From: Candidatus Latescibacterota bacterium | Lineage (GTDB): Bacteria > Latescibacterota > UBA2968 | Assembly (NCBI GenBank): GCA_965207885.1 | Contig: OZ242311.1 | Span: forward strand, 1,088,001-1,152,000 | Length of the DNA stretch: 64,000 bases | Direction of reading: 5' to 3' | Part shown: piece by piece, positions 1 to 64,000 of the stretch | Layout: each line of letters begins with the position of its first letter | Position numbering within the stretch: the first letter of the stretch is position 1 | Notes under the pieces: generated by a model | The model's input: the letters and a program-made list of their open reading frames with translations, nothing else | Database searches by the model: none | What the model was told of the DNA's origin: nothing | Position numbers and translations under genes: made by a program

Positions 1-472
1 TTTTTTCGCGTCTATGCTCTATACGATTTATCTGGGTTATGACAATGCGGCGCAGAATTTGGGGTTGGGTGGATTTCAAGGTGGTAATCGGAATCTCTAT
101 AATCGCATGGTTTCGATTATTGTGCAGGCAGATAAGACGGTGTTCGATCCGGCCAAGGTGACTGTGTGGGTTCTGGGCGTGCTTTTTGCCGGTTTGCTCA
201 CGCTTTTGAGAAATCGCGTGCCCTGGTGGCCGCTGCATCCGATGGGACTGGCTTTTCAGATTAGCCAGGGGTCGAGGACGTATGCTTTCAGTATGTTCCT
301 GACGTGGTCGGCCAAGCATATGATTCTGCGGTTTGGCGGTATTCCGCTTTACAATCGCGTGCGTCCGTTTTTCTTTGGTCTCGTTGTCGGATATGTGACG
401 GGGTGCGCGCTTTCTTCGCTTGTGGATTATGTCTGGTTTCCGTCAACGCCACACTGGACGCATGGATGGTAG
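1..472 (+). CDS. DUF6785/DUF6784-type integral membrane protein, 3' part (truncated by window start)
   Basis: Frame open from position 2; WWPLHPxG motif and C-terminal DYVWFP...HGW shared with full-length paralogs at 5617 and 15227. Confidence 0.8.
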   Translation, partial: FFASMLYTIYLGYDNAAQNLGLGGFQGGNRNLYNRMVSIIVQADKTVFDPAKVTVWVLGVLFAGLLTLLRNRVPWWPLHPMGLAFQISQGSRTYAFSMFLTWSAKHMILRFGGIPLYNRVRPFFFGLVVGYVTGCALSSLVDYVWFPSTPHWTHGW

Positions 473-493
473 AAGTGTGAAAAGGAGAATAAA

Positions 494-1627
494 ATGAAGA
501 CTACGGCAGGAGATACTATGGATGCTTATGTCCGCGAGGGCGAGGAGATGGCGTTTGCGCTTGGGAATCGCGGTGCTATCAAGTTTAATGCGGACGGTGC
601 GCTGGATGAGGTTATTGCAGAGGCGTATTGGCGCGTGGGGTTCTATGTGTTTGAGGGTGCGCTGGGCGATGAGGAACTCGAAGATTTGCAGGCGGATCTG
701 GCGCATGCGTTTGAGCGGGCGCCGCATACTAAAGACGCGCTGGTCGATTCAATGGGTCGCAAAGCGCTCGGGGCGGATTTGGCGCGACAGCCATTTCGAT
801 TTGTCAAACCGCTGAGCGATCCCGTGGGGGGTACGTCGAGCAATAATGGGCGGCATCCGGCCAGGATGTCGGAGCCAGAGCCTCCGGCTGATGCGCCGGA
901 TTATGTGATTTCCAATATTGCTGCGCCACTGCAAATTATGGATTCTTGTTTGCGGCTTTATGGACATCCCGAACTGCTGTCTGTTGCAGAGCAGATCAAT
1001 GGGCCGGATTTTACGCCGTTTACGGAGTCTGTTATTGTCAAGCAGCCGGGGCTGGGTGCATCGGTGGCCTGGCATCAGGACGGTACCACGCAGTGGGATA
1101 GGCCCGATTGGGATGAGGGTACGCACGGGTTTAATTTTATGGCTCAGCTTTTCGGGAGTACGGCGGCCAACGGGGTATGGGTGATTTCCGGGTCGCACAA
1201 GCAGGGCAAGCTGGATATTAAAGCGATGATTGCGGATAATGATGGTTCTGACCGTTTGCCGGGGGCGGTTCCCATGGTGTGTGAGCCCGGCGATGTGGTT
1301 ATGTCCAACCGTCAGGCTCTGCACGCTTCTTTTGCCAATACGTCGTCGGATAAGCGGATGACGATTAATTTTGGCTTTCATCGTCGGTCTTCTGTCCTGA
1401 ATGCGCGGGTGAGGCGTGGGGATGAGGAGGTGATTTACGATGAGGAGCGTATCTATGAGCGTTCTCGTTTGATCGCTTTGGGGATCGATGCGCGGCAGCA
1501 GCGATTTCCAGATGAATCGCGCTATGTTTATCAGCCTCTGATTGGGGAGGAGGATGCCAACCGGTGGAATGAAGAGACGCGGGAGAGTGTTTTAAAAAAT
1601 TATAATCTGAGAGATCTGGGGCTTTGA
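494..1627 (+). CDS. Phytanoyl-CoA dioxygenase (PhyH) family Fe(II)/2OG oxygenase
   Basis: KQPG..VAWHQD, distal LHAS, R in SDKRMT; RBS AAGGAG. Confidence 0.85.
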   Translation: MKTTAGDTMDAYVREGEEMAFALGNRGAIKFNADGALDEVIAEAYWRVGFYVFEGALGDEELEDLQADLAHAFERAPHTKDALVDSMGRKALGADLARQPFRFVKPLSDPVGGTSSNNGRHPARMSEPEPPADAPDYVISNIAAPLQIMDSCLRLYGHPELLSVAEQINGPDFTPFTESVIVKQPGLGASVAWHQDGTTQWDRPDWDEGTHGFNFMAQLFGSTAANGVWVISGSHKQGKLDIKAMIADNDGSDRLPGAVPMVCEPGDVVMSNRQALHASFANTSSDKRMTINFGFHRRSSVLNARVRRGDEEVIYDEERIYERSRLIALGIDARQQRFPDESRYVYQPLIGEEDANRWNEETRESVLKNYNLRDLGL

Positions 1628-1634
1628 TTAAGGT

Positions 1635-3083
1635 ATGGATGCGATTTCGAGAAATCTCCTGGCGGGTGTTGCAAAGGTAGTGATAACCGATCCGGAGGCG
1701 GGACCGGCTAATGACCCACTTTATGTCAAAGCTCTGGCTCTGAGGTCTGGTGATGAGATAGCTGTTATTGTGACTGTAGATGCGGTAGCGATAGCTGAGA
1801 TCGGTTCTATCAAAAATGATTTTCTCGCCAATGTGCGTTCTCAATTGAACAGGGAGTTAAATCTCGATTCTGCGCGTATTCTGATCAATGCCAGCCATTG
1901 TCATGGTAAGGTGTGTGCAGATGTGGAAGCGCGAACTGTTCAGGCGGTCGTGGAGGCGTGGCAAAATATGGTTCCCGTGAGTGTGGGTGCTGGTACTGGC
2001 TGCGAGGACAGGATTATGGAGAATCGCAGGCTTGTGCTGAAGAATGGAAGGGAAGCCGATATCCGCCACGCGTATTCGCTTCCGCCCGATGAGGAAATCG
2101 CTTCGGTCGGGCCAGTTGATTCGGAGATTGGCATTCTTCGGTTGGATAGGAAGGATGGTGAGACGCTGGCGGTTGTTTTCAATTTTGCGTGTCATCCGAT
2201 TCTGGAGGTGCCGAGCAGAGAAAATACGGCGGATATTTCCGGGTTTGCGTCAAGGGTGATTGAGGATAATTTGAGCGAGGATACGATTGCGCTGTTTTTG
2301 CAGGGTTGTGGGGGCGATGTCAATCCGATTTTGTACAAGGATGTCAATAATCCTCGGGATGCCGAGATTTTGGGAAATATGCTGGGTCTTAGCACGTTGC
2401 AGGGGTTGAAGAAGATCTGTAGTAGTAAGGGTGGAGAGTTGAAGGTTATCCGTGAGACCATTGAACTTCCGAGGGCTGATCTCGCAGAGCGTATCGAATC
2501 TCTACAGGCCGAACAGATACAATTGCTTGGGGCGCTGAAGGGGACGAGTCTCAATTTGAAGACGTTTATTCCTCTGTATGTGAAATGCAATCTTTCCCGC
2601 GATTTTCCTTCTTATTATTCTCATCGTTATTTGCATGAGGAGATGATGGGGAGAGATGGTTTGAAGAAGCTGGATGCCGAAAATAGAGCGAATATGGACC
2701 GGTATATTGAGAATATTTACGCGATGGAGCAATTGACGAGGATCCAGATTAATCTAAATTTGCTTAAAAAACATCAGGCGCGGAATGTCGCTGCTGGAGA
2801 GAGTACAATTGAAGTTGAGATGATGGGTTTGAGAGTTGGGGAATTTGTTCTGGTGACGTTTCCGGGTGAGTTGTCGGTGGAGATCGGTCTCAATATTAAG
2901 AAAGGGTCTCCGCATAAGTTCACTTTTGTCGCGGGTGTTACAAATGGCTATATCTATTATACGCCAACGGCTGAGCAACTCAAAAATCGGGGCGGTTCAC
3001 AAGAAGATAGCGATTGTATGCTGGCGCCTGAGTGGCAGATGATTTTTGAGGATGAGGTGGAGAAATTATTGGCGGTTTTGTGA
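1635..3083 (+). CDS. Neutral/alkaline ceramidase-like hydrolase
   Basis: DPLYVKAL, ASHCH, NFACHP, FLQGCGGDV and FPGEL motifs of this family. Confidence 0.7.
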   Translation: MDAISRNLLAGVAKVVITDPEAGPANDPLYVKALALRSGDEIAVIVTVDAVAIAEIGSIKNDFLANVRSQLNRELNLDSARILINASHCHGKVCADVEARTVQAVVEAWQNMVPVSVGAGTGCEDRIMENRRLVLKNGREADIRHAYSLPPDEEIASVGPVDSEIGILRLDRKDGETLAVVFNFACHPILEVPSRENTADISGFASRVIEDNLSEDTIALFLQGCGGDVNPILYKDVNNPRDAEILGNMLGLSTLQGLKKICSSKGGELKVIRETIELPRADLAERIESLQAEQIQLLGALKGTSLNLKTFIPLYVKCNLSRDFPSYYSHRYLHEEMMGRDGLKKLDAENRANMDRYIENIYAMEQLTRIQINLNLLKKHQARNVAAGESTIEVEMMGLRVGEFVLVTFPGELSVEIGLNIKKGSPHKFTFVAGVTNGYIYYTPTAEQLKNRGGSQEDSDCMLAPEWQMIFEDEVEKLLAVL

Positions 3084-3120
3084 AGGTGTAATTTTTATTT
3101 TTTTGAATAGGAGAATGGTC

Positions 3121-5586
3121 ATGGGTAAATCGATAAACGTCGGTTGCGAAGACCATTTGGCGATGGACGAGCGGCATATTTACCCCCGGTATATGGGGTT
3201 TCGCCCGGCGGATGGTCAGGTGTGCGATGTGAATCCGCCCAGGTTTAGCTGGCCGTTTGATCCGGCGATTATTCCGCAGGGGCCACTGCCGATAGAGCGG
3301 AGGTTCAGGCTGCGGATTGGGCGCACACCCGATTTGAGGGATCCGGTGGTCGATGTCAAACAGACGCCGTATAATTTTTACAATGCACTTCCGGTTTTGA
3401 AGGGTGCTCGCAAGTGGTTCTGGCAGGTGACGTACGATGTGGGAACGCCTCAGGAGCGCGAGAGCGAGGTGAGGCGTTTTGAGCTTGCGCCCGATGCGGT
3501 TGCATGGGATCGCACGGCGATTGAGCAGTTGGTGCATGGGCATCCGAGGATTATTTTTACGCCCGAGAATTTGCAGGACCTGAGAGAACTTCAGGATAAG
3601 GATTTGGAGTGTGGAGAGATTGCGCGGCAGGCGATTCGTCTGGCGGATGAGACGTTGAAGGCGAACTGGTTTGTGAATTTTCCGGAGACGGATGCGGATG
3701 CAGGACCTTTTGCGTTTCCTTTTATTTATCCCGAATACGCGCAGTTGCTCACGAATATGGCGTTTGCGTATATGCTGACGGGGGATGAAATGTACCTGGC
3801 GATGAAAGATCGGCTGTTGACGATGGCGCGTTACCAGCCCAACGGATTTTCTTCGCCAGAGGGTTTTCAGAATGGGGAAAAATTCAATACTAAAGTTACG
3901 GAGTTTATGGGTGTCTGCTTTGACTGGTTGTACCCGATTCTTTCCGAGGCTGAGCGCGAGACGATTATTCATTCGCTGGATTGGCGAATTGAGCATACGC
4001 TGAATGAATATTCCTGGCGGCACGAGGGCGCGGTTCGCGCAGATGGCATTGCGGTGGCGCCGGCTTCTCATCCCTGGGAGAATATTACGTGGACGCTGAC
4101 GGGTGCGCTGGCGGTTGCCGAGCATTCGGAGGCGGCGCGGCAATTCGCGGAACTCGGTTTGCACTATATCACGGGCGTGGGTACCGGGTTTGGTCCGGAT
4201 GAGGGGTGGAACGAAGGTGTTTCTTATAGTACATGGAAGTTCGGTTCTCTGGTGGCGACGTCTCTTTATGCCGCGATGATGCATCCCGATCTTCGTCTGG
4301 GACGCAATCCTTTTTACCGGGGTATGGGGAATTTTCTCTTGAATCTGGCGCCTGTCGGGGTTTTGCGGCCTGCATGGGGCGATATCGCTTTTCAGTATCG
4401 CTATTACGAACGCGGGCAGCACGCGTACCGCAGGAAATTGGCTTATTTGACGGGGGATGGGCGCATGCTGGAGGCGTGGAGGGAGTGGAAACGGGTGTTG
4501 GCGACGGGCGAGGTGAAGCCCCTGAATCTGGGGGAGCCCGATATTACTGAGATTACGGATTATCCCCGACCCTGGATCGAGTATGCGTTGAAGCATTTTT
4601 TTGCAGAGCCAAAGGCAGAGCCTGCACATCCGCGTACGCATCTCTTGCCGGTTGCCGGTTGGGCGATGGGGTATTCAGAGCGGCCCGAGAAGTTGGAGTC
4701 TTTTCGCAAGGGTGTGGGATTTGTGTTTACTTGCCGACCACGCGGGGGATATAGCCACAGCCACAAGAGCAATGGCGGTTTCGAGTTGTTTGCCTATGGA
4801 AAGACGATTGCCACGGGTGGGGGCAAGAAGAGCAATCGGGATGCTGTGGCGCGGTCGAGCCAGTCGCACAATACGGTGTTGATCGATGGCATTGGACAGG
4901 GCGAGGTGCGCGGTTCAGCCGGGTTGCCAAATGCGGGGCACATTGCGGCGTGGAAGGAGACGCCGCAGATGGTCTATGTGTGCGGGGATGTGCGAAATGC
5001 CTATACCGAGCATCCCAATCTGGCGCGGTTTTACCGCCATTTTCTTTTTGTGAGAGATCGCTATTTTGTGGTGTTTGACGATCTGGCTCTGACGTCGGAT
5101 GCCGCGGTGTTTTCATGGTTGTATCACGTTCAACCGGATGTGCCGGTGGCGATATCGGGAGAGGCTTTTGATTATGCGATTGATGAGGTGCAGGTGCAGG
5201 TGCATCACTTTGGGGAGACCGGTCCTTTGAAGGTGGAAAATATGTGCGGCGAGAAGGGGTATCGGAATCCAATTACGGGAGAGGATCTGTACAGTGAAAT
5301 TGAGGCTCAGAAGCAGGCTCTCAGAAAGTCTAAAGAGGATGAGATCTGGGATGGTGCGCCTCTCGTACATAACAATCTCTGGTTTTCTACTGAATCGCGC
5401 CGCGATGCAAAATTTCTCGCGGTTATTGTGCCGCATCGTGAGGGCGAGGACAGGCCATGCGTGCGAAAGGTGGCGCCGAATGTGGTTGGGGTATCGCTGA
5501 AAGAGGGCGTTGAAGATGTAATTGCGTTTGGACGGGAATGGGAGGGTGCGTTTGCGGTGGTTGATTACGAAGTGATGCGTGAGTAA
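3121..5586 (+). CDS. Heparinase II/III-like polysaccharide lyase with DUF4962-like N-terminus
   Basis: NPPRFSWP N-terminal motif, DEGWNEGVSY, SHSH..NGGFELFAYG, SHNTVLIDG; start set at the ATG after AGGAGA. Confidence 0.75.
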   Translation: MGKSINVGCEDHLAMDERHIYPRYMGFRPADGQVCDVNPPRFSWPFDPAIIPQGPLPIERRFRLRIGRTPDLRDPVVDVKQTPYNFYNALPVLKGARKWFWQVTYDVGTPQERESEVRRFELAPDAVAWDRTAIEQLVHGHPRIIFTPENLQDLRELQDKDLECGEIARQAIRLADETLKANWFVNFPETDADAGPFAFPFIYPEYAQLLTNMAFAYMLTGDEMYLAMKDRLLTMARYQPNGFSSPEGFQNGEKFNTKVTEFMGVCFDWLYPILSEAERETIIHSLDWRIEHTLNEYSWRHEGAVRADGIAVAPASHPWENITWTLTGALAVAEHSEAARQFAELGLHYITGVGTGFGPDEGWNEGVSYSTWKFGSLVATSLYAAMMHPDLRLGRNPFYRGMGNFLLNLAPVGVLRPAWGDIAFQYRYYERGQHAYRRKLAYLTGDGRMLEAWREWKRVLATGEVKPLNLGEPDITEITDYPRPWIEYALKHFFAEPKAEPAHPRTHLLPVAGWAMGYSERPEKLESFRKGVGFVFTCRPRGGYSHSHKSNGGFELFAYGKTIATGGGKKSNRDAVARSSQSHNTVLIDGIGQGEVRGSAGLPNAGHIAAWKETPQMVYVCGDVRNAYTEHPNLARFYRHFLFVRDRYFVVFDDLALTSDAAVFSWLYHVQPDVPVAISGEAFDYAIDEVQVQVHHFGETGPLKVENMCGEKGYRNPITGEDLYSEIEAQKQALRKSKEDEIWDGAPLVHNNLWFSTESRRDAKFLAVIVPHREGEDRPCVRKVAPNVVGVSLKEGVEDVIAFGREWEGAFAVVDYEVMRE

Positions 5587-5616
5587 ACGACTTACCTTCA
5601 GTTCAAAGGAGGAATA

Positions 5617-7608
5617 GTGTCTGAGAATGTCATTGTTGCTCCACGGCCCGAAACACAGGCTAGTCCGTTCCCGGATCGTGGGGTCACATTCCGGTCGCTC
5701 GCTCTGGGGCTCTCCATTGTGATCCTTACCAACCTCTGGGTGACCTATGCCGAAGCGGTCGTCAAATCTACCCGGCTCAATCTGGCCTATTTTCAACTCC
5801 CACTCCTGGCCCTCTTCGTCCTGCTGGTGGGATTTCTCAATCCTCTGCTCAAGCTCTACCGGCAACGGCTTGCCTTTTCCCCTGCGGAGCTTCTGACAGT
5901 CGTGGCTATAGGTATTGTCGGGTCGGTCGTTCCCGGTTCCGGCATTACCGGCTTTTTCCTGGGCATCATCACCTCCCCGTTCTACTTCGACACCCCCGAA
6001 AACCAGTGGGCCGAATTCTATCACCCCCACCTCAGCACCTGGATGGTGCCCACCGACCGCGAGGCTCTGAGGATGTTCTACGAGGGGCTACCTCCGGGCG
6101 CACAGGCTCCCTGGACGGTCTGGCTGGTTCCGCTGGTGTGGCGGAGCAGCCTCATCGCGGCCATCCTGGTTGGAACGGCGTGTGTGATGGCCATCCTTCG
6201 AAAGCAGTGGGTTGAGCACGAGAAACTCGTGTACCCGCTGGTCTCCATACCCATTGAATTGGTCAGAGACACCGATTCGGAGCGCCTCTGGCCGACCTTG
6301 ATGCGGAGCAAGCTCTTCTGGGTTGCGGCCCTTCTGGCGTTTGGACTCTTCTTCTGGAAATCCCTCTCCTGGTTCTTTCCCGCCGTCCCCGATATCGCCC
6401 TTATCCCTTCCGGGGGCTACTTCCAATTCACGCGCTACTCGCCTTCCCTACGAGTTCGCCCTTTGCAGTTCTACACGCTCGGCTTTGCGTACTTCGCCAA
6501 TCTGGAGGTCCTCTTCAGTGTCTGGTTCTTCTTCCTGATCCATGTGGTGGAAGGGCACATCATCAACCGCATGGGTCTGCAGACCGAGCAACCCTCGGAC
6601 TCTTTTACCGCCGATCAGGAGATTCAGTCCTGGCAGTGTTTCGGCGCACTGGCCAGCCTGGTCCTCTGGCGACTTTGGGTGGCTCGGCACCATCTGAGAG
6701 ACGTCTTTTTGAAGGCCCTCAATTCCCGTTATCCAGCCGATGACCGCCAGGAGATCCTCTCTTACCGCACATCGGTTTTGGGGCTGCTGCTGAGCCTGTT
6801 GTATATCCTGTTTCTGATCCATCAATCCGGCATGGACCTCCTCACAGCGCTGGTCTTCATGGCCGGTACGGGAATCATTTACATCGGGATGGCCCGAATC
6901 GTCTCCGAGACCGGCCTGGTTACCACGCAGGCCCCCATCACCGCGCAGGCCTTTGCGATGGACATGCGGGGGACCGACGTGATGACAGGGTCCACCCTCA
7001 CCTCGATGCTCCTCTCCTATTCGCTGATTGACTACATCCGTGGCCTGTTCGCGCCGGGGCTGGCGCAGGCCGTCAAGCTGGGCGATCTGGTTCGTAGAAA
7101 CCGACGCATGCTGGTGTTCTGGGTGGTGATCGGTGCATTGGTCGGACTCGTCGCCTCGGTCTGGCTTACGCTTTATCTGGGATACGTCCACGGAGCCTAC
7201 AACTTTGCGTTCTACTACAAAGGGAATCCCAAGAGTGTCTTCTCCTCTACCCTATCGCATATGAGGACACCTGGGCCAATGGCCCTGGACCGGATGATTT
7301 TCTTTGGCATTGGCGCGGCTCTGATGGGTCTGCTCACCTTCCTGCGGTATCGGTTCGCCTGGTGGTCGATCCATCCCATCGGCCTGGCCATATCTGCCTC
7401 GGATAACTCCAAGTCCATCGTCATCCCGGTCTTCTTCGCCTGGGTCTGCAAGGCGATCCTGATGCGCGTTGGCGGGGTGACCCTCTACCGCCGGGCCATG
7501 CCCCTGTTTTTGGGCCTGTTGATTGGCTACACGTTTGGGGTCGTCTGGTGTTTTCTCATTGACGCAGTCTGGTTCCCCGGGCAGGGACATGGCGTGCATA
7601 GTTGGTGA
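5617..7608 (+). CDS. DUF6785/DUF6784-type multi-pass membrane protein (putative transporter)
   Basis: About 16 hydrophobic segments, LRKQWVEHEKLVYPL, WWSIHPIG, C-terminal HGVHSW; GTG start after AAGGAGG. Confidence 0.8.
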   Translation: MSENVIVAPRPETQASPFPDRGVTFRSLALGLSIVILTNLWVTYAEAVVKSTRLNLAYFQLPLLALFVLLVGFLNPLLKLYRQRLAFSPAELLTVVAIGIVGSVVPGSGITGFFLGIITSPFYFDTPENQWAEFYHPHLSTWMVPTDREALRMFYEGLPPGAQAPWTVWLVPLVWRSSLIAAILVGTACVMAILRKQWVEHEKLVYPLVSIPIELVRDTDSERLWPTLMRSKLFWVAALLAFGLFFWKSLSWFFPAVPDIALIPSGGYFQFTRYSPSLRVRPLQFYTLGFAYFANLEVLFSVWFFFLIHVVEGHIINRMGLQTEQPSDSFTADQEIQSWQCFGALASLVLWRLWVARHHLRDVFLKALNSRYPADDRQEILSYRTSVLGLLLSLLYILFLIHQSGMDLLTALVFMAGTGIIYIGMARIVSETGLVTTQAPITAQAFAMDMRGTDVMTGSTLTSMLLSYSLIDYIRGLFAPGLAQAVKLGDLVRRNRRMLVFWVVIGALVGLVASVWLTLYLGYVHGAYNFAFYYKGNPKSVFSSTLSHMRTPGPMALDRMIFFGIGAALMGLLTFLRYRFAWWSIHPIGLAISASDNSKSIVIPVFFAWVCKAILMRVGGVTLYRRAMPLFLGLLIGYTFGVVWCFLIDAVWFPGQGHGVHSW

Positions 7609-7640
7609 ATATGCAGGCTATATTTACTTTTACTAATGGC

Positions 7641-7669
7641 TTGACACAGGATTTCTTAAGGTTTATCTT
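7641..7669 (+). promoter_or_regulatory. Sigma-70 promoter for OMP/TBDR operon 1
   Basis: TTGACA-17 nt-TATCTT. Confidence 0.55.
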
Positions 7670-7726
7670 TTTCAAAGGGAACTGCTGGGCACTATCAGAT
7701 AGGTGTATGGAGAGAGTTCAAGCCTG

Positions 7727-7856
7727 AAAAAAAAGAGCCGTTAGCTACCGACTTTGGCGAGACTGGAGCTAACGGCTTTGGAAAGATGTGAAGAGGCACT
7801 GTCACCTCCTCGCATATCCAGGTCAGGAAATAAAATGGGTTGTCTTTTATTGTCAA
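7727..7856 (-). ncRNA. Putative cis-antisense RNA (CopA-like) with its own promoter
   Basis: Minus-strand TTGACA at 7856-7851; hairpin with TGACAGTG loop; 11-bp stem (7736-7746/7767-7777) with CGCCAAAG loop, followed on the minus strand by a U-tract. Confidence 0.45.
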
Positions 7857-7986
7857 GACAAATCTTGTATTAAAGTGCTATTTGGTAAACTGTTATGCCT
7901 GTTGAAAGGAGGTGAAGCGCGGGAAGATCTAATAGTATTTTGGGGTAGTTTTCGAAGGGATTGAAGGTCTCAAAAAAGGAGGAATT

Positions 7987-8700
7987 ATGAGATACAGGAT
8001 GTTGCTCTTAGCGGGGGTCTTACTGCTGGCCTGGCCCTTTGGCGCCGTCGCGCAAGTTGGGGGGACGTGGGGTTTTGGCGTCGCTGCCAGCTACGATCTG
8101 CCGACCTTCAAATTAAACGAATGGTTTCCCTCCGGTGGTGTCAATCTCGGTGGGACGGTGCTCTACGTCCTCGACGAGCGGTGGACCGCCGAAGTGGAGG
8201 GACACTACATCAAGTACAGTGGCGGAGAACTGGAGAACCGAACATTTCTCTGGTCGATTGACAAGCAGGAGTATGCCAGCCCACAGGCCAGTTCGAAGAT
8301 GACCTGGATGGGCGGGACGATTAGCTGGCTATATCATTTTAATCAGGGGGGTAAGAAGTTGGCAGAAGGCGGGGGTGGGGCGCCCTACCTGGTGGTGGGT
8401 ACGGGGTATTTTAAATATAAGAACGAGGTCAGTGGCCTGATCTGGCCCGGTCAGCCCGCGCCGCCTCTGAACGAGAATCTGCTGCTGGAACCCGCGATTG
8501 ATCAGCACATGACGCTGGGGCTTAATGTGGGGTTGGGGGTGCAGTTTTTCACCTCCCAATCTCTGGCTATCGACTTGAGAGGACAGTATAACATCGTGTT
8601 GGGCAGTGTGCGTCCGCTGGAGGCCTGGGGAATGGAAGAGGTCTTCCCCTTTCAGAAGCTCAATGTCGGTGTGCGGTTCAAGTTCTATACCCAGCAGTAG
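7987..8700 (+). CDS. Small outer-membrane beta-barrel protein (OmpA-TM/OmpW-like), copy 1
   Basis: Signal peptide, alternating aromatic beta-strands, PYLVVGTG; paralog of 39905. Confidence 0.75.
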   Translation: MRYRMLLLAGVLLLAWPFGAVAQVGGTWGFGVAASYDLPTFKLNEWFPSGGVNLGGTVLYVLDERWTAEVEGHYIKYSGGELENRTFLWSIDKQEYASPQASSKMTWMGGTISWLYHFNQGGKKLAEGGGGAPYLVVGTGYFKYKNEVSGLIWPGQPAPPLNENLLLEPAIDQHMTLGLNVGLGVQFFTSQSLAIDLRGQYNIVLGSVRPLEAWGMEEVFPFQKLNVGVRFKFYTQQ

Positions 8701-8749
8701 CCCATATCTGGCAATGTCTCACGACTTTACGCGATAAGGAGGTTTTTCT

Positions 8750-11700
8750 ATGAAATACCTTTATTATTTGGTTTGCCTGTTGTTGATCGGGGTGCCGATC
8801 GCCTTCTCGCCCGCGGACGTATCGGCCGGGACGGTCGGCAAACTCAATGGTGTTGTGGCCGATGTCTCAGGCGCGCCATTACCCGGGGCCAACGTGGTGA
8901 TCCAGGGCACCCGCAGGGGTGCTACGACCGATGCAGAAGGCTACTTTCTCATCCTGTCGGTCGAACCCGGCAGGTATAAACTGGAAGCCTCGATGGTCGG
9001 TTATACCGCGGCGACCAAACAGGATGTGGTCGTGCAAGCGGATTTCACCACCACCGTCGATTTTAATCTGGTGGAGGCCGCGCTACAGGCCGAAGAACTG
9101 GTGGTGATTGCCGAGCGACCACCAGTAGAGCCGGACCGGACCTTCAGCCGTTATGTCGTCGATGCCGAGGACATCGAGAATGTGCCCCTTGCGCGCACCC
9201 TCGATGAGGTGATCGCGCTACAGCCGGGCGTGTCGCTGGACGGCAACCTCCGCATCCGGGGTAGCAACAATGCGTCTATGGCTGGCTCAAACGATACCTT
9301 TGTGGAGATTGACGGGGTTCGACTCGTCAACAATGACGGATTTGTTGCTCCCACCTGGATGGGCATCAACAAAAGCGCCCTGCAGGAAGTGCAGGTGGTC
9401 ACTGGTGGGATGGAGGCCGAGTACGGCAACGCTCAGGCAGGCGTGATCAGCCTGGTCACCAAAGAGGGCCGGGACGCCTATACGGGCTTTGGGGAATACC
9501 GCCTGGACCTGCCGGCCAAGAGGCACTGGGGACCGAATATCTACGATCATCCCTTCCACGCAGGCAAGGTGGATTGGAGTGACCCGGCCTTTACGAACGA
9601 AACCGATCCCGAGACCGGGCGCAAGGTGCATGAACGCACCGACTACACGGGCGTGTTCGGGCACTATTTGGAAGGTTCGGCCTCTGGACCGATCGCTAAG
9701 GATGTCTCCTTCTTTGTGAATGCGGCCCACAGTCGCAAGGCCCCCATCTATCCCAGCGCGCTCAACCGCGAGCCACTCAATATCCAGACTTTCGGCAACT
9801 TTGTCACCCGACCATCTTCCAACTTCAAGGTTAAGTTGGGCGGGGTGTTCGCCTATTACGAGGGTTTCGATCCCGGGACCAGAGGCAGCAGACGAATTGG
9901 AGGGTCTAATACGAGGATCGATCCCGATGATCCCTTCGCTGGCCAGCAGCTAGATACCGACGGGGGTGTGCGGGGTATCACCAGGGGCGGGCGCAATCTT
10001 TTCCTGCCCGAGGGCCACTCTGCAGCTGGCAAACAGAACTTCAGCGAAAGGATGGCGTATCTCCTCTTTACCCATACCCTATCCCCCACGACCTTTTATG
10101 AGGTGCGTCTCAACTGGCAGCAAACCCTGACCGATACCAGCGATGTGCCTCCTGTGACCGAAGGTGTGCGACGCGACAGCAAGGGGTACTTCCTGCCGAG
10201 GGATATCTACTCCTTTAAGTATATGGATAACAAGCGGGTGCGCATCAAAGCCGATCTGAGCAGCCAGATCACCAAGGGACACTTTGTCAAAACCGGGTTT
10301 GAGATCACCCGCTACGGCCTCTACCACCACGAGGAGGGCTCCCGTCAGGCCCGCGCTTTTACGATCCGTCTTGCCGGCGGTCCGGGCGACCCGATCATCG
10401 GTATGGAGCGGGCCCATCCCATCCAGTACGGGGTCTATATCCAGGACAAGATGGAGTTTGAGGGCCTGGTGATCAACGCCGGTATCCGGTTCGACGCAAT
10501 GGACCCGGTAGAGGGCTGGCGCAATATCGCCACGCTCTGGATGTTCAGACACTACGAATCCCTGACGCGCTTTCGGAATATGCCCGTAACCGAAGACCTC
10601 CCCCTTTTGCACGCATGGAGTCCCAGGGTTGGAGTCTCTCACCCCATCACCGATCGCTCCACCATCCGGTTCTTCACTGGCGTCTTCCGGCAATTTCCCG
10701 ATATCCAGAATTTTTACCAGCGGGAATTCGGGGGGACAGGAGAGGACAGGGATGTGAACGGGAACGGACAGATCGATCAGATGGAGAAGTACAACAGCCT
10801 GAAGCAGTTCCACCACGCGGTCTCCGGGATGTCCGACATCGAGCCGGAAAAATCAACCAGTTTCGAGGCCGGGTTTGACTGGAACTTCGCCGGTAAATAC
10901 GTTGCCAGTGTCACCGCCTTTTACAGGGATCAGATGGGGATTATCACCAATGGCTCCACCTCCTGGCGCCTGGAGGAACCAGCTTTCGGGTACGACGGCG
11001 TCTCTTCAAGGGGATCCGGCAACCGGGGGCGGAAGTGGTCCCGGGGGTTCGAGGTCTCTCTGCGAAAGCAGTTCAGCAACATGGTCACGTTCAACGTGGC
11101 GTATAATCTTGCATGGACAAAAAATATGAATAACTCCGGCTTTCGGAACTGGCGAGCCTACCATGTGGTCGGGCCCTCATACGTCATGAGTGACCGATAC
11201 TTCGTGGGTGTGGATGCGCGGGCGGACGGGCAGGAGGTTCCTCACGCACCCACTCAGGAAGAGCGGGTGCAACTGGCCGAAAGGGCCAGGGCACAACTCA
11301 GGGATTACGATAGCCGAATCGGCGAGCCTCTGTCCGATGGCTACTGGAACGCCCCGGTGGAGATACTCGAGCCTGGGATTTATGCCTATACCATCGGCCG
11401 GTACAATACGCCGACATTGCAAAGCGGTATCGACCGGCGCAACATCCTCAGCGGGCAATTTCTTTTTTCCAGTCCCTCTGATTTTCACATTGCGCCCCTG
11501 GCCAGTCTTCGGATATCGTTGCTCTACCGGCTCCATACCGGTATTCCCTTCAATTATACGCCTCCCACAGGTCCCCAGGAACGACGGACCGGACCGATCT
11601 CTCTGGTTAGCGATATCAACCTGGAGAAGGAATTCTACATTGGTGGTGCTATGACAGCCACCGCTTTCCTGGAGATCCACAACCTCTGGAACGACAAGGC

Positions 11701-11863
11701 CGACATGACGACCGGTTTCGATTGGATACAGTGGGGGAAGCAGATGCCAGACCCGGACAACGGCACCTACTTGAAGTATGGGGATGGCGATATAGACCGT
11801 TACGACCAGGGACTGGGGCGATATCCCCGCAACTGGGTGGTCGGCGCACGCCTGAAGTTTTGA
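8750..11863 (+). CDS. TonB-dependent receptor with N-terminal carboxypeptidase-regulatory-like domain, copy 1
   Basis: PLPGANVVIQGT..GATTD, plug motif GGMEAEYGNAQAGVI, QDKMEFEG, terminal Phe (GARLKF). Confidence 0.9.
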   Translation: MKYLYYLVCLLLIGVPIAFSPADVSAGTVGKLNGVVADVSGAPLPGANVVIQGTRRGATTDAEGYFLILSVEPGRYKLEASMVGYTAATKQDVVVQADFTTTVDFNLVEAALQAEELVVIAERPPVEPDRTFSRYVVDAEDIENVPLARTLDEVIALQPGVSLDGNLRIRGSNNASMAGSNDTFVEIDGVRLVNNDGFVAPTWMGINKSALQEVQVVTGGMEAEYGNAQAGVISLVTKEGRDAYTGFGEYRLDLPAKRHWGPNIYDHPFHAGKVDWSDPAFTNETDPETGRKVHERTDYTGVFGHYLEGSASGPIAKDVSFFVNAAHSRKAPIYPSALNREPLNIQTFGNFVTRPSSNFKVKLGGVFAYYEGFDPGTRGSRRIGGSNTRIDPDDPFAGQQLDTDGGVRGITRGGRNLFLPEGHSAAGKQNFSERMAYLLFTHTLSPTTFYEVRLNWQQTLTDTSDVPPVTEGVRRDSKGYFLPRDIYSFKYMDNKRVRIKADLSSQITKGHFVKTGFEITRYGLYHHEEGSRQARAFTIRLAGGPGDPIIGMERAHPIQYGVYIQDKMEFEGLVINAGIRFDAMDPVEGWRNIATLWMFRHYESLTRFRNMPVTEDLPLLHAWSPRVGVSHPITDRSTIRFFTGVFRQFPDIQNFYQREFGGTGEDRDVNGNGQIDQMEKYNSLKQFHHAVSGMSDIEPEKSTSFEAGFDWNFAGKYVASVTAFYRDQMGIITNGSTSWRLEEPAFGYDGVSSRGSGNRGRKWSRGFEVSLRKQFSNMVTFNVAYNLAWTKNMNNSGFRNWRAYHVVGPSYVMSDRYFVGVDARADGQEVPHAPTQEERVQLAERARAQLRDYDSRIGEPLSDGYWNAPVEILEPGIYAYTIGRYNTPTLQSGIDRRNILSGQFLFSSPSDFHIAPLASLRISLLYRLHTGIPFNYTPPTGPQERRTGPISLVSDINLEKEFYIGGAMTATAFLEIHNLWNDKADMTTGFDWIQWGKQMPDPDNGTYLKYGDGDIDRYDQGLGRYPRNWVVGARLKF

Positions 11864-11890
11864 CCTTGAATATACACTGGAGGAATTTCA

Positions 11891-14069
11891 ATGTCCTTAT
11901 CTCTGATAAAGAAATGGCTTGGGGTGGGCCTGCTGGCGCTGGCGCTACTGCTGTCGGGCGCCCTGACCGCTTCGGCCCAGCTCGATTACTACGCCAGCCG
12001 CATGATGACGCGCTCGCTTGTGTGGGAGACCTTCATCCGGCAATGGCGTGCTGGTACTCACGAATGTGGATGGAGAGAAGCACGTCTCCTGGACCGGTCC
12101 GCGCCACCCCTCGGAGGATGTGTTCCCGATGATCTACGACATCCTGAACGGCCCAGAGGCCAATTGGGGCATCCGCACGGTCGTGCCCTTCAGGGGGATC
12201 AAGACCGGTCTGGAAATGTCCAACTGGTATCCCGGCGCAACGCCCAAGTCGGGCGATGCCACGGCTGCCGAACCCTACGAGATTCACAATTACGACTACC
12301 ATATCTATCCACCTGTGCAGGACGCGCCTGAGGAGATTCACATCACGCAGACGCGGTTCAAGCACAACATCGTGATGACGCGCAAGATATACGCCTGGAG
12401 CCACCAGGACTTCGACGACTTCATTATCGTGGATGTCGAGTTCGAGAACCGGGGCGATAAACAGCTCAATGACACCTACTTCGGCTTCAATAACACCCTC
12501 TACGTCAACTCCACCGGTACCTCTTACCGGTGGGGGCACGAAGGGGGGATGATCCGATACAACAGGTCGGGTGGGCTGGACGATTTCTTCCGTTTCTCGG
12601 GATCTCCCGGCTTCCAGCCCAATTCCCTCAGCGGCTTGACCGCTGCGGACTTCGCCGGCAAATACATCACCTATGTATATGACGGGAATACCACCAATAG
12701 CTTTGAGGAAGACACGGGAGATCCATTTGATTCCGATCTTGAAAATCCCGGTGGTTCCTTCCCGGCCAGCGGAGACCGACCGAAAGGCACACCGATCGCG
12801 CCAGAATACGCCGGGTTTGCACCTCTGGCGTTTCGCAATTCCGGTTCCAGCCACGTTTTCAACGCGAACGATCTGGCACAGGGCTATGTGGATCCGAAGA
12901 GCGACCAGGTTTTGGGGCATTGGTTCAGGGCACACGGGCTTGATAATATCGATGATCCCATCGGCAAGGGCGTCGGTATGGCCGAGCTCTACGACATTTA
13001 CACGGCTCCCTCGATGGCCGATCCCCCTGCAGAGGGGGTCGTCTGGTCCGACCAGATCTACGGTCCCTACGACCTGGCACCCGGAGATAAGGCCAAGATC
13101 GTGGTCGCCTACGTCTTTGGCCACGCCGGGGACATAGAAGAGAGCAATGTCGATTCCAGGACCGGTTTTGCAAGGGACCAGATGAGTTGGGCATTCGGGG
13201 TGGGGGAAAGGGGCCTGAATGACGATGCCCGCAAGCAGGTGCTTGCCCAGGGTGAAAAGGCCCTCCTGCAGAACCTGTCTCACGCCCAGTTCGCATACGA
13301 CAGCGGCTTCCGCATTCCCAACTCTCCTCCGGACGTGGACTTCCAGGCGGGAAATAACCAGGATGCCAACATCGAGATCTCGTGGACTGACGCCGCTGAA
13401 AAGGCAATCAATCCCGAATATGGGACGGCCGATGTTGTGGCCTACCGGATCTACCGATCTACCTTCCAGGAATACGGTCCGTGGGAACTGGTGGAAGAGA
13501 TTCCCGCCACCAGTGCCGGAACGTATAAGTATGTCGATACGAACTCTCTGGCTGGCTTTCGCTATATCTACAATGTCCGCGCCGTTGCTTCCCCCAAGCA
13601 GGACTGGAACGAAGGGTCAGTGACCCTGGCCGATCTGCCTCCGAAAGTCCGGGAACACCTCACCGTGAGCGGACTGGAGGGCGGCTACTCCGCGCCGGAG
13701 ACAAAGGTCAATGTGCCGCTGCGCCCCAAGATGGCCAGTAGCACATTGAGCGACAATCTGGAACGACAGGTGCGGGTGGTGCCCAACCCGTTCAGCGTGA
13801 CTCTGGACGGCCAGAGTTACCAGGGTGCCGAGAGCCTGCGGTTTGTGGGATTACCCCACAAGTGTACGATCCGCATCTTTTCGGTATCGGGCGATATGGT
13901 AGCGATAATCAGACACGACAACCCGCTTCTCGGCGAGACCAATTGGGAGTTAAAGGATCGGTTCCTCAGTGGAGAGGTCATTTCCGGACTGTACTATTTT
14001 GTCGTGGAATCCGAAGTACAGGAGAGCATGGGCAAGCTGTCTCGAGGAGCCTTTATCCTGCACAAGTAG
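11891..14069 (+). pseudogene. Secreted FN3-like/T9SS-CTD-like protein, copy 1, broken by an internal deletion of about 60 codons plus frameshift near 12033
   Basis: Signal peptide and TRSLVWETF in one frame, SSGNGVLVLTNVDGEK onward in another; both align to the intact paralog 43716-46058. Confidence 0.75.
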
Positions 14070-14097
14070 CTGTTTTAAATAAAGGATGGTTTCAACT

Positions 14098-15081
14098 ATG
14101 AAAAGAATTCTCTTCTTTGTGATCGCGATTGTCGTCTGCGGCACGCTGGGGGCGGAGGCACAGCAAGAGTTGGATGTGCCGCACCTGTTTAATGACAAGG
14201 TTACCGGAGCTTTTGAAAAGCAAGGGCCGAGTACGCTCGCCTTCCTGAAGGTCACACCCAGTGCCCGTATTGCGGCAATGGGCGATGCCTATACCTCTGT
14301 TGCTGAGGGCATGGATGCGATCTATTTGAATCCGGCCGGTATCACCTCGGTGCGGCGGTTGGGTTATTCCTTCGGATATGTGCAGTGGCTGGTAGATTCC
14401 AGGTTCTACTCTGGCGCTGTTGCCCTCAATGTCGGGTGGAACGCTGTGCTGGGCATTTCCGTGGTCAATCACCAACCTCCAGAGATCGAACGGACCACCA
14501 TCCTGGAGCCCAATGGCACAGGAGAAATGCTGGATGTAGGCGACTACGCCCTGGGTGTGATTTTTGCCCGTCAGTTGACCGACAAGCTCTCTGCGGCTGC
14601 CAAGTTCTCATTCGTACAGTCCAATCTTGGCCCGGAAAAGCTGGGCGGGACCTCGCTGAGCCTCTACACGTTGCTGCACACTGGCTACCGCAGCCTGCGC
14701 ATCGGCATGGGCATCAACAACCTGGGCAACGAGATGAAGATCCACAGCGACCCCGCGGAATTTCCAGTGGTGTTCAACCTGGGCACCTCGATGGAGGTCG
14801 TCGGCGAGTTGGGCGACCCGATGTCGTTGACCGCCTCCTTTGAGGGGGCCTACTTCACCGACCGCGACCAGCGCTATAATCTGGGCGGCGAGTTGTGGTT
14901 GAAGAATATCGTCGCGCTGCGCGCTGGCTATAAGTTTGACTACGATGCAGAATCGTGGACCGTCGGCGCAGGGCTGAAGGGCACCTTCTCAGGTCGAAAT
15001 ATTCGGCTGGACATCGCCTACTCCAATTTCGGCAAATATTTCGATGCCCCGATCCGTCTGAGTTTTTCCGGCTCGCTGTAA
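14098..15081 (+). CDS. PorV/PorQ (UPF0164)-family beta-barrel protein, copy 1
   Basis: FLKVTPSARIAAMGDAY..AIYLNPAG family signature; ALRAGYK; signal peptide. Confidence 0.85.
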   Translation: MKRILFFVIAIVVCGTLGAEAQQELDVPHLFNDKVTGAFEKQGPSTLAFLKVTPSARIAAMGDAYTSVAEGMDAIYLNPAGITSVRRLGYSFGYVQWLVDSRFYSGAVALNVGWNAVLGISVVNHQPPEIERTTILEPNGTGEMLDVGDYALGVIFARQLTDKLSAAAKFSFVQSNLGPEKLGGTSLSLYTLLHTGYRSLRIGMGINNLGNEMKIHSDPAEFPVVFNLGTSMEVVGELGDPMSLTASFEGAYFTDRDQRYNLGGELWLKNIVALRAGYKFDYDAESWTVGAGLKGTFSGRNIRLDIAYSNFGKYFDAPIRLSFSGSL

Positions 15082-15226
15082 CCGCCAGACTGAAAACGCG
15101 AAATCCCCTCGGCTTCCCTTTTAGGCGGAGCCGAGGGAACCTCAAGTGGCGCAAAGTTTACCCGACTGGATTTTTTCGGTTCGAATGGGGGGCTTTTGCG
15201 CCATTGCGATTTTTTTAACAGATTCC

Positions 15227-17239
15227 ATGCCAGATTCTTCAGCTCTTGACACCAAGGCCAGCCAGGCTCCCGAGAAGGCGCCCGCCCGCATCACCCTCCG
15301 CTCCGTTCTCCTGAGCGCGGCCACTGTCGTAATTCTCAACATCTATGCCGACTATGCCGGCATGGTCATGGGCTCCTTTTCCCTGAATAAGTCCCAGTTT
15401 CCAATGGCGATGCTTATCCCGTTTGGTCTTTGGCTCTTCGTCAACCTGGGCCTGAAGGCCTTTTTCCCCCGAGCGGCGTTGAGCGGCACCGAACTCCTGG
15501 TGATCTACAGCATGTCCTGGATCGCCGGAAATATCCCCTTCGAGGGTTTTACCGGCTACTGGGCGAGCACCCTTGCCGCTCCCACCTACTTTGCCTCCCC
15601 CGAGAACCGTTGGGAAGAGGCGTTCTTCGACGCCCTGCCCTGGTGGTATATGCCCGATGCGTCTCCGGCTGTTATCCGGCCCTATTACGACGGCCTTGCG
15701 CCCGAGACACCCGTGCCCTGGATCGGGTGGGTCAGACCCCTCTTTTGGGGTACGGCGGTCCCCGTCGCCGTGCTCACAGCCGGCATCTGCGCGTTTATTA
15801 TCCTCCAGCGCCAGTGGGAGGATGCCGAGCGGTTGACCTATCCGCTTGCGCAATTTGCCGTGGAGTTGACGTCGGGATTCGACGAGCCGGGACGGGTACC
15901 CCGCCTCTTCCGCGATGGCGTCTTCTGGGCGGGCTTTTTTCTGGTATTTGGTATCTTTCTCTGGAATATCGTGGGTTACTTCGCGGTCGTATTGCCCGAA
16001 ATCACCGTTTTTGGATTCTACCTGACCAAGGCGGTGCATGTAAGCAGGGACTTTCCTCCGGTCTATCTCCGCGTCCTGCCCACGGTGATCGGGCTTACCT
16101 ACTTCTGCAACCTGGATATCCTGCTCAGCCTCTGGGCATTCCGCTTGCTGGCGATTTTCAAATTGGGAATCATGAACCGCACTGGCTTCGGTATTGGACT
16201 GTCCGGACAGCAGGCTCCTCCCAGTGGAATCCTCGACCTGGAGGGCTACGGCGCAATGGTCCTGTTGGCGCTCTGGTCGGTCTGGGTCGCGCGGGGCCAT
16301 CTGCAGCGGGTCTGGCGCACCGCACTCGGGGACGTGGGTGCTGTGAAGGACGAGGGGACCGCGTCCTATCGGATTGCCCTGCTCGGGTTCGGGATTTCTA
16401 CCGTCTTCATCATCGGCTTGATGCACGCCTTCGGCATATCGCTCCCAATGGCTATCGCCCACACTCTAATGCTCTACATCGCCTACCTGACCGTTGCTAA
16501 GTTCACGGCCGCCAGCGGGTTTACCCATCTCTTTCCGGTGGCTGTAAAAGGGGGACCTATGCTGGAGACTCTGGTCGGCACCGCGAACCTCTCTCGGGGG
16601 GACCTCGTCGGCATCGGCATGGTCAACACGGGCGCGTTCTTCGGCAATCTCCGCATCCCGGCCTGGCCGGCGCTGCCACACCACTTCAAGCTCCTCAGCA
16701 GCCTCACCCGCAGGCGATCGCTCGTCGTCTGGCTCGCTCTGCTGGCGTTTCTCGCGGGTCTGTTCGCCTCCTTCTTCTTCGTGATCTACCTGCCCTATAT
16801 CTACGGTGGACAGAACCTGCACAAAGGACCTTTTAACCCGGAGGGATCACTGGTCGCTCCGTACAACAGGCTGGCGGCGAAAGTCCTGGAGAGCGATCTT
16901 ACCGTCTTCGACCCCGCCAAGGTGGGCGTTTGTCTTTTTGGCGCCCTGGAGGTTCTGCTCATGATATTGTTGCGCAACCGCCTGCCCTGGTGGCCCCTTC
17001 ATCCCCTCGGCCTGGCCTTCCAGAATACCACAGGTCCCCGGATCTACGCTTTCTCCATCTTCTTGACCTGGGCTGCCAAGAGCCTGATTATGCGCATCGG
17101 GGGCATTGGTCTGTATCGCCGCGCCGCTCCTTTTTTTATCGGTCTCCCGATAGGCTACGTCGCAGGGGTCTTTCTCTCCTCCCTTGTTGACTATATCTGG
17201 TTCCCCCTCGGAGACGGGCATTATGTTCACGGCTGGTAA
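15227..17239 (+). CDS. DUF6785/DUF6784-type multi-pass membrane protein
   Basis: LQRQWEDAERLTYPL, WWPLHPLG, C-terminal HYVHGW; start moved to ATG 15227. Confidence 0.8.
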   Translation: MPDSSALDTKASQAPEKAPARITLRSVLLSAATVVILNIYADYAGMVMGSFSLNKSQFPMAMLIPFGLWLFVNLGLKAFFPRAALSGTELLVIYSMSWIAGNIPFEGFTGYWASTLAAPTYFASPENRWEEAFFDALPWWYMPDASPAVIRPYYDGLAPETPVPWIGWVRPLFWGTAVPVAVLTAGICAFIILQRQWEDAERLTYPLAQFAVELTSGFDEPGRVPRLFRDGVFWAGFFLVFGIFLWNIVGYFAVVLPEITVFGFYLTKAVHVSRDFPPVYLRVLPTVIGLTYFCNLDILLSLWAFRLLAIFKLGIMNRTGFGIGLSGQQAPPSGILDLEGYGAMVLLALWSVWVARGHLQRVWRTALGDVGAVKDEGTASYRIALLGFGISTVFIIGLMHAFGISLPMAIAHTLMLYIAYLTVAKFTAASGFTHLFPVAVKGGPMLETLVGTANLSRGDLVGIGMVNTGAFFGNLRIPAWPALPHHFKLLSSLTRRRSLVVWLALLAFLAGLFASFFFVIYLPYIYGGQNLHKGPFNPEGSLVAPYNRLAAKVLESDLTVFDPAKVGVCLFGALEVLLMILLRNRLPWWPLHPLGLAFQNTTGPRIYAFSIFLTWAAKSLIMRIGGIGLYRRAAPFFIGLPIGYVAGVFLSSLVDYIWFPLGDGHYVHGW

Positions 17240-17267
17240 GTTGGAATTTTCAAACGGAGAAAACACA

Positions 17268-18713
17268 ATGTCAGACCATCTGCCAAATATCCTGTGGTAC
17301 TGCACCGACCAACAGCGCTTCGACACCATCGGCGCGCTGGGCAATCCCCACGCTCGCACCCCAGCACTCGACCGGTTGGTATCCGATGGCGTGGCTTTCA
17401 CGCGCGCCTACTGCCAGCATCCTATCTGCACCCCGAGCCGTGCCAGCTTTATGACCGGGCGCTATCCCAGTGCAGTACACGTCAATTACAACGGCAATGA
17501 CTACTTTCCCAAAGAAGCCGAGGCCACGCTCGTGAGCCGCTTGCTGGCAGAGGCCGGCTACGATTGCGGGCTGGTTGGAAAACTACATCTGGCGGGGAGC
17601 AAGAACGGGCGCGAATCCCGAGCCGACGATGGGTTCAGGTACTTCCAGTGGAACCACACTTTAGTTAACCCCCTGTCGCCCGACCAGGATGATTACGCCG
17701 ATTGGCTGAGTAAAAAAGGTCTGGATCCCGCCGAAGTCGTCAGGCTCCCGCACCGGAAGTTGGACCGCGTTATGGCCCCAACACCCGAACGCGACAACGT
17801 ACCACCCGACCTGCATCAGACCACCTGGTGTACGGAGAAAGCCCTTGAGTTTATCGGCCAGGCACAGGCCCCCTGGATGCTGTGCGTGAATGTCTTCTAT
17901 CCCCACAAACCCTTTAACCCGCCCTGGGAATACTATCGTCGGTTCGATCCCGCCGCCATGCCCTTACCACACTTCCGCGAAAGCGACATCGCCCACCAGG
18001 ACAGGCTGGCGGAGATGGGCGTGCGTTTTCAGACGCGCTCTCTTCCCCCCGATGAGAGAAACGCCCGGGCCCTGTATGCTGCGTACTGCGCCATGGTCGC
18101 GCTGGTAGATGACCAGTTCGGACGCATCCTGAGCTTTTTGGACGAAACCGCACAGCGCGAAAACACGGTTGTGCTCTTCACCAGCGATCACGGTGAAATG
18201 CTCGGGGACCACGGCCTGGTTCTGAAGGGCTGCCGCTTTTACGAAGGCGGAGTACACGTTCCCCTCATCTGGTCGTGGCCCGAACGCTTCCGGTGCGGTA
18301 TGCGCAGCCCGGCTCTGGTCGAACTCATCGATATCGCGCCCACCTTGCTGGATCTGGCTGGATTGTCGATTCCCGAGCGCATGCAGGGAAAGTCGTTGCT
18401 GCCCATCCTGACCGGGCGTGCAGAACCGGATAAGCACCGGGAATTTGTGCGGTCTGAATACTTCGACCACCGGCCATCCAGTCCCGTACACGCGACGATG
18501 TACCGGGACGACCAGTGGAAGATCGTGGCCTACCACAGTGCCGCGCACGATGATCTGGGCGAACTCTACGACCTGGAAAACGATCCCTGGGAGTTTACCG
18601 ATCTGTGGCAGAATCCGGAATATCGGGACCTGAAATTGCAGCTTTTGAAAAAAAACTTTGACGCTCGTGTGTTATCGATGGATCCCGGTCCTCCGCAAAC
18701 AATGAGTTTTTAA
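17268..18713 (+). CDS. Formylglycine-dependent sulfatase
   Basis: PNILW..TDQQR, CTPSRAS, GKLH, SDHGE, ELYDLENDP. Confidence 0.92.
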   Translation: MSDHLPNILWYCTDQQRFDTIGALGNPHARTPALDRLVSDGVAFTRAYCQHPICTPSRASFMTGRYPSAVHVNYNGNDYFPKEAEATLVSRLLAEAGYDCGLVGKLHLAGSKNGRESRADDGFRYFQWNHTLVNPLSPDQDDYADWLSKKGLDPAEVVRLPHRKLDRVMAPTPERDNVPPDLHQTTWCTEKALEFIGQAQAPWMLCVNVFYPHKPFNPPWEYYRRFDPAAMPLPHFRESDIAHQDRLAEMGVRFQTRSLPPDERNARALYAAYCAMVALVDDQFGRILSFLDETAQRENTVVLFTSDHGEMLGDHGLVLKGCRFYEGGVHVPLIWSWPERFRCGMRSPALVELIDIAPTLLDLAGLSIPERMQGKSLLPILTGRAEPDKHREFVRSEYFDHRPSSPVHATMYRDDQWKIVAYHSAAHDDLGELYDLENDPWEFTDLWQNPEYRDLKLQLLKKNFDARVLSMDPGPPQTMSF

Positions 18714-18724
18714 GGAGATATTAG

Positions 18725-20311
18725 ATGAACTCGAGTAGATCGACGGAAAATAGCGCAAGACCAAATATCCTCCTGATTATGGTCGATGATATGGGCTTTT
18801 CCGACCTGGGATGCTATGGCGGCGAGATCCGCACGCCCAACCTCGACCGGCTTGCCTCAAACGGCCTTCGCTTCACCCAGTTTTACAACAATGCCCTGTG
18901 CGCACCCACGCGGGCGTCTCTGCTGACCGGGCTTTACTCCCAGCAAGTCAGCAGGGGAGGGCCGAAGGGCTGTGTTACCATCGCCGAGGTACTCAAGGCG
19001 GCTGGCTACCGCACCCTCATGGCGGGAAAATGGCATCTGTCCGGGCTCTTCGCAGGATTACCCGTCGAACGGGGTTTCGATCGCTATTACGGCCTCGTCG
19101 ATGGGTGCTGTAACTTCTTTAACCCGGGTCTGCAACGATCCGGTGAAGAACGGCCCGGTGAAAAATTTCCGGATGACAATCCCGCATTTGCCATCGACGA
19201 CAGGGTCATCCAGCCCTATACACCCGAGGATAAAGACTTCTACACCACCGACGCGTTCACAGATTACGCCCTTGGATACCTGGACGAGTACGGGCGGGAA
19301 GACAGACCTTTCTTCCTCTACGTGGCCTATACTGCGCCGCACTATCCCCTGCACGCCTGGCCGAGGGATATCGCAAAGTATAAGGGCAAATACAAAGTCG
19401 GTTGGGACAGGCTGCGGGAGCAGCGCCTCAAACGCATGGTCGAGATGGGCCTGATTGACGAGCGGTGGGCCCTTTCGGCGCGCGATCCGGATTCGCTGTC
19501 TTGGGAGGAGATCGAGGATCGAGATGCCTGGGATCTGAAGATGGCTGTTTACGCGGCCATGATTGACCGCGTGGACCAGAATGTCGGGCGCCTGCAGGCC
19601 AAACTCCGCGAACTCGGTATAGAGGAAAACACCCTCGTGCTATTTCTGTCCGACAACGGCGCCAGCGATGAAGACAGGACCAACACGCCCGCTATTCCGC
19701 CCGGTCCCGCGGCGTCGTACCGTACGGTAGATCTACCCTGGGCCAATCTCAGCAATACGCCTTTTCGCAAATTCAAGCGGTGGAATCACGAGGGTGGCAT
19801 CTCTACACCGTTTATCGCACACTGGCCGCGCGTGATTCAAAACGGGGGCGAGATCACCCATCAGATCGGTCACCTCATCGATGTTATGGCTACCTGTACC
19901 GATATTGCAGGGGCGGAATACCCGTCCTCCCACAAAGGCGTCCTGCCCCTGGAAGGCAAGAGCCTGTTGCCGGTTTTCAGAGGCGAACAGCGCGAGGGCC
20001 ACAGGGCGCTGTACTGGAATCAGTATAGTGAGACCGCCCTCTGGCGTGCCGTGAGAATGGGAAAATGGAAACTCGTCTCTCCTGATTATTGGAGAGATTA
20101 CAATCCCTGGCGTCCTGAAAGAGAGGCAAGGTCAGAACAAAAAGCGCGGCCGGACCCGAATTCGCTTTGGGAACTTTACGATATGGAGGTTGATCGAACA
20201 GAGGTGAATGACCTTGCGGATCAATACCCGGATCTGGTGAAAGAGATGGCCGAGATGTATGATGTATGGGAAAGGCATGTCCGGGGTGATTCGGGAATTG
20301 GCTCAGGTTAG
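18725..20311 (+). CDS. Arylsulfatase (AtsA-like S1 sulfatase)
   Basis: PNILLIMVDDMGFSDLG, CAPTRASLLTG, GKWHL, SDNG. Confidence 0.92.
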   Translation: MNSSRSTENSARPNILLIMVDDMGFSDLGCYGGEIRTPNLDRLASNGLRFTQFYNNALCAPTRASLLTGLYSQQVSRGGPKGCVTIAEVLKAAGYRTLMAGKWHLSGLFAGLPVERGFDRYYGLVDGCCNFFNPGLQRSGEERPGEKFPDDNPAFAIDDRVIQPYTPEDKDFYTTDAFTDYALGYLDEYGREDRPFFLYVAYTAPHYPLHAWPRDIAKYKGKYKVGWDRLREQRLKRMVEMGLIDERWALSARDPDSLSWEEIEDRDAWDLKMAVYAAMIDRVDQNVGRLQAKLRELGIEENTLVLFLSDNGASDEDRTNTPAIPPGPAASYRTVDLPWANLSNTPFRKFKRWNHEGGISTPFIAHWPRVIQNGGEITHQIGHLIDVMATCTDIAGAEYPSSHKGVLPLEGKSLLPVFRGEQREGHRALYWNQYSETALWRAVRMGKWKLVSPDYWRDYNPWRPEREARSEQKARPDPNSLWELYDMEVDRTEVNDLADQYPDLVKEMAEMYDVWERHVRGDSGIGSG

Positions 20312-20378
20312 AGTTGACTTTTCTCTGGTCTCGAAACACTTTTGAAGGTAGTCTTTGAAAAGAAACGAGGTCGAACTG

Positions 20379-21912
20379 ATGGCACTCTCAGATGCGCAAA
20401 TCAAGGCTCTTCGCAAAGCGGCCGCCGGGCGCAAACGCCGGATTGTCTTTCACTCCGACGGGCAGCCCATAGAGCGAATTCTCGCGCATGCGGTGGGTAC
20501 CCGGGTCGATACGTGTACCTATTCACTGGTGCATCAGTTCAACCTGTCCCGTTTGTATCGCACCGCAGTCGGACAGGAGTGGCCGCCAGAAGGCATCGAG
20601 CTCGACGATAAGGGGCGCGATGGGCTTCAGATCTACCTCGAGTTCTGTCGCGAGAATAACTTCGAGGCCTTCTGGGCCATGCGCATGAACGATACCCACG
20701 ATGCTGGCGATTACGAGGATGCGAGGTGGAAGATCGCCAACAACAAGCTCAAACAGGAACAACCCGACTGGCTGGTGGGTACCCAGGAGGATCTGCCTCC
20801 TCACGGTCGCTGGACATCGGTCAATTACGGACGGCCCGAAATTCGCGACCAGGCCTTTCGCCTGTGGGAAGACGTGGCTCGTCGCTACGATATCGATGGG
20901 TTCATGTTCGATTTCTTTCGGCATCCGACCCTGTTCAAGAGCGCCGCCTGGGGTGAGGAGGTCAGTGATGCAGAGCGCGAGAGTATGACCGATCTGATGC
21001 GCAGGACCAGAGCGATGACCGATGAAATTGGTGCGGAGCGTGCCCGGCCCATCCTCCTGTCCGTTCGCACCCCGGATTCCGTCGGGTACTGCAACGGAAT
21101 GGGTATCCAGATAGAAAAATGGATGGCCGAGGATTTGATCGACATCTGGATTCCGGGCGGATACTTCCGCCTGCAGGAATGGTCCGAGAGTGTCGCCCTC
21201 GGTCACAGATACGGCGTTCAGGTCTGGGCGGCTCTGGACGAATGTCGCGTCCAAACCCCTTTGCCTCAACTAACTGAGGTTTCCAGGCACCTCGAGTGCG
21301 AACTCTCCGCCGCTTCCGGTGTGACGCCGCCCTTTTCTGTGGTGCGCAATTCGCTGGAAGCGTACCGGGCGCGATCTGTCAACGCCTTAAACGCGGGGGC
21401 CGATTCGGTCTATTTCTTCAATTTGACGCGCTGGCAGATTCTCCACGATCTGGGCGATCCAGATACGCTCGCCCATTTGAACAAGGTTTATTGCCCCGTT
21501 TTCCGGGGGCGACAGGCCATGGATGCCGGGTTATTGGCTGAAGGATGGCGATCGCTTCTACACGCGTCCAGGGGTCTTTTCCCCCGAGGATCCGCATACT
21601 TTGAATGCTGGCGAGTTCCTGGAGATTGACCTGACTGTCGGGGATGATCTGGCTAGTGCCGGGGCTAGCGGCTTCAGGCCCAGGGCAACTCTGTGTCTTC
21701 AAGCTGAAGCATTAACCGATGCCAGCGACGTATCTATCACCTTCAACGGTAATCCCCTTGTCTGCACGGGGCTCACCGATGTTTGGGCGACCTATACCGT
21801 GAATCCCCGGAAGGTGAAATTGGGCTCAAACCGAATTGAGATCGCGCACAATGCGCCAGGCGGCGACGCGCTCACCCTTTGCGACTTACAGCTCTGGATA
21901 GAGTATGAGTAG
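20379..21912 (+). pseudogene. Glycoside hydrolase-like 10 (DUF187-like) TIM-barrel protein, split by a +1 frameshift in G5 run 21505-21509
   Basis: MRMNDTH, YDIDGFMFDFFR, SVYFFN; removing one G joins FRG to DRPWMPGYWLKDG; similar to 47158-48759. Confidence 0.65.
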
Positions 21913-22003
21913 TGTTTGTCTTGTCCGCCCGGTTGATGTGATGTTAGTCGAAGAAGAATCAATGATCCTCAGGAACTCTCTATAATCTCTAAGGAGGATA
22001 CTC

Positions 22004-22927
22004 ATGTCCACTTTTAACATTCCCGACGGTACCCGGGTTTCGATGTCTGGGCGCGAACTCGTCTTTGGCGAAACCATTTTCACCCCCAGAGAAGCCACCC
22101 ATCTGCTCGACGATACCGAGGCCCTTCACCAGCGCATCGAAGAAGACGGCTATCTCATCATTCGCAACTTTCATACGCGGCAGCAAATTCAAAATGCCCG
22201 GCGAGAAATTCTGGAAAACATGGCCGCCCAGAATCTCCTTGCCCCGGACACGCCTCTGGACAAGGCGGTGATTGGCGAAAATCGCCGTCCCCGCTTTCCG
22301 GATCGACTTGTAAAACAATGGCCGGGATTTCTCGAAATCGTTGAAGGTAAAAACACCATGGACTTCTTTGAACGCTTCATGGGTGGCCCCGTACTTTCAT
22401 TTGACCACAAATGGCTCCGCGTGATCTGCCGCGGTCAGAATGCGGGGGCGCATTACGATGTGGTCTATATGGGTGCCGGCACCAAAAAACTCTATACGAT
22501 GTGGACCGCGCTCGGCGATATATCTCTGGACATGGGTCCGCTTGCTCTCTGTTTAGGCTCCCACAAAATCCAGCATCTCAAAAATACTTACGGCGCAATG
22601 GACGCGCATCAAGATCTGGACGGGGGTGCGTTTTCCACCGATCCCGATGACGTTATGAAAACTCTGGGTGTCCGCTGGGCATCTACTCCTTTTAACGCGG
22701 GCGATGTCGTCATTTTCGGCATGTATTTCATGCACGCCTCACTTGAAAACACGTCCAATTATTTTCGCTTTAGCAGCGATACCCGTTATCAACTCGCATC
22801 CGAAGCGATTGACGATCGCCATATGGGAGAGGACGCGGGCGACGTCATTCCCAAGGCTCCTCTGGAAGATCGAAAATCCATTTTGAAACTCCGCAAAGAA
22901 TGGGGCTTTACCTCAAAAGCAAAGTAG
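22004..22927 (+). CDS. PhyH family dioxygenase
   Basis: GAHYD, MHASLEN, RFSSDTRY. Confidence 0.85.
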   Translation: MSTFNIPDGTRVSMSGRELVFGETIFTPREATHLLDDTEALHQRIEEDGYLIIRNFHTRQQIQNARREILENMAAQNLLAPDTPLDKAVIGENRRPRFPDRLVKQWPGFLEIVEGKNTMDFFERFMGGPVLSFDHKWLRVICRGQNAGAHYDVVYMGAGTKKLYTMWTALGDISLDMGPLALCLGSHKIQHLKNTYGAMDAHQDLDGGAFSTDPDDVMKTLGVRWASTPFNAGDVVIFGMYFMHASLENTSNYFRFSSDTRYQLASEAIDDRHMGEDAGDVIPKAPLEDRKSILKLRKEWGFTSKAK

Positions 22928-22950
22928 AGCGGAGTAAGGAGAAGGGTGCG

Positions 22951-25439
22951 ATGAATGCTTTGACCGGATTGTGTCGATTACGAGACCGGGGAAACTGGAA
23001 TAAATTTCCCCGCAATTGGATCCTCTTGGTGGGGATAGGAATTACGATCCTCGTATCTGCTGTTTCTGCCCAGGAAGAGGGTGAAACAGAACAGAAGGTG
23101 GTGCTTTCCAAAGCCGAGAAGGACACTCTGCTTGCCCGGGGAGAGCAACAGATGCTCGAAGGCGCGCCCGGCGATGCGGTCATTACCTTCACCCGGCTGG
23201 TTGAGGCTTATCCGGAGGATGCCGCCCTTCGCTCTCGGCTCGGCTACGCCTACCTCAAAAATCGGGACTTCAAGGCAGCCGAAAAGACCTTCAAAACGGC
23301 CAAAAATCTGGATGCAACCCGTCCCGATGCCTATGTAGGTCTCGGGCTGGTCTATGTGGAGGGCCCCGGTAGGGGACTCAATGCCTTCTTTAACTCCAGG
23401 CGTGCTCGAGGCGAGGCCAGGCGGGCGATCAGGATTGATTCTACTTATGCCCCGGCCTACCGGCTTTTGGGCGAACTCTACGAGCGCTTCTGGCAGGATC
23501 ACGAGAAAGCCATCCACTACTATGAGAAGTACGTAGCGCTGGAGCCCGACAATGTAGATGGGCTTTACTACTTCGGACTCGCCTGTGTGCAGGGCGAACA
23601 GTACAGCAAGATCAACACATACCTCACGCCTCACTTGAAACCGCATCTCAGAGAGACCCGGCTGATCCCCTTAATAGCCCAGGGCTACTTCTTTTTAGAG
23701 CGCTATGAAACCGCCTTAGAACAGTTTGAGCGCTATCTGCAGAAGGTAGATGATCAGGACGCCAGCACTATACCGACATCTCGCTCGTTGCATCTGAGAG
23801 GGAACTCCACGCCTATCAAGCGATCTCTGACAGTACCGAGCGTCTGGACTACCTGGAAAAATTCTGGTTGCGGCGAGATTCCGATATCCTGACGCGGATC
23901 AACGAGCGCATCATTGAACATTATCGCCGGGTCTGGTACGCACGCACCTTTTTTTCCAAAAAGGTATTCCCATGGGACAAGCGGGGAGAGGTCTATATTC
24001 GTTACGGAGAGCCCGACTACCGTTCCAGTAAGAGGCAGTTGAGTGTGAGCCCTGAGGTCGAGGCGGTGCGCACCCGGATGGCCGTGGACCTGTACGGGCC
24101 TGCCGCCACGTATTTAACCTTTACCGGGCCAGTCTTTCCCATCCGATCCAGTCCTCGTCGTCCCGATATGGAGTTCGATATCGAAACGGGGTCCCTCGAC
24201 GCGCCCGGGGAGTTGGAAGAGACCGTGGGGCCGGCTCCGGCAGAAGCGGAAGGAGATGCCAACGCCGATATGCTCGGTCTTAATCCCACGAGCATGTTGG
24301 ATGAGTTGGGAAATCCAAACCTCCGCCTCACCTTCGAAAACTACGCTCCAGTGACGATGGAACGCAGCGCTGAAACCGTGCCCTGGGAGACGTGGACTTA
24401 CACCCAGTTCCAGGGGGGTGTGGAGTTTACTTTTACCGATGAGTTCGGCAGCGGCGATTACGAGTTTGCCCGGGTTCCCCCCATTCCCACTGGAGAGAAT
24501 AAGCTTGCAAATGCCGCGCGAATGCTCGAATATGCTCCCGGGACGGTCTTCCAGAGGACCATTGCACAAACTCCTGATTATTATCGTCCGAGCATACGAG
24601 GTGCCGCTTTGCATTTCTATTACGATCTGGCCGATTTCCGCGGTTCCGAGGGACAGACCAATTTCGAAGTCTATTACGGTATTCCCCCCCGAGAGGTGGA
24701 GATCGTCAAGGGAGACGAGGACTTCATGATCCGGGTGCAGAGTTCCATGGCTCTGATGAACGAGGATTATACCCATATTTACCGAGCTGCAGATGAGTTT
24801 TTCTACCAGAACAGCAAGGGTTTCAGTCAGGCGAGGGGGGTGTTTGTGCCCGACCAGCTTCGGGTTCAGGTACCGCCCGGGAAATACGAGCTACAGGTTC
24901 AGCTCAAGGACAGGGCTTCGGGGCGCATCGGGATCTATAAGCAGTCTGTAGAGGTCCCGGACTATGCACTGGAGGGCCTCCATGTCAGCGGTATCCAGCT
25001 CGCTTCTTCAATTGGCGGTGAAGGGACGAACGACCGATTTCGGAAGGGCGAACTCTGGGTGGTTCCGGTGCCTTCCAGGACATATACGAAGAAGCAGAAG
25101 GTCTATGCCTATTTCGAGATCTACAATTTGAAACGGAATGACTACGGTCAGACCCGTTACAAGGTAAAATACCTGGTGCGGTTCACGCCTGAAGCTGCTG
25201 TGGGAATTGCCGGGGCGATTACGACCGGGCTCCGTTCGCTCTTCAAGCGGAGAAAACCCCAGGTGTCGGTGACCTACGAGCAGATAGGGACGGAGCGGTC
25301 CGAGTACGAATATGTCGAACTCGACCTGAGGCAGGCAAAAGCTGGCGTGAATGTATTGGAGATTACCGTTGAAGATCTGGTCAGCGGTGAGGTCAGGGTG
25401 CGAGAGGTGGTTTTTTATTACGGAGGTACGCCGGGATAG
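22951..25439 (+). pseudogene. TPR plus GWxTD-domain protein, split by a 1-nt deletion near 23759
   Basis: TPRs, then FWLRRD..EHYRRVWYAR..WDKRGEVYIRYGEPD; adding one base restores QERQHYTDISLVASERE, colinear with paralog 37244-39664. Confidence 0.8.
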
Positions 25440-25550
25440 GTGGATGTGGACCGCTTCAAAAGAGGGACCGCAGAGAACGCTTGACCTGGAGAAAATTCTG
25501 CGGTTGATTACAAGGCGATGCGTGGATAAAAACTGATTGGAGGGTTTCCC

Positions 25551-26426
25551 ATGAAATACGGACTGAGTGTGGAACAGGTGGCGCAGTTCCACGACGATGG
25601 TTTTTTGATCGTCCGCGATCAGCTTCCGAAAGAAGCGTACCAACCGTTTCTCGATGAAGTTGTAGCTAAAATTGATGAGGTGGTGAGCGAGGCGGTGGGT
25701 GAGGGGCTGCTCGATCCGGGGGATACGTTTCCCGACGCGTCTTTTGAGACCCGATTGGCTCTGGTGTCGAATGCCTGTTCGAAGCCAGAGCGGATCTGGA
25801 AAAATTTTCAGGGTAAGAGATTTAAGACGCCCGGGATGTTCGCGCTCAGGACGCATCCCGCTATACTGGATGCGACTGAATCTCTGATTGGTCCTGAAAT
25901 TTTTGCCCATCCGCAGTCCAATCTGCGCGCAAAATTGCCGGATCTGGAGGCGACCGTGGTGCCGTGGCATCAGGATCTGGCGTATCTCATACCGGAGGAT
26001 GCGGGAGAGACGCTTTTTGTCAATTTCTGGATCCCACTGGTTAAGGCGACGGCTGATAACGGCTGTTTGCAGGTGCTTCGCGGTTCCCATCGGGTTGGTC
26101 TTTTGCCGCATGATTATCGAACGCCCCACTTTAAAGGGGTCTTCGAAAGCGAGCTTCCAGATTCTGAGGTCGTGACCTGCGAGGTGGATGTGGGCGATGT
26201 ATTGTTGACGATGGAGCGGGTTCTTCATCGATCAACCCCGCATACGACAAATTCGGTCAGGTGGAGTCTGGATGTTCGCTATAGCCGCATTGGGCTTCCG
26301 ACGGGTCGTGAGGATGTGCCGGGTTTTATCGCTCGAAGCCGGGTTAATCCGGAGAGCGTGGCGAGGTCCCATCACGATTGGATCAGGAATTACGAGTTGG
26401 CGGGTATCGATCCGTTCGGCAATTGA
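25551..26426 (+). CDS. PhyH family dioxygenase
   Basis: VPWHQD, NGCLQV, LHRS, RWSLDVRY. Confidence 0.88.
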   Translation: MKYGLSVEQVAQFHDDGFLIVRDQLPKEAYQPFLDEVVAKIDEVVSEAVGEGLLDPGDTFPDASFETRLALVSNACSKPERIWKNFQGKRFKTPGMFALRTHPAILDATESLIGPEIFAHPQSNLRAKLPDLEATVVPWHQDLAYLIPEDAGETLFVNFWIPLVKATADNGCLQVLRGSHRVGLLPHDYRTPHFKGVFESELPDSEVVTCEVDVGDVLLTMERVLHRSTPHTTNSVRWSLDVRYSRIGLPTGREDVPGFIARSRVNPESVARSHHDWIRNYELAGIDPFGN

Positions 26427-26436
26427 GGAGGGTTTT

Positions 26437-27687
26437 ATGGAACTGACAGGAGAACAGCAGGCAGTTCTGGATGGGTCGCGGGGAGACTATCTGGCTAAGT
26501 GCATGCGCTGGCTGGTTGATTGGGGTGAGGTAATGGGGGCAAAACGGCTGATTAAGGTGGATAATACACACGCTTTGCTGCCGGTGCCCAATTTGATGGC
26601 TCAGGGGGCGTCCAAAGAGACGATGGACCGATATATGGCCGATCTCGTGGAGGCGTGTTCTCATGGGACACATCCTGGATGTACCTGTACGGTGCATGCC
26701 GCGTTTGTGACTCTGGATGATGTAGATGTGCCGGAAAATGATCCCGAACAGGTGCAGATGCAGAAGGATCTGGCGGTTCTGGCTGCGGATGCGGGATTTA
26801 TTCCCACTTTTACCTGTGCTCCGTACCTGGTGGGCAATGTGCCGCTCAAGGACGAGATTCTGGCGTGGACGGAGTCGTCTGCGGTGGTTTATGCGAATTC
26901 TATTCTGGGCGCGCGAACTACGCGGCACGGCACGGAGAGCGCGATTGCAGCCTCGCTTCTGGGTCTGGTTCCGGAGTTTGGCGTGTTGCTGGATGAGAAT
27001 CGCAAGGGTACGCTTCGGATAGAGGTGACGGCGGAGTTGGAGGATCCACCGGATTGGGGCGCGCTGGGCTATTTTGCGGGGAAAGCAGCGGGTCTGGGTA
27101 TTCCGGTATTCAATGGCATACGACGACCCTCTCAGGACGAGGCCAAGCAACTCTGTGCGGCTCTGGCGACTTCGGGCGGGGTTACGATGTGTCATATCGC
27201 GGGTGTTACGCCAGAGGCGCCCACGATAGATGCGGCTTTTCAGGGGGATGTTCCAGAAGAATATTTGACGTTTGATGCAGAGACGTTGAGGGAGACTTAT
27301 GAGTCTTTACGGGTGCGCACGGGAGATGAAATCGATTCGGTCATTCTGGGTTGTCCGCATGCGTCTATTAATGAATTGTCGAAGATTGCCGCTCTTTTGA
27401 AGGGGAAAAAGGTGGCGGAAGGCGTGCGGCTGTGGATCGATACGGCGAGGGGTACCAAGGGGAATGCGGATAGGATGGGTTATACGGAGATTATCGAGGC
27501 GGCTGGCGGGCGCATTCTTTGCGATACCTGTCCGACAAATATGCGGATTCCGGCGAAGCGCATTGTGACCCACGGTTTTAAGCAGGCGCACTACGCGCGG
27601 GGGATGGTGGGTGCAGAAGTGATTATTGCCAAAACGGAGGCCTGCATACGCGCAGCAGTTGCCGGGAGGTGGCTCGGAGATGGCTGA
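26437..27687 (+). CDS. Aconitase X catalytic (DUF521) subunit
   Basis: TFTCAPY, WTESSAVVYANSILGART, LGCPHAS, DTC; start at ATG after GAGGAGG. Confidence 0.88.
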   Translation: MELTGEQQAVLDGSRGDYLAKCMRWLVDWGEVMGAKRLIKVDNTHALLPVPNLMAQGASKETMDRYMADLVEACSHGTHPGCTCTVHAAFVTLDDVDVPENDPEQVQMQKDLAVLAADAGFIPTFTCAPYLVGNVPLKDEILAWTESSAVVYANSILGARTTRHGTESAIAASLLGLVPEFGVLLDENRKGTLRIEVTAELEDPPDWGALGYFAGKAAGLGIPVFNGIRRPSQDEAKQLCAALATSGGVTMCHIAGVTPEAPTIDAAFQGDVPEEYLTFDAETLRETYESLRVRTGDEIDSVILGCPHASINELSKIAALLKGKKVAEGVRLWIDTARGTKGNADRMGYTEIIEAAGGRILCDTCPTNMRIPAKRIVTHGFKQAHYARGMVGAEVIIAKTEACIRAAVAGRWLGDG

Positions 27688-28096
27688 TACTATTGATATC
27701 AGAGGACACGGCGTGGTTAAGGGATACGCAGAGGGCGAGGCGCTGGTGGCTGATACGACGCTGTCGTTCTGGGGCGAGGTGGATGCTATTACGGGTAAGG
27801 TGATCGGCGTGGGGCATCCTCTGGAGGGGATTTCTCTGGGGGGGCGCGTGCTGGTTATTCGCTCGACCAAAGGTTCTTCGGGTACGCCTATGGTTTTGAA
27901 TCTGGCACAGTTGGAGGGCAATGCGCCTGCGGCTTTTGTCAATGTGGAGGTGGATGGGTTGGCTGCGCTCGGATGTATTGTCAATGAGATTCCGATGATG
28001 ACAGAGTTGGAACGGGATCCGTTTGAGCTGATCGCTACGGGCGACCACGTGGTGGTAGATGCCGATGAGGGCGTGCTGCGGGTGACGCGAAAGTGA
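27680..28096 (+). CDS. Aconitase X swivel (DUF126) subunit
   Basis: LSFWGEVD..TG, GHPLEG, KGSSG; overlaps the catalytic subunit stop. Confidence 0.88.
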   Translation: MADTIDIRGHGVVKGYAEGEALVADTTLSFWGEVDAITGKVIGVGHPLEGISLGGRVLVIRSTKGSSGTPMVLNLAQLEGNAPAAFVNVEVDGLAALGCIVNEIPMMTELERDPFELIATGDHVVVDADEGVLRVTRK

Positions 28097-28104
28097 GGCG
28101 TTAA

Positions 28105-29601
28105 ATGGCATCTGGACAACCGAATATTCTCTGGATTTTGACCGATCAGCACAATGCGCGCACGATGTCCTGTGCTGGAGAGCCCCTGCTTCGGACGCCG
28201 AATATGGACCGCCTGGCGCGAGAGGGGGTGCGGTTTTCGCGGGCGTATGGCAATAGCGCGCACTGTGGTCCGTCCCGAATTTCCTATATGACGGGGATGT
28301 ACGAGCATTTTCACCGGCGGCACAATAATACGGACGAGCCGCCCGATCACCTGAACCCGATCACCTCTACATTGAAGCGGGTGGGGTATCAAACAGCTAT
28401 CATCGGCAAGGGGCATATCGGCGTTCACTGGCCCCGCCGCGAGTTCGATTATCATCGTTTCGACCACATGACCGACGCCCTGCCCGACGACCCGCTGAGT
28501 TGCGATTATTTCCGTAGTCTGGTCGAAGCGGGGGTGGCGGATGATTTTGACCTGACCAGAAAATGGGCACAGCACCCCGAATGTGCGGTGACTTCGCCGC
28601 TGCCACTGGAACACTCGGTCGAGGTCTGGTGTGGGAATGAGTCTGTAAAATATCTTCGGGAGCGCGATAAGGGCAAACCGTTCTTCGCGTGTATCTCTTT
28701 TTCCAGACCACACGACCCGCTTACTGTGTCCGCGCCTTTTGATCGCATGTACGATCCCGAGGAGGTCGCGGTGCCGGATAATGCAGCGGATGCGTTTGAG
28801 GGCAAGTCCGAACGCCAGCAACAGGCCAAACGGGGGGAGCTTCCCTATCCGTTCAGGCCCAGAGATAGGGCACATCTGCAGAAGTGCATCGCCCATTATT
28901 ACGGGCTGGTCTCTCTGATTGATGAGCAGATTGGGCGCATTCTCGAAGAGTTGGAATCTCAGGGTGTTCTGGAGGAGACTATTGTCATTTATTCGGCAGA
29001 TCACGGCGATTTTGCCGGTGAACACGGTCTTATCTGGAAAAATCTCGGATTTTACGAGTGTATCCATCGGGTGCCGTTTATTCTGCGCTATCCCGCGGCG
29101 TTGCCGAAGGGGGAGGTTTTTGATGGGTTTGTGGAGTCTGTGGATCTCTATCCCACGCTGATGGATATTCTGGGTGTTGATGCGCCCAATACGGTTCAGG
29201 GCAGAAGTCTGGTTCCCACTCTTCAGGGTAGGGAGGCCTGGAATAAGCAGGCTGTGCTGTGCGAACACGTCAAGGCGTATCACCATATGTCGATGCGTAC
29301 GGAAGAATTTCGGATTACGCTGGATATTACGGGAGATGAGAGCGAACTCTACGACCATCGCATTGATCCGGGGGAACTTATCAACCGGTGGGATGATCCG
29401 GATTATCGCGAGGTCCGGGGGAAGTTGCTGATCGATTTGCTGCGTTTTCGTTCCTGTCCGCCGCTTATGCACGGTCCGCTCATAGAGGGGTTGAATCCGG
29501 CAGATGTTCCGGGTTATGATACGGAGACGTGGTCTCAGGCGCACCAGGACATCCATCATGGCGTTCCCTGGTCGGAGGTCGTTGCGCGGGGCGATGGGTG
29601 A
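28105..29601 (+). CDS. Formylglycine-dependent sulfatase
   Basis: PNILWILTDQH, CGPSR, GKGH, ADHGD. Confidence 0.9.
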   Translation: MASGQPNILWILTDQHNARTMSCAGEPLLRTPNMDRLAREGVRFSRAYGNSAHCGPSRISYMTGMYEHFHRRHNNTDEPPDHLNPITSTLKRVGYQTAIIGKGHIGVHWPRREFDYHRFDHMTDALPDDPLSCDYFRSLVEAGVADDFDLTRKWAQHPECAVTSPLPLEHSVEVWCGNESVKYLRERDKGKPFFACISFSRPHDPLTVSAPFDRMYDPEEVAVPDNAADAFEGKSERQQQAKRGELPYPFRPRDRAHLQKCIAHYYGLVSLIDEQIGRILEELESQGVLEETIVIYSADHGDFAGEHGLIWKNLGFYECIHRVPFILRYPAALPKGEVFDGFVESVDLYPTLMDILGVDAPNTVQGRSLVPTLQGREAWNKQAVLCEHVKAYHHMSMRTEEFRITLDITGDESELYDHRIDPGELINRWDDPDYREVRGKLLIDLLRFRSCPPLMHGPLIEGLNPADVPGYDTETWSQAHQDIHHGVPWSEVVARGDG

Positions 29602-29635
29602 TGGTTGTTTCCATATCTGAGTTGGATTATAAACA

Positions 29636-30382
29636 ATGTCTTTGTCTTTCAGATCTCGCGTTCCCGTATTTGATGCCAATGTCGGGATTGGCAATCGCCA
29701 CGACCGGCGGTCTCCAGTCGATTCGCCCGGTCAGTTGCTCGAAGAGATGGGGCGTCACGGGGTTGATCGCGCGCTTGTCTATTCCGTTCAAGGCGAATGG
29801 ATTAGTCCGATGCAGGGAAATGATTCGCTCGCAGGGTTGACGGGGCAAAACGACGCGCTGGTTCCCCAGTTCGTCGCCGGGTGCGATTCCGGTTCGCTGG
29901 GGCAGTTGTGCGATTTCCATCGGGATGGCGTCGTTTCGAGCGTTCGGCTGCACAATACCGAGGAATGCAGGCTGCCATTTGTTTCGTGGCTCTATGGTGA
30001 TTTGCTCGCCTGGCTGAGTGCTGAGGGTATTCCCCTCTGGGTCTCGCTGGCGGATACGCCGCCGGCTGAGATTGTCGATACGCTGGGTGGGTATCCGGAT
30101 CTGACTGTTGTGTTGGTCGGCGCGCATTATACGCATTCGATGATGATCCGTCCGATGATGCAGGTGTTGCCCAATGCGTTTCTCGAACTCAGCCGTTATG
30201 AGAATATCTGCGGGATTGAGAAGCTCGTTCGGGAGCTTGGTGCAAGTCGCCTGATGTACGGGTCGTTTTTTCCGCGGTATGCGATGGGTCCGATGCTGTT
30301 CGCGCTCCATCATCTGGAGATATCGGACGATGATCTCAGGTTGATTTGTGCGACGAATCTGGAGCGGATTCTCTATGATTGA
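29636..30382 (+). CDS. Amidohydrolase_2-fold protein with degenerate metal ligands
   Basis: VFDANV where DxHxH is expected; LGASRLMYGSFFP; ICATNLERIL. Confidence 0.7.
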   Translation: MSLSFRSRVPVFDANVGIGNRHDRRSPVDSPGQLLEEMGRHGVDRALVYSVQGEWISPMQGNDSLAGLTGQNDALVPQFVAGCDSGSLGQLCDFHRDGVVSSVRLHNTEECRLPFVSWLYGDLLAWLSAEGIPLWVSLADTPPAEIVDTLGGYPDLTVVLVGAHYTHSMMIRPMMQVLPNAFLELSRYENICGIEKLVRELGASRLMYGSFFPRYAMGPMLFALHHLEISDDDLRLICATNLERILYD

Positions 30383-31124
30383 TGGTTGGGAAATTATCGA
30401 TTTTCACGGGCACGTCGGCCGATGGGATATTTTTGAGATGGGCGATGATGCCGATGAGATTCTCCACGCGATGGATGCCGTGGGCATTGATCGCTGTTGT
30501 ATGTTCAATATCTTTCATCCAGATGGCGCGACGGGTAACGACCAGACTGCGGCTTTCGTGGGTCGCTATCCGGAGCGGTTTATCGGTTTTGCCTATGTCT
30601 CTCCCCTGATGCCCGAATTTATGGTGCCGGAGTTGGAACGGGCGATTGACAAGCTCGGATTTTTGGCGATTAAGATTTACCCGCCCTATTCCCGCTGGCT
30701 GTTGAACGATCCGGTGTGGGATCCGGTCTATCAGTTCGCGGATGATCGCGGTCTGGCGATTATTTCGCATACGGGTGGGGAAGAGACGTGTTGGCCCGTT
30801 TATGTTGAGGATATTGCCGGGCGCTATCCGAATGCGAATTTTGTGATCGCGCATGCGGGCAATTCCGAGCCGTACAGGAGTCAGGCGATCCGGGCGGCGC
30901 AGCGGTTTTCGAATGTTTATGTCGAGACGTGTTCCACTTTCCGCGAGCCTGGTGTGATCGAAAGGCTGGTGGCCGAAGCGGGTGCCGATCGCGTACTTTT
31001 CGGTTCGGATGTTCCGCTTATGGATCCGCGAACACAACTGGGGAAGATTATTACCGCGAGGATCAGCGATTGTGAGAAGCGCCTGGTGCTTGGAGAAAAT
31101 GCGAGACGTCTGTTGAAACTGTGA
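30375..31124 (+). CDS. Amidohydrolase_2 family metallohydrolase
   Basis: IIDFHGH, SHTG, AHAG, RVLFGSDVP, GENARRLL. Confidence 0.85.
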   Translation: MIDGWEIIDFHGHVGRWDIFEMGDDADEILHAMDAVGIDRCCMFNIFHPDGATGNDQTAAFVGRYPERFIGFAYVSPLMPEFMVPELERAIDKLGFLAIKIYPPYSRWLLNDPVWDPVYQFADDRGLAIISHTGGEETCWPVYVEDIAGRYPNANFVIAHAGNSEPYRSQAIRAAQRFSNVYVETCSTFREPGVIERLVAEAGADRVLFGSDVPLMDPRTQLGKIITARISDCEKRLVLGENARRLLKL

Positions 31125-31137
31125 TGGAGATTGTGCT

Positions 31138-32460
31138 ATGTCACGAGAGACTATTGAAGTTAGATATCGCAAATTGACGCCGATGTCCCGTCAGATGTTT
31201 GAGGATGGTCGATCGGTGAATGCCGGCGCCGCCAAGGGCGCCTATTTTTTTGCGCCGTATCCGATCGCGCTGCGGCGGGGAAAGGGATGTGTGCTCGAAG
31301 ATGTTGACGGCAGGTCCTATGTCGATTTCTCGAATCACCACACCGCGCAGGTTCTGGGGCATAACCATCCTGCGATTGTAGAAGCGGTGGAGAGACAGTT
31401 GGTCGATGGTATCGCGCTTGGCGCTGCAACGGGTGTCGAGACCCGGTTGGCGCGGATGATGTGCGAGCGCATATCTTCGGTTGATCGCATCCGGTTTGTC
31501 AGTTCCGGGACCGAAGCCACATTGCACGCTGTCCGGCTGGCGAGGTGTTTCAGCGGTAGGCCGAAGATCGCGAAGTTTGAGGGCGGTTACCACGGGAGTC
31601 ACGATGCTGTGGAGATCAGTACTGCTCCGCCCCTGGAATCCGCGGGCGAAGCCTCTGCGCCCAATGCGGTTCCCAGTGCGGGGGGTATGGCGTCGCACGC
31701 GCTTGATGATGTGATTGTTTTGCCCTATAACGATGAGGAGAGTGTCGAGCGGATTTTGTCGCGTCACCGGGATGAACTGGCGTGTGTGATTCTCGATCCA
31801 AAGGCGGGTATTATTCCGATCCGGCACGATTTTATCCAGCGGGTGCGCGCGATTACCGAGGAACTCGGCATTTTGCTGATTCTCGACGAGATTGTCGGTT
31901 TTCGTCAGGCGAAGGGCGGTCTGCAGAGTCATGTGGGGGTCAGGCCCGATTTGACGTGTTTTGGCAAGATGATCGGCGGCGGGTTTCCCGTTGGGGCTTT
32001 TGGCGGGCGAGCGGATGTTATGGATCTGGTGGATAATTCCAGTGGGGCTTCACCTGTTTTTCAGAGTGGGACCCATAGCAGTCACGCGGTGGCGATGGCT
32101 GCGGGGATCGCTACGCTCGAGTCTATGACGGACGAGGCTTACGCGCATCTGAATCGCCTGGGGAATCGGCTGAAGACCGGTCTGGAAGATTTGTTCGCCG
32201 AACGGGGTGTTATGGCGCAGGTTGTTGTGACGGGGTCGGTGTTTGGTATCCACTTTGGTATTGACCGGTTGCGCGATTATCGCGATTCGACCCGGTCGGA
32301 TAAGGCAATGGCACACGCCGTGTTTCTGTCTCTGCTCAATCAGGGCTATTTCTGCGGGCAGGGTCTGACTATGTGTGCGATCAGTTTGCCGACTCAGGAC
32401 GAGCACATCGACGGTTTGATTCTATCGGTTGGAAATGCCCTTGATGAGGTTGCTTCATAA
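31138..32460 (+). CDS. Class III PLP aminotransferase (glutamate-1-semialdehyde aminomutase-like)
   Basis: SSGTEAT, KFEGGYHG, ILDEIVGFR, PDLTCFGKMIGGG. Confidence 0.88.
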   Translation: MSRETIEVRYRKLTPMSRQMFEDGRSVNAGAAKGAYFFAPYPIALRRGKGCVLEDVDGRSYVDFSNHHTAQVLGHNHPAIVEAVERQLVDGIALGAATGVETRLARMMCERISSVDRIRFVSSGTEATLHAVRLARCFSGRPKIAKFEGGYHGSHDAVEISTAPPLESAGEASAPNAVPSAGGMASHALDDVIVLPYNDEESVERILSRHRDELACVILDPKAGIIPIRHDFIQRVRAITEELGILLILDEIVGFRQAKGGLQSHVGVRPDLTCFGKMIGGGFPVGAFGGRADVMDLVDNSSGASPVFQSGTHSSHAVAMAAGIATLESMTDEAYAHLNRLGNRLKTGLEDLFAERGVMAQVVVTGSVFGIHFGIDRLRDYRDSTRSDKAMAHAVFLSLLNQGYFCGQGLTMCAISLPTQDEHIDGLILSVGNALDEVAS

Positions 32461-32480
32461 GTAATAGAGAGGATATCCCA

Positions 32481-33281
32481 ATGGCAATGACTGGTACAAA
32501 CCTCAGACAGAACTCTGAACTGATCGAAGCCGAATGGCAGGAACTGGAAGAGATTGGTTATGTTCGGCTTGGTGTGATATTACCAGAAGGGGAAATCGAC
32601 CGACTTTGCGACCGCATCAATGAGATCATGCTGGGCAAAATTCGCTACGAGGGGATGCGCATGCAGCTTTGCCCTTCGGCCTCAGGGGCAGAGGAGATGA
32701 CCGGTTTTACTGCCAGGCACAAGGGCAGTTCCCTGAAGTATCGGAAGATTCAGGAACTGGAGATGGACCCTTTGTTCCTGAAATACATCCAGCACCCACT
32801 TTTCAGGCATATTACGCGAAAAAAGATAGGTGAGAAAGTCGGCGTGTTCAGGTCCATGTTTTTTAACAAACCGGCCGAAGGCGGCGTGCCCCTTGTCTGG
32901 TATCAGGATGGGCGCAGTTGGAACCTGAGCATTCCCGAAGAAATCACGATCTATACCGCCCTCGATCCACAGACACGGGAAAACGGCTGCCTGACCGTGA
33001 TTCCTTATTCACACAAGGAATGTCCCATTCATACGGTTGATCGAGAAGATGACATTCAAAAATATGCCCCGGAAGAAAAACGGGCTTACATGGAAATGGA
33101 CAAAGGCGAAGTCATTCTTTTCAAAACCAAATTGCTGCATTCTTCTCTTGTGAATACCACGAATCGGCCCCGTCGCGCCTTCAGCATTGCCTTCATCCAT
33201 GGAGATGCCTGCCAGACGGCTTCCGGCGAACGTTATCCGCAGGTGTTCCCAACGTACCGCGCGGCAAGAAAGAACCTTTAG
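32481..33281 (+). CDS. PhyH family dioxygenase with His-to-Tyr change in the HxD motif
   Basis: FNKP..GG..LVWYQD, ENGCL, LLHSS, RRA. Confidence 0.78.
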   Translation: MAMTGTNLRQNSELIEAEWQELEEIGYVRLGVILPEGEIDRLCDRINEIMLGKIRYEGMRMQLCPSASGAEEMTGFTARHKGSSLKYRKIQELEMDPLFLKYIQHPLFRHITRKKIGEKVGVFRSMFFNKPAEGGVPLVWYQDGRSWNLSIPEEITIYTALDPQTRENGCLTVIPYSHKECPIHTVDREDDIQKYAPEEKRAYMEMDKGEVILFKTKLLHSSLVNTTNRPRRAFSIAFIHGDACQTASGERYPQVFPTYRAARKNL

Positions 33282-33293
33282 AAGAAATTTAAT

Positions 33294-35225
33294 ATGCTAC
33301 TTCGAATGCGTTTAACACAAATATTTACGATCATACTCATCGCGCTGTTGGTCCAGCCGGTGTCTGCGGCGCCTTCGCCCGATTTTGACGAGAGTGGTGT
33401 GGTCGATTTTACCGATTTTTTGCTATTTGTCAGCGCGTTTGGATCTCGGGAAGGTCAGGAGAGGTACGATGCAAAATACGATTTGAATGGCGATGGAGAG
33501 ATCGGATTTGGCGACTTTCTGCTCTTTGTCAGCAACTTTGGCAGGACAGCGGAATTTTTCAGGAACGCGACCACCTATCAGCAGTTTGTGAAGGCCAAAG
33601 AGAATGGGACAGAACCTATCTTACCCGATTTTTCTTATTCGGGCTATCACTATTTCAATAAGCCCGTGCCCGATGTCACGCATCCCGTTTTTGACGTTAC
33701 AACGTATGGTGCGATTCCCAATGATGATGTGTCTGACCAGCCTGCTATCCAGGCGGCTATTGCCGCAGCAGAGGAAAATGGCAGGGGAGTTGTGTTCTTT
33801 CCGCCAGGTGATTTTCTGATTAATACCGATGCGGATAAAAATGATGAGGGTTACAACGAGCCTATCTATATCCACAGTAGCAATATTGTTTTGCGAGGCA
33901 GCGGTAGCCGAAGGGGAGGCACGGTTATCCGAATGGTCAATTACATGGTTCCCCTTCCCGATAGTCCTGGTGCTGTGCCCCGTATGTTCCATTTCCAGCC
34001 TGTTAGTTTCGCTCGTTCTACCTTAGCGCGTATTACAGAGAGTGCGGAGCGAGAGACTTTTTGGATTACAGTGAATAATGCTTCCAGGCTCTCAGTCGGT
34101 CAGTGGATTTGGGTCTCTGTGAATACTAAGGAGGAAGAAGCAATTAACGAGTTTATTGCACCTCTTCCGTCAGCGTCCGGCTTGCGGGAACTTTTCGAAG
34201 TGGGGCTTGATATACGGGAAGAACACAGCATTGCCGAGATTCAAGGCAATCGCATTCGTCTCAATGAACCCCTGCATACCCATATCAATCATGCGTATAA
34301 TTGGGGGGTGCAGTCCTTGCCGCATCTCGAAGAAGTCGGTGTTGAGGACATCAGTTTTCACGGTTCGTTCTTTGAGTCATTTGTCCATCACCTGAATCTC
34401 ATCCACAATGCGGGCTGGAAGATGCTCGCATTCAACCGGTGTGTCAATTCCTGGGTTCGGCGCGTCTCTTTCATGCATGTCAGTGGCGCAATTGGTTTTA
34501 CTGTCAGTGCTGCCTCATCGGTTTACCAGGTTACAATCGCGGGAAATAAGGGGCATACTGCTTTTAACAGTCAAGGTAGTTACGGGATATGGTTTGGGCT
34601 GTCAGAAGATATTGCGGGCCAGTCTCCTTATAGCACGGCTCCTCTCATCGATGCTCAGAGAAACACCCGTGCGATTCCAGGACAGCATCATGGTACGGGT
34701 ATGAGCCATAGCTCAACGGGCAATGTGATTTACCGCTATGATATGTCGCCAGACCAGCCGCTTGATATCCATAAGACGGATCCCAGCTATGCCAATTTGT
34801 ACGATTGTGTGAATAACGGCAGGTTGTCTGGTAGCAGCGGTGGTGGTGTTCCACCGCATCATCTCAGGCGTCTCGTGTTCTGGAATTACAACCACGGGGG
34901 CGATGTTACTCGCTATGATTTTTGGGCGGGATATCTCAAATTTTTGTTTCCGATTATTGTGGGATTTCACGGCAATCCGGCGACCTTTAATGAAGGTGAT
35001 CTCGAGATTCTGGAATCGAATGGTGAGGCGGTTGCTCCGGAATCGCTTTTTGACGCACAACTCGAATTGCGTCTGGGAACTTTGCCGGCCTGGCTAAAAG
35101 ATCTGCGCACGGAGTGGGAAATGATTCGCAGTATGCCGCTTGCAATCTCAAGAGGCAAGCCTTCGGTGGCAGGACTTCCTGTGGATTTAAAAGCTTACAG
35201 TCCAAATATTTATAGCTGTTATTAA
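33294..35225 (+). CDS. Secreted EF-hand/dockerin-like pair plus pectate-lyase-3-like/DUF4955-like polysaccharide lyase
   Basis: Signal peptide; DFDESGVVDFTDF and DLNGDGEIGFGDF; LPDFSYSGY, FDVTTYGAIPND, PESLFDAQLELRLG. Confidence 0.75.
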   Translation: MLLRMRLTQIFTIILIALLVQPVSAAPSPDFDESGVVDFTDFLLFVSAFGSREGQERYDAKYDLNGDGEIGFGDFLLFVSNFGRTAEFFRNATTYQQFVKAKENGTEPILPDFSYSGYHYFNKPVPDVTHPVFDVTTYGAIPNDDVSDQPAIQAAIAAAEENGRGVVFFPPGDFLINTDADKNDEGYNEPIYIHSSNIVLRGSGSRRGGTVIRMVNYMVPLPDSPGAVPRMFHFQPVSFARSTLARITESAERETFWITVNNASRLSVGQWIWVSVNTKEEEAINEFIAPLPSASGLRELFEVGLDIREEHSIAEIQGNRIRLNEPLHTHINHAYNWGVQSLPHLEEVGVEDISFHGSFFESFVHHLNLIHNAGWKMLAFNRCVNSWVRRVSFMHVSGAIGFTVSAASSVYQVTIAGNKGHTAFNSQGSYGIWFGLSEDIAGQSPYSTAPLIDAQRNTRAIPGQHHGTGMSHSSTGNVIYRYDMSPDQPLDIHKTDPSYANLYDCVNNGRLSGSSGGGVPPHHLRRLVFWNYNHGGDVTRYDFWAGYLKFLFPIIVGFHGNPATFNEGDLEILESNGEAVAPESLFDAQLELRLGTLPAWLKDLRTEWEMIRSMPLAISRGKPSVAGLPVDLKAYSPNIYSCY

Positions 35226-35357
35226 GATTGACAACTTTGGCAAGGTGGTGAGTATAGCAAGACTTCGGAATAGGCACCAAAAGCGTTTGGTCGGCTCGGT
35301 TAAGTCTATCCGGGACGTTTTTAGAAAGGGGAGGGATGAACCGCTTGGGGAAATAGC

Positions 35358-35400
35358 AAAAAGGAGTCGCTACAATTTGTAGTGACTCCTTTTTCTTTTT
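35358..35400. terminator. Bidirectional intrinsic terminator
   Basis: AAAAAGGAGTCGCTACA-att-TGTAGTGACTCCTTTTT between convergent genes. Confidence 0.75.
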
Positions 35401-35436
35401 GGGCACATGTCTCGGCAATACCGACCAAATATATTT

Positions 35437-35673
35437 TCATGTAGATGCAATCAATGATCGGAGTGCTTTGTTCACAGATTCAGAATTGGGAAAGTGCTGT
35501 TTTACATCTGGGTCGAGCATAATAGAACCATCTGCGGGTGTAAAATAGTGGACTTCTGTTGAGCCATCCCCTTTTTCTATTTTTACTGAATGTCCCTGAC
35601 GATACGCTTGATAGTGTTTTCCGCGAACACCATCTGAAAAATCGTATTCCTCGCGCATTTCATTTTTCTTCAT
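35437..35673 (-). CDS. BrnA-like antitoxin
   Basis: MREEYDFSDGVRGK, LDPDV..FPNSESVNKALR; overlaps the brnT stop. Confidence 0.75.
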   Translation of the reverse strand: MKKNEMREEYDFSDGVRGKHYQAYRQGHSVKIEKGDGSTEVHYFTPADGSIMLDPDVKQHFPNSESVNKALRSLIAST

Positions 35674-35938
35674 AATGCCAGCACTCCCTTTTTGTTGCTA
35701 TTCTACTGCTGATTAAACGAATGGTCTCGTTTCTCTCTGTATAAACTACAACCAAAATTCTCCCTGTTGCGGAACGTCCCAAATCTATAAAGCGATCTTC
35801 GTTTATAGAGTGATTTGGATCATAAATTGTGATTGTAAAAGGGTCATTAAAAACAGTTTTTGCCTCTTCAAAATCGATACCATGTTTTCTATAATTCTCC
35901 AGGGCTTTGTTTTCATCCCATTCAAATGTCAGTGCCAA
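35660..35938 (-). CDS. brnT: BrnT (DUF497) ribonuclease toxin
   Basis: FEWDENK..N.RKHGIDFEEA..VF.D, EDRF, LVVVYTER..IRLISSR. Confidence 0.9.
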   Translation of the reverse strand: MALTFEWDENKALENYRKHGIDFEEAKTVFNDPFTITIYDPNHSINEDRFIDLGRSATGRILVVVYTERNETIRLISSRIATKRECWHYEEK

Positions 35939-36075
35939 TTATTTGCCCTTTCTTCAATTCATTTGTAGAATTATAGCAAAAGTTTCATTGAGTAGCAAGG
36001 GGCTTGAATGCTTTTTGCATATCCTTCATATCGAGTGGTTAGAGGATTGATAGCTGCTTTTAGGAAGAATTTAAT

Positions 36076-37201
36076 ATGCTACTTCGCGTGCGTTTTACAT
36101 CTGTTTCGATAGTTGTGATATTGACCTTTAGCTCTGCCTTTGAAGTCTCGGCAGACTCTTTACCTGATTTTGATGGGAATGGGATTGTGGATCTTCCCGA
36201 CTTTTTTCTTTTTGCCGATCATTTCGGTGCAAGACGTGGCGATGAGACGTATGAAGAGAGGTATGATTTGGATGGTGATGGCGAGATTTCGGTGTCTGAT
36301 TTCTCGATTTTTGTCGATCACTTTGGCAAATCTGCAGGATTGTCTGAGGAGGATCTGGTACTGATGTCTCTTGAGGTGACCGGCGGCATTGGCGAGATAT
36401 ATCCGGCTTTTGATTCCGATGTTCGCCATTATGCCGTCCGATGCGAAGATGCCACAAAGTTGCAGGTGATGGCAAGGGCTAAGGATGAGAAGGCCCAGCT
36501 AAAGCTGAATAATAATCAGATGTCGGGTCGGGATGTGAATGAAGCGGTCATTACAAGTGATAGAGGAAGATATCATCGCGTCTTTCAGAGGATGTGGTCA
36601 AGTTTTGCGAATTGACCGTTCAGGGAAGTCTGAAGATAATCCGGGTACGAGTATTGTGTGGCAACTCGGTGGTACCGATCAAGGGGGATCATTCCCGGAT
36701 GACCGCGTGTTCCTGACGATAGAGGGCGATGAGGAAGGTCGGGGAGAGTTTTGCGCGCAGCACCAGCCAACGCTGACCGATGCGGGAACTCTGGTTCTAT
36801 TTGACAATGGTAGCGATTGTCTGAGCGCGCGGATCGGCGAATCCCCTAATCGCGATGACTTGCTGCCATTTTCCCGGGTGGTGGAATACGCGATTGATCC
36901 TCTTAACGGTCGGGCCAGTTTCATACGTCAGTTTCGGTTAGACCCGAAATACGGTTATACGCCCTGGTGGGGAGGGGTTACGGTGCTCGATAATGGGAAC
37001 TGGCTGATTGCGTGGCGGAATGACCGCGGTTACGACGAAAGTCTGGGGATAGAGGAGAAGGCGGTGGCGATAAGTGAGGTTGATGCTACAGGTACGGAGG
37101 TCTTCCGACTCAATGTCTATTCGGGAGAGACTTACTGGGCAACCTATCGCGCCTACCGCGAACCCGAGTCAGAAATAAAAATACCATTGAATCTGCCGTA
37201 A
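36076..37201 (+). pseudogene. Secreted EF-hand plus cadherin-like plus arylsulfotransferase-like protein with internal deletion and frameshift near 36550
   Basis: Frame 1: signal peptide, two EF-hands, IYPAFDSDVRHYAV. Frame 2: IIASFR..QVLRIDR..IVWQLGG, FCAQH, LFDNG, SRVVEY, YRAYR. The N-half of the ASST domain is missing. Confidence 0.7.
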
Positions 37202-37243
37202 TGCTTGCTATGGATAACGACATCCACAGTATTGCAATGGTGC

Positions 37244-39664
37244 TCAAATCCTACCGTAGAGGAAAGCTACTTCTCGGGTTTCGGTATTTCCCGTTACCTG
37301 ATCGGTGATGATGACTTCGAGGACGTTGACGCCGGTTTCGGCTTTGCGCAGGTCCAGTTCGATGTATTCCTTTTCAGTAGGTTGCGAGCCGACCTGTTCG
37401 TAGGTGACGGATACCTGGGGCTTGCGGCGTTTGAACAGGTTGCGGAATCCAGAGGCTACGATGCCTTTGACGCCGACTGGATTGCCGGGATGGTGACGCA
37501 CGCGATATTGAATGCGGTAGCGCGTCTGTCCAAAGGTATCGCGTTTCAAGTTGTAGATTTCAAAATAGGCATAGACTTTCTGGTTCTCTTGATAAGCCCG
37601 GGATGGCATCGGCTCTATCCACAAATCCCCTTTCTGAAATCGGTCGTTGGTTCCGCTCTCGCCAATGGACGAGGCCAGGAGGATGCCACTTAGCCGAAGT
37701 TGGTCGGTGTCGTAGTCCTGAACGTTCAGGGTCTGTTTGTAAACGCCTGCGCGCCTCGAAGCCATGTCTTTGAGTTGTACCTGTAACTCATATGTTCCGG
37801 GCGGTACCTGAATCTGTAGCATATCCGGGATATACGCGCCCTTTTGTCGGTCGAAATCCGCTGTGTTCTGGTAGGAAAAGATTTCTGCTGTGCGAAAGAT
37901 CTCGGTGTGGCCCTCGTTTGCCAGTGCAAGGGCGCTTTGCACCTGGATCAAAAATTCATCCTGTCCTTTTGCGATTTCCACTTTGCCAGGCGGTACTCCG
38001 TAGTAAACTTCCACAGAGGTCTTTCCGTCTTTGCCGCGAAAATCCGCGAGGTCGTAATAAAAATGGAGGGCGTCCCGTTCAATGCCCGGGCGGTAGTAAT
38101 CGGGGGTGGTGGCGGTGGCTTTGCGAAAGAGGACTCCGGGCATGTATTCCATCATTCGCGCTGCATGCTGGGTCTGATTCTCGCCCGTGGGCACGGGTGG
38201 CAATGGGGCAAATGCGTAACGCCCGTTGTTCATTTCATCTGTAAATGTTATTTCGATGCCATCGCGGAGTTGTGTGTAGGTCCACGTCTCCCAGGGCACG
38301 GTCTCAAACTCCCGGTCCATTGTGACGGGGGCGTAGTTCTGAAAATTCAATCGCAATTTGATCCGACCCGCTTGATCAAAGGGCGCCCGCCCACTTCCCG
38401 CACCGCTTTCCTCGCTGGTGGGGACGGTTAAATCCACCACATCTCCCGCTGTTACCACGCCTTCAATATCTATTTCTGTATCCGGGTCCAATGTCCTTAA
38501 GTCCCCAATTCTTTCTCCCGTATTCAGATTGTGTTTCCGGATTGGAAATACAGGTCCTGTAAATGTGAGATAAGCGGCATTGGGACCGTACATATCCACG
38601 GCCATTCGGGTGCGTACGGCCTCTACTTCGGGGCTGATCAGCAGGTTTGGCTTATCGGATGAAGATCGAAAATCGGGTTCGCCATATCGAATATATACCA
38701 CTCCGCGCTGGTCCCAGGGGGTGGTGTTTTGCGAGAAGAAGGTGCGGGCATACCACACGCGACGATAGTGTTCGATAATGCGCTCGTTTATTGGGGTCAA
38801 CACATCCGGGTCTCGCCTGAGCCAGAATTGTTTCAAATAGGTCAGGCGCTCGGTTTTTTCGCTTTGATATGTCTGCATTTCTCTGTGTGAAGCGATGAGA
38901 GAGATATCTGTATAGTACCCGCGTTCTTGTTCGCTCAGGCTGTTCAGGTAGCGTTCATAATGCGCGAGGGCCATTTCGTATTGTTCCCGGTAAGCGTAGC
39001 CCTGTGCGACAAGGGGTAGCAGGCGGGTCTGGTTGGGCTGTCGTTCAAGGGCGGGTGCGAGGTGGGTGCTGAGGGGATCGTATTGTCCAGCCTGTACGCA
39101 GGCCAGACCAAAATAATAGAGTTCGTCCGGGCTGTCTGGCTCCAGTTCGAGGTATTTCATGTAGTAGCCGATGGCTTTTTCGTGGTCTGCCCGGAATCGC
39201 TCATAGAGATCGCCCAATAGCCGATAGGCCGGCGCGTAGGTCGAATCGATTTTGGTCGCCCGCTTGGCTTCTCCAACGGCTTTGCGAAAGTTGAAAAAGG
39301 CTTTTATCCCCATTGCAGGTCGTTTTACATGGACTTCGCCGAGGCCCACATAGGCGTCGGGCAATTGCGGGTTGAGTTGTCTGGCGTGCTCAAATGCGGT
39401 TTGGGCTGTGTCAAAATCCCCACGGGCGAGGTGCGCAGAACCCAGGCGGGATCTGAATAGGGCATTTTCGGGATGGGTCTCAATCAGCAGGGTAAAGGTT
39501 TGGATGGCGGTGTCGAGCAGGCCGTTGCGCAGTTGGTTTTCTCCCAGCGCGAGCAATGAGTCTGATGGAGCTTTTTCCACGCCTGTCTCTGCCCCGGCAA
39601 GCCCGAAATTCATTGGGATGATGAGGCATTTCAGTATCCAGGTTCTACACAATATTGCGTTCAT
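37244..39664 (-). CDS. TPR plus GWxTD-domain protein (intact)
   Basis: TPRs, FWLRRDPD..EHYRRV..WDQRGVVYIRYGEPD, WETWTY; start chosen by match to the paralog (MNAI..CR). Confidence 0.85.
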   Translation of the reverse strand: MNAILCRTWILKCLIIPMNFGLAGAETGVEKAPSDSLLALGENQLRNGLLDTAIQTFTLLIETHPENALFRSRLGSAHLARGDFDTAQTAFEHARQLNPQLPDAYVGLGEVHVKRPAMGIKAFFNFRKAVGEAKRATKIDSTYAPAYRLLGDLYERFRADHEKAIGYYMKYLELEPDSPDELYYFGLACVQAGQYDPLSTHLAPALERQPNQTRLLPLVAQGYAYREQYEMALAHYERYLNSLSEQERGYYTDISLIASHREMQTYQSEKTERLTYLKQFWLRRDPDVLTPINERIIEHYRRVWYARTFFSQNTTPWDQRGVVYIRYGEPDFRSSSDKPNLLISPEVEAVRTRMAVDMYGPNAAYLTFTGPVFPIRKHNLNTGERIGDLRTLDPDTEIDIEGVVTAGDVVDLTVPTSEESGAGSGRAPFDQAGRIKLRLNFQNYAPVTMDREFETVPWETWTYTQLRDGIEITFTDEMNNGRYAFAPLPPVPTGENQTQHAARMMEYMPGVLFRKATATTPDYYRPGIERDALHFYYDLADFRGKDGKTSVEVYYGVPPGKVEIAKGQDEFLIQVQSALALANEGHTEIFRTAEIFSYQNTADFDRQKGAYIPDMLQIQVPPGTYELQVQLKDMASRRAGVYKQTLNVQDYDTDQLRLSGILLASSIGESGTNDRFQKGDLWIEPMPSRAYQENQKVYAYFEIYNLKRDTFGQTRYRIQYRVRHHPGNPVGVKGIVASGFRNLFKRRKPQVSVTYEQVGSQPTEKEYIELDLRKAETGVNVLEVIITDQVTGNTETREVAFLYGRI

Positions 39665-39904
39665 TGCTATGATCTCAAAGATGGGGACTGGTAGGTACTG
39701 TGGCAAAGTAGAATATTATATATATTAATATGCCCAATAAATATAATTTTGTAAATTCAATTACATTAAGGAGTTCTCAAATTATGATAGTTCTGATAAT
39801 TTGCAATATTAAAACTACTTGCGATGCGAGGAAAGGGTAAATATATTAATAAAAGTTATGAGGTTCATATTTAATGATTATTTATTTGAAAAGGAGGATT
39901 GCTT

Positions 39905-40621
39905 ATGAAGTTTATAGCAACTGTTTGTTTGTGTTTTGTTCTGGTCTGTCTGTGTGCAGATAGGGGCGAAGCACAGGTTGACGGTACGTGGGGTGTCGGC
40001 GTTGCCCTCGGATACGATAGGCCTGCGTTCAAATTGGGCGAGTGGTATCCTTCGGGCGGCTTTAGTTTCGGCGGTACCTTCGTCTATGTGCTCAACCAGA
40101 ATTGGAGTGCCGAAGTCGATGCGTTCTACGGGGGATATAGCGGTGGTGAACTCGAGAGTCGCACCTTTCTCTGGTCTATTGATGGCAACGAGTACAATAG
40201 CCCAAATGCCAGCTCCGAGATGGTGTGGGGCGGTGGTATGATTAACTATTTGTGGCATATCAATGGGAGCGGTGCCAGGTTGGCGCAGGGCGGCGGAAGT
40301 TCGCCGTATCTCATGGTTGGAACGGGGTTCACATTTGTGGAGAATAAGATCAGTGGCCTGATCTTTCCGGGGCAAAGAAGCCAGCCGCTGGATGAATCGC
40401 TCGTGCTGGAGGCAGTCTCGGATCGACGCGTTGCGCTGGGTTTCAATCTGGGTGGCGGCCTGGAATTTTACGCCTCATCTTCTCTGGCGATAGACGTGCG
40501 TGGGCAGTACAAATTGGTCATCAGCCGCGTGCGGCCAATGGAAGCGTGGGGTCTGACAGAGGCATATCCTTTACAGAAGCTCAGTTTTGATGCGAGGATC
40601 AAGTTTTTCTTTTCTAACTGA
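39905..40621 (+). CDS. Small outer-membrane beta-barrel protein, copy 2
   Basis: Paralog of 7987-8700 (GTWG.GVA, EW.PSGG, RTFLWSID, RP.EAWG). Confidence 0.75.
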   Translation: MKFIATVCLCFVLVCLCADRGEAQVDGTWGVGVALGYDRPAFKLGEWYPSGGFSFGGTFVYVLNQNWSAEVDAFYGGYSGGELESRTFLWSIDGNEYNSPNASSEMVWGGGMINYLWHINGSGARLAQGGGSSPYLMVGTGFTFVENKISGLIFPGQRSQPLDESLVLEAVSDRRVALGFNLGGGLEFYASSSLAIDVRGQYKLVISRVRPMEAWGLTEAYPLQKLSFDARIKFFFSN

Positions 40622-40642
40622 GCAATTCGAAAGGGACTTAGA

Positions 40643-43600
40643 ATGAATAAAATTATTGGGCTAATCCTGGTCGGGGCACTGTGCTGGCCCGCAATGAGTG
40701 AGGCGGGGTCGGTGGGGAAAATCAGTGGGACTGTGCGGGATGCACGCGGTGAACCGTTGCCAGGTGCGAATGTGGTGGTGCAGGGTACGCGAAGAGGTGC
40801 TACCACGGATTCAGAAGGCTATTTTTTGATCCTGGCCATAGAGCCGGGCGAATATCAGATGGAAGCGACGATGGTCGGTTATGCGCCGAGGGTGAATAAC
40901 GCGGTTGTGGTGCGCGCAGACTTTACGACCACGATTGACTTTCAGCTCGAGGAGACGACTCTTCAGGCTGCTGAAATGCTGGTGGTTGCAGAACGCCCGC
41001 CCGTGGAGCCTGACCGCACGACGAGTCGCTATATTATCGATGTTGTCGATATCAACCGCGTGCCGCTCGCACGCACTGCCGAAGACCTGATCGAACTTTC
41101 TCCGGGTGTGTCTTTAGACGGCAATCTCCGCATTCGCGGCAGCAATGTCGTCGGGAGCGGAGGTCAAAGGCTAAACGAGACATTTGTAGAAGTAGATGGG
41201 ATTAAACTGGTCAATAACGACGGCTTTTCGACGCCGAACTTCATGGGTATCAACAAGTCTGCGCTTCAGGAAGTGCAGGTGGTTGTGGGGGGGATGGACG
41301 CGGAATACGGCAATGCACAGGGTGGTGTTATCAGCCTGATCACGCGGGAGAGCAGGGATAAGTTTGGCGGGTTGGGCGAGTACCGATTGACGCTGCCGGG
41401 CAAAAAGCACTGGGGATCCAATGTTTACGATAGTGCTATCCACGAGGGACAGGCCGACTTTAGCGACCCGACTTTTGCGAGTGAGATTGACTCTCGAACC
41501 AATCAACCGGCGCACCAGCAGACCGACTACACGGATGTTTGGGGACATTTTCGGGAAGGGTCATTTTCTGGTCCCATTAGCGAGGATACCGGTTTTTTTC
41601 TTTCGTTGACGAATAGTCGGCAGGCGCCTTTATATCCCGATATCGATAATGGCGAGCCGTTCAATATCCAGCTTTCGGGCAATGTCACCTATCGGTTGGG
41701 GAATAATACGAAGGTGAAAGTGGGTAGCGTGTACGGTTATTACAAGGGCTATAATTTCGCTCGGATCTTTAACGATGGAACAGGTGGTACCTCTGCGATT
41801 CCAGAGGGTGCGGCGCGGTCGCTTCAGAATGCCACGGAGGGGAAGAATATCTTTGTACCCGGCGGCTTCGCCGGTGTTGGCGAGGGAAACGAAACGGAAA
41901 ATGTGCTTTACGCTGTGCTGACGCATACGATTTCTTCCAAGACTTTTTACGAACTTCGGATTTCCCATCAGCGGTCGATGGTTGACACGAGTGGCGTCCC
42001 CGCGACTACCGAAGCGATTCGGCGTTCCAGTGCCGGATTTTACCTGCCTCGGGACGTTCATTCCTTTGATTATTACCGCAGAAATCGCTGGCTGCTAAAA
42101 GGCGATCTGACCAGTCAGATCACCAGGGGACATCTGGTCAAAGGTGGCTTTGAACTGACCCGTTTTAGCATTTATCAGCACGAGGAGGTCTTTCCCGATC
42201 CCAAGATTCGGCAGATCCGCCTGGTGGGCAAGGGAGATCCGATTCTCGGGATGGAACCGTTCACGCCGCTTCAATACGCGTTCTATTTGCAGGACAAAAT
42301 GGAGTTTGAGGGGCTGGTGGTCAATGCTGGCGTGCGATTCGACGCGGTGGATCCGGGCGAGGCCTGGGGCTATGCCGGGGAGAAAATACTGTGGCATCAC
42401 TACAGTTCTCTGACGCGCTGGCGAAATGTCCCCCTGGAAGATTCCCCGCTCAATACGGCGTGGAGCACCCGGCTGGGTATCTCGCATCCTATCACCGCTC
42501 GCGCCAGCATCCGCTTCTTCACCGGAACCTTTCACCAGTTTAACGATATGCAGTGGTTTTATACGCGGTTCTTCCGTTCTTCTGTTCCGGACAAAGACCT
42601 GAATGGCAATGGCGTGATCGACCAGCATGAGATCTTCAATTCTCTGGCGCACTCGCTGGCCGGTAAATTTGGGTCCGTCTCGACCGATCCGGTACGCACC
42701 ACCAGTTTTGAGGTGGGCGTTGATTGGAATTTTGCGGGCGATTATATTGCCAGCGTGACCGCATTTTACAAAGATCAGGAAGGGCAGATTAACGGGCAAT
42801 CCGCCCATATGGAAGACCCCGCTTATGGATCTGTCTCCACTTATGCAAGTGGGATCACGAATAAGGGTTTTCTGACGTCCAGGGGTTTTGAGATCTCGTT
42901 TAAGAAGATGTTCACGCGCATGACGTCGTTTAATCTGTCCTACAATTTGCAATGGGTAAAGTCGTTTGAGGGTGGGAAGAGAGCCGCGAAGTGGTTCTAT
43001 GTGCCCGATGCGACCTGGGTGAACAGCGATAAGTTTTTCAGTGGTATTGAAGTCGAATCCAATGGTCAGGAGATGCCCATAGTTCCAGATGCGGCAGCGC
43101 GGGCTGCATTCGCCGAAAAGGCGGACCAGATCATGCAGAAGTGGATTGATCAGGTTGGGTCTATCTCAACGGGTAGAATTTTTGAACCGCCGACCGAGAT
43201 TGAACCCGGGCTGTGGTTATTTTCCAATACGAGTTATGGGATTCCGACGCTGCGAAGCGGTATTGACCGCAGAAATTACGCCACGGCGCAATTTCTCTTT
43301 TCGGCTCCGCCAGACTTTCATTTCAGTCCCCTGGCCGGTTTTCGGGTGACGATGATTTACCGCGTGCAGAGCGGTACCCCCTGGTGGTATGCGCCGCCAG
43401 AGGGTGGGCAGGTACGCCGAAATGCTCCGATTTCGACGGTTACAGATATGAACTTCGAGAAGGAGTTTCAATTCGGCACTTCGACAACGGCAACTGGATT
43501 TCTGGAAATACGCAATATCTGGAACCAGAAAGACGATATGACGACCGGTTTTAACTCGGTTCAATACGGATTGACATTGCCCTCGCCCACTGACAAGGTC

Positions 43601-43696
43601 TATCAGACGCACGGCGATACGGATGAGCTGACCCGATATAATCGCGGTCTCGGTTTGCCCCGATCGATAGTATTTGGTGCGCGTTTGAAATTTTAA
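40643..43696 (+). CDS. TonB-dependent receptor, copy 2
   Basis: Same architecture as 8750-11863; GGMDAEYGNAQGGVI; terminal GARLKF. Confidence 0.9.
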   Translation: MNKIIGLILVGALCWPAMSEAGSVGKISGTVRDARGEPLPGANVVVQGTRRGATTDSEGYFLILAIEPGEYQMEATMVGYAPRVNNAVVVRADFTTTIDFQLEETTLQAAEMLVVAERPPVEPDRTTSRYIIDVVDINRVPLARTAEDLIELSPGVSLDGNLRIRGSNVVGSGGQRLNETFVEVDGIKLVNNDGFSTPNFMGINKSALQEVQVVVGGMDAEYGNAQGGVISLITRESRDKFGGLGEYRLTLPGKKHWGSNVYDSAIHEGQADFSDPTFASEIDSRTNQPAHQQTDYTDVWGHFREGSFSGPISEDTGFFLSLTNSRQAPLYPDIDNGEPFNIQLSGNVTYRLGNNTKVKVGSVYGYYKGYNFARIFNDGTGGTSAIPEGAARSLQNATEGKNIFVPGGFAGVGEGNETENVLYAVLTHTISSKTFYELRISHQRSMVDTSGVPATTEAIRRSSAGFYLPRDVHSFDYYRRNRWLLKGDLTSQITRGHLVKGGFELTRFSIYQHEEVFPDPKIRQIRLVGKGDPILGMEPFTPLQYAFYLQDKMEFEGLVVNAGVRFDAVDPGEAWGYAGEKILWHHYSSLTRWRNVPLEDSPLNTAWSTRLGISHPITARASIRFFTGTFHQFNDMQWFYTRFFRSSVPDKDLNGNGVIDQHEIFNSLAHSLAGKFGSVSTDPVRTTSFEVGVDWNFAGDYIASVTAFYKDQEGQINGQSAHMEDPAYGSVSTYASGITNKGFLTSRGFEISFKKMFTRMTSFNLSYNLQWVKSFEGGKRAAKWFYVPDATWVNSDKFFSGIEVESNGQEMPIVPDAAARAAFAEKADQIMQKWIDQVGSISTGRIFEPPTEIEPGLWLFSNTSYGIPTLRSGIDRRNYATAQFLFSAPPDFHFSPLAGFRVTMIYRVQSGTPWWYAPPEGGQVRRNAPISTVTDMNFEKEFQFGTSTTATGFLEIRNIWNQKDDMTTGFNSVQYGLTLPSPTDKVYQTHGDTDELTRYNRGLGLPRSIVFGARLKF

Positions 43697-43715
43697 TTTT
43701 TCTCTGGAGGAAAGC

Positions 43716-46058
43716 ATGTTCAACACGCAATTTAACTGGCGGCTGGGTCTTTTGCTGTTGCTGATTGGCGTGCAATCCGTCCCCGCTGCAGAGGTGGTTT
43801 ACGGCACGGCGCGTCACACGACCCGGGCGCAGGTTTGGACTTCGTTTACCAGTGCCGGCACGCAGGGGATGCACTACGATATTTCGGCGACCCGAATTAT
43901 GATGCGGATGAATTACCCGGGTGGCGTCAATGCGATGCAGATCGGAATGACTCCGCCGGAATTTATCGACTACTGGGGCGAGAAGTCGTGGCCCGTGTAC
44001 GCACAGAAAACAGAATCCCACTCAAATTCCGCGGGTGAAGGGGTGCTCGTTCTGACCAATGTGGATGGGGAGAAGTGGGTATCTGCTACGGGGCCGCGCA
44101 AGCCGACCGAAGATGTGCTGCCGCTGATTTACGATATTAAAAATATGCCTGAGGTAGATTGGGGTCTCGAATCGAGAGTACCCACACGGGGCGTCAGGGT
44201 TGGCGATCTCATGGTAAATTATTACAAGGGTGCGCCGGCATTGACGGGAGACCCGGTGAGTACATCGCCTTATGAAATCCACAACTACGGGTACGGGGTC
44301 TATCCCCCTGTTCAGAACGCGCCCGAAGAGGTGATCATCTCGCAGTGGACGACCAGACACAATCTCGTGGTGACCCGAAAGGCATATACGTGGAGCCATC
44401 AGGATTTTGACGATTTCTTTATTCTGGAGTTGGAATTTGAAAATAGGGGAAGCAAACAGCTCAACGATACGTACTTCGGGTTTTTGAACGCCTTCTATGT
44501 CAGCAATGCCGGCACGGCTTATCGCTGGGGGCACGAAGGCGGAAAGATTACTTATGCCCGCGCGGGTGGCCGCGACGATTGGTATCGCTCCAGCATTGCG
44601 TCCAATTTCCAGCCCAATTCTCTGAGCGGTTTGACTGCCAATGACTTTGACGGGAAATACATCAATTATCAGTGGGATGGCAATGCGGTGGAAAGCAATG
44701 AAGAGGATACGGGAGATCCCTTCTATAAAGATCTCGAATCTGTGGGATCGGCACGGGGATTCCCGGGAAGTTCTGCTCGGCCCGAAGGTATGCCGATTTC
44801 CCCACAGTATATGGGGGTGGCACCGCTGGCATTTCGCAATTCTGGCGCAAGCCATGTGTTCAATGCCTCAGATCGGGCAGCGGGCTATGTGAATCCCGAA
44901 GGCGAAACGCCCATTCTGGCACACTGGTGGGAAGCTACTGCTCGAAAGAAGATCCAGGATCCGCTGCGCGGTGTGTTGAGTCCTGCGGAGATCTACGATG
45001 CATTTACTTCGCCGTCACACGACAATCCGGCGGAAGTGGGCGTGGGTTGGAATGATCAGGTCTATGGCCCGTACAATCTCGCACCTGGTGACAAGGCCAA
45101 AATTGTGCTGGTATATGTGCTGGGCACTGCCGCAGATTTTGATACCCATCCGAGTACGGGTCACTCCAGAGATATGATTACGTGGGGTTGGAATTATGGG
45201 GTTGTAGATGACAATACTCGCAAGTCGGCACTGGCGCAGGGCGAGAGGGCGATGTTACAAAATTTGTCGCACGCGCAGTTTGCTTATGACAATGCGTATG
45301 ACATCCCCGATTCGCCGCCCGATGTCGAATTCAATATTCGAGGCGATGAAACCGCGCAGATGGAGGTGTCGTGGACGAATGCTGTGGAGACGGCGGTGCA
45401 CCCCGATTTCGGCGTGCCCAATGTCGCGAGCTATCGCATTTACCGCTCCACATGGCAGGAATACGGTCCCTGGGAACTCGTGGGTGAGATTCCGGCGACG
45501 GGTGCAAATACCTATGCGTGGTCCGATGATAATTCTCTGGCGGGCTTTCTCTATATCTACAATGTTCGCGCTGTGGCCAAGCCGCAGCAGAGCTGGAGCA
45601 AGGGGACGAAAACCCTTGCCGATTTGCCGCCAGTGGTTCGGGAACACGTGCTCAATGGGATAGAAGGCGGATGGTCGGCGCCAGAACAGCGGATGATTGC
45701 TCCCAGAAGTCCGACAATGGCTTCTTCCGTTGTCGCCGACAATTTGGAGCAACAGATACTGGTTGTCCCAAATCCATTTAGTCTGGCAGAGTCGCTACAG
45801 AATTATCAAAATACCAAAAAGCTGCGGTTTGTAGGCGTGCCCAGAAAATGCACCATTTCGATCTTTTCAATATCGGGGGATCGGGTGGGTGTAATTGAGC
45901 ACGACGATCCAAATTCCGGCGAGGCGATCTGGGAGTTGAGAGACCGTTTCATAACCGGCGAGGTCACATCGGGCGTCTATATTTTTACCGTAGAGTCCAA
46001 AGTTCAAGGGGCCAGTTCTGGCAAAGTCCAGCGCGGGCTTTTCGTGATCCACCGGTAA
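43716..46058 (+). CDS. Secreted 780-aa protein with FN3-like domain and T9SS-CTD/FlgD-like C-terminus, copy 2 (intact)
   Basis: Signal peptide; PDSPPD..VSW..YRIYRS; VVPNPF..LRFVGVP..TISIFSISGD..W.L....VTSGVYIF.VES. Confidence 0.8.
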   Translation: MFNTQFNWRLGLLLLLIGVQSVPAAEVVYGTARHTTRAQVWTSFTSAGTQGMHYDISATRIMMRMNYPGGVNAMQIGMTPPEFIDYWGEKSWPVYAQKTESHSNSAGEGVLVLTNVDGEKWVSATGPRKPTEDVLPLIYDIKNMPEVDWGLESRVPTRGVRVGDLMVNYYKGAPALTGDPVSTSPYEIHNYGYGVYPPVQNAPEEVIISQWTTRHNLVVTRKAYTWSHQDFDDFFILELEFENRGSKQLNDTYFGFLNAFYVSNAGTAYRWGHEGGKITYARAGGRDDWYRSSIASNFQPNSLSGLTANDFDGKYINYQWDGNAVESNEEDTGDPFYKDLESVGSARGFPGSSARPEGMPISPQYMGVAPLAFRNSGASHVFNASDRAAGYVNPEGETPILAHWWEATARKKIQDPLRGVLSPAEIYDAFTSPSHDNPAEVGVGWNDQVYGPYNLAPGDKAKIVLVYVLGTAADFDTHPSTGHSRDMITWGWNYGVVDDNTRKSALAQGERAMLQNLSHAQFAYDNAYDIPDSPPDVEFNIRGDETAQMEVSWTNAVETAVHPDFGVPNVASYRIYRSTWQEYGPWELVGEIPATGANTYAWSDDNSLAGFLYIYNVRAVAKPQQSWSKGTKTLADLPPVVREHVLNGIEGGWSAPEQRMIAPRSPTMASSVVADNLEQQILVVPNPFSLAESLQNYQNTKKLRFVGVPRKCTISIFSISGDRVGVIEHDDPNSGEAIWELRDRFITGEVTSGVYIFTVESKVQGASSGKVQRGLFVIHR

Positions 46059-46100
46059 GTATTCGGCCATTTGTTTCACACTTTTTGAAAAGGATAGATA

Positions 46101-47081
46101 ATGATGAAACGGTTCACAGGCTGTGTAGTGCTCGTTTTCGGCATTCTCGGCTTCGCATTGTCGGGACATGCCCAGGTGAGACCGACAGATACCCTTGAAA
46201 GTACAGAGAATTACGAGAAGCAGGGACCTTCCACGTTTACATTTTTGAAGGTGACGCCCACGGCGCGCGCCGCGTCTATGGGTGATGCTTATACCTCTGT
46301 TGCCGAGGGTATTGAAGCGATCTATTGGAATGCGGCGGGGATTGCGAAGGTTCCCAGGCTGGGATATTCTTTCGGGTATATTCAGTGGTTGGCAGATACC
46401 AAATTCTATTCCGGTGCTGTTGCCGCCAATATGAGATGGAGTACTGTGGTCGGGGTTTCGGTGGTGACTTTTCAAACGCCCGAAATTATCGAGACGACGA
46501 CTTTACAACCCACGGGTACGGGCAATATGGTAAATACAGGCGATACTGCGATCGGGTTGTCGGTTGCGCGGCAGATGACCAACAAGCTTTCGGCTGGTCT
46601 GACCCTTCGCTATATTCAATCTACCCTTGGGGCAGAGAAATTACAGGCTTTGAGCCTGAGCGTGGGTACGCTTTTGCACACCGGGTTCAAGAGTTTTCGC
46701 ATTGGGATGAGTATGAAGAATCTGGGCGGCGAACAGCAGATTGTTACGGAGAAATCTTCTATGCCGACCGTGTTTCACGTTGGCGGCTCGATGGAGGTAC
46801 TGGGTGAGTTGGGCGATCCCTATTCTTTGACCGGGTCACTCGAAGGCGCTTATTTCACCGATCGGTGGCAACGTTATAATCTGGGTGCAGAGCTTTGGGT
46901 TATGAACACGGTTGCCCTGCGCGCCGGGTACAAGTTCCGATACGACGAAGAGTCCTGGAGCATTGGTGCGGGCCTGAAGGGTACATTTTCAGGCCGAAGC
47001 ATCCATGTAGATGTTTCGTATTCAGATTTCGGGCCTTTGCTGAATACGCCGCTTCGGGTAAGTTTGTCCGGGACGTTTTGA
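46101..47081 (+). CDS. PorV/PorQ (UPF0164)-family protein, copy 2
   Basis: FLKVTPTARAASMGDAY..AIYWNAAG; terminal Phe. Confidence 0.85.
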   Translation: MMKRFTGCVVLVFGILGFALSGHAQVRPTDTLESTENYEKQGPSTFTFLKVTPTARAASMGDAYTSVAEGIEAIYWNAAGIAKVPRLGYSFGYIQWLADTKFYSGAVAANMRWSTVVGVSVVTFQTPEIIETTTLQPTGTGNMVNTGDTAIGLSVARQMTNKLSAGLTLRYIQSTLGAEKLQALSLSVGTLLHTGFKSFRIGMSMKNLGGEQQIVTEKSSMPTVFHVGGSMEVLGELGDPYSLTGSLEGAYFTDRWQRYNLGAELWVMNTVALRAGYKFRYDEESWSIGAGLKGTFSGRSIHVDVSYSDFGPLLNTPLRVSLSGTF

Positions 47082-47114
47082 GAAGGGGAGGGTGAGAACC
47101 CTACCCCAGTATAT

Positions 47115-47159
47115 CAGGCCATCAACCGTTATTTATTGCGGCTGATGGCCTGTTTTTTT
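47115..47159 (+). terminator. Intrinsic terminator after operon 2
   Basis: CAGGCCATCAACCG...CGGCTGATGGCCTG followed by T7. Confidence 0.7.
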
Positions 47160-48759
47160 ATTTCGGTTCGACGAATATCTCTACTTCGTCGATTACAATT
47201 GTGGGGGATGTGGCTTTGGGGTCGCTTTTGGTGAGTGTGATGGATAGGCGGTTGTCGCCGCGTTCGACGAGCGGGTCCGATAGGACAAACCAGCGTGTGG
47301 AAAAGACGGGTTTTTCCGCGAGTGCGCGAAATTCGATCCGCCCGCCCTGTGCGGTACAGGGTATGTTTCTGCCGTCTTTTTCCCGTGTCGAATCTACGGT
47401 TGTGACGCGATCAGAAGATGCGGTCCGTCCGATGGCTTCGTCGGGGATGGTATGGCCGTTGAGGCGTACGTCGAGTTCATCGATCCCGGTCAGGCCGAAT
47501 CCCCGAAAGAGGAGTGTCGCGCAATGTGCGTGTTGCAGGTTTTCGAAGAGTTGAAAGCGAAATTCACCCGTGGGACGCTGTTCGTTGCGCGATAGTCGAA
47601 GTTGTTGTGCGTTGATTACGCCTGTGCTGCGTCTGCCATTGGCTCCAAAACCGCTGAATCCGTCCCAGGTGGGATCGAAGATGTAGTGCCGTTCGCCGCG
47701 CGCGACGCGCTCGGGGTCGCGGAGCTGGTGGAAGACTTGCATGCCCTGGGGGTAAAAAGGCGGCTGCCACACGGAGGGCACAAAATGGTTGTAGATCGAT
47801 ATGCCATTTGCACCTGCGCCGTACATGGTGTGCGCGAGTGCGCGACAGGTGGCGTGGCTTAAGGGGATGCGTCCGAGGCGGTAGCGCGCGCGGTAGCTGT
47901 TCCACGGTAGCAGGCCGGGGTAGAGTAGGCACGCTGTTTCCCGAGTTAGTGCCGCCCATTCCGAATAGGGCAAATTGTGGTCGGCATACATTGTGTCTTG
48001 CGGGCTGATGTAGTCGAGCAATTCATTCTGGATCCAATTGCAAATGTCCAGGCCCTGGCTCGCGCATTCTGCCGGCGTTGCGTAGATGCGGGCGCCGAGC
48101 ATGAGTTTTTTGCCGGTTTCTTTGCCGCGTTCATTCAGTCGCGTGCGGATCTTTTGGATGAGATCTGTCATGAGGTGTGCGCGTTCGGCAGCATGGTGCG
48201 GGGGGAAGTAAGCCGTGTCCCGAAAGCACAGTTCTATGCCGTCAATGTCAAATCCGCAGGCGACTTCTTCTACGACGCCATAGGTGAATTCTCGGACTTC
48301 TCGATGTGTGAAGTCGAGTGCTTCTGGTTCCTGGTAGTTCTGTCCGGGGCGCGGGTCGTGTAATCTCAGATGCGGATTGGATTCAATATATTCGGCAATG
48401 CCAACGCCCTGTTTGCGGTTGTGTGCGGCATGGCCGTCGTTCATGCGGAAGCCAGCGATAAATTGCATGCTGCGCCGGTGCGATTGGTCGATGAGGATGT
48501 CCAGTGGTTGTGTGCCCGCTTCGATCAATGGTCTGAATCGCTGGTGCTGAGGGCGCTGGTCGTATTCATAGTGTTCGGATTGCCAGTAGGCCGTCCATCC
48601 TTGAGAGAATACCTCCTGATTGAATATATCTATTCCACTGTCCGCGAGTATATCCACCCATTTGCGCAGGTCTGCTTCTCTTACTGGATCGGGCAACACC
48701 GTGCGTGCGATCGTGGATGGGTCGCTCACATAGAGGATCCGATGGGCTGTTTCTGTCAT
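47158..48759 (-). CDS. Glycoside hydrolase-like 10 (DUF187-like) protein
   Basis: FRMNDGH, LDFT..EVR, FDIDGIEL.F, GANGISIYN. Confidence 0.65.
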   Translation of the reverse strand: MTETAHRILYVSDPSTIARTVLPDPVREADLRKWVDILADSGIDIFNQEVFSQGWTAYWQSEHYEYDQRPQHQRFRPLIEAGTQPLDILIDQSHRRSMQFIAGFRMNDGHAAHNRKQGVGIAEYIESNPHLRLHDPRPGQNYQEPEALDFTHREVREFTYGVVEEVACGFDIDGIELCFRDTAYFPPHHAAERAHLMTDLIQKIRTRLNERGKETGKKLMLGARIYATPAECASQGLDICNWIQNELLDYISPQDTMYADHNLPYSEWAALTRETACLLYPGLLPWNSYRARYRLGRIPLSHATCRALAHTMYGAGANGISIYNHFVPSVWQPPFYPQGMQVFHQLRDPERVARGERHYIFDPTWDGFSGFGANGRRSTGVINAQQLRLSRNEQRPTGEFRFQLFENLQHAHCATLLFRGFGLTGIDELDVRLNGHTIPDEAIGRTASSDRVTTVDSTREKDGRNIPCTAQGGRIEFRALAEKPVFSTRWFVLSDPLVERGDNRLSITLTKSDPKATSPTIVIDEVEIFVEPK

Positions 48760-48780
48760 GTTCCCTCTCCATGCCGAGAA

Positions 48781-50121
48781 TTACTTACTCAGCTGTGCCG
48801 AGACCTCTACAATGGTTTCATGTATTACATCGACAACGTGTTGTACTTCAGATTCGGTGATGGTGAAAGGGGGGCTGATGGCGATATGGTCGCCTTCGAC
48901 ACCATCGACCAGGCCGGGGGCTCCGGGCATGACCAGTACCCCTTTTTCAAAGGCCAGATCCACGATCCTTGCGGTTACCCCTTTTGAGAGGTCGAAGGGG
49001 GCACGCGTGGATTTGTCGGCTACGAATTCGATGCCGATCAGCAGGCCCTTCCCGCGTATGCCCCCGACGATCGGCAGGTTCTGCAGGGGCATGAATTTTT
49101 CCAGCATCAGGTCGCCCATCCGGGCGCAGTTCGATACCAGATCGTGCGTCTGGATGTAGTTTTGCACGGCCAGGGCCGTGGCGCAGGAAAGGGCGTTTCC
49201 GCCATAGGTGTGTCCGTGTACAAAAGAGACGGATTCCCTGTAGATAGCATTGTAGATTTTTTCGTGGACGACGGTTGCGGCAATGGGCGTATAACCGCTA
49301 CTCAATCCTTTCCCGGTCGCCATAATATCGGGGACCACATCCCAGTGTTCGATGCCGAAGTTGCGGCCTGTCCTGCCAAAACCGGTGACGACTTCATCGA
49401 CGATCATCAGGATATTGTGTCGGTCACAGATCTCCCGAATGAGCGGGTAGTAGTCCTGAGGAGGGGTCACTCCGGCGGCGGAGGTGCCGAGGATCGGTTC
49501 GGCGATAAAGGCGGAGATCGACTCGCTCCCCTCCTGTTTGATGACCCGCTCCAGTTCCTCTGCGCAGTGGAGTTGGCATTCCGAGTGGTCCTTACAGTAG
49601 GCGCACCGATAGGGGTAGGGCGGCGGGATATGGGGGAAATTCAGCAGGTAGGGAATATAGTCCTTGCGCCAGGGCGACCGCCCGGACATGGAGAGGGCAC
49701 CAACCGTATTCCCGTGCCAGGCCTGCCACCGGGAGATGACCCTGTACTTTCCGGGATTGCCGGTTGCGATATGGTACTTCCGGGCGATTTTCATGGCCGA
49801 CTCTGTAGCTTCGGACCCTCCGGAAACGAAAAAGACCCGGTTCAGGTCTCCCGGCGTGAAGTCGGCGATCCTGTCCGCCAGGTCGATCTGGGGCTGGGTG
49901 AGGAATCGGGCGTAGGTGAAACAGACCTTCTCCGCCTGTTCTGCCATGACTTCTGCGATCTCTTTGACTCCGTGGCCGATACTGACCACATGCACACCCG
50001 CACAGGCGTCGAGATAGCGCTTTCCTTCCATATCGAACAGGTAAATGCCTTCTCCATGTGATATTTTCGGCCATTCTTTTTTGAGGGTTCTGTGAAAGAT
50101 GTGGTCTTTATGCCGGGGCAT
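48781..50121 (-). CDS. Class III PLP aminotransferase (BioA/omega-amino acid type)
   Basis: SGGSEATE, WHGNT.GALS, FIAEP, DEVVTGFGRTG, PDIMATGKGLSSGY; ATG after AAAGGA. Confidence 0.9.
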   Translation of the reverse strand: MPRHKDHIFHRTLKKEWPKISHGEGIYLFDMEGKRYLDACAGVHVVSIGHGVKEIAEVMAEQAEKVCFTYARFLTQPQIDLADRIADFTPGDLNRVFFVSGGSEATESAMKIARKYHIATGNPGKYRVISRWQAWHGNTVGALSMSGRSPWRKDYIPYLLNFPHIPPPYPYRCAYCKDHSECQLHCAEELERVIKQEGSESISAFIAEPILGTSAAGVTPPQDYYPLIREICDRHNILMIVDEVVTGFGRTGRNFGIEHWDVVPDIMATGKGLSSGYTPIAATVVHEKIYNAIYRESVSFVHGHTYGGNALSCATALAVQNYIQTHDLVSNCARMGDLMLEKFMPLQNLPIVGGIRGKGLLIGIEFVADKSTRAPFDLSKGVTARIVDLAFEKGVLVMPGAPGLVDGVEGDHIAISPPFTITESEVQHVVDVIHETIVEVSAQLSK

Positions 50122-50456
50122 GGTTTTTCCTTTCTTTGTATAAAATTGCCAGGTAGCGAGCAAGATAGCCTTTCGGCACCGGTCCCGCAAGCAATTCGGG
50201 ATCTCTTCCCGCGCACTCACTATTTTGAAACCTTTAGATGTATGGCGTGTATCTAAGATGTAACAAGGGATGGACAGTAATCGAGAAATATGTTCGAGAT
50301 TGTGAAACTTTGTCAATGTTCAATGCGTTTAAGAAAGGTATATAACAATTCATTAAACAATGCTGGGAGGGGGTGACAATCAAAATGGTAACGCCAACTG
50401 TTGTAACAGAATCTCACACCGGGTCGGGTAAAGAGGAACAAGTGGTAGGAGATACA

Positions 50457-51320
50457 ATGGAATACACGCAACAAGGAACGCAGTACGCGCGCGAAGCTTC
50501 TGTTCAGAGCTATCTCAAGGAACTGCGCAAGTACCCCCCATTGAGCCGAGAAGAAGAACAAAAAGTCCTTCGCAAGGCCAAACGGGGAAATCAAGCGGCG
50601 ATTGACAAGATTATTACGTCAAACTTGCGTTTTGTCGTCAGTGTTGCGCTCGAATATCAGGGGCGGGGTGTGCCCCTTGCCGATTTGATTGCCGAGGGCA
50701 ATATGGGTTTGATGGAAGCCCTCAAGCGATTTGACGAAGAACGCGGGTTTAAGTTTATCAGCTATGCCGTGTGGTGGATTCGGCAGTGCATTCTCAATGC
50801 GCTCAAGCGCACGTCTAATGTGGTTATGCCTGCAAATCGCCAGGAGGATATGGACCGGATGGCGCGCCGCTGGGGACAGATGACCCAGGAACTGGGGCGC
50901 GTGCCCACGCTGGACGAAGTTGCCAGCGATATGAAGATCAGCAACAAACGCGCAGAGCGGGCGTTGCGCTGTGTGCGCCCAGATCTGTCTCTTTCTATGC
51001 CCGTAGATACGGCGGGCGAGCAGCCGCTTCAGAATATACTCGAGGCCGATGAAGAGGATCCAGATCAACTCGTGATATACCGGGATCAGTCCGAGTTTAT
51101 ATTACGGTCTCTCAATGATTCTCTGGATCCCCGGGAGCGAGATGTTATTCGCGCTTATTTTGGTCTCGACGGAGGTGAGCGCCGGACGCTGAGTGATATT
51201 GGCTGTTCTCTGGGTGTTACCCGAGAGCGCGTGCGCCAGATTCGCAACCGCGCCCTTGCCAAGTTGCAGCGATATTTTCGGAGAAATGTTCCGGGTGGAA
51301 AAGTGGAAGATCTGGTCTGA
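50457..51320 (+). CDS. RNA polymerase sigma-70 factor, RpoD/SigA family lacking region 1.1
   Basis: YLKEL..PLS.EEE, NLRFVVSVA, DLIAEGNMGL, GFKFISYAVWWIRQ, TRERVRQI; start may be as far upstream as 50373. Confidence 0.9.
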   Translation: MEYTQQGTQYAREASVQSYLKELRKYPPLSREEEQKVLRKAKRGNQAAIDKIITSNLRFVVSVALEYQGRGVPLADLIAEGNMGLMEALKRFDEERGFKFISYAVWWIRQCILNALKRTSNVVMPANRQEDMDRMARRWGQMTQELGRVPTLDEVASDMKISNKRAERALRCVRPDLSLSMPVDTAGEQPLQNILEADEEDPDQLVIYRDQSEFILRSLNDSLDPRERDVIRAYFGLDGGERRTLSDIGCSLGVTRERVRQIRNRALAKLQRYFRRNVPGGKVEDLV

Positions 51321-51341
51321 TACCATCTTATCTTCGGAGTA

Positions 51342-51376
51342 TAAAGGCGGTTCTGGTTTTTCCAGGGCCGCCTTTA
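51342..51376. terminator. Hairpin/terminator after the sigma factor gene
   Basis: TAAAGGCGGTTCTGG..CCAGGGCCGCCTTTA. Confidence 0.55.
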
Positions 51377-51479
51377 CTGTGTAAAGCAGTTTTAGCAAAT
51401 GCCTTGAAAAGGGTTGATTTATTCAAAAATGGAGTGTAGATTCTACACGCTTTCTGGATCCTTTTAACCCGCCTCACTT

Positions 51480-52271
51480 TTGAGCTTCCCCCTCGCTATG
51501 GGCCGATTATTTGCATTCCTCGGTGGGCAACTCGCCGCATTTTTTATCCAGGTTTTCCAGATGTTTTGCTATGGCGTCCAGTGCGTGACGGAAATGCGGC
51601 ATATCTACCTCTATCGACATCAGATTATCGGACAGTGTTATGCTGTTGGGGTTAGCTCTCTGCCTCTGGTTTGTCTGATTTCGGCTTTTAGCGGGATGGC
51701 GATCGCTATTCAGACGGCTTATCAGATGGAAGAGTACGTGCCCGACTATATGGTTGGTGCGCTTATGGTCCGCTCTGTGATACTCGTGCTGTCGCCTATT
51801 TTGTTGGGTCTCGTACTCGCGGGCAGGGTGGGTGCGGGCGTTGCGTCTGAACTCGGCACAATGAAAGTCTCAGAGCAAGTGGATGCGCTCGCGTCAATGG
51901 CTGTCGATCCAGTGGGGTATCTCATGTTGCCCCGAATGCTCGCGGGCGCGATTATGGTTCCAGTTCTCGTGATTTATTCCTTTTTGGTCGCGAATATCTG
52001 CGGGTTTGGTATGTCGATGATCAAGATGGCTATTACGCCTACAGAGTTGGTCAAAGGTATGAAGCTCTATTTTGAGGTGTATGATGTTTTTGTCGGGTTG
52101 GTCAAATCCTTTGTTTATGGTGGGTTGCTGACGTTTATGGGGTCTTACAAGGGGCTTTGCACTGCAGGCGGCGCACAGGGCGTTGGACGGGCTGCTACGG
52201 CTGCAGTTGTGATATCTTCTGCGCTGGTTCTCATTCTCGATTATTTTTTAACACACGCGTTGTTGTATTAA
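51480..52271 (+). CDS. mlaE: MlaE-family ABC permease
   Basis: AGRVGAG.ASELGTMKVSEQVDAL..MAVDP, GGAQGVGRA.T.AVV. Confidence 0.9.
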   Translation: MSFPLAMGRLFAFLGGQLAAFFIQVFQMFCYGVQCVTEMRHIYLYRHQIIGQCYAVGVSSLPLVCLISAFSGMAIAIQTAYQMEEYVPDYMVGALMVRSVILVLSPILLGLVLAGRVGAGVASELGTMKVSEQVDALASMAVDPVGYLMLPRMLAGAIMVPVLVIYSFLVANICGFGMSMIKMAITPTELVKGMKLYFEVYDVFVGLVKSFVYGGLLTFMGSYKGLCTAGGAQGVGRAATAAVVISSALVLILDYFLTHALLY

Positions 52272-52274
52272 ACT

Positions 52275-53018
52275 ATGGCAAATGAAACGGCTATTGAGTT
52301 TGTCGAGGTGTTTAAGTCTTTTGAAGCACAACCCGTGCTGAAAGGGCTTGACCTGCGGGTTCCCCGGTCTGAGATTACGACGATTTTGGGACCGAGTGGA
52401 TGCGGCAAAAGTGTGACCTTAAAGCATGTGATTGGGATTGAGCGGGCCGATGAGGGAAAGGTCGTCGTTGCCGGTTATGACATGGAGCGGATTCGCCATG
52501 GCGAGTTGATCGAGTTGCGCAAGCGCATCGGGGTTTTATTTCAGTCTTCGGCACTTTTTGATTCTATGACGGTGAAAGAAAATGTGGCTTTTGGGTTGCG
52601 TATGCACACCAGGATGTCCGAAGAAGAGATTGCAGAGCGCGTGCATATCTGTCTCGATGCCGTGCGGTTGGCAGGTACAGAGGCCAAGATGCCGGTTGAG
52701 TTGTCGGGGGGAATGAGAAAACGCGCAGCACTTGCGCGGGCCATTGCGATGGAACCCGATTTTATTCTTTACGATGAGCCCACAACGGGTCTGGATCCAA
52801 ATACATCCAGTGTTGTGGGTGACTATATATTGAAATTGCAATCGGAACTCAATGTGACATCGGTGGTCGTCACCCACGATATGCCCCTTGCCCGGCGCGT
52901 TTCAGATCGGATTGCTCTGCTCTATGACGGCAAAGCTGTGGTTCAAGGTGCAATGGAAGATGTCGAGGCATCTGGCAATGAGTTTTTTGAATTATTTATT
53001 CAGGGCAAGTTGGGGTAA
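52275..53018 (+). CDS. mlaF: MlaF-family ABC ATPase
   Basis: GPSGCGKS, LFQSSALFDSMTV, LSGGMRKR, LYDEPTTGLDP. Confidence 0.9.
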   Translation: MANETAIEFVEVFKSFEAQPVLKGLDLRVPRSEITTILGPSGCGKSVTLKHVIGIERADEGKVVVAGYDMERIRHGELIELRKRIGVLFQSSALFDSMTVKENVAFGLRMHTRMSEEEIAERVHICLDAVRLAGTEAKMPVELSGGMRKRAALARAIAMEPDFILYDEPTTGLDPNTSSVVGDYILKLQSELNVTSVVVTHDMPLARRVSDRIALLYDGKAVVQGAMEDVEASGNEFFELFIQGKLG

Positions 53019-53021
53019 CTT

Positions 53022-53933
53022 ATGAGAAATCGTCGGCAAGAAATTATTCTGGGTGCAGTTGTATTTTTTGCAGCCGTTATTCTGGTGGTCGGCACGGTGT
53101 GGCTCTCTGAGCGCTATGCAGGTGCGGCTGGCGGATATCGCATCCATGCTAAGTTCGACAGTGTGCCGGGGCTTCAAGTGGGCAATCCCGTGACGTTTCG
53201 CGGGGTGCGGGTGGGAAAGGTATTGTCTATTACTCTTGAGGATGGGCTGCCTTTTGTTGCGCTCGGATTTGCCTCAGTGAGAGATTTACCCGTGGATTCT
53301 CGTTTTTTACTCAAATCCGACGGTCTGCTGGGTGGGCAGATGATCGAAATTCAGTTGGGAGAGTCGGAACAGCGTCTTCCAGATGGCGCTGTTGTGGAGG
53401 GGACTTCTGCTTCTGATCTCGATGCAATGGTGTCTGAAAGCAGGCTTATGATCGAAAAGATTCGCAATGCAGTAGATGGCGTAGCCAGTGATAACAATCT
53501 CGCGCATCTGGAAAGCGTTCTTTCGCGTATTGATACGACCACGTACTATCTCAACCGATTATTGAATGACGATAATCTGGGTAAGGTCGATAAGATGCTC
53601 GACAGTTTGGCGGTGGCGACGGGCGATGCGAGTGGTTTGATGCGGGATAATCGCGAAAATTTGAGTGTTGCAGTGACCAATATAGCTGTGACGATGGAAC
53701 GCCTTGCGCGGATTTCGGCACAGATGGAATCGACTTCGGTTGCAATGCAGAATACATTTGCCAATCTCGATGATATTTCCAAAGGGATACGAGACGGACG
53801 CGGTACGGTCGGGCGTTTGGTTAAGGACGAAGCCGTGTACGAGCATCTGGATCGCACACTGACGTCTGTGGATAGTCTTATTGAAGATATCAAGCGGAAT
53901 CCCAAACGCTATCTCACCATTGAGATATTTTGA
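53022..53933 (+). CDS. mlaD: MlaD/MCE-domain protein with helical extension
   Basis: N-terminal TM, GLQVGNPV..RGVRVGKV, GLLG, GTVGRLV.D..VY, DIKRNPKRY. Confidence 0.85.
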   Translation: MRNRRQEIILGAVVFFAAVILVVGTVWLSERYAGAAGGYRIHAKFDSVPGLQVGNPVTFRGVRVGKVLSITLEDGLPFVALGFASVRDLPVDSRFLLKSDGLLGGQMIEIQLGESEQRLPDGAVVEGTSASDLDAMVSESRLMIEKIRNAVDGVASDNNLAHLESVLSRIDTTTYYLNRLLNDDNLGKVDKMLDSLAVATGDASGLMRDNRENLSVAVTNIAVTMERLARISAQMESTSVAMQNTFANLDDISKGIRDGRGTVGRLVKDEAVYEHLDRTLTSVDSLIEDIKRNPKRYLTIEIF

Positions 53934-53943
53934 GGAGTTCACT

Positions 53944-54816
53944 ATGGTTATCAAGATTCTGCTTTTGCTCGTTGCTCTTGCATCTACAATCTCAGCTACC
54001 GATCTGGCGTGGTTTCATTGGAAGGATAATGACGCGATCTCTTTTGGCGGATTTGTACCCGAGATGCGAGCCGTAAAAGCAATTGTGGGAGAAGGTGATG
54101 AGGCACCGCGCATTGTGTATGGCGACCGTCATGGGGCCATTTATGTGCTGGAAATGCAAGGGGGGCGCTTTCGAGAGGTGTGGAGAAGTCCTCCACTGAG
54201 AGCGGAGATTGCAGAAGTTTTTGTTCTGGATATCGATGTCGATGACGAGCTCGAGATCGTTGCATATACCCATGCTGGAGATATTGCTTTTTATCGTGCC
54301 AGCGATTTTCATGAGATATGGCGAAGCACGGACGATGAGTTTGCATCGGTTTCGGCTATGGTGATTGAAAATATCGATGACGACCCGCAACTCGAGCTGG
54401 TGTTTTGCGGCGAGGATGCCGCAGAGAGTCGGAGCTATCGACCGCCGGGTGGCTCACGCGATAATTCCGATCAGGATCGCGCTGCACAAATTGGGCGCTT
54501 GTTTGTGTTTGATTGCAAAAATCTGTTTTTAGAATGGCGCAGCGAGCAGGGGCTGTGGGCACAGAGTATGGCTGTTGGCGATCTCGATGACGACGGTGAG
54601 CTTGAGATTGCACTCAATACGGGGTTTGTTATTGGCGCGACTTATCAACGCGTTGAGTGGGAATACCTCGATGGCTTTGGTGATAAGATTGGGTACGCTG
54701 ATCTCGATGGCGATGGCATACCCGAGTTGATCGGCGAGACGAAAAAGCCCCGTCAATTTATTCGCATTTTTGATGTGGATCTGCAATCCGAAAGTTTTCT
54801 GAGTTCTGGTAGGTAG
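53944..54816 (+). CDS. Secreted FG-GAP/VCBS-repeat-like protein
   Basis: Signal peptide; repeats DIDVDDELEI, NIDDDPQLEL, DLDDDGELEI, DLDGDGIPEL. Confidence 0.65.
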   Translation: MVIKILLLLVALASTISATDLAWFHWKDNDAISFGGFVPEMRAVKAIVGEGDEAPRIVYGDRHGAIYVLEMQGGRFREVWRSPPLRAEIAEVFVLDIDVDDELEIVAYTHAGDIAFYRASDFHEIWRSTDDEFASVSAMVIENIDDDPQLELVFCGEDAAESRSYRPPGGSRDNSDQDRAAQIGRLFVFDCKNLFLEWRSEQGLWAQSMAVGDLDDDGELEIALNTGFVIGATYQRVEWEYLDGFGDKIGYADLDGDGIPELIGETKKPRQFIRIFDVDLQSESFLSSGR

Positions 54817-54865
54817 AAGTGTGAAGTAGGAAGTGTGAAGAGCAGCAGGCGTGACGATAGGAATA

Positions 54866-54906
54866 GCGATTGTCATTGCGGCATGATTTTGAGCCGCAAT
54901 CCAGAA
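54866..54906. repeat. 41-bp palindromic REP-like element, copy 1
   Basis: GCGATTGTCATTGCGGCATGATTTTGAGCCGCAATCCAGAA; near-identical to 55171-55211. Confidence 0.75.
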
Positions 54907-54931
54907 GATTTTCGCTGATCGCTTGTTTATC

Positions 54932-54960
54932 TTGACGGTCTCTGGCAAAATGGGTAAATT
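54932..54960 (+). promoter_or_regulatory. Sigma-70 promoter of tRNA-Pro
   Basis: TTGACG-17 nt-TAAATT, 18 nt upstream of the tRNA. Confidence 0.6.
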
Positions 54961-54978
54961 TATTTGTGAACGAGTTGT

Positions 54979-55055
54979 CGGAGCGTAGCGCAGCTCGGTA
55001 GCGCACCATCTTGGGGTGATGGGGGTCGCTGGTTCAAATCCAGTCGCTCCGACCA
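54979..55055 (+). tRNA. tRNA-Pro (GGG)
   Basis: CGGAGCG/CGCTCCG acceptor stem, anticodon arm CCATC-TTGGGGT-GATGG, GGTTCAAATCC T-arm, encoded CCA; 77 nt. Confidence 0.97.
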
Positions 55056-55065
55056 TAATAATACG

Positions 55066-55098
55066 GGGGTTATGCTTTTATTGCATAACCCCTTGTTT
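55066..55098 (+). terminator. tRNA terminator
   Basis: GGGGTTATGC..GCATAACCCC then TTGTTTT. Confidence 0.65.
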
Positions 55099-55170
55099 TG
55101 TGATGGTTAAACAGATTGGTAACTATTTAGTGTATCGTGACAAAAGAGTCTATCTATATCAATCTTACTT

Positions 55171-55211
55171 GCGATTGTCATTGCGGCATGGTGTTGAGCC
55201 GCAATCCAGAA
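55171..55211. repeat. 41-bp palindromic REP-like element, copy 2
   Basis: GCGATTGTCATTGCGGCATGGTGTTGAGCCGCAATCCAGAA. Confidence 0.75.
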
Positions 55212-55266
55212 AAATCATGGGCGACTACTTAAACGAATTTTAGCTAAATAGAAGGAGGTTTGTGCA

Positions 55267-56310
55267 ATGTCGGACAATGATGCAACATATTTGGGATTTA
55301 CAGCGATATTCAGATTTATGGATTCTGAAGATAAATATATGGAGACTGTAGTCAAACGCGCAATTGATTCACGAAATAAGGTGTTACAAGAAACGCGAAG
55401 GTTACTCAACTCGGCTATACGCGAGTACATAAGAGTTGATGGGTACAAAAATACAGATCGCGCGCCAGTTCATTATCTCATGGAGCCTGTTCTGGAGGAG
55501 GAACGCGAGAGGAGGCCCAGGCGGGTGAAGCTGGAGAATCGCCTCTTGCCGCTCATAGACCGCATCGATCGGCTCATGAGCAAGTCTCCCATGCCGCCGA
55601 TAGAGGAAGAACAAGAATCCCCTTTTCCAGACGCGCAACAACTCGCTCAAGAACTCGATAATCAACGTGCGTTTTCCGATGACGATTACTCTTCTTTGCT
55701 ATCGGAGAATCAACATCTCAATGGCGAGATTGAATCGCTGCAAAGCCAATTGCACAAGCGTCAGGATGAGATGGAAAAGCTGCAAAAGGAGGCCGAGAGG
55801 TGGCGAAAATACTACATTGAGGAGGCGAGCAAGGAGGTGGCAACCACGGGTGAAGATGAGGACTTAGTCATTGAGAGCGTGAATGATGCTGTTGAGCTTG
55901 CCAAAGAAAGGTTCGACGATAAACTTTACTTCCAACTCAATGGGAAATCGCGCGTTGAAGATAACCCATTCAAGCATCCCAAAGCCGTGTGGGACGCACT
56001 ACAATGGCTGGCGACCACGTATTATGGGGCTCGCATGGGGAAAAACAGTCTAACAAGTCCCGATGTGTCCATTCGGAAAGCGTGTAAGTGGTGGTACAAG
56101 GGGCACCAGAGCGATATAACAATGAACAAGTACGAGGATTGGTACACCACTAAAATTGGTCACAAGACCCATTGGCTAAAAAAGCACATCGGAACGGGAA
56201 GCAGTAAGGATGCGCGCTATACCATTCGGGTCGCTTTTGATTGGGACAAGAGCAAGGAGCGCATCGTTATTGGATACATCGGTCAGCACCAACAGACAGA
56301 TGCGACATGA
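55267..56310 (+). CDS. Hypothetical protein: coiled coil plus putative RelE-like nuclease/toxin C-terminal domain
   Basis: RBS AAGGAGG; heptad region; C-terminus KKHIGTG..KDARYTIRVAFDWD....IVIGYIGQH. Confidence 0.6.
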   Translation: MSDNDATYLGFTAIFRFMDSEDKYMETVVKRAIDSRNKVLQETRRLLNSAIREYIRVDGYKNTDRAPVHYLMEPVLEEERERRPRRVKLENRLLPLIDRIDRLMSKSPMPPIEEEQESPFPDAQQLAQELDNQRAFSDDDYSSLLSENQHLNGEIESLQSQLHKRQDEMEKLQKEAERWRKYYIEEASKEVATTGEDEDLVIESVNDAVELAKERFDDKLYFQLNGKSRVEDNPFKHPKAVWDALQWLATTYYGARMGKNSLTSPDVSIRKACKWWYKGHQSDITMNKYEDWYTTKIGHKTHWLKKHIGTGSSKDARYTIRVAFDWDKSKERIVIGYIGQHQQTDAT

Positions 56311-56332
56311 GAAGTATGAAGTGTGATTTCCC

Positions 56333-56434
56333 GTAGGGGCGAGGCATGCCTCGCCCGTGCTTGTCATCGCGCCCTAGTGTTGTAGTGGCAACCCTCGTGG
56401 TTGCCCGATTGTAGGGGCGAAAAATCTTTCGCCC
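56333..56434 (+). repeat. Cluster of three GTAG-type REP palindromes
   Basis: GTAGGGGCGAGGCATGCCTCGCCC, GTAGTGGCAACCCTCGTGGTTGCCC, GTAGGGGCGAAAAATCTTTCGCCC. Confidence 0.75.
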
Positions 56435-56600
56435 GCTGGTCGCGGCATTACTGAATACAGTCTTTTCAGCACAGGCCCTGCCGCGACTACTACCCTCCTG
56501 CCTGCCCTGTGTTCTTCAGGGTATTTTTATTGGACCTCCTCTTTCTCTCGAAAAAGTAGAAATATGAGGGAAAATGACACATATGCGGAATATTTTTGAA

Positions 56601-56630
56601 TTGCAATTTCGCAAACGATTGTGGTATAAT
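56601..56630 (+). promoter_or_regulatory. Sigma-70 promoter upstream of the AraC-type regulator
   Basis: TTGCAA-18 nt-TATAAT with extended -10 TG. Confidence 0.65.
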
Positions 56631-56631
56631 T

Positions 56632-56773
56632 AAAAAGCCGCCGACAAGACCTAGATAAAGTCATCTGTCAGCGGCGGGTTAGCCTGCTTGCGCGAGTGTC
56701 AGCGCGCAGGCAAGTATCTCAAGCGGACAACTTGAGAATACCCAAAAATAACGATCCAAATCTCAATTGTCAA
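56632..56773 (-). ncRNA. Putative cis-antisense RNA with three hairpins and its own promoter
   Basis: Minus-strand TTGACA (56773-56768)-17 nt-TATTTT; three stems; the last pairs better on the minus strand (G.U) and ends in U5. Confidence 0.45.
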
Positions 56774-56804
56774 CCATTGAGATTTTTGGCTTGCTGCTGG
56801 TGCT

Positions 56805-57494
56805 ATGGATAAGCAGAAAATTTTGATTATAGGTCATGCAATCTATACTATGTCGGAGTTCATAAGATTCGTGATTGATGGCCCTCATGAAGTATTTGCT
56901 GCGCCTGATGGGCGAGAAGGGCTTGAAATTTTAAGGAGCGAGCAGATAGACCTTGCCATAGCCGAGATGTATATAGAGGACGTTGATGGGGTACACTTTG
57001 CGAAGCGCGTACGGGCAGAGAAAATTCAGACAGATATCTTGCTCAGGGCAAGGTCTGAATCTCTAAATTTGGACGAAGAAGTACGCAAGACAAGCGTAAG
57101 TGTGTTCCCCATTATGAGAGATAAATTTTTGGTGAAGATCAAAACGTCTATGTCTTCGCAATATCCGTGGAAAACAGAGTTGGAATCATTTCTGAATGAG
57201 AAATACTGCAATCCAGAGCTAAAATTTGACGACCTTATGGACCATTTCCTGTTCTGTAGATCCTATGGTTGCAAACTGTTTAAAAAACATCTTGGCAAGA
57301 CCTTCTCGGAAATATTGAGGGAGACGAGAGTTGCAAAGGCACAACAGTATTTGATAGAAGAACCGTCATTGCTGATCTATGAAATATCAGACAAATGTGG
57401 GTTTCGTGAACAAAAGCGTTTGTATGAGGCTTTCATTAAAGTACACGGTATTTCGCCTACTGAGTACCGAAGAAGAAATGTAAATCAGGACTAA
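56805..57494 (+). CDS. AraC-family regulator with atypical receiver domain
   Basis: APDGREGLEIL..EQIDLAIAEM....DG receiver-like region; LFKKHLGKTF..IYEISDKCGF....F.KVHGISPTEYR AraC HTH. Confidence 0.82.
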   Translation: MDKQKILIIGHAIYTMSEFIRFVIDGPHEVFAAPDGREGLEILRSEQIDLAIAEMYIEDVDGVHFAKRVRAEKIQTDILLRARSESLNLDEEVRKTSVSVFPIMRDKFLVKIKTSMSSQYPWKTELESFLNEKYCNPELKFDDLMDHFLFCRSYGCKLFKKHLGKTFSEILRETRVAKAQQYLIEEPSLLIYEISDKCGFREQKRLYEAFIKVHGISPTEYRRRNVNQD

Positions 57495-57501
57495 TGTTGC
57501 G

Positions 57502-57567
57502 TTGCGCGTGTTCGTGACAGGTGCTGCGGGATTTATCGGAGCTAATGCGAGATGTCGGCTACAATAG
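57502..57567 (+). pseudogene. N-terminal remnant of an NAD-dependent epimerase/dehydratase
   Basis: Translates LRVFVTGAAGFIGAN, then unrelated sequence and a stop. Confidence 0.65.
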
Positions 57568-57648
57568 ATGTTTGAGTTGAATGTGCATTTGGTCGGTCTA
57601 AATCCATCAGTTTTAGCCGTTATCGCAACCTAATCTTATGTCTCCAGT

Positions 57649-58827
57649 ATGGGTTTAGCCACCAAACAGCCTGAATCTGATCATGAGATCAAGCTAAAGG
57701 GCTTCGAGTTTATAAGATTCTTCATTCTGTCTATTATCGCATCGAGTATTCTGCTTATTGCAGGGGTTGTGATTTTAGGCTGGGATGTCGAAATGGAAAT
57801 TAGTGTTGAGGCGTCGGGGCACGTTGAACCCGTTGAGAAAAAATTTGTCAAATCAGAGACCGTGGGGACGATAGAGAAGGTGCTTATTCACGCGGGTCAG
57901 CAGGTCGCAAAAGGGGATACGCTTTTTGTTCTCGGTGCTTCAGAGTGGAGAAAAGAGGCCGCGAAAATAGAAAAAGAGATTGCAATTAATCAACGACAGA
58001 GAGAGGAACTCAGAGAGACATTATTTTTTGATCGGCAAAGGATAGAATCAAGTCTTGACCAGGCGCGGCTCGAACACGAAGCAAGCGGTCTTAGGCTTGA
58101 ACAGATTTTACAGGAGCAACAATTGTATCAAAAATATCTGAAAGAGAGAAAGGAACGGACACGACCTCTTGAGACGCTTTTACCTGTAAAACTTCAGGAG
58201 AACAATCTCAACCGTGTTCAGCAACGCATGACCTATCTGAAAATTGAGCGTGATGCTCTGGCTGTTAGAGAGAAAGAAATCCAAACTTTGAAACTGGTGG
58301 GGGATAAGCTCATGCAAGAACGCGATTGGATTCAGGAACAGATACGGAAAACCACCATCACTTCCCCAATCGCAGGTATTATTCTGACATCAGATATTGA
58401 GACGATTGAGGGCGATAGGGTTTCGGTTGGTAGTCCGGTATTGGAATTGGCGCAGTTAAATGAATGGCAGGCGAGGGTTTTTGTGCAAGAGGTGGATATT
58501 TCAAAAATTGAAATGGGTCAAGATGTCAAGTTGTACATCCATGCGTTTCCGCATATGAATTACAAAATTTTTAGTGGTAGGGTTAGCGAATTGCCCAGCC
58601 GGAATCAAGTCGTGCCTCCCAATGCAACGGCTCTGACATTATACCCGGTGAAGATATTGATCGATGAACCTTTTGTTCGCAGTGGTGATCAGGTCTATCC
58701 GGTGGCGTATGGCATGCGGTTAGATGCGAAGATCATTATTGAAAGAAATTTTTTATGGGAAATTGCGTGGAAAAAGATAAAAGAGGCTTTTGGTATCGTT
58801 GACAAGAAAAATCCGTTGGTTTTTTAA
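57649..58827 (+). CDS. HlyD-family membrane fusion protein
   Basis: N-terminal TM, GQQVAKGDTLF, coiled coil, ITSPIAG, DISKIEMGQ.V, YPVK, GM..DAKII. Confidence 0.88.
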   Translation: MGLATKQPESDHEIKLKGFEFIRFFILSIIASSILLIAGVVILGWDVEMEISVEASGHVEPVEKKFVKSETVGTIEKVLIHAGQQVAKGDTLFVLGASEWRKEAAKIEKEIAINQRQREELRETLFFDRQRIESSLDQARLEHEASGLRLEQILQEQQLYQKYLKERKERTRPLETLLPVKLQENNLNRVQQRMTYLKIERDALAVREKEIQTLKLVGDKLMQERDWIQEQIRKTTITSPIAGIILTSDIETIEGDRVSVGSPVLELAQLNEWQARVFVQEVDISKIEMGQDVKLYIHAFPHMNYKIFSGRVSELPSRNQVVPPNATALTLYPVKILIDEPFVRSGDQVYPVAYGMRLDAKIIIERNFLWEIAWKKIKEAFGIVDKKNPLVF

Positions 58828-58858
58828 TTGATGACAGGCAAACCGGAGATCGGGAATC

Positions 58859-60574
58859 TTGACGCAAATATTCACTATTGTTAAGATGCTGCGGCCTTAT
58901 TGGCGGTATATCATTCAGTCGCTTTGTGTTGGCATTTTGTTTATGTTGTTTCAGATACCAGGACCTTATTTCACGAAAATAATGATCGATGACGTATATC
59001 CGCATAAAGATTTCTCTCTGTTGAATTTTGTTCTGTTGTTGGGCATGCTGATGTCGTTGGGCGTGGGTGGGATGAGGTTTATCAGTGGGTATTTTGGTCA
59101 GTGTGTTGGCATCCGGATGGGATATGATTTTCAAGCGCGTTTTTACAAACATATACAAACGTTGGATTTTGGTTTTTTTGATAGCCGGGAGACGGGTGAA
59201 ATACTATCTCGATTTCGAGATATGCGAAGTTCAATTGCCAGTGTCATCAGTTTGATTAACACGCTGATTATCAATTCGCTCCAACTCCTAATTTTTCCGC
59301 CCATTCTGTTCTTTATCAATTGGAAACTGGCACTGATTAGCCTCACGGTCTTGCCCTTTGACACGCTGTTGGTTATGATTTCAAGGCGGTTTATACGCAA
59401 ATATACAAGAGAAGTTGCAGAACGCTCAGCAGAGTTATCGGCGAAAAATTACGAGTCCATCTCTTCAATTAGAACAGTACAGTCTTTGGGGTTGGAGGCT
59501 TCATTTTTTCAGAAGCTACAGGGATTGTTCATCGGTGTGGCAAATTTGAGAATGAAAGTGTCGCTTTTTTCGGGCACAACGGGATATGCCAGCACCATTA
59601 TCAAGACAGGCGGAACACTTGCCTACGGCTTCTACGGATGGCACGAGGTGTTATCTGACAATTTGACGTTGGGAAGTTATATGGCTTTTACGGGCTATGT
59701 GGGGTATTTGTATGGACCCATAAAAAGTCTCATTGGCCTGTTGCGGCGCATCGAATCCACGCTGGTTCATACGGACCGCTTTTTTGAAGTCTATAATATC
59801 ACGCCTGACATACGCGATGAACCGCAGTTGGCTGAACTCAACGGGGTTCGTGGAAGGATAGAGTTTCGAGATGTCAATTTTGCATATCAGCCCGAAAGGG
59901 TGGTGTTGAACGAGATCAATCTCGAGATTGACGCTGATCAGACAGTAGCTATTGTTGGAAGAAGTGGGTCGGGCAAATCTACCCTGGCAAAGCTCATTCC
60001 GAGATTTTACGATCCAGTGGATGGTCAGGTCTTGATCGATGGGGTCGATATCAGGCAATACCGTCTCAATTCTCTGCGCCAAAATATCGGCTTTGTGATG
60101 CAAGGCAGTGCGCTGTTTCAGGGGAGTATTTTGGAGAATCTGACGTTTAACAAACCGATTTCCCTGATCGATGTCGAAGCCGCAACCCGGGCAGCCTATA
60201 TCCACGATTTTGTCACGCGGCTACCCAAAGGTTATCACACGATCATCGGTGAGCAGGGGGCGCAACTTTCAGAGGGGCAAAAGCAGAGGGTCGCACTTGC
60301 ACGAGTGCTACTACAGAACACACCCATCTTGATTTTGGATGAACCCACTGCGGCACTGGATAACGAGTCTGAGTTTTATATTCAAGAAGCGATGAAGGAA
60401 ATTTGCAAACAAAGAACAGTGATCGTCATTGCCCATCGTCTGTCAACCATCCGGCGTGCAGACAAAATCGTGGTCATCGACCAGGGAAGAATTGCTGAGG
60501 AAGGCAGCCACGAGGTTTTGATGCTGCAAGATGGTGTTTATTCCATGCTCCAGGAGCGAGCCGCGAGGATTTGA
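58859..60574 (+). CDS. ABC exporter (TMD plus NBD), no C39 peptidase domain
   Basis: FFDSRETGEILSRF.D, GRSGSGKST, LSEGQKQR, ILDEPTAALD, IAHRLST. Confidence 0.92.
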   Translation: MTQIFTIVKMLRPYWRYIIQSLCVGILFMLFQIPGPYFTKIMIDDVYPHKDFSLLNFVLLLGMLMSLGVGGMRFISGYFGQCVGIRMGYDFQARFYKHIQTLDFGFFDSRETGEILSRFRDMRSSIASVISLINTLIINSLQLLIFPPILFFINWKLALISLTVLPFDTLLVMISRRFIRKYTREVAERSAELSAKNYESISSIRTVQSLGLEASFFQKLQGLFIGVANLRMKVSLFSGTTGYASTIIKTGGTLAYGFYGWHEVLSDNLTLGSYMAFTGYVGYLYGPIKSLIGLLRRIESTLVHTDRFFEVYNITPDIRDEPQLAELNGVRGRIEFRDVNFAYQPERVVLNEINLEIDADQTVAIVGRSGSGKSTLAKLIPRFYDPVDGQVLIDGVDIRQYRLNSLRQNIGFVMQGSALFQGSILENLTFNKPISLIDVEAATRAAYIHDFVTRLPKGYHTIIGEQGAQLSEGQKQRVALARVLLQNTPILILDEPTAALDNESEFYIQEAMKEICKQRTVIVIAHRLSTIRRADKIVVIDQGRIAEEGSHEVLMLQDGVYSMLQERAARI

Positions 60575-60575
60575 T

Positions 60576-60905
60576 ATGTTTTTTGATATGCTTAAAGCAA
60601 AGTGCCCAAACTGTGGATATAGAAACGATTGGGAAGGATCATTTAAATGGTTTAATCCCCCTCGCACCTGGCCCTGTAAGAAATGTGGCATCATGCTTGA
60701 AATGGATCGCAGGAGAGGATTCCTCGTGCTGCTCATATATGCGGCATTCTGGTTATTTTTTGAGTTATGGGTCAAGGATTGGAGCTTTCTTGTCTATTAT
60801 CTCCTGCCGGTTGGCATTCTCATCATTCTTTCATTGAAGCGCGTTAAAATTGTGCAATCTTCAGACCAAAATTCTGATGCTGATAACCCCAAAAGTGCCG
60901 TTTAA
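60576..60905 (+). CDS. CxxC-x20-CxxC zinc-ribbon membrane protein A
   Basis: CPNC-x20-CKKC then two hydrophobic helices; RBS GAGG. Confidence 0.75.
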   Translation: MFFDMLKAKCPNCGYRNDWEGSFKWFNPPRTWPCKKCGIMLEMDRRRGFLVLLIYAAFWLFFELWVKDWSFLVYYLLPVGILIILSLKRVKIVQSSDQNSDADNPKSAV

Positions 60906-60938
60906 CAAAGCTCCAAAAGCGTTTAGCGAGGATTTAAT

Positions 60939-61274
60939 ATGTTCAAAGCAAAGTGCCCAAATTGTGGATATAACCGCCCGTGGGAGGAGTATAAATGGTG
61001 GACCTGGAAACCTGGCCTCACCTGGCCCTGCAAGAAATGTGGCATCATGCTTAAAGATGATCTAAGAAGGTCGTTCTTGCTGCTACCAATATTCGTGGCT
61101 TTCTGGTTGTTTTTTGAATTCTGGGTCAAGGATTGGAGCTTTCTTGTCTATTGTCTTCTGCCAGTTGGCGTTTTTATCATTCTTTCATTGCTGCGCGTTA
61201 AAATTGTGCAATCTTCAGACCAAAATTCTGACGCTGATAGTCAAAAAGCACCTCTTGACAAGGAAAGGGGGTAA
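60939..61274 (+). CDS. CxxC-x21-CxxC zinc-ribbon membrane protein B (tandem duplicate of A)
   Basis: CPNC-x21-CKKC; long nucleotide stretches identical to A. Confidence 0.78.
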   Translation: MFKAKCPNCGYNRPWEEYKWWTWKPGLTWPCKKCGIMLKDDLRRSFLLLPIFVAFWLFFEFWVKDWSFLVYCLLPVGVFIILSLLRVKIVQSSDQNSDADSQKAPLDKERG

Positions 61275-61358
61275 ATGAGAGATCGCTACATGGTGCTTTG
61301 TTCATAGTGAATGGAAAACATTCACAGATTTCTAATTTTTACAGTATTGGAGGATCAC

Positions 61359-61769
61359 ATGCAAAAGCTGGTAAAAAGAAAGATGCATTACGAGACCATT
61401 ATGCCCGTAGAGGCTTATGAGGAAGAGAATAATAACAATGATGATTGGACGGAGGATCTAGTTAGTATTGGTATCACTTTTTTGGGGGCAGTCACTGGAT
61501 TCGTAACTAGAAACCCTTGGGTAGGAGCTGCTGTTGCTAGTGTTGGTATCGGACATACCGTCGCGAATAATGAAGAAATGATGGAGGGCATAACCGCGGG
61601 AATTCATGCCCAGACAGAAGCTGATTTGCAAATGGCTGATGCTGCATTAAATGCAGTTAATAATGCATATAATAATGGCGCACAGGCTATTACAGATGCA
61701 TATATAGATTGGACTAGTGACCTTGACATTGACTACGACGACCCACTCGTACAAGCATATGGTGAATAG
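61359..61769 (+). CDS. Putative bacteriocin/RiPP precursor with CLI_3235-like leader, 136 aa
   Basis: ATG after GGAGG; leader MQKLVKRKMHYETIMPVEAY; acidic Cys-free core with Gly/Ala hydrophobic hairpin. Confidence 0.65.
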   Translation: MQKLVKRKMHYETIMPVEAYEEENNNNDDWTEDLVSIGITFLGAVTGFVTRNPWVGAAVASVGIGHTVANNEEMMEGITAGIHAQTEADLQMADAALNAVNNAYNNGAQAITDAYIDWTSDLDIDYDDPLVQAYGE

Positions 61770-61873
61770 GGAGTGACAAAGTTAGGAGGCATCTTGATGA
61801 TTGCAGGTATTGTACTTCTATATTGAGTGCAATACCTGCTAAATTTTCTCATCCAAGATGGAGGACCAAAAAT

Positions 61874-62191
61874 ATGCCAATGAACTTAAAAAACATTTAT
61901 TCCTGTCCAAAGTGTGGACATCCTGTGGGAAGGTGGCGCAAATTGAATGCCGGTATTTTTAGCCAATGGCCCTGCAAAAATTGCGGTACTCTCTTGAAGG
62001 TTACTTACTGGAAAGGTATGATTTTTGTTTCTATAATCATCTTGTTAATCTACTTATGGATTACTCCTCAGAGAACTATTTTGGATATTCAGCTATTAAT
62101 CTTAGGCTTGATCATATTTGATATTTTAGTAAAAATGTTTATCAGTCCGATTATTGAGAAAAGTCCACGTCAAAAGCCTGATTCTGAGTGA
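61874..62191 (+). CDS. CxxC-x19-CxxC zinc-ribbon membrane protein C
   Basis: CPKC-x19-CKNC plus two TM helices; RBS GGAGG. Confidence 0.75.
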   Translation: MPMNLKNIYSCPKCGHPVGRWRKLNAGIFSQWPCKNCGTLLKVTYWKGMIFVSIIILLIYLWITPQRTILDIQLLILGLIIFDILVKMFISPIIEKSPRQKPDSE

Positions 62192-62210
62192 GTTTTTGGA
62201 GTTCCAATAT

Positions 62211-62516
62211 ATGCCAATGAACTTAAAAAAAATTTATACCTGTCCAAAGTGTGGTCATCCAATTGGATGGCGTCGCAGATTGAGTGCTAACATCTTTAGT
62301 ATATGGCCCTGCAAGAATTGCGGTACTCCTTTGGGTTTTGGTTCTGTGAGACGCCTGATTTTAGTTTCTATAGTTACCTTGTCAACCTGGTTATGGCTTA
62401 AACCTCAGGTGAATTTTTGGGTCTTTCTGGTAATCTTTGCATCGGGATTGTTCGTTGCAGGATATGCCGATCCGGTTGTAGAGAAGCAGGAACCACAGCG
62501 GCCTGATGCAAAGTGA
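62211..62516 (+). CDS. CxxC-x19-CxxC zinc-ribbon membrane protein D (paralog of C)
   Basis: MPMNLK.IY.CPKCGHP..WPCKNCGT shared with C; RBS GGAG. Confidence 0.75.
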   Translation: MPMNLKKIYTCPKCGHPIGWRRRLSANIFSIWPCKNCGTPLGFGSVRRLILVSIVTLSTWLWLKPQVNFWVFLVIFASGLFVAGYADPVVEKQEPQRPDAK

Positions 62517-62557
62517 GCGTATCGAAGATATAACGTGCGGACAACAATGGGCTACCC

Positions 62558-64000
62558 ATGAAATACAAATGCAATTTTCATGATCTAAGCGGAGAGGGTG
62601 TCAAGGTTGCAATTATTGATAGCGGGATTGATCGTTCGCATGAAGTGTTGCAGCATGTGACCGCAGGAATCTGTTTTGAGTTTTCTGAGGGTAATGTCCT
62701 TACGTCCCAAGACTATCGAGACTCATCTGGTCATGGCACGGCGGTTGCGAGTATTATTAAAAAGAAGGCTCCGGGTACAGAGCTATATGCTATAAAAATC
62801 TTCGATCAATCTTTAATTGTAGAACAAAAAATTCTCGTTGAGTCCATTCGCTGGGCAATTGATCAGAATGTCGATATCATCAATCTGAGTCTTGGGACAA
62901 CGGACGCGCAGGTCAAGCATGCTCTATTGGATATATGCAAGGTGGCAACGAAAAAGGGTATCGCAATCGTCGCTGCCGAACACAATTCAGGACAAGAGAG
63001 TTATCCCGCCTATTTCTCCAATGTGATCGGTGTGAAGGCGGGGGAGATAAAAGGGCGTTACAATTATCTGTTTCGCGCAGGAGAGTCTATTGAATGTATC
63101 GCACCTGGAACAACGCAGCGCGTTCTCTGGGCAGGGGGGCGAGAGCATATTGTTGAAGGCAGTAGCTTTGCTGCGCCCCAAATTACGGGTATTATCGCTT
63201 TAATCAGACAGGCTTTTCCCAAAGCCAATCTGGATGAGATTAGAAACATATTGGAGGCGAATGCCAGTCGAGAAGTGCAGCAAAAAATCCCTTCAGGTCG
63301 CAAGATTCGCTTGCCTACCCCCCAAACGCCTCAATCCTTTGATCCAAACAAAATCAAAAGAGCAGCTATTTATCCCTATAACAAAGAAATGCATAGCCTA
63401 ATGCGTTTCAGGGAGTTGTTAAAGTTTGAAATTGTGGGTATCGCTGATCCCATTGCCAAAGGTTATGTTGGGAAAGATGCTGGTGAAGCGATAGGCATAC
63501 CGCCGGTTGGCATACGGGTTCAGCCGCGATTTCAAGAGATATTGAAAGAGGCTGATACACTCATTCTGGGCTATGTAGATGAACTGAGTCGAATTACTAA
63601 AAAGAATGTCCTGCGCGAGAGTATTGAGAAAGCCATTGATGCCAACTTAAATGTGTTCAGCTTTTTGTCCGTTTATCAGAAGGATTTGAGAGATCTGATC
63701 GATAAGGCTCGTAAAAAGAACCTCTGGATTTATTCGCCTGACGTTCATCAAAACGATCTGCTTAAAGCACTTCAGCCCCACAATAATCCAGCCGTTGATG
63801 TGCCAGTTATCGGTGTTTTTGGCACGAGTGCTCAACAGGGTAAGTTCACTGTTCAACTCGCCTTGAGGTCAAAGCTGATAAAAGAGGGATATAAGGTTGG
63901 GCAAATCGGCACCGAACACCATTCTCAGTTATTTGGCATGGATGTGGCATTTCCAACGGGCTACGCCTCTCCACTGCAATTTCCAATACAACTTCACGCG
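62558..64000 (+). CDS. S8 (subtilase) peptidase fused to a DUF1611-like P-loop domain; runs off the window end and is missing from the ORF track
   Basis: Manual translation: VAIIDSG, GHGT, INLSLG, GSSFAAP catalytic triad motifs; then YPYNKEMHSL..RF and PVIGVFGTSAQQGKFTVQL..GQIGTE. Confidence 0.88.
   Translation, partial: MKYKCNFHDLSGEGVKVAIIDSGIDRSHEVLQHVTAGICFEFSEGNVLTSQDYRDSSGHGTAVASIIKKKAPGTELYAIKIFDQSLIVEQKILVESIRWAIDQNVDIINLSLGTTDAQVKHALLDICKVATKKGIAIVAAEHNSGQESYPAYFSNVIGVKAGEIKGRYNYLFRAGESIECIAPGTTQRVLWAGGREHIVEGSSFAAPQITGIIALIRQAFPKANLDEIRNILEANASREVQQKIPSGRKIRLPTPQTPQSFDPNKIKRAAIYPYNKEMHSLMRFRELLKFEIVGIADPIAKGYVGKDAGEAIGIPPVGIRVQPRFQEILKEADTLILGYVDELSRITKKNVLRESIEKAIDANLNVFSFLSVYQKDLRDLIDKARKKNLWIYSPDVHQNDLLKALQPHNNPAVDVPVIGVFGTSAQQGKFTVQLALRSKLIKEGYKVGQIGTEHHSQLFGMDVAFPTGYASPLQFPIQLHA

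Follow-up and report, generated by a model that had tools for sequence, protein, structure and literature searches.

We consider, with modest confidence, that the gene run at positions 56805-64000 of the window (the whole 64,000-nucleotide stretch of DNA that was analysed) belongs to a working cluster for the maturation and export of a ribosomally made peptide or small protein. In this cluster, a subtilisin-type S8 protease domain would cut the leader, a DUF1611 domain and an acyl carrier protein (ACP) would modify the core, and an ABC/HlyD pair would export it. The host is a sponge-associated Latescibacterota bacterium. The genes form one co-directional run on the + strand beside a tRNA-Pro, all of them present in the order described by an earlier sequence-only reading, and the run is AT-richer (GC of 0.38-0.49 over 56500-64000 versus mostly 0.48-0.60 over 48000-55000). 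The features are as follows.

54979..55055, + strand: tRNA-Pro (GGG), found with ARAGORN; left border of the AT-richer segment
55267..56310, + strand: 347-aa protein with no assigned function, located between tRNA and regulator and conserved as a neighbour
56805..57494, + strand: receiver-domain/AraC-type transcription regulator (HTH_18, E 9.1e-17; HTH_AraC, E 4.3e-7)
57649..58827, + strand: HlyD-family periplasmic adaptor (HlyD_3, E 2.1e-12; HlyD_D23, E 3.8e-11)
58859..60574, + strand: ABC exporter of 571 aa, membrane domain and ATPase without C39 (ABC_membrane, E 1.5e-35; ABC_tran, E 1.7e-34)
60576..60905, + strand: zinc-ribbon (CxxC...CxxC) protein with two predicted membrane helices, type 1 (TIGR04104, E 1.9e-6)
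60939..61274, + strand: zinc-ribbon two-helix protein, type 1 tandem paralogue, 71% identical to the preceding protein
61359..61769, + strand: precursor of 136 aa, with GGAGG 5 nt before the ATG
61803..61839, + strand: 15-bp stem-loop with T-rich tail, from a scan for terminator-like structures, directly 3' of the precursor gene
61874..62191, + strand: zinc-ribbon two-helix protein, type 2 (TIGR04104, E 2.9e-5)
62211..62516, + strand: zinc-ribbon two-helix protein, type 2 tandem paralogue (TIGR04104, E 2.3e-4)
62558..64000 (window end), + strand: cytoplasmic S8 protease fused to DUF1611; the full protein has 638 aa and ends at 64474
64471-64740 (beyond the window), + strand: ACP (PP-binding, E 8e-11)
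to 65762 (beyond the window): CcbD/CtaG/BtrH-fold protein, 339/346 aa, assigned by fold match

The arrangement is more than chance, since this genome has a second copy of the cluster 100 kb upstream, and a synteny search, as the sequence-only reading had proposed, found the same core in 69 loci of other genomes. The HlyD protein is 99% identical to its copy in the paralogous cluster. The segment is ended by a decayed half-copy of the tRNA-Pro at the window-equivalent positions 65841-65934 (9842-9935 of locus L003). The copied part, of about 100 nt, extends from the anticodon arm to about 50 nt past the 3' end, terminator hairpin included, and has an 11-nt deletion in the T arm. The same tRNA precedes a related cluster in another genome (L051), where an 80%-identical homologue of the 347-aa protein is found directly 3' of it; a fragment of this protein also lies ahead of the regulator in L014. 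The 347-aa protein has no Pfam or NCBIfam match of weight. The earlier reading expected the cluster to continue past the window with an ACP-like gene, and the end of the fusion gene, the ACP gene and the CcbD-fold gene are indeed found there. The radical SAM gene that it also proposed to look for is absent from the segment; none in the genome scores above the TIGR04068 cut-off, and the distance to the closest radical SAM/SPASM gene is about 237 kb.

The S8-DUF1611 gene family comprises 69 loci, almost all from Latescibacterota. The ACP gene starts between -250 and +300 nt from the stop of the fusion gene in 49/60 loci and is found anywhere in 56/60; in the present cluster, their overlap is 4 nt. 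Among the 55 loci that have 5 kb or more of flanking sequence on each side, 50 carry an ABC gene, 37 an HlyD gene, 29 a receiver/AraC-type regulator and 41 a CcbD/BtrH-fold gene, the other 14 having none of the latter within 10 kb while retaining fusion and ACP. Databases list this enzyme system; a literature search found no experimental study of it, and a search of RNA runs returned none that contains the stretch. All scores against curated TIGR families and models of type I secretion are under the respective cut-offs.

The fusion protein comprises Peptidase_S8 (E ~5e-32 to 6.7e-32), DUF1611 (E 5.3e-12) and DUF1611_N (E 1.6e-5) domains. In line with the earlier reading, the S8 triad D21/H59/S203 is invariant in 59/59 relatives, and so is the DUF1611 P-loop G422-T-S-x-Q-Q-G-K-F430. 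Among NCBIfam models, the S8 part matches QhpE best (E 4.7e-42, 143.8 bits, cut-off 165), followed by mycosin and PatA. Like the cytoplasmic maturation proteases QhpE, PatA/PatG and mycosins, the S8 part has no signal peptide and no pro-domain, and its substrate is probably a leader-bearing peptide; unlike them, it is fused to DUF1611, and the putative [V/I]-x-A-Y recognition motif is peculiar to the S8-DUF1611 system. The DUF1611 part matches TIGR04066, as the earlier reading suggested, over positions 1-360 of 361 (E 6.9e-43, 147 bits). The fusion is common and no novelty of diderms: of the 150 best representatives of the DUF1611 part, 124 are as long as the fusion, and a Firmicute locus (L068) also carries it, with a radical SAM gene beside it.

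The DUF1611 part is modelled at a pLDDT of 88.5, and its fold matches 2G0T, 2OBN and, just behind these, 7XRJ, titled 'N-acetyltransferase DgcN' (Foldseek E 6.7e-12, TM 0.58/0.65). At the level of sequence or of NCBIfam profiles, no match to DgcN was seen. DgcN is an acetyl-CoA-dependent acetyltransferase of D-Glu. The domain also keeps a nucleotide-type P-loop and could be an ATP-dependent ligase, which counts against acyl transfer. When the fusion protein was modelled together with precursor residues 1-60, the complex scored 0.38 (best of three controls, 0.01), with at least 24% of contacts agreeing between runs and a partner pLDDT of at least 35. In the calibration, the mark was reached by 58/80 solved complexes and 2/110 mismatched pairs, scores of 0.60 or less comprising only 7 of the 80 solved complexes and both mismatches that passed. 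The prediction weakly supports the pairing of fusion and precursor, with a score in the range where predictions are mostly wrong unless the pairing was already likely.

The precursor consists of a basic 20-residue leader ending in V-E-A-Y and a 116-residue acidic, Cys-free core with a net charge of -20, a Gly/Ala-rich hydrophobic stretch and a maximal 19-residue hydropathy mean of 1.34 (Kyte-Doolittle). Among seven close relatives, the leader hardly varies, unlike the core. A basic leader of about 20 residues ending in [V/I]-x-A-Y heads ORFs in 34/69 loci: the leader profile found 63 matches among 12,406 Met-start peptides, 63 on the strand of the enzyme and 0 on the opposite strand. The leader profile has no match in the other 35/69 loci and no ACP-loading enzyme is evident in the cluster, both of which count against our preferred reading. 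Depending on the clade, one leader type heads either long acidic cores or short Cys-rich cores; in a Bacteroidetes locus (L060), the same leader is found with a 10-Cys core, a radical SAM/SPASM maturase and the fusion. The acidic cores, of 97-138 aa, are highly variable and show no conserved modification-site motif. A core of about 116 residues is large for a modified peptide, which counts against modification. The precursor matches no Pfam or NCBIfam family, and a search of a protein atlas with it returned only noise. The motif D-I-D-Y-D-D-P-x-V-Q-[A/L]-Y-G-E closes 5/7 close precursors and echoes the V-x-A-Y of the leader end. The stem-loop region behind the gene folds at -34.7 kcal/mol (z -3.6; 0/200 shuffles as good), and hairpins of -20 kcal/mol or lower follow 17/39 precursor genes versus 26/114 ABC/HlyD genes.

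On the export side, the exporter aligns from position 137 of the HlyB profile and from position 148 of the bacteriocin cleavage/export ABC profile, and hence lacks the N-terminal peptidase domain, in agreement with the earlier reading. The presence of an ABC half-transporter and HlyD in one operon, an acidic substrate and TolC genes elsewhere in the genome (seven TolC-family proteins, besides one phosphopantetheinyl transferase) resembles type I secretion (HlyB/HlyD/TolC). Nevertheless, the scores are under the type I cut-offs (398 vs 726 and 83 vs 209; for HlyD, 83 bits with TIGR01843, type I HlyD, cut-off 208-209), and, unlike in C39-ABC bacteriocin exporters, there is no C39 or C39-like domain. 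In contrast to both systems, the leader is N-terminal and presumably taken off before export. The Response_reg score of the regulator, 29.9 bits, is just short of the 30.2 cut-off. The zinc-ribbon genes form two pairs, with direct DNA repeats of 221 nt (type 1, 85% identity) and 227 nt (type 2, 74% identity). Their proposed kinship with TIGR04104 is seen in 3/4 window proteins and 16/19 aligned family members, the protein at 60576..60905 reaching 28 bits (cut-off 45) over profile positions 2-85 of 93. In 20/23 first-pass leader loci, the precursor has CPBP or zinc-ribbon membrane proteins next to it.

The serine of the ACP is invariant in 30/30. The adjacent 346-aa protein matches CcbD (Z 15.9, rmsd 4.1, 294 aligned), AziU2/U3 (Z 14.5) and CtaG (Z 13.3). 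The fold match spans the whole protein, which shares with the papain-like thiotemplated ligases CcbD/CtaG/BtrH/AsbE the N-terminal papain-like and C-terminal helical domains, and its gene is likewise beside a carrier-protein gene. Its score with Pfam BtrH_N is 25.3 bits (cut-off 29.7), and its His and the Asp of G-Y-D align to the canonical family (hhalign E 1.7e-5). By positional comparison, a His appears where CcbD/CtaG have their catalytic Cys; residues 42-73 are modelled at a pLDDT under 50. According to PMC12865890 and to PDB titles, CtaG is a carrier-protein-dependent papain-like ligase and the CcbD, CtaG and BtrH relatives accept acyl groups from carrier proteins, whereas AziU2/U3, an equally good structural match, catalyse an unrelated reaction. 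Canonical BtrH_N+DUF4872 proteins with a Y-x-C motif occur in 16 other S8-DUF1611 loci (17 ORFs). No other tailoring enzymes are seen in this cluster.

Based on these observations, we propose a possible sequence of events. The precursor would be produced in excess of the enzymes, with the strong stem-loop 3' of its gene. The S8 domain would read the basic leader and cleave behind the conserved V-x-A-Y end. The DUF1611 domain and the phosphopantetheinylated ACP would then put an acyl or aminoacyl group on the core, the newly freed N-terminus being the most economical target; this role is suggested by DgcN, the only characterised structural relative. The CcbD/CtaG/BtrH-fold protein may help or add a second carrier-dependent step. 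The acidic product of about 116 residues would exit through the C39-less ABC pump and HlyD, with TolC encoded elsewhere, and the four zinc-ribbon membrane proteins may be immunity or export-accessory factors.

A different chemistry is possible but rather unlikely: DUF1611 would be an ATP-dependent ligase loading a carboxylic or amino acid on the ACP, from which the CcbD/BtrH-fold protein would transfer it to the peptide, the S8 domain removing the leader. The P-loop, invariant as G-T-S-x-Q-Q-G-K-F-T in 59/59, and second-tier fold matches to ADP-forming ligases (MurD, E 3.7e-6; succinyl-CoA synthetase alpha, E 6.5e-6) are consistent with this, as are the carrier-dependent chemistry of the CcbD, CtaG and BtrH relatives and the Y-x-C proteins of other loci. 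However, the 14/55 loci that lack the CcbD/BtrH-fold gene keep fusion and ACP, the version here seemingly has no Cys nucleophile, and the title of the nearest characterised DUF1611 structure names an N-acetyltransferase instead of a ligase. It is distinctly unlikely that the cluster only removes the leader and exports an unmodified acidic protein or bacteriocin, with the ACP, DUF1611 and CcbD-fold protein serving another purpose, such as making a separate small molecule or sensing acyl-ACP. Long, variable cores, acidic as in many type I secretion substrates and devoid of a conserved modification-site motif, would fit. Yet protease and DUF1611 are covalently joined in most representatives, the ACP gene usually abuts theirs, and the motifs of both domains are invariant; such tight coupling would be hard to explain if the two activities had different substrates.

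The sequence-only reading had favoured a membrane-active toxin secreted by a diderm version of the Cys-rich, radical-SAM CLI_3235 system, which we regard as very improbable. The homology to TIGR04066 and TIGR04104, the Bacteroidetes locus and the Gly/Ala-rich stretch point towards it, but a radical SAM gene is missing from the segment, TIGR04065 matches 0/24 precursors at E<=10, and the charge, hydropathy and Cys-free composition of the core give a membrane-active toxin no direct support. Even less probable is a scaffold peptide, on whose end carrier-dependent enzymes would build a compound that the protease frees as a small molecule, the 136-aa protein being reusable. The C-terminal motif repeats the V-x-A-Y-like leader end, so the protease might also cut there, and an ACP and a thiotemplated-ligase fold are encoded. 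Nevertheless, this motif is confined to one close clade, additional tailoring enzymes are lacking, and a secreted peptide better accounts for the exporter, immunity-like genes and hypervariable cores.

The earlier reading was right in that the cluster is distantly related to the Firmicute CLI_3235/CcpM cassette, but the precursor does not match TIGR04065. The cassette is real: PMC10731318 describes a precursor, a radical SAM enzyme (TIGR04068), TIGR04066, the ACP-related TIGR04069, a subtilase and an ABC protein, for instance in the SacP23 cluster of Paenibacillus polymyxa, where the TIGR04066 and ACP proteins have guessed roles only ('immunity' and 'modification'). Both systems have a leader-bearing precursor, a TIGR04066-type DUF1611, an ACP-type protein, a subtilase and an ABC exporter. 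In contrast to the cassette and its Cys-rich core of about 42 aa, the present cluster has no radical SAM enzyme, an acidic 116-aa core, protease and DUF1611 in one polypeptide, an HlyD adaptor for a two-membrane cell, additional CcbD-fold and zinc-ribbon membrane proteins, and scores under the curated cut-offs (147 vs 200; 20 vs 70).

The signature of the family is a cytoplasmic subtilisin-type protease fused to DUF1611 with a dedicated ACP, and this pair is the part common to acidic-core and Cys-rich-core clusters. The two-domain DUF1611 fold is shared with DgcN of D-glutamate catabolism, whose DgcN-DgcA pathway is named in two papers; in the present cluster, it is joined to a protease and has an ACP as partner instead of free acetyl-CoA, and the acceptor would be a peptide. 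If the analogy with DgcN holds, the donor would be a phosphopantetheine thioester.

The genome holding the window consists of a single 6.2-Mb contig, and the records of its close relatives are all labelled Candidatus Latescibacterota. From position 56805 to the end of the window, the genes form one run on the + strand, in which Pfam and NCBIfam profiles recognise, in order, a receiver/AraC regulator, an HlyD-family adaptor, a 571-aa ABC exporter, two zinc-ribbon proteins, a 136-aa ORF, two further zinc-ribbon proteins, and a protein combining an S8 protease with DUF1611. The GC content changes from mostly 0.48-0.60 upstream to 0.38-0.49 within the cluster. The gene content proposed by the sequence-only reading was correct in every item (Pfam, NCBIfam, tRNA, and GC), as was the continuation of the cluster past the window: the next 12 kb (L003) contain the end of the fusion protein, an acyl carrier protein (ACP), and a 339/346-aa protein. 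The features discussed below, in window or window-equivalent coordinates, are as follows.

54979-55055: tRNA-Pro(GGG)
55267-56310: 347-aa coiled-coil-like protein with no family match and a homologue in L051, a locus of a different genome
61359-61769, + strand: 136-aa precursor
62558-64474, + strand: 638-aa S8-DUF1611 fusion protein
Starting 4 nt before the fusion-gene stop: ACP of 89 aa (PP-binding, E 8e-11)
Directly after the ACP gene: 339/346-aa CcbD-fold protein (BtrH_N, 25.3 bits)
About 80 nt after the latter gene: decayed tRNA-Pro copy, comprising the 3' two-thirds and the terminator hairpin (alignment)
65993-66694 (L003 9994-10695), directly after the tRNA remnant: frameshifted receiver/AraC gene

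The tRNA-Pro remnant, which was spotted by eye and then aligned, covers about 100 nt with 83% column identity and an 11-nt deletion, and a search with up to three mismatches found no intact tRNA-Pro 3' end in the downstream DNA. The segment between the tRNA and this remnant measures about 10.8 kb. Of the genes to be looked for downstream, the ACP was found, whereas radical SAM, TolC, and second precursor genes are absent from the segment. An integrase-borne island was not adopted, since no integrase was recognised among the segment genes with Pfam or NCBIfam. In L051, the tRNA and the 347-aa-type gene recur and the regulator, HlyD, and ABC genes are nearly identical, but the precursor is another one and the fusion enzyme shares just 50% identity with that of the window. 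We therefore take the segment for a tRNA-adjacent hot spot at which modules are exchanged, an integrative island not being proven.

Some further observations concern the regulatory genes. The homologue of the 347-aa protein in L051 (1891-3576, 80% identity) also lies between tRNA-Pro and the regulator, and a fragment is present in L014; this protein may belong to the regulatory module. Over its first 47 nt, which include the start region, the frameshifted receiver/AraC gene repeats the cluster regulator at 79% identity. By eye, the receiver domains of the window regulator (56805-57100) and of its counterpart in a paralogous cluster (L004 2543-2960) lack the usual N-terminal acidic pair and exhibit a glutamate at the expected phospho-acceptor aspartate (D-L-A-I-A-E). 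Both regulators may be phosphorylation-independent, and no kinase gene is found within the cluster.

With regard to the fusion protein, both Peptidase_S8 (PF00082, 111.4 bits versus 21.8) and DUF1611 (PF07755, 46.0 versus 25 bits; PF17396, 25.6 versus 22.6 bits) score above their gathering scores, which agrees with the initial domain assignment. Among 59 full-length fusion proteins, the S8 triad D21, H59, and S203 is invariant, the oxyanion residue N109 is conserved in 57, and the DUF1611 motifs G422-T-S-x-Q-Q-G-K-F430, T452-E453, Q505-S-G507, N540, and D543 are invariant. Neither a signal peptide nor a pro-domain is apparent by inspection, and the S8 part has its best protease relatives in QhpE, mycosin, and PatA, all of them cytoplasmic maturation proteases. 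The relationship to TIGR04066 that had been suggested holds over nearly the full model (positions 1-360 of 361, E 6.9e-43), but the score of 147 bits is under the curated cut-off of 200; judged by profile similarity, the DUF1611 part is thus a TIGR04066 homologue outside the curated family.

The structural model of the DUF1611 part (pLDDT 88.5) matches best, with Foldseek, two structural-genomics DUF1611 entries, 2G0T (E 1.5e-13) and 2OBN (E 8.9e-13). The next match is 7XRJ, titled N-acetyltransferase DgcN, and a clear step lower are Rossmann reductases, MurD ligases, and the succinyl-CoA synthetase alpha subunit. A PDB sequence search returned 2G0T alone (E 0.016). Complex prediction of the fusion protein with residues 1-60 of the precursor gave a score of 0.38, compared with 0.01 for the best of three controls, with a contact agreement of at least 24% and a partner pLDDT of at least 35. 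This is weak support for leader removal by the S8 domain: in calibration, 58 of 80 solved complexes and 2 of 110 mismatched pairs attained the mark, and scores of at most 0.60 were obtained by only 7 of those 80 and by both passing mismatches.

A scan of one genome per species identified relatives of the fusion protein at 69 loci, up to six of them in one genome. Nearly all are in Latescibacterota, where the family is expanded, and many of the MAG records and sequencing runs are sponge-labelled; the others comprise a few records from Gemmatimonadota and one each from Bacteroidetes, Erysipelotrichaceae, Clostridia, and Kryptoniota. Among the sequencing runs listed for the window stretch, none is an RNA run. 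When the DUF1611 part was searched against 1.84 billion representatives, 1378 matches had E<=1e-3, and 443 representative clusters reached E<=1e-30. As 124 of the best 150 representatives have fusion length (>=560 aa), the fusion is the usual form of the clade and not a novelty of the organism of the window. The synteny expected in related genomes is indeed observed, as counted with profiles built on the loci.

Genes accompanying the fusion gene (the counts out of 55 refer to loci with at least 5 kb on either side of it)
ACP gene start within -250 to +300 nt of the fusion-gene stop: 49 of 60 loci with a complete 3' end
ACP gene anywhere in the locus: 56 of 60
ABC gene: 50 of 55
CcbD/BtrH-fold gene, either sub-family: 41 of 55
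HlyD gene: 37 of 55
Receiver/AraC regulator: 29 of 55
CPBP protease: 18 of 55
Zinc-ribbon proteins: 7 of 55

The ATG of the 136-aa precursor is preceded by GGAGG, and seven close relatives show almost no variation within the first 20 residues, the remainder being variable. Common to 24 precursors is a basic N-terminus of 19-23 residues ending in [V/I]-x-A-Y (L-Y in some), usually with acidic residues next; the window leader ends in V-E-A-Y. A leader profile, iterated over 12,406 Met-start peptides from both strands of all loci, gave 63 matches, every one of them on the same strand as the fusion gene. The matches correspond to 37 distinct ORFs in 32 loci; with the first-pass model added, leader ORFs are present in 34 of the 69 loci, or 31 of the 55. 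For L068, L073, and L071, which are Firmicute and Kryptoniota loci, a simple search yielded no convincing leader-type ORFs. The cores comprise 97-138 residues with a net charge of -3 to -23, and 17 of 24 are Cys-free. That of the window has a net charge of -20, no cysteine, and a Gly/Ala-rich stretch of moderate hydrophobicity.

Assignment of the precursor to the Cys-rich CLI_3235 class is not supported: TIGR04065 matched none of the 24 precursors at E<=10, and the core of the window precursor is Cys-free. In the protein atlas, the best score of the window precursor, 0.80, is in the noise range. The same leader is found on short Cys-rich cores in clades whose clusters contain thioredoxin, rhodanese, and MauE/DoxX genes, and, at the Bacteroidetes locus, on a 10-Cys core beside a radical SAM/SPASM maturase. 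As clusters with Cys-rich cores have the fusion enzyme and the ACP in common with the window cluster, the leader most likely addresses the fusion enzyme. Directly 3' of the precursor gene is a 15-bp stem-loop with a T-rich tail, and hairpins of this kind are present after 17 of 39 precursor genes versus 26 of 114 control genes. A hairpin at this position is a common means of over-producing a precursor relative to its enzymes.

The C-terminus of the precursor (61716-61766) shows a separate motif, D-I-D-Y-D-D-P-x-V-Q-[A/L]-Y-G-E, which ends five of the seven close precursors. The V-x-A-Y that closes the leader recurs in this motif, which gives a second, small match to the leader profile; a further cleavage site and a C-terminal signal for secretion are both conceivable roles.

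A paralogous cluster is located about 100 kb upstream of the window (L004 2543-14256, contig positions ~1042542-1054255). Its HlyD and ABC proteins are 99% identical to those of the window, its fusion enzyme 96%, and its ACP 97%, and its precursor has the same first 20 residues, with one conservative change, followed by a different 138-residue core. A CPBP intramembrane protease, a family-2 glycosyltransferase, a second CcbD-fold paralogue, and DUF2059 replace the zinc-ribbon genes, and the terminal CcbD-fold gene is frameshifted (188 + 213 aa). In L005 and L015, the fusion enzyme is 93-94% identical to that of the window, but the ABC exporter only 57-60% and HlyD 33-37%; in L027 and L051, ABC and HlyD are 93-95% identical and the fusion enzyme only 50-51%. 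The precursors of both pairs differ from that of the window. Export, maturation, and precursor modules are thus shuffled between loci of the family.

Other loci of the family exhibit additional genes. L012, L017, L025, L033, and L048 contain AhpC/thioredoxin, rhodanese, MauE/DoxX, Yip1, DUF5128 six-bladed propeller, Kelch, and GT28 genes, with nitrile-hydratase-beta-like genes also in L033. Their precursors are short and Cys-rich with the same leader, which suggests disulfide-rich products. In L005 (7823-9883) and L015 (7828-9888), a 686-aa TPR protein, whose central segment resembles a C39-type cysteine peptidase by eye, is encoded between the precursor and the fusion gene.

The alignment of the ABC exporter to HlyB-type and bacteriocin-type profiles begins only at profile positions 137-148, and the exporter is therefore devoid of the N-terminal peptidase domain. 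Its score against TIGR01846 is 397.8 versus a cut-off of 725.6, and that of HlyD against TIGR01843 is 83.4 versus 208.7. Seven OEP/TolC-family proteins are encoded in the genome, none of them in the cluster. The proposed link of the zinc-ribbon proteins to TIGR04104 stands at family level, with 16 of 19 members matching at E<=0.01 (best 4.5e-10, profile positions 2-85 of 93), but the window proteins, at 21.5-28.2 bits, do not reach the curated cut-off of 45; by these profile scores, they are distant relatives of TIGR04104.

The ACP exceeds the threshold of the general PP-binding family PF00550 (42.5 versus 20.8 bits) but not the curated cut-off of TIGR04069 (20.1 bits, E 6.6e-4, versus 70). 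Its serine is invariant (30/30), and one phosphopantetheinyl transferase is encoded elsewhere in the genome. The model of the 346-aa protein (pLDDT 73), with a papain-like N-domain and a helical C-domain, matches over its whole length CcbD (Z 15.9, rmsd 4.1, 294 aligned), AziU2/U3 (14.5), and CtaG (13.3), with a Foldseek E of 1.9e-7. A PDB search with the single sequence returned nothing, and with a profile FlgN noise alone. The BtrH_N score of 25.3 bits (PF14399) covers only residues 98-143 and is below the gathering score of 29.7, whereas relatives in L025 and L048 pass with 45-47 bits and carry DUF4872. Canonical BtrH_N+DUF4872 proteins are found at 16 other loci of the fusion family (17 ORFs). 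Profile comparison aligns His131 and G-Y-D139 of the 346-aa protein with this canonical family, and by start-Met position the canonical Y-x-C corresponds to G-Y-[L/P]-[H/R]-H (G-Y-P-R-H in the 346-aa protein). From this position and the aligned ranges, rather than from residue-level superposition, the thiol nucleophile may be replaced by histidine. A MAFFT alignment placing the canonical cysteine opposite Cys45 was rejected, as start-Met position and structural ranges give His26.

We propose that the S8 domain would probably remove the leader after the V-x-A-Y motif, and export through ABC/HlyD with a distant TolC would also be rather likely. That the DUF1611 domain and the ACP would together make a carrier-dependent modification of the core is slightly favoured. 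By analogy with DgcN, this modification might be an acyl transfer from acyl-ACP to an amine, although this is a tentative assignment. More doubtful still is a 'cut-and-cap' reaction, in which one polypeptide would remove the leader and then acylate the exposed N-terminus, acyl-ACP replacing acetyl-CoA. Among the fold matches of the 346-aa protein, CtaG is described as a papain-like ligase whose Cys11-His128-Asp144 triad accepts an acyl group delivered by one carrier protein, with BtrH and AsbE given as homologues (PMC12865890). An arrangement in which the ACP would be loaded ATP-dependently and the CcbD-fold protein, with its putative histidine in place of the thiol, would perform the transfer is improbable. 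The zinc-ribbon proteins might, quite tentatively, be immunity factors or export accessories; the sole basis for this is that they lie beside the precursor, are exchanged with CPBP proteins in sister clusters, and are tandem duplicated.

The closest known system is the Firmicute CLI_3235/CcpM cassette, in which a short Cys-rich precursor and a radical SAM maturase occur together with TIGR04066, a TIGR04069 ACP-like protein, a subtilase, and an ABC exporter (PMC10731318); in the excerpt seen of a further paper, CcpM is mentioned merely as an annotated enzyme (PMC9062424). The window cluster shares the TIGR04066/ACP/subtilase/ABC core, but has neither a radical SAM enzyme nor a Cys-rich precursor and is below every curated cut-off. 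It is a relative of this cassette, not a member. The best genome-wide match to TIGR04068 (171 bits versus a cut-off of 500) is about 237 kb away. The 'toxin' and 'membrane-active' labels given to the product are unproven. Sponge-microbiome studies mention Latescibacterota as rich in unknown natural-product clusters, and the portions consulted of these studies do not describe the window cluster (PMC9426513, PMC12993501). In the literature searched, we found no paper testing TIGR04066/DUF1611 or its ACP in peptide maturation.

The window cluster is real, coherent, and conserved, and represents a radical-SAM-free, long-acidic-core, HlyD-coupled version of a catalogued system, uncharacterised as far as our searches show. 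The pair formed by TIGR04066 (DUF1611) and the ACP is catalogued in protein-family databases beside peptide maturases. As the window cluster has no radical SAM enzyme and its substrate is Cys-free, the action of TIGR04066/ACP should be the sole modification and easy to observe by mass spectrometry, which makes the cluster a minimal natural test bed for DUF1611/ACP chemistry. If acyl groups are delivered by a carrier protein to a ribosomal product, this would be a new link between thiotemplated and ribosomal biosynthesis. If the cut-and-cap proposal is true, it would provide the first function assigned to the TIGR04066/TIGR04069 pair and a new class of ribosomal acyl-peptides, with sponge symbionts secreting N-acylated acidic proteins of about 100 residues through a type I-like pump.

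Follow-up and report, generated by a model that had tools for sequence, protein, structure and literature searches.

Exported toxins of bacteria are usually laid out as a constant front end joined to a swapped remainder. In polymorphic toxin loci (CDI, Rhs) a constant N-terminal delivery part carries a variable C-terminal part, and toxin and immunity genes form swappable cassettes. Class II microcins and bacteriocins with double-glycine leaders are made as ribosomal precursors with a short leader, pass through an ABC and membrane-fusion exporter, and yield a hydrophobic Gly/Ala-rich product, with small membrane immunity genes adjacent; a known role of the CPBP/Abi-type protease class is immunity to bacteriocins. 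In the butirosin pathway, BtrI and BtrH (Pfam BtrH_N) mediate carrier-protein-dependent acyl transfer. The CLI_3235/CcpM system comprises a TIGR04065 precursor, the radical-SAM protein CcpM (TIGR04068), a TIGR04066 protein, an ACP-related protein (TIGR04069) and an S8 protease; SacP23 of Paenibacillus polymyxa, from a CLI_3235-type cluster with an ACP, is one example (PMC10731318). In the QhpC/QhpE/QhpF system a cytoplasmic subtilisin-like protease is described as removing the leader of a protein, the gamma subunit of quinohemoprotein amine dehydrogenase, before ABC export (PMC7876137).

Within the window, the whole 64,000-nucleotide stretch of Latescibacterota DNA analysed here, lies a gene for a precursor made of an invariant or near-invariant 20-aa leader and, across its family, a hypervariable cargo of 100-140 aa. 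The gene product is probably the precursor form of a strongly acidic helical-hairpin protein that is exported by a long-cargo S8-DUF1611 system and is most likely a candidate microcin-like antagonistic toxin. The system is best read as a branch of the S8-DUF1611/TIGR04066 maturation systems that has long cargos and lacks a radical-SAM enzyme. The features of the locus are as follows.

54979..55055, + strand, tRNA-Pro(GGG), found by ARAGORN
56805..57494, + strand, response-regulator receiver and AraC-type HTH regulator (NCBIfam AraC-family and receiver matches, all below cut-offs)
57649..58827, + strand, HlyD-family membrane fusion protein of the exporter (TIGR01843 type_I_hlyD, E = 1.5e-23, below its cut-off)
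58859..60574, + strand, ABC exporter, permease and ATPase, without an N-terminal C39 peptidase domain (aligns to TIGR01193 positions 148-706 of 708 and to the HlyB model at 137-691 of 694)
60576..61274, + strand, ZnTM1 and ZnTM2, tandem small proteins with a zinc ribbon and two TM segments (CxxC...CxxC motif and two hydrophobic segments)
61259..61358, + strand, conserved upstream stretch of 100 nt holding an inverted repeat of 7 bp (61307-61313 / 61319-61325)
61359-61769, + strand, precursor ORF (ATG at 61359, stop codon ending at 61769; 20-aa leader and 116-aa core)
61359..61418, + strand, leader of 20 codons, MQKLVKRKMHYETIMPVEAY, invariant or near-invariant in 54 sequences
61419..61769, + strand, variable cargo: acidic N-end, hydrophobic Gly/Ala-rich hairpin at residues 34-65, long amphipathic acidic helix and C-terminal D-D-P-x-V-Q-x-Y-G-E
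61803..61839, + strand, terminator-like hairpin with a 15-bp stem, right border of the swappable cassette (terminator scan, directly after the stop codon)
61874..62516, + strand, ZnTM3 (61874-62191) and ZnTM4 (62211-62516), small zinc-ribbon and TM proteins (TIGR04104, E = 1.7e-5 and 1.6e-4, below cut-off)
62558..64000, + strand, cytoplasmic S8 protease fused to a DUF1611/TIGR04066-like domain, 638 aa (Peptidase_S8 E = 7e-32, DUF1611 E = 5e-12); extends beyond the window as far as window-equivalent 64475

The precursor ORF is preceded by a GGAGG ribosome-binding site at 61349-61353, with a spacer of 5 nt before the ATG at 61359. Another in-frame ATG lies further upstream at 61311. Since MQKL is the N-terminus in all 52 database relatives of the family alignment, and the stretch carrying ATG 61311 has a 1-nt indel in two related loci (L008 and L009) in the DNA alignment, translation is taken to start at 61359, the position proposed with its GGAGG site in the preliminary description. 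That description, made from the sequence alone, had also called the leader basic, and the leader contains three Lys, one Arg and one His. It described the core as free of Cys and Lys and with a single Arg, in agreement with the residue count of the 116-aa core, which also has 12 Asp and 9 Glu; the acidic ends and the hairpin string that it quoted are likewise present. The upstream 100 nt, the leader and the first core codons have a mean column identity of 87% in a seven-locus DNA alignment, and RNA folding of the upstream stretch (61259..61358) was not significant (z -1.23).

The precursor belongs to a real gene family, and its pattern is more than a chance observation. The family set comprised 54 proteins at E<=0.01 out of 61 candidates, with a pairwise identity of 0.91 in the leader against 0.33 in the core (1431 pairs). 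Twelve of the 13 invariant columns (M1, Q2, K3, L4, K6, Y11, E12, I14, P16, E18, A19, Y20 and E23) fall within residues 1-20. The E-A-Y that had been expected to be conserved among homologues is therefore invariant, and the proposed division into leader and core falls exactly after it, in protein conservation as well as in DNA. The net charge of the core is -16 to -24 in all 54 members, Cys is absent from 31 of the 54 cores, and in 26 of them the N-terminus left after leader removal would be the sole primary amine. A second cluster in the same genome encodes an identical leader on a different cargo, followed by a CPBP protease. The pattern search M.KL.K.{6,12}EAY suggested in the preliminary description matched exactly twice in the 9.08 million six-frame residues of the genome, at the precursor and its paralogue, and gave no match in each of three shuffles. 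A variant second leader retains M-Q-K-L, K6, Y11, T13, P16 and V-E-A-Y. Of 168 genomes examined across the phylum, 9 have the family, and all of these belong to one genus. Its distribution there is patchy, with 8 of the other 20 members of that genus carrying it and none of the 147 genomes elsewhere in the phylum; eroded and truncated copies exist. Near-identical DNA was found mostly in runs labelled sponge metagenome, and none of the 21 runs listed was an RNA run.

Exchange of the cargo takes the form of a cassette that begins behind the leader and is bounded on the right by either the conserved C-terminal motif of the cargo or the conserved 3' hairpin. In seven loci DNA conservation collapses straight after the codon for Tyr20, whose last base is 61418. 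Similarity picks up again either within the conserved motif coding for the C-terminus or at the hairpin just past the stop codon. One contig in metagenome run X9 agrees with the window as far as 61418, has 413 different letters in place of 61419-61826 and agrees again from 61827; in two more metagenome runs, from other studies, the break is at 61418-61426 and similarity resumes at 61724-61727. The hairpin is more stable than expected from its composition (fold z -3.74; none of 200 shuffles equally good) and is retained after six of seven precursors, with one compensatory change from G:C to A:U. In this genome it occurs at the two precursor loci and in one partial look-alike.

The S8-DUF1611 gene lies downstream beside the precursor gene, on the same strand, and its product is a full-length relative of TIGR04066, the maturation protein of the CLI_3235 system (147 bits, E = 7e-43, profile positions 1-360 of 361; cut-off 200). 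The S8 domain lacks a pro-domain; its residues 10-238 align to positions 21-247 of subtilisin BPN' chains, and D21, H59, N143 and S203 are invariant in six sequences. Its best named match is QhpE (143.8 bits). Common to the Qhp system and the cluster are a protein-sized substrate with an N-terminal leader and a nearby AraC-type regulator. In contrast to that system, the QhpE score is below the cut-off of 165, the cluster is without the QhpD radical-SAM protein, QhpC, QhpG and the dehydrogenase subunits, and the cargo is hypervariable where the Qhp substrate is a conserved enzyme subunit. The S8-DUF1611 gene is followed, past the window end, by an ACP gene and directly then by a BtrH_N-like gene, an order reminiscent of butirosin BtrI/BtrH. 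The ACP scores 20 bits on TIGR04069 (cut-off 70) and higher on true ACP models. The BtrH_N match (25.3 bits) is below the Pfam cut-off of 29.7, and the substrate here would be a protein, unlike the aminoglycoside of the butirosin pathway. Comparison of BtrH-like homologues revealed no conserved candidate catalytic Cys, and a structure prediction from a six-row alignment was unusable (pLDDT 37.2). Complex prediction of S8-DUF1611 with precursor residues 1-45 gave a score of 0.01 and a mark of 0.32, which weigh neither for nor against an interaction.

The whole cluster likely lies on an island of ~10.8 kb with tRNA-Pro(GGG) as its left border. A partial copy of this tRNA gene (97 nt, 83.5% identical, covering tRNA part and 45 nt downstream) directly follows the final gene of the cluster; it lies at C1:1153843-1153928, ~1.8 kb outside the window. 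In related loci the ABC exporter is 94-96% identical, S8-DUF1611 90-93%, the ACP 92-93% and the BtrH-like protein 85-91%, against merely 39-45% for the precursor; HlyD is ~91% identical in three of the four related loci that have it and 36% in the fourth, and the AraC-type regulator gene is kept upstream of HlyD. The ZnTM proteins are immunity candidates. ZnTM1 (~60576-60905, start uncertain) and ZnTM2 (60939-61274) give weak TIGR04104 matches, and ZnTM copy number and identity (24-96%) differ between loci. A CPBP gene follows two intact non-YGE cargos (ownB and L010) and a CPBP fragment follows the chimeric L012, while ZnTM genes alone accompany five of six YGE cargos. L028 is the exception, a counter-example showing that the choice between CPBP and ZnTM does not strictly track cargo type, and because the loci are kin, cargo class against immunity type is no test.

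This arrangement resembles class II microcins in its short-leader precursor, ABC and membrane-fusion exporter, Gly/Ala-rich hydrophobic part and adjoining small membrane genes. It differs in that the leader has no Gly-Gly site, the ABC protein has no C39 domain and aligns from position 148 of 708 of the bacteriocin_ABC profile, cleavage is assigned to the separate S8-DUF1611 enzyme, carrier-protein genes are present and the cargo is strongly anionic. The constant N-terminus, variable C-terminus, variable neighbouring genes that are candidates for protection, eroded copies and sharp recombination borders recall polymorphic toxin loci; the constant part here, unlike theirs, is only 20 aa and probably removed, and an ABC exporter takes the place of a large filament or secretion needle. 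The toxin role is a candidate one, which we infer from this architecture. Against it counts the strongly anionic cargo, unusual among membrane-active bacteriocins.

In the mechanism that we propose, the leader would give the neighbouring cytoplasmic S8-DUF1611 enzyme its hold on the precursor. Cleavage by the subtilisin domain of that enzyme would fall behind V-E-A-Y, so that Tyr occupies P1, Val P4 and the invariant Glu P3'. Export of the product would be the task of the HlyD/ABC pair, which itself lacks a peptidase domain, and the variable zinc-ribbon membrane proteins, or the CPBP protease in some loci, may protect the producer. In the weakest step of the scheme, a carrier-bound group would probably be transferred to the cargo, perhaps to its new N-terminus, by the joint action of ACP, DUF1611 domain and BtrH-like protein. 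A bolder version, in which S8-DUF1611, ACP and BtrH-like protein perform leader-guided maturation of proteins by a cut after Tyr and acyl or aminoacyl transfer to the new N-terminus, so that N-capped, anionic toxins active on membranes would form a class of their own, with recombination shuffling their cargo and immunity genes exactly at the junction with the leader and at the conserved 3' hairpin, seems to us doubtful.

Other leaders linked to S8-DUF1611 enzymes were compared by means of a profile of 21 peptides from 15 loci, built without the precursor family. These small peptides, encoded beside the enzymes, follow M-K-K-x-L-x-K-P ... L-Y and then x-x-E. In a post hoc comparison the precursor leader, with its M-Q-K-L-V-K-R start, Y20 and invariant E23, fits a pattern of 17-24 aa with an M-[KR]-K-x-L-x-K start, an aromatic end and often x-x-E. 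Genome-wide, the precursor was absent from the 481 matches of the profile at E<=1000; the isolated N-terminus scored 4.5 bits and the variant leader 9.7 bits, and the local rank was 4 to 298 in seven of eight loci and first in L028 only. Three nearer loci encode cargos of ~95-110 aa behind similar leaders of 20-23 aa ending in Tyr, and one of these leaders aligns ungapped to family residues 1-25 (P 0.011).

The preliminary description had taken the leader to be of CLI_3235 type, repurposed for a cargo resembling glycine-zipper bacteriocins. That a true CLI_3235 (TIGR04065) leader was transferred onto a glycine-zipper pore-forming bacteriocin we consider highly improbable, although there are points of likeness. 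Both leaders are of 18-20 aa, and M-x-K-L-x-K-K/R at the start and E-A-Y/F at the end are common to the precursor and to true CLI_3235 leaders: the annotated precursor of a Clostridium pasteurianum plasmid (precomputed Pfam family PF27803) opens M-K-L-L-G-K-K, and its leader ends E-T-I-E-A-Y before a Cys-rich core, while the SacP23 leader opens M-R-K-L-V-K-R and ends D-T-I-E-A-F in Table 2 of PMC10731318. As in that system, a DUF1611/TIGR04066-type protein, a carrier-protein gene, a subtilisin-type S8 protease and an ABC transporter lie beside the precursor gene, and small-xxx-small patterns occur within the hairpin of the core. However, the precursor matched no NCBIfam family at E<=1, TIGR04065 (curated cut-off 26 bits) included, where the C. 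pasteurianum precursor as positive control scored 29.3 bits. A six-frame scan of the genome with TIGR04065 at E<=10 matched two other places, neither being one of the two precursor loci, and in the same scan of a relative's genome the precursor was likewise without a match. Pairwise BLASTP between the two precursors gave merely E = 0.01, phmmer with a true CLI_3235 leader placed the precursor at rank 609-1379 of 118,778 ORFs, and a search with the C. pasteurianum precursor returned itself as the sole match. Short proteins sharing words with precursor residues 1-40 were seven truncated family copies alone, with no CLI_3235 peptide. The cluster differs too: no CcpM radical-SAM match (TIGR04068; NCBIfam and Pfam) was obtained among its listed ORFs, S8 and DUF1611 are fused, and an HlyD partner and a BtrH-like gene are present. 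The 116-aa core has no Cys and so departs from the short Cys-rich core of TIGR04065; cargos of 100-140 aa, mostly Cys-free, contrast with ~30-40 Cys-rich residues there. Since the leader fails TIGR04065 and two unbiased sequence and profile tests, it is not a member of the CLI_3235 family; what survives of the earlier assignment is the motifs common with two true precursors and the homologous maturation genes. The glycine-zipper resemblance fared no better, as Pfam glycine-zipper and bacteriocin families were all below threshold and the fold model was unusable. AlphaFold2 on a 54-row alignment gave a mean pLDDT of 47.8 and a helix pattern alone (29-50, 53-70, 72-121). No cargo family or fold was found by Pfam, PDB sequence search or ESM Atlas (best score 0.80, no lead). 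The best Pfam match of the precursor was TcdA_TcdB_pore at 12.9 bits against a gathering score of 27, and over the 54 members there were scattered sub-threshold matches to HlyE (4), TcdA/B pore (2), neurotoxin translocation (2), delta lysin (2) and diphtheria T (1).

The same export machinery might instead serve a non-toxin, namely a secreted or membrane-inserted acidic protein for interaction with a sponge host, signalling or surface structure, its variability arising from host or phage pressure. This is unlikely in our judgement, though acidic, Cys-poor proteins exported by HlyD/ABC pairs are typical type I secretion substrates with many functions, the near-identical DNA comes mostly from sponge metagenomes and Pfam detected no toxin family. 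The variable small membrane genes flanking the cargo (with a CPBP/Abi-type protease in some loci), the eroded and truncated copies and the patchy distribution within the genus agree more closely with a locus for antagonism than with a factor for housekeeping or symbiosis. Nor do we find it at all likely that the constant N-terminus stays uncleaved, as an export or assembly tag or mainly as a homology arm together with the upstream 100 nt, and that the S8-DUF1611, ACP and BtrH genes act on another substrate. The non-coding upstream 100 nt is conserved together with the leader codons, and the profile tests link the leader to none of the enzyme's other substrates; yet the amino-acid sequence of the leader stays constant where the flanks differ, the variant second leader included, the enzyme genes adjoin the precursor in every complete locus, and no other candidate substrate gene was found among the island's ORFs. 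V-E-A-Y also conforms to the classical subtilisin preference for a hydrophobic P4 and an aromatic P1 residue. Cleavage of the leader from an exported toxin candidate is our preferred reading.

A relation of the cargo to Kelch proteins was rejected. A large protein search returned two Kelch-repeat proteins among its matches as well, and PDB profile matches to designed SAKe (E = 1.5e-15) and KEAP1 (E ~0.01-0.2) cover profile positions 17-49 alone; they reflect a chance short motif, because the blade motif V-E-A-Y-D-P-x-x-D-x-W is summed over repeats.

The precursor family would place an S8-DUF1611 enzyme set, with a dedicated HlyD/ABC exporter, in the service of protein-sized Cys-free cargo, where the known CLI_3235/CcpM relatives process short Cys-rich peptides. 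It is an unusually clean natural experiment, with a constant leader, cargo replaced with base-pair precision and candidate immunity genes varying alongside, and it makes testable the recognition and cleavage rule of the S8-DUF1611 protease family, the DUF1611/ACP chemistry, and whether uncultured Latescibacterota associated with sponges employ proteins of this kind against their competitors. The papers searched showed no link of DUF1611 to ribosomal peptide maturation; two of them mention DUF1611, under titles on other subjects. S8-DUF1611/TIGR04066 enzymes are widespread: one metagenome scan gave 129 confirmed relatives, of which 80 were kept, and at least 62 of these 80 have the same fusion. 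A Bacillus mycoides megaplasmid encodes an S8-DUF1611 fusion with 33% identity over the full length (E = 2e-97), together with the same pair of ACP and BtrH-like genes, the latter product being 30% identical to its counterpart here (E = 5e-41).

The precursor gene sits in a cluster, here called cluster A, in which a constant leader is kept and its cargo is swapped as a cassette. It adjoins a conserved exporter and enzyme set and variable membrane proteins, and its distribution is accessory and island-like. The genes of cluster A are listed in order.

Gene order of cluster A, with identity to the window copy in related genomes in brackets
54979-55055, tRNA-Pro(GGG)
55267-56310, 347-aa protein with no family match
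receiver-AraC regulator
HlyD-type adaptor (~91% in three of the four loci having HlyD, 36% in the fourth)
ABC exporter without a peptidase domain (94-96%)
two zinc-ribbon two-TM (ZnTM) proteins (ZnTM proteins overall 24-96%, number varies)
61359-61769, + strand, precursor (39-45%)
two further zinc-ribbon proteins
S8-DUF1611 fusion, 638 aa (90-93%)
ACP, 89 aa (92-93%)
346-aa protein with a weak BtrH_N match, BtrH-like (85-91%)

The machinery is highly conserved across the related genomes but the precursor is not. In the DNA alignment of the loci, 100 nt upstream and the 60 bases encoding the leader are conserved (mean column identity of the whole upstream/leader alignment, 87%), and similarity collapses directly past the Tyr20 codon. 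A terminator-like hairpin with a 14-15-bp stem (61803-61839) lies 3' of the precursor stop codon and folds better than 200 of 200 shuffles (z -3.74). It follows six of seven precursors irrespective of cargo, with one compensatory change, and in the window's genome (G000) it occurs only at the two precursor loci, apart from one partial look-alike elsewhere. Metagenome contigs from three separate studies are independent support for the cassette behaviour. One 7.4-kb contig of run X9 follows the window as far as 61418, where codon 20 ends, is unrelated to it over the next 413 letters and picks up the window sequence at 61827. In run X5 the joint runs from 61418 to 61727, and contigs of run X13 leave the window sequence at 61426 and return to it at 61724.

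Two related loci are eroded. In L012 (10001-10462) the precursor continues in frame into the tail of a CPBP gene and only fragments of the enzyme genes are left, and in L029 (1501-1852) the precursor is in two pieces and the enzyme genes are gone. In another locus, L009, a 94-aa fragment of the ABC 3' end (9301-9582, 99% identical) lies directly upstream of the cassette; a first complete cluster, more divergent, precedes it, and the fragment looks like a recombination scar.

Directly past the last gene of cluster A, about 1.8 kb beyond the window end, there is a partial copy of the tRNA-Pro gene (97 nt, 83.5% identical, G000:C1:1153843-1153928), which suggests that the cluster is a 10.8-kb island inserted at tRNA-Pro. 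No integrase was recognised. Just beyond it lies a second receiver-AraC regulator, split into a receiver ORF (10994-11218 of L006, the locus reaching past the window end) and an HTH ORF (11225-11695), equivalent to about 65993-66694 of the window. The paralogous cluster L007 (G000:C1:1038000-1057000), some 100 kb upstream and outside the window, has the same leader with a different, 138-aa cargo and near-identical exporter genes. Its cargo is followed by genes for a CPBP protease, a GT2 glycosyltransferase, a second BtrH-like protein, DUF2059, S8-DUF1611, ACP and BtrH-like proteins, the last of which is frameshifted (15199-15765 and 15615-16256).

The precursor ORF has GGAGG at 61349-61353, ATG at 61359 and a stop codon ending at 61769, and encodes a 136-aa protein (P0001) with the N-terminus MQKLVKRKMHYETIMPVEAY. 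A second in-frame ATG lies further 5', at 61311. All database relatives begin with MQKL in the alignment, and in two related loci a 1-nt indel falls in the stretch carrying the upstream ATG, which makes 61359 the start, as the preliminary description had proposed. Translation and residue counts also agree with its account of the core: Cys and Lys are absent from the 116 residues after the leader, Arg occurs once and 21 residues are acidic, and the hydrophobic stretch quoted there is residues 34-65. The conserved region 5' of the gene contains a perfect 7-bp inverted repeat (GTGAATG-N5-CATTCAC, 61307-61325), which could be an operator for the AraC-type regulator; taken as RNA, its fold was not significant (z -1.23).

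Searching 5.8 billion proteins by shared words yielded 61 candidates, of which 54 were relatives at E<=0.01. The family alignment comprises 54 sequences (P0001, its same-genome paralogue and 52 search matches), with P0015 excluded as well as P0002, the P0001 protein with its start placed at the upstream ATG. Thirteen columns are invariant (M1 Q2 K3 L4 K6 Y11 E12 I14 P16 E18 A19 Y20 E23), which bears out the expectation that homologues conserve EAY. Over 1431 pairs, identity averages 0.91 in the leader (minimum 0.80) versus 0.33 in the rest (0.13 to 0.98). Every core is strongly acidic (net charge -16 to -24, n=54), 31 of 54 are Cys-free and 26 Lys-free, and the C-termini fall into the classes YGE (29), LH/VH/LN (14), GG (8) and other (3). 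Among 1.84 billion representatives, a full HMMER scan with the profile of the family picked up no more than 27 proteins (E<=0.001), and the precursor family is therefore small. Of these matches, 23 are family members starting with MQKL, two lack an N-terminus and two are Kelch-repeat proteins; the 23 include a second leader variant that retains M-Q-K-L, K6, Y11, T13, P16 and V-E-A-Y. A Kelch relationship of residues 17-48 (about 61407-61502) was rejected as a chance short motif: the junction V-E-A-Y-x-P-E-D-D-x-W mimics a Kelch blade motif and inflated matches to designed Kelch repeat proteins (E 1.5e-15) and KEAP1.

The cargo matched no Pfam family at threshold, the best being TcdA_TcdB_pore (12.9 bits, threshold 27), and the 54 members gave only scattered weak Pfam matches, to helical pore/translocation domains and unrelated families. 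An Atlas search with the precursor gave no lead, and its AlphaFold model is unreliable. Read from sequence, the precursor appears to have a leader that is unstructured, an acidic stretch in which a Trp is conserved, a pair of short hydrophobic segments rich in Gly and Ala, and a long region that is acidic and amphipathic; 43 of 54 members carry an H-[DNHT]-E motif.

The maturation system of cluster A is homologous to the CLI_3235-type system. The C-terminal part of the fusion covers the whole profile of the CLI_3235 maturation protein TIGR04066 (147 bits, cut-off 200). The S8 part lacks both a pro-domain and a signal sequence, with residues 10-238 matching positions 21-247 of subtilisin BPN' chains; it retains D21, H59, N143 and S203, and among named families it scores highest with the leader protease QhpE (143.8 bits, cut-off 165). 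A CLI_3235 precursor annotated on a plasmid of Clostridium pasteurianum has the radical SAM protein CcpM, an S8 protease and a TIGR04066 protein as neighbours; it starts M-K-L-L-G-K-K and has E-T-I-E-A-Y ahead of a Cys-rich core. The published SacP23 precursor starts M-R-K-L-V-K-R and ends its leader D-T-I-E-A-F, and its cluster encodes TIGR04068, TIGR04066 and TIGR04069 proteins together with a subtilisin and an ABC transporter (PMC10731318). A Bacillus mycoides megaplasmid encodes an S8-DUF1611 fusion (33% identity to the window's, E 2e-97) and a BtrH-like protein (30%, E 5e-41). Genes for a carrier protein and an ABC transporter lie in the same locus (L016, NZ_CP036025.1, 447468-464541), as do a DUF692 gene with its partner and two 44-aa Gly/Cys peptides, one residue apart, with a related leader; the locus looks like a Bacillota variant of the module with DUF692 replacing the radical SAM enzyme.

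A metagenome scan with a DUF1611 alignment kept 80 loci of 129 confirmed relatives, at least 62 of the 80 with the S8 fusion. A profile search seeded only by the two plasmid peptides found 21 small Cys-rich peptides in 15 loci, with leaders of the form M-K-K-x-L-x-K-P ... hydrophobic-x-L-Y, often then x-x-E. The 35 loci with enzymes nearest the window's have ACP in 22, HlyD in 9 and a CcpM-like gene in one; the 45 distant loci all lack HlyD, and 18 of them have CcpM. Three distinct near-group loci carry cargos of ~95-110 aa behind 20-23-aa leaders ending in Tyr, and one such leader aligns ungapped to family residues 1-25, with M1, K3, K6, I14, Y20 and E22-E23 identical (hhalign P 0.011).

By motif, the window leader resembles those of this system: it is of similar length, its first seven residues are alike, P1 is aromatic and Glu stands at P3'. 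The assignment to a CLI_3235-type leader stood in its homologous maturation genes and like motifs but failed as family membership: the CLI_3235 precursor model TIGR04065 gave the window precursor no score, and the C. pasteurianum plasmid member 29.3 bits. BLASTP of the plasmid against the window leader gave E 0.01, for one single comparison. With the plasmid leader, phmmer placed the two G000 precursor ORFs only at rank 609 to 1379 of 118,778, and both were absent from the 481 genome-wide matches of the 21-leader profile. That profile gave the isolated N-terminus 4.5 bits and the variant leader 9.7 bits, and placed the precursor first in only one of eight loci. CLI_3235, TIGR04065 and TIGR04066 are mentioned rarely in the literature searched, where DUF1611 and RiPP were not found together, nor was an 11-residue string from the leader.

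A hydrophobic P4 and an aromatic P1 suit subtilisins, and the subtilisin pro-peptide itself ends H-A-Y. Because V-E-A-Y fits this preference, the S8 domain would be expected to cleave after it; the HlyD/ABC pair would export the product, and the ZnTM or CPBP proteins may give protection. The QhpC/QhpE/QhpF system is a precedent for the leader removal before ABC export proposed here, as a cytoplasmic subtilisin can take the leader off a protein ahead of export (PMC7876137). Carrier-protein-dependent modification of the cargo is a further proposed step; the only hint of it in a related system is the failed Edman sequencing reported for SacP23 (PMC10731318). What is new here is that the cargo is long, Cys-free and hypervariable, that the exporter is of the HlyD type and that the cassette borders are precise to the base.

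The window's genome is a single 6.2-Mb contig. The precursor family was found in 9 of 168 genomes of the phylum, all of one genus (G000 and 8 of 20 others), and in none of the 147 outside that genus. A species-level genome collection gave five matches, all Candidatus Latescibacterota MAGs; two database members bear the source names Candidatus Poribacteria and Gemmatimonadetes. Near-identical DNA is present in runs of 11 studies, several labelled sponge metagenome.
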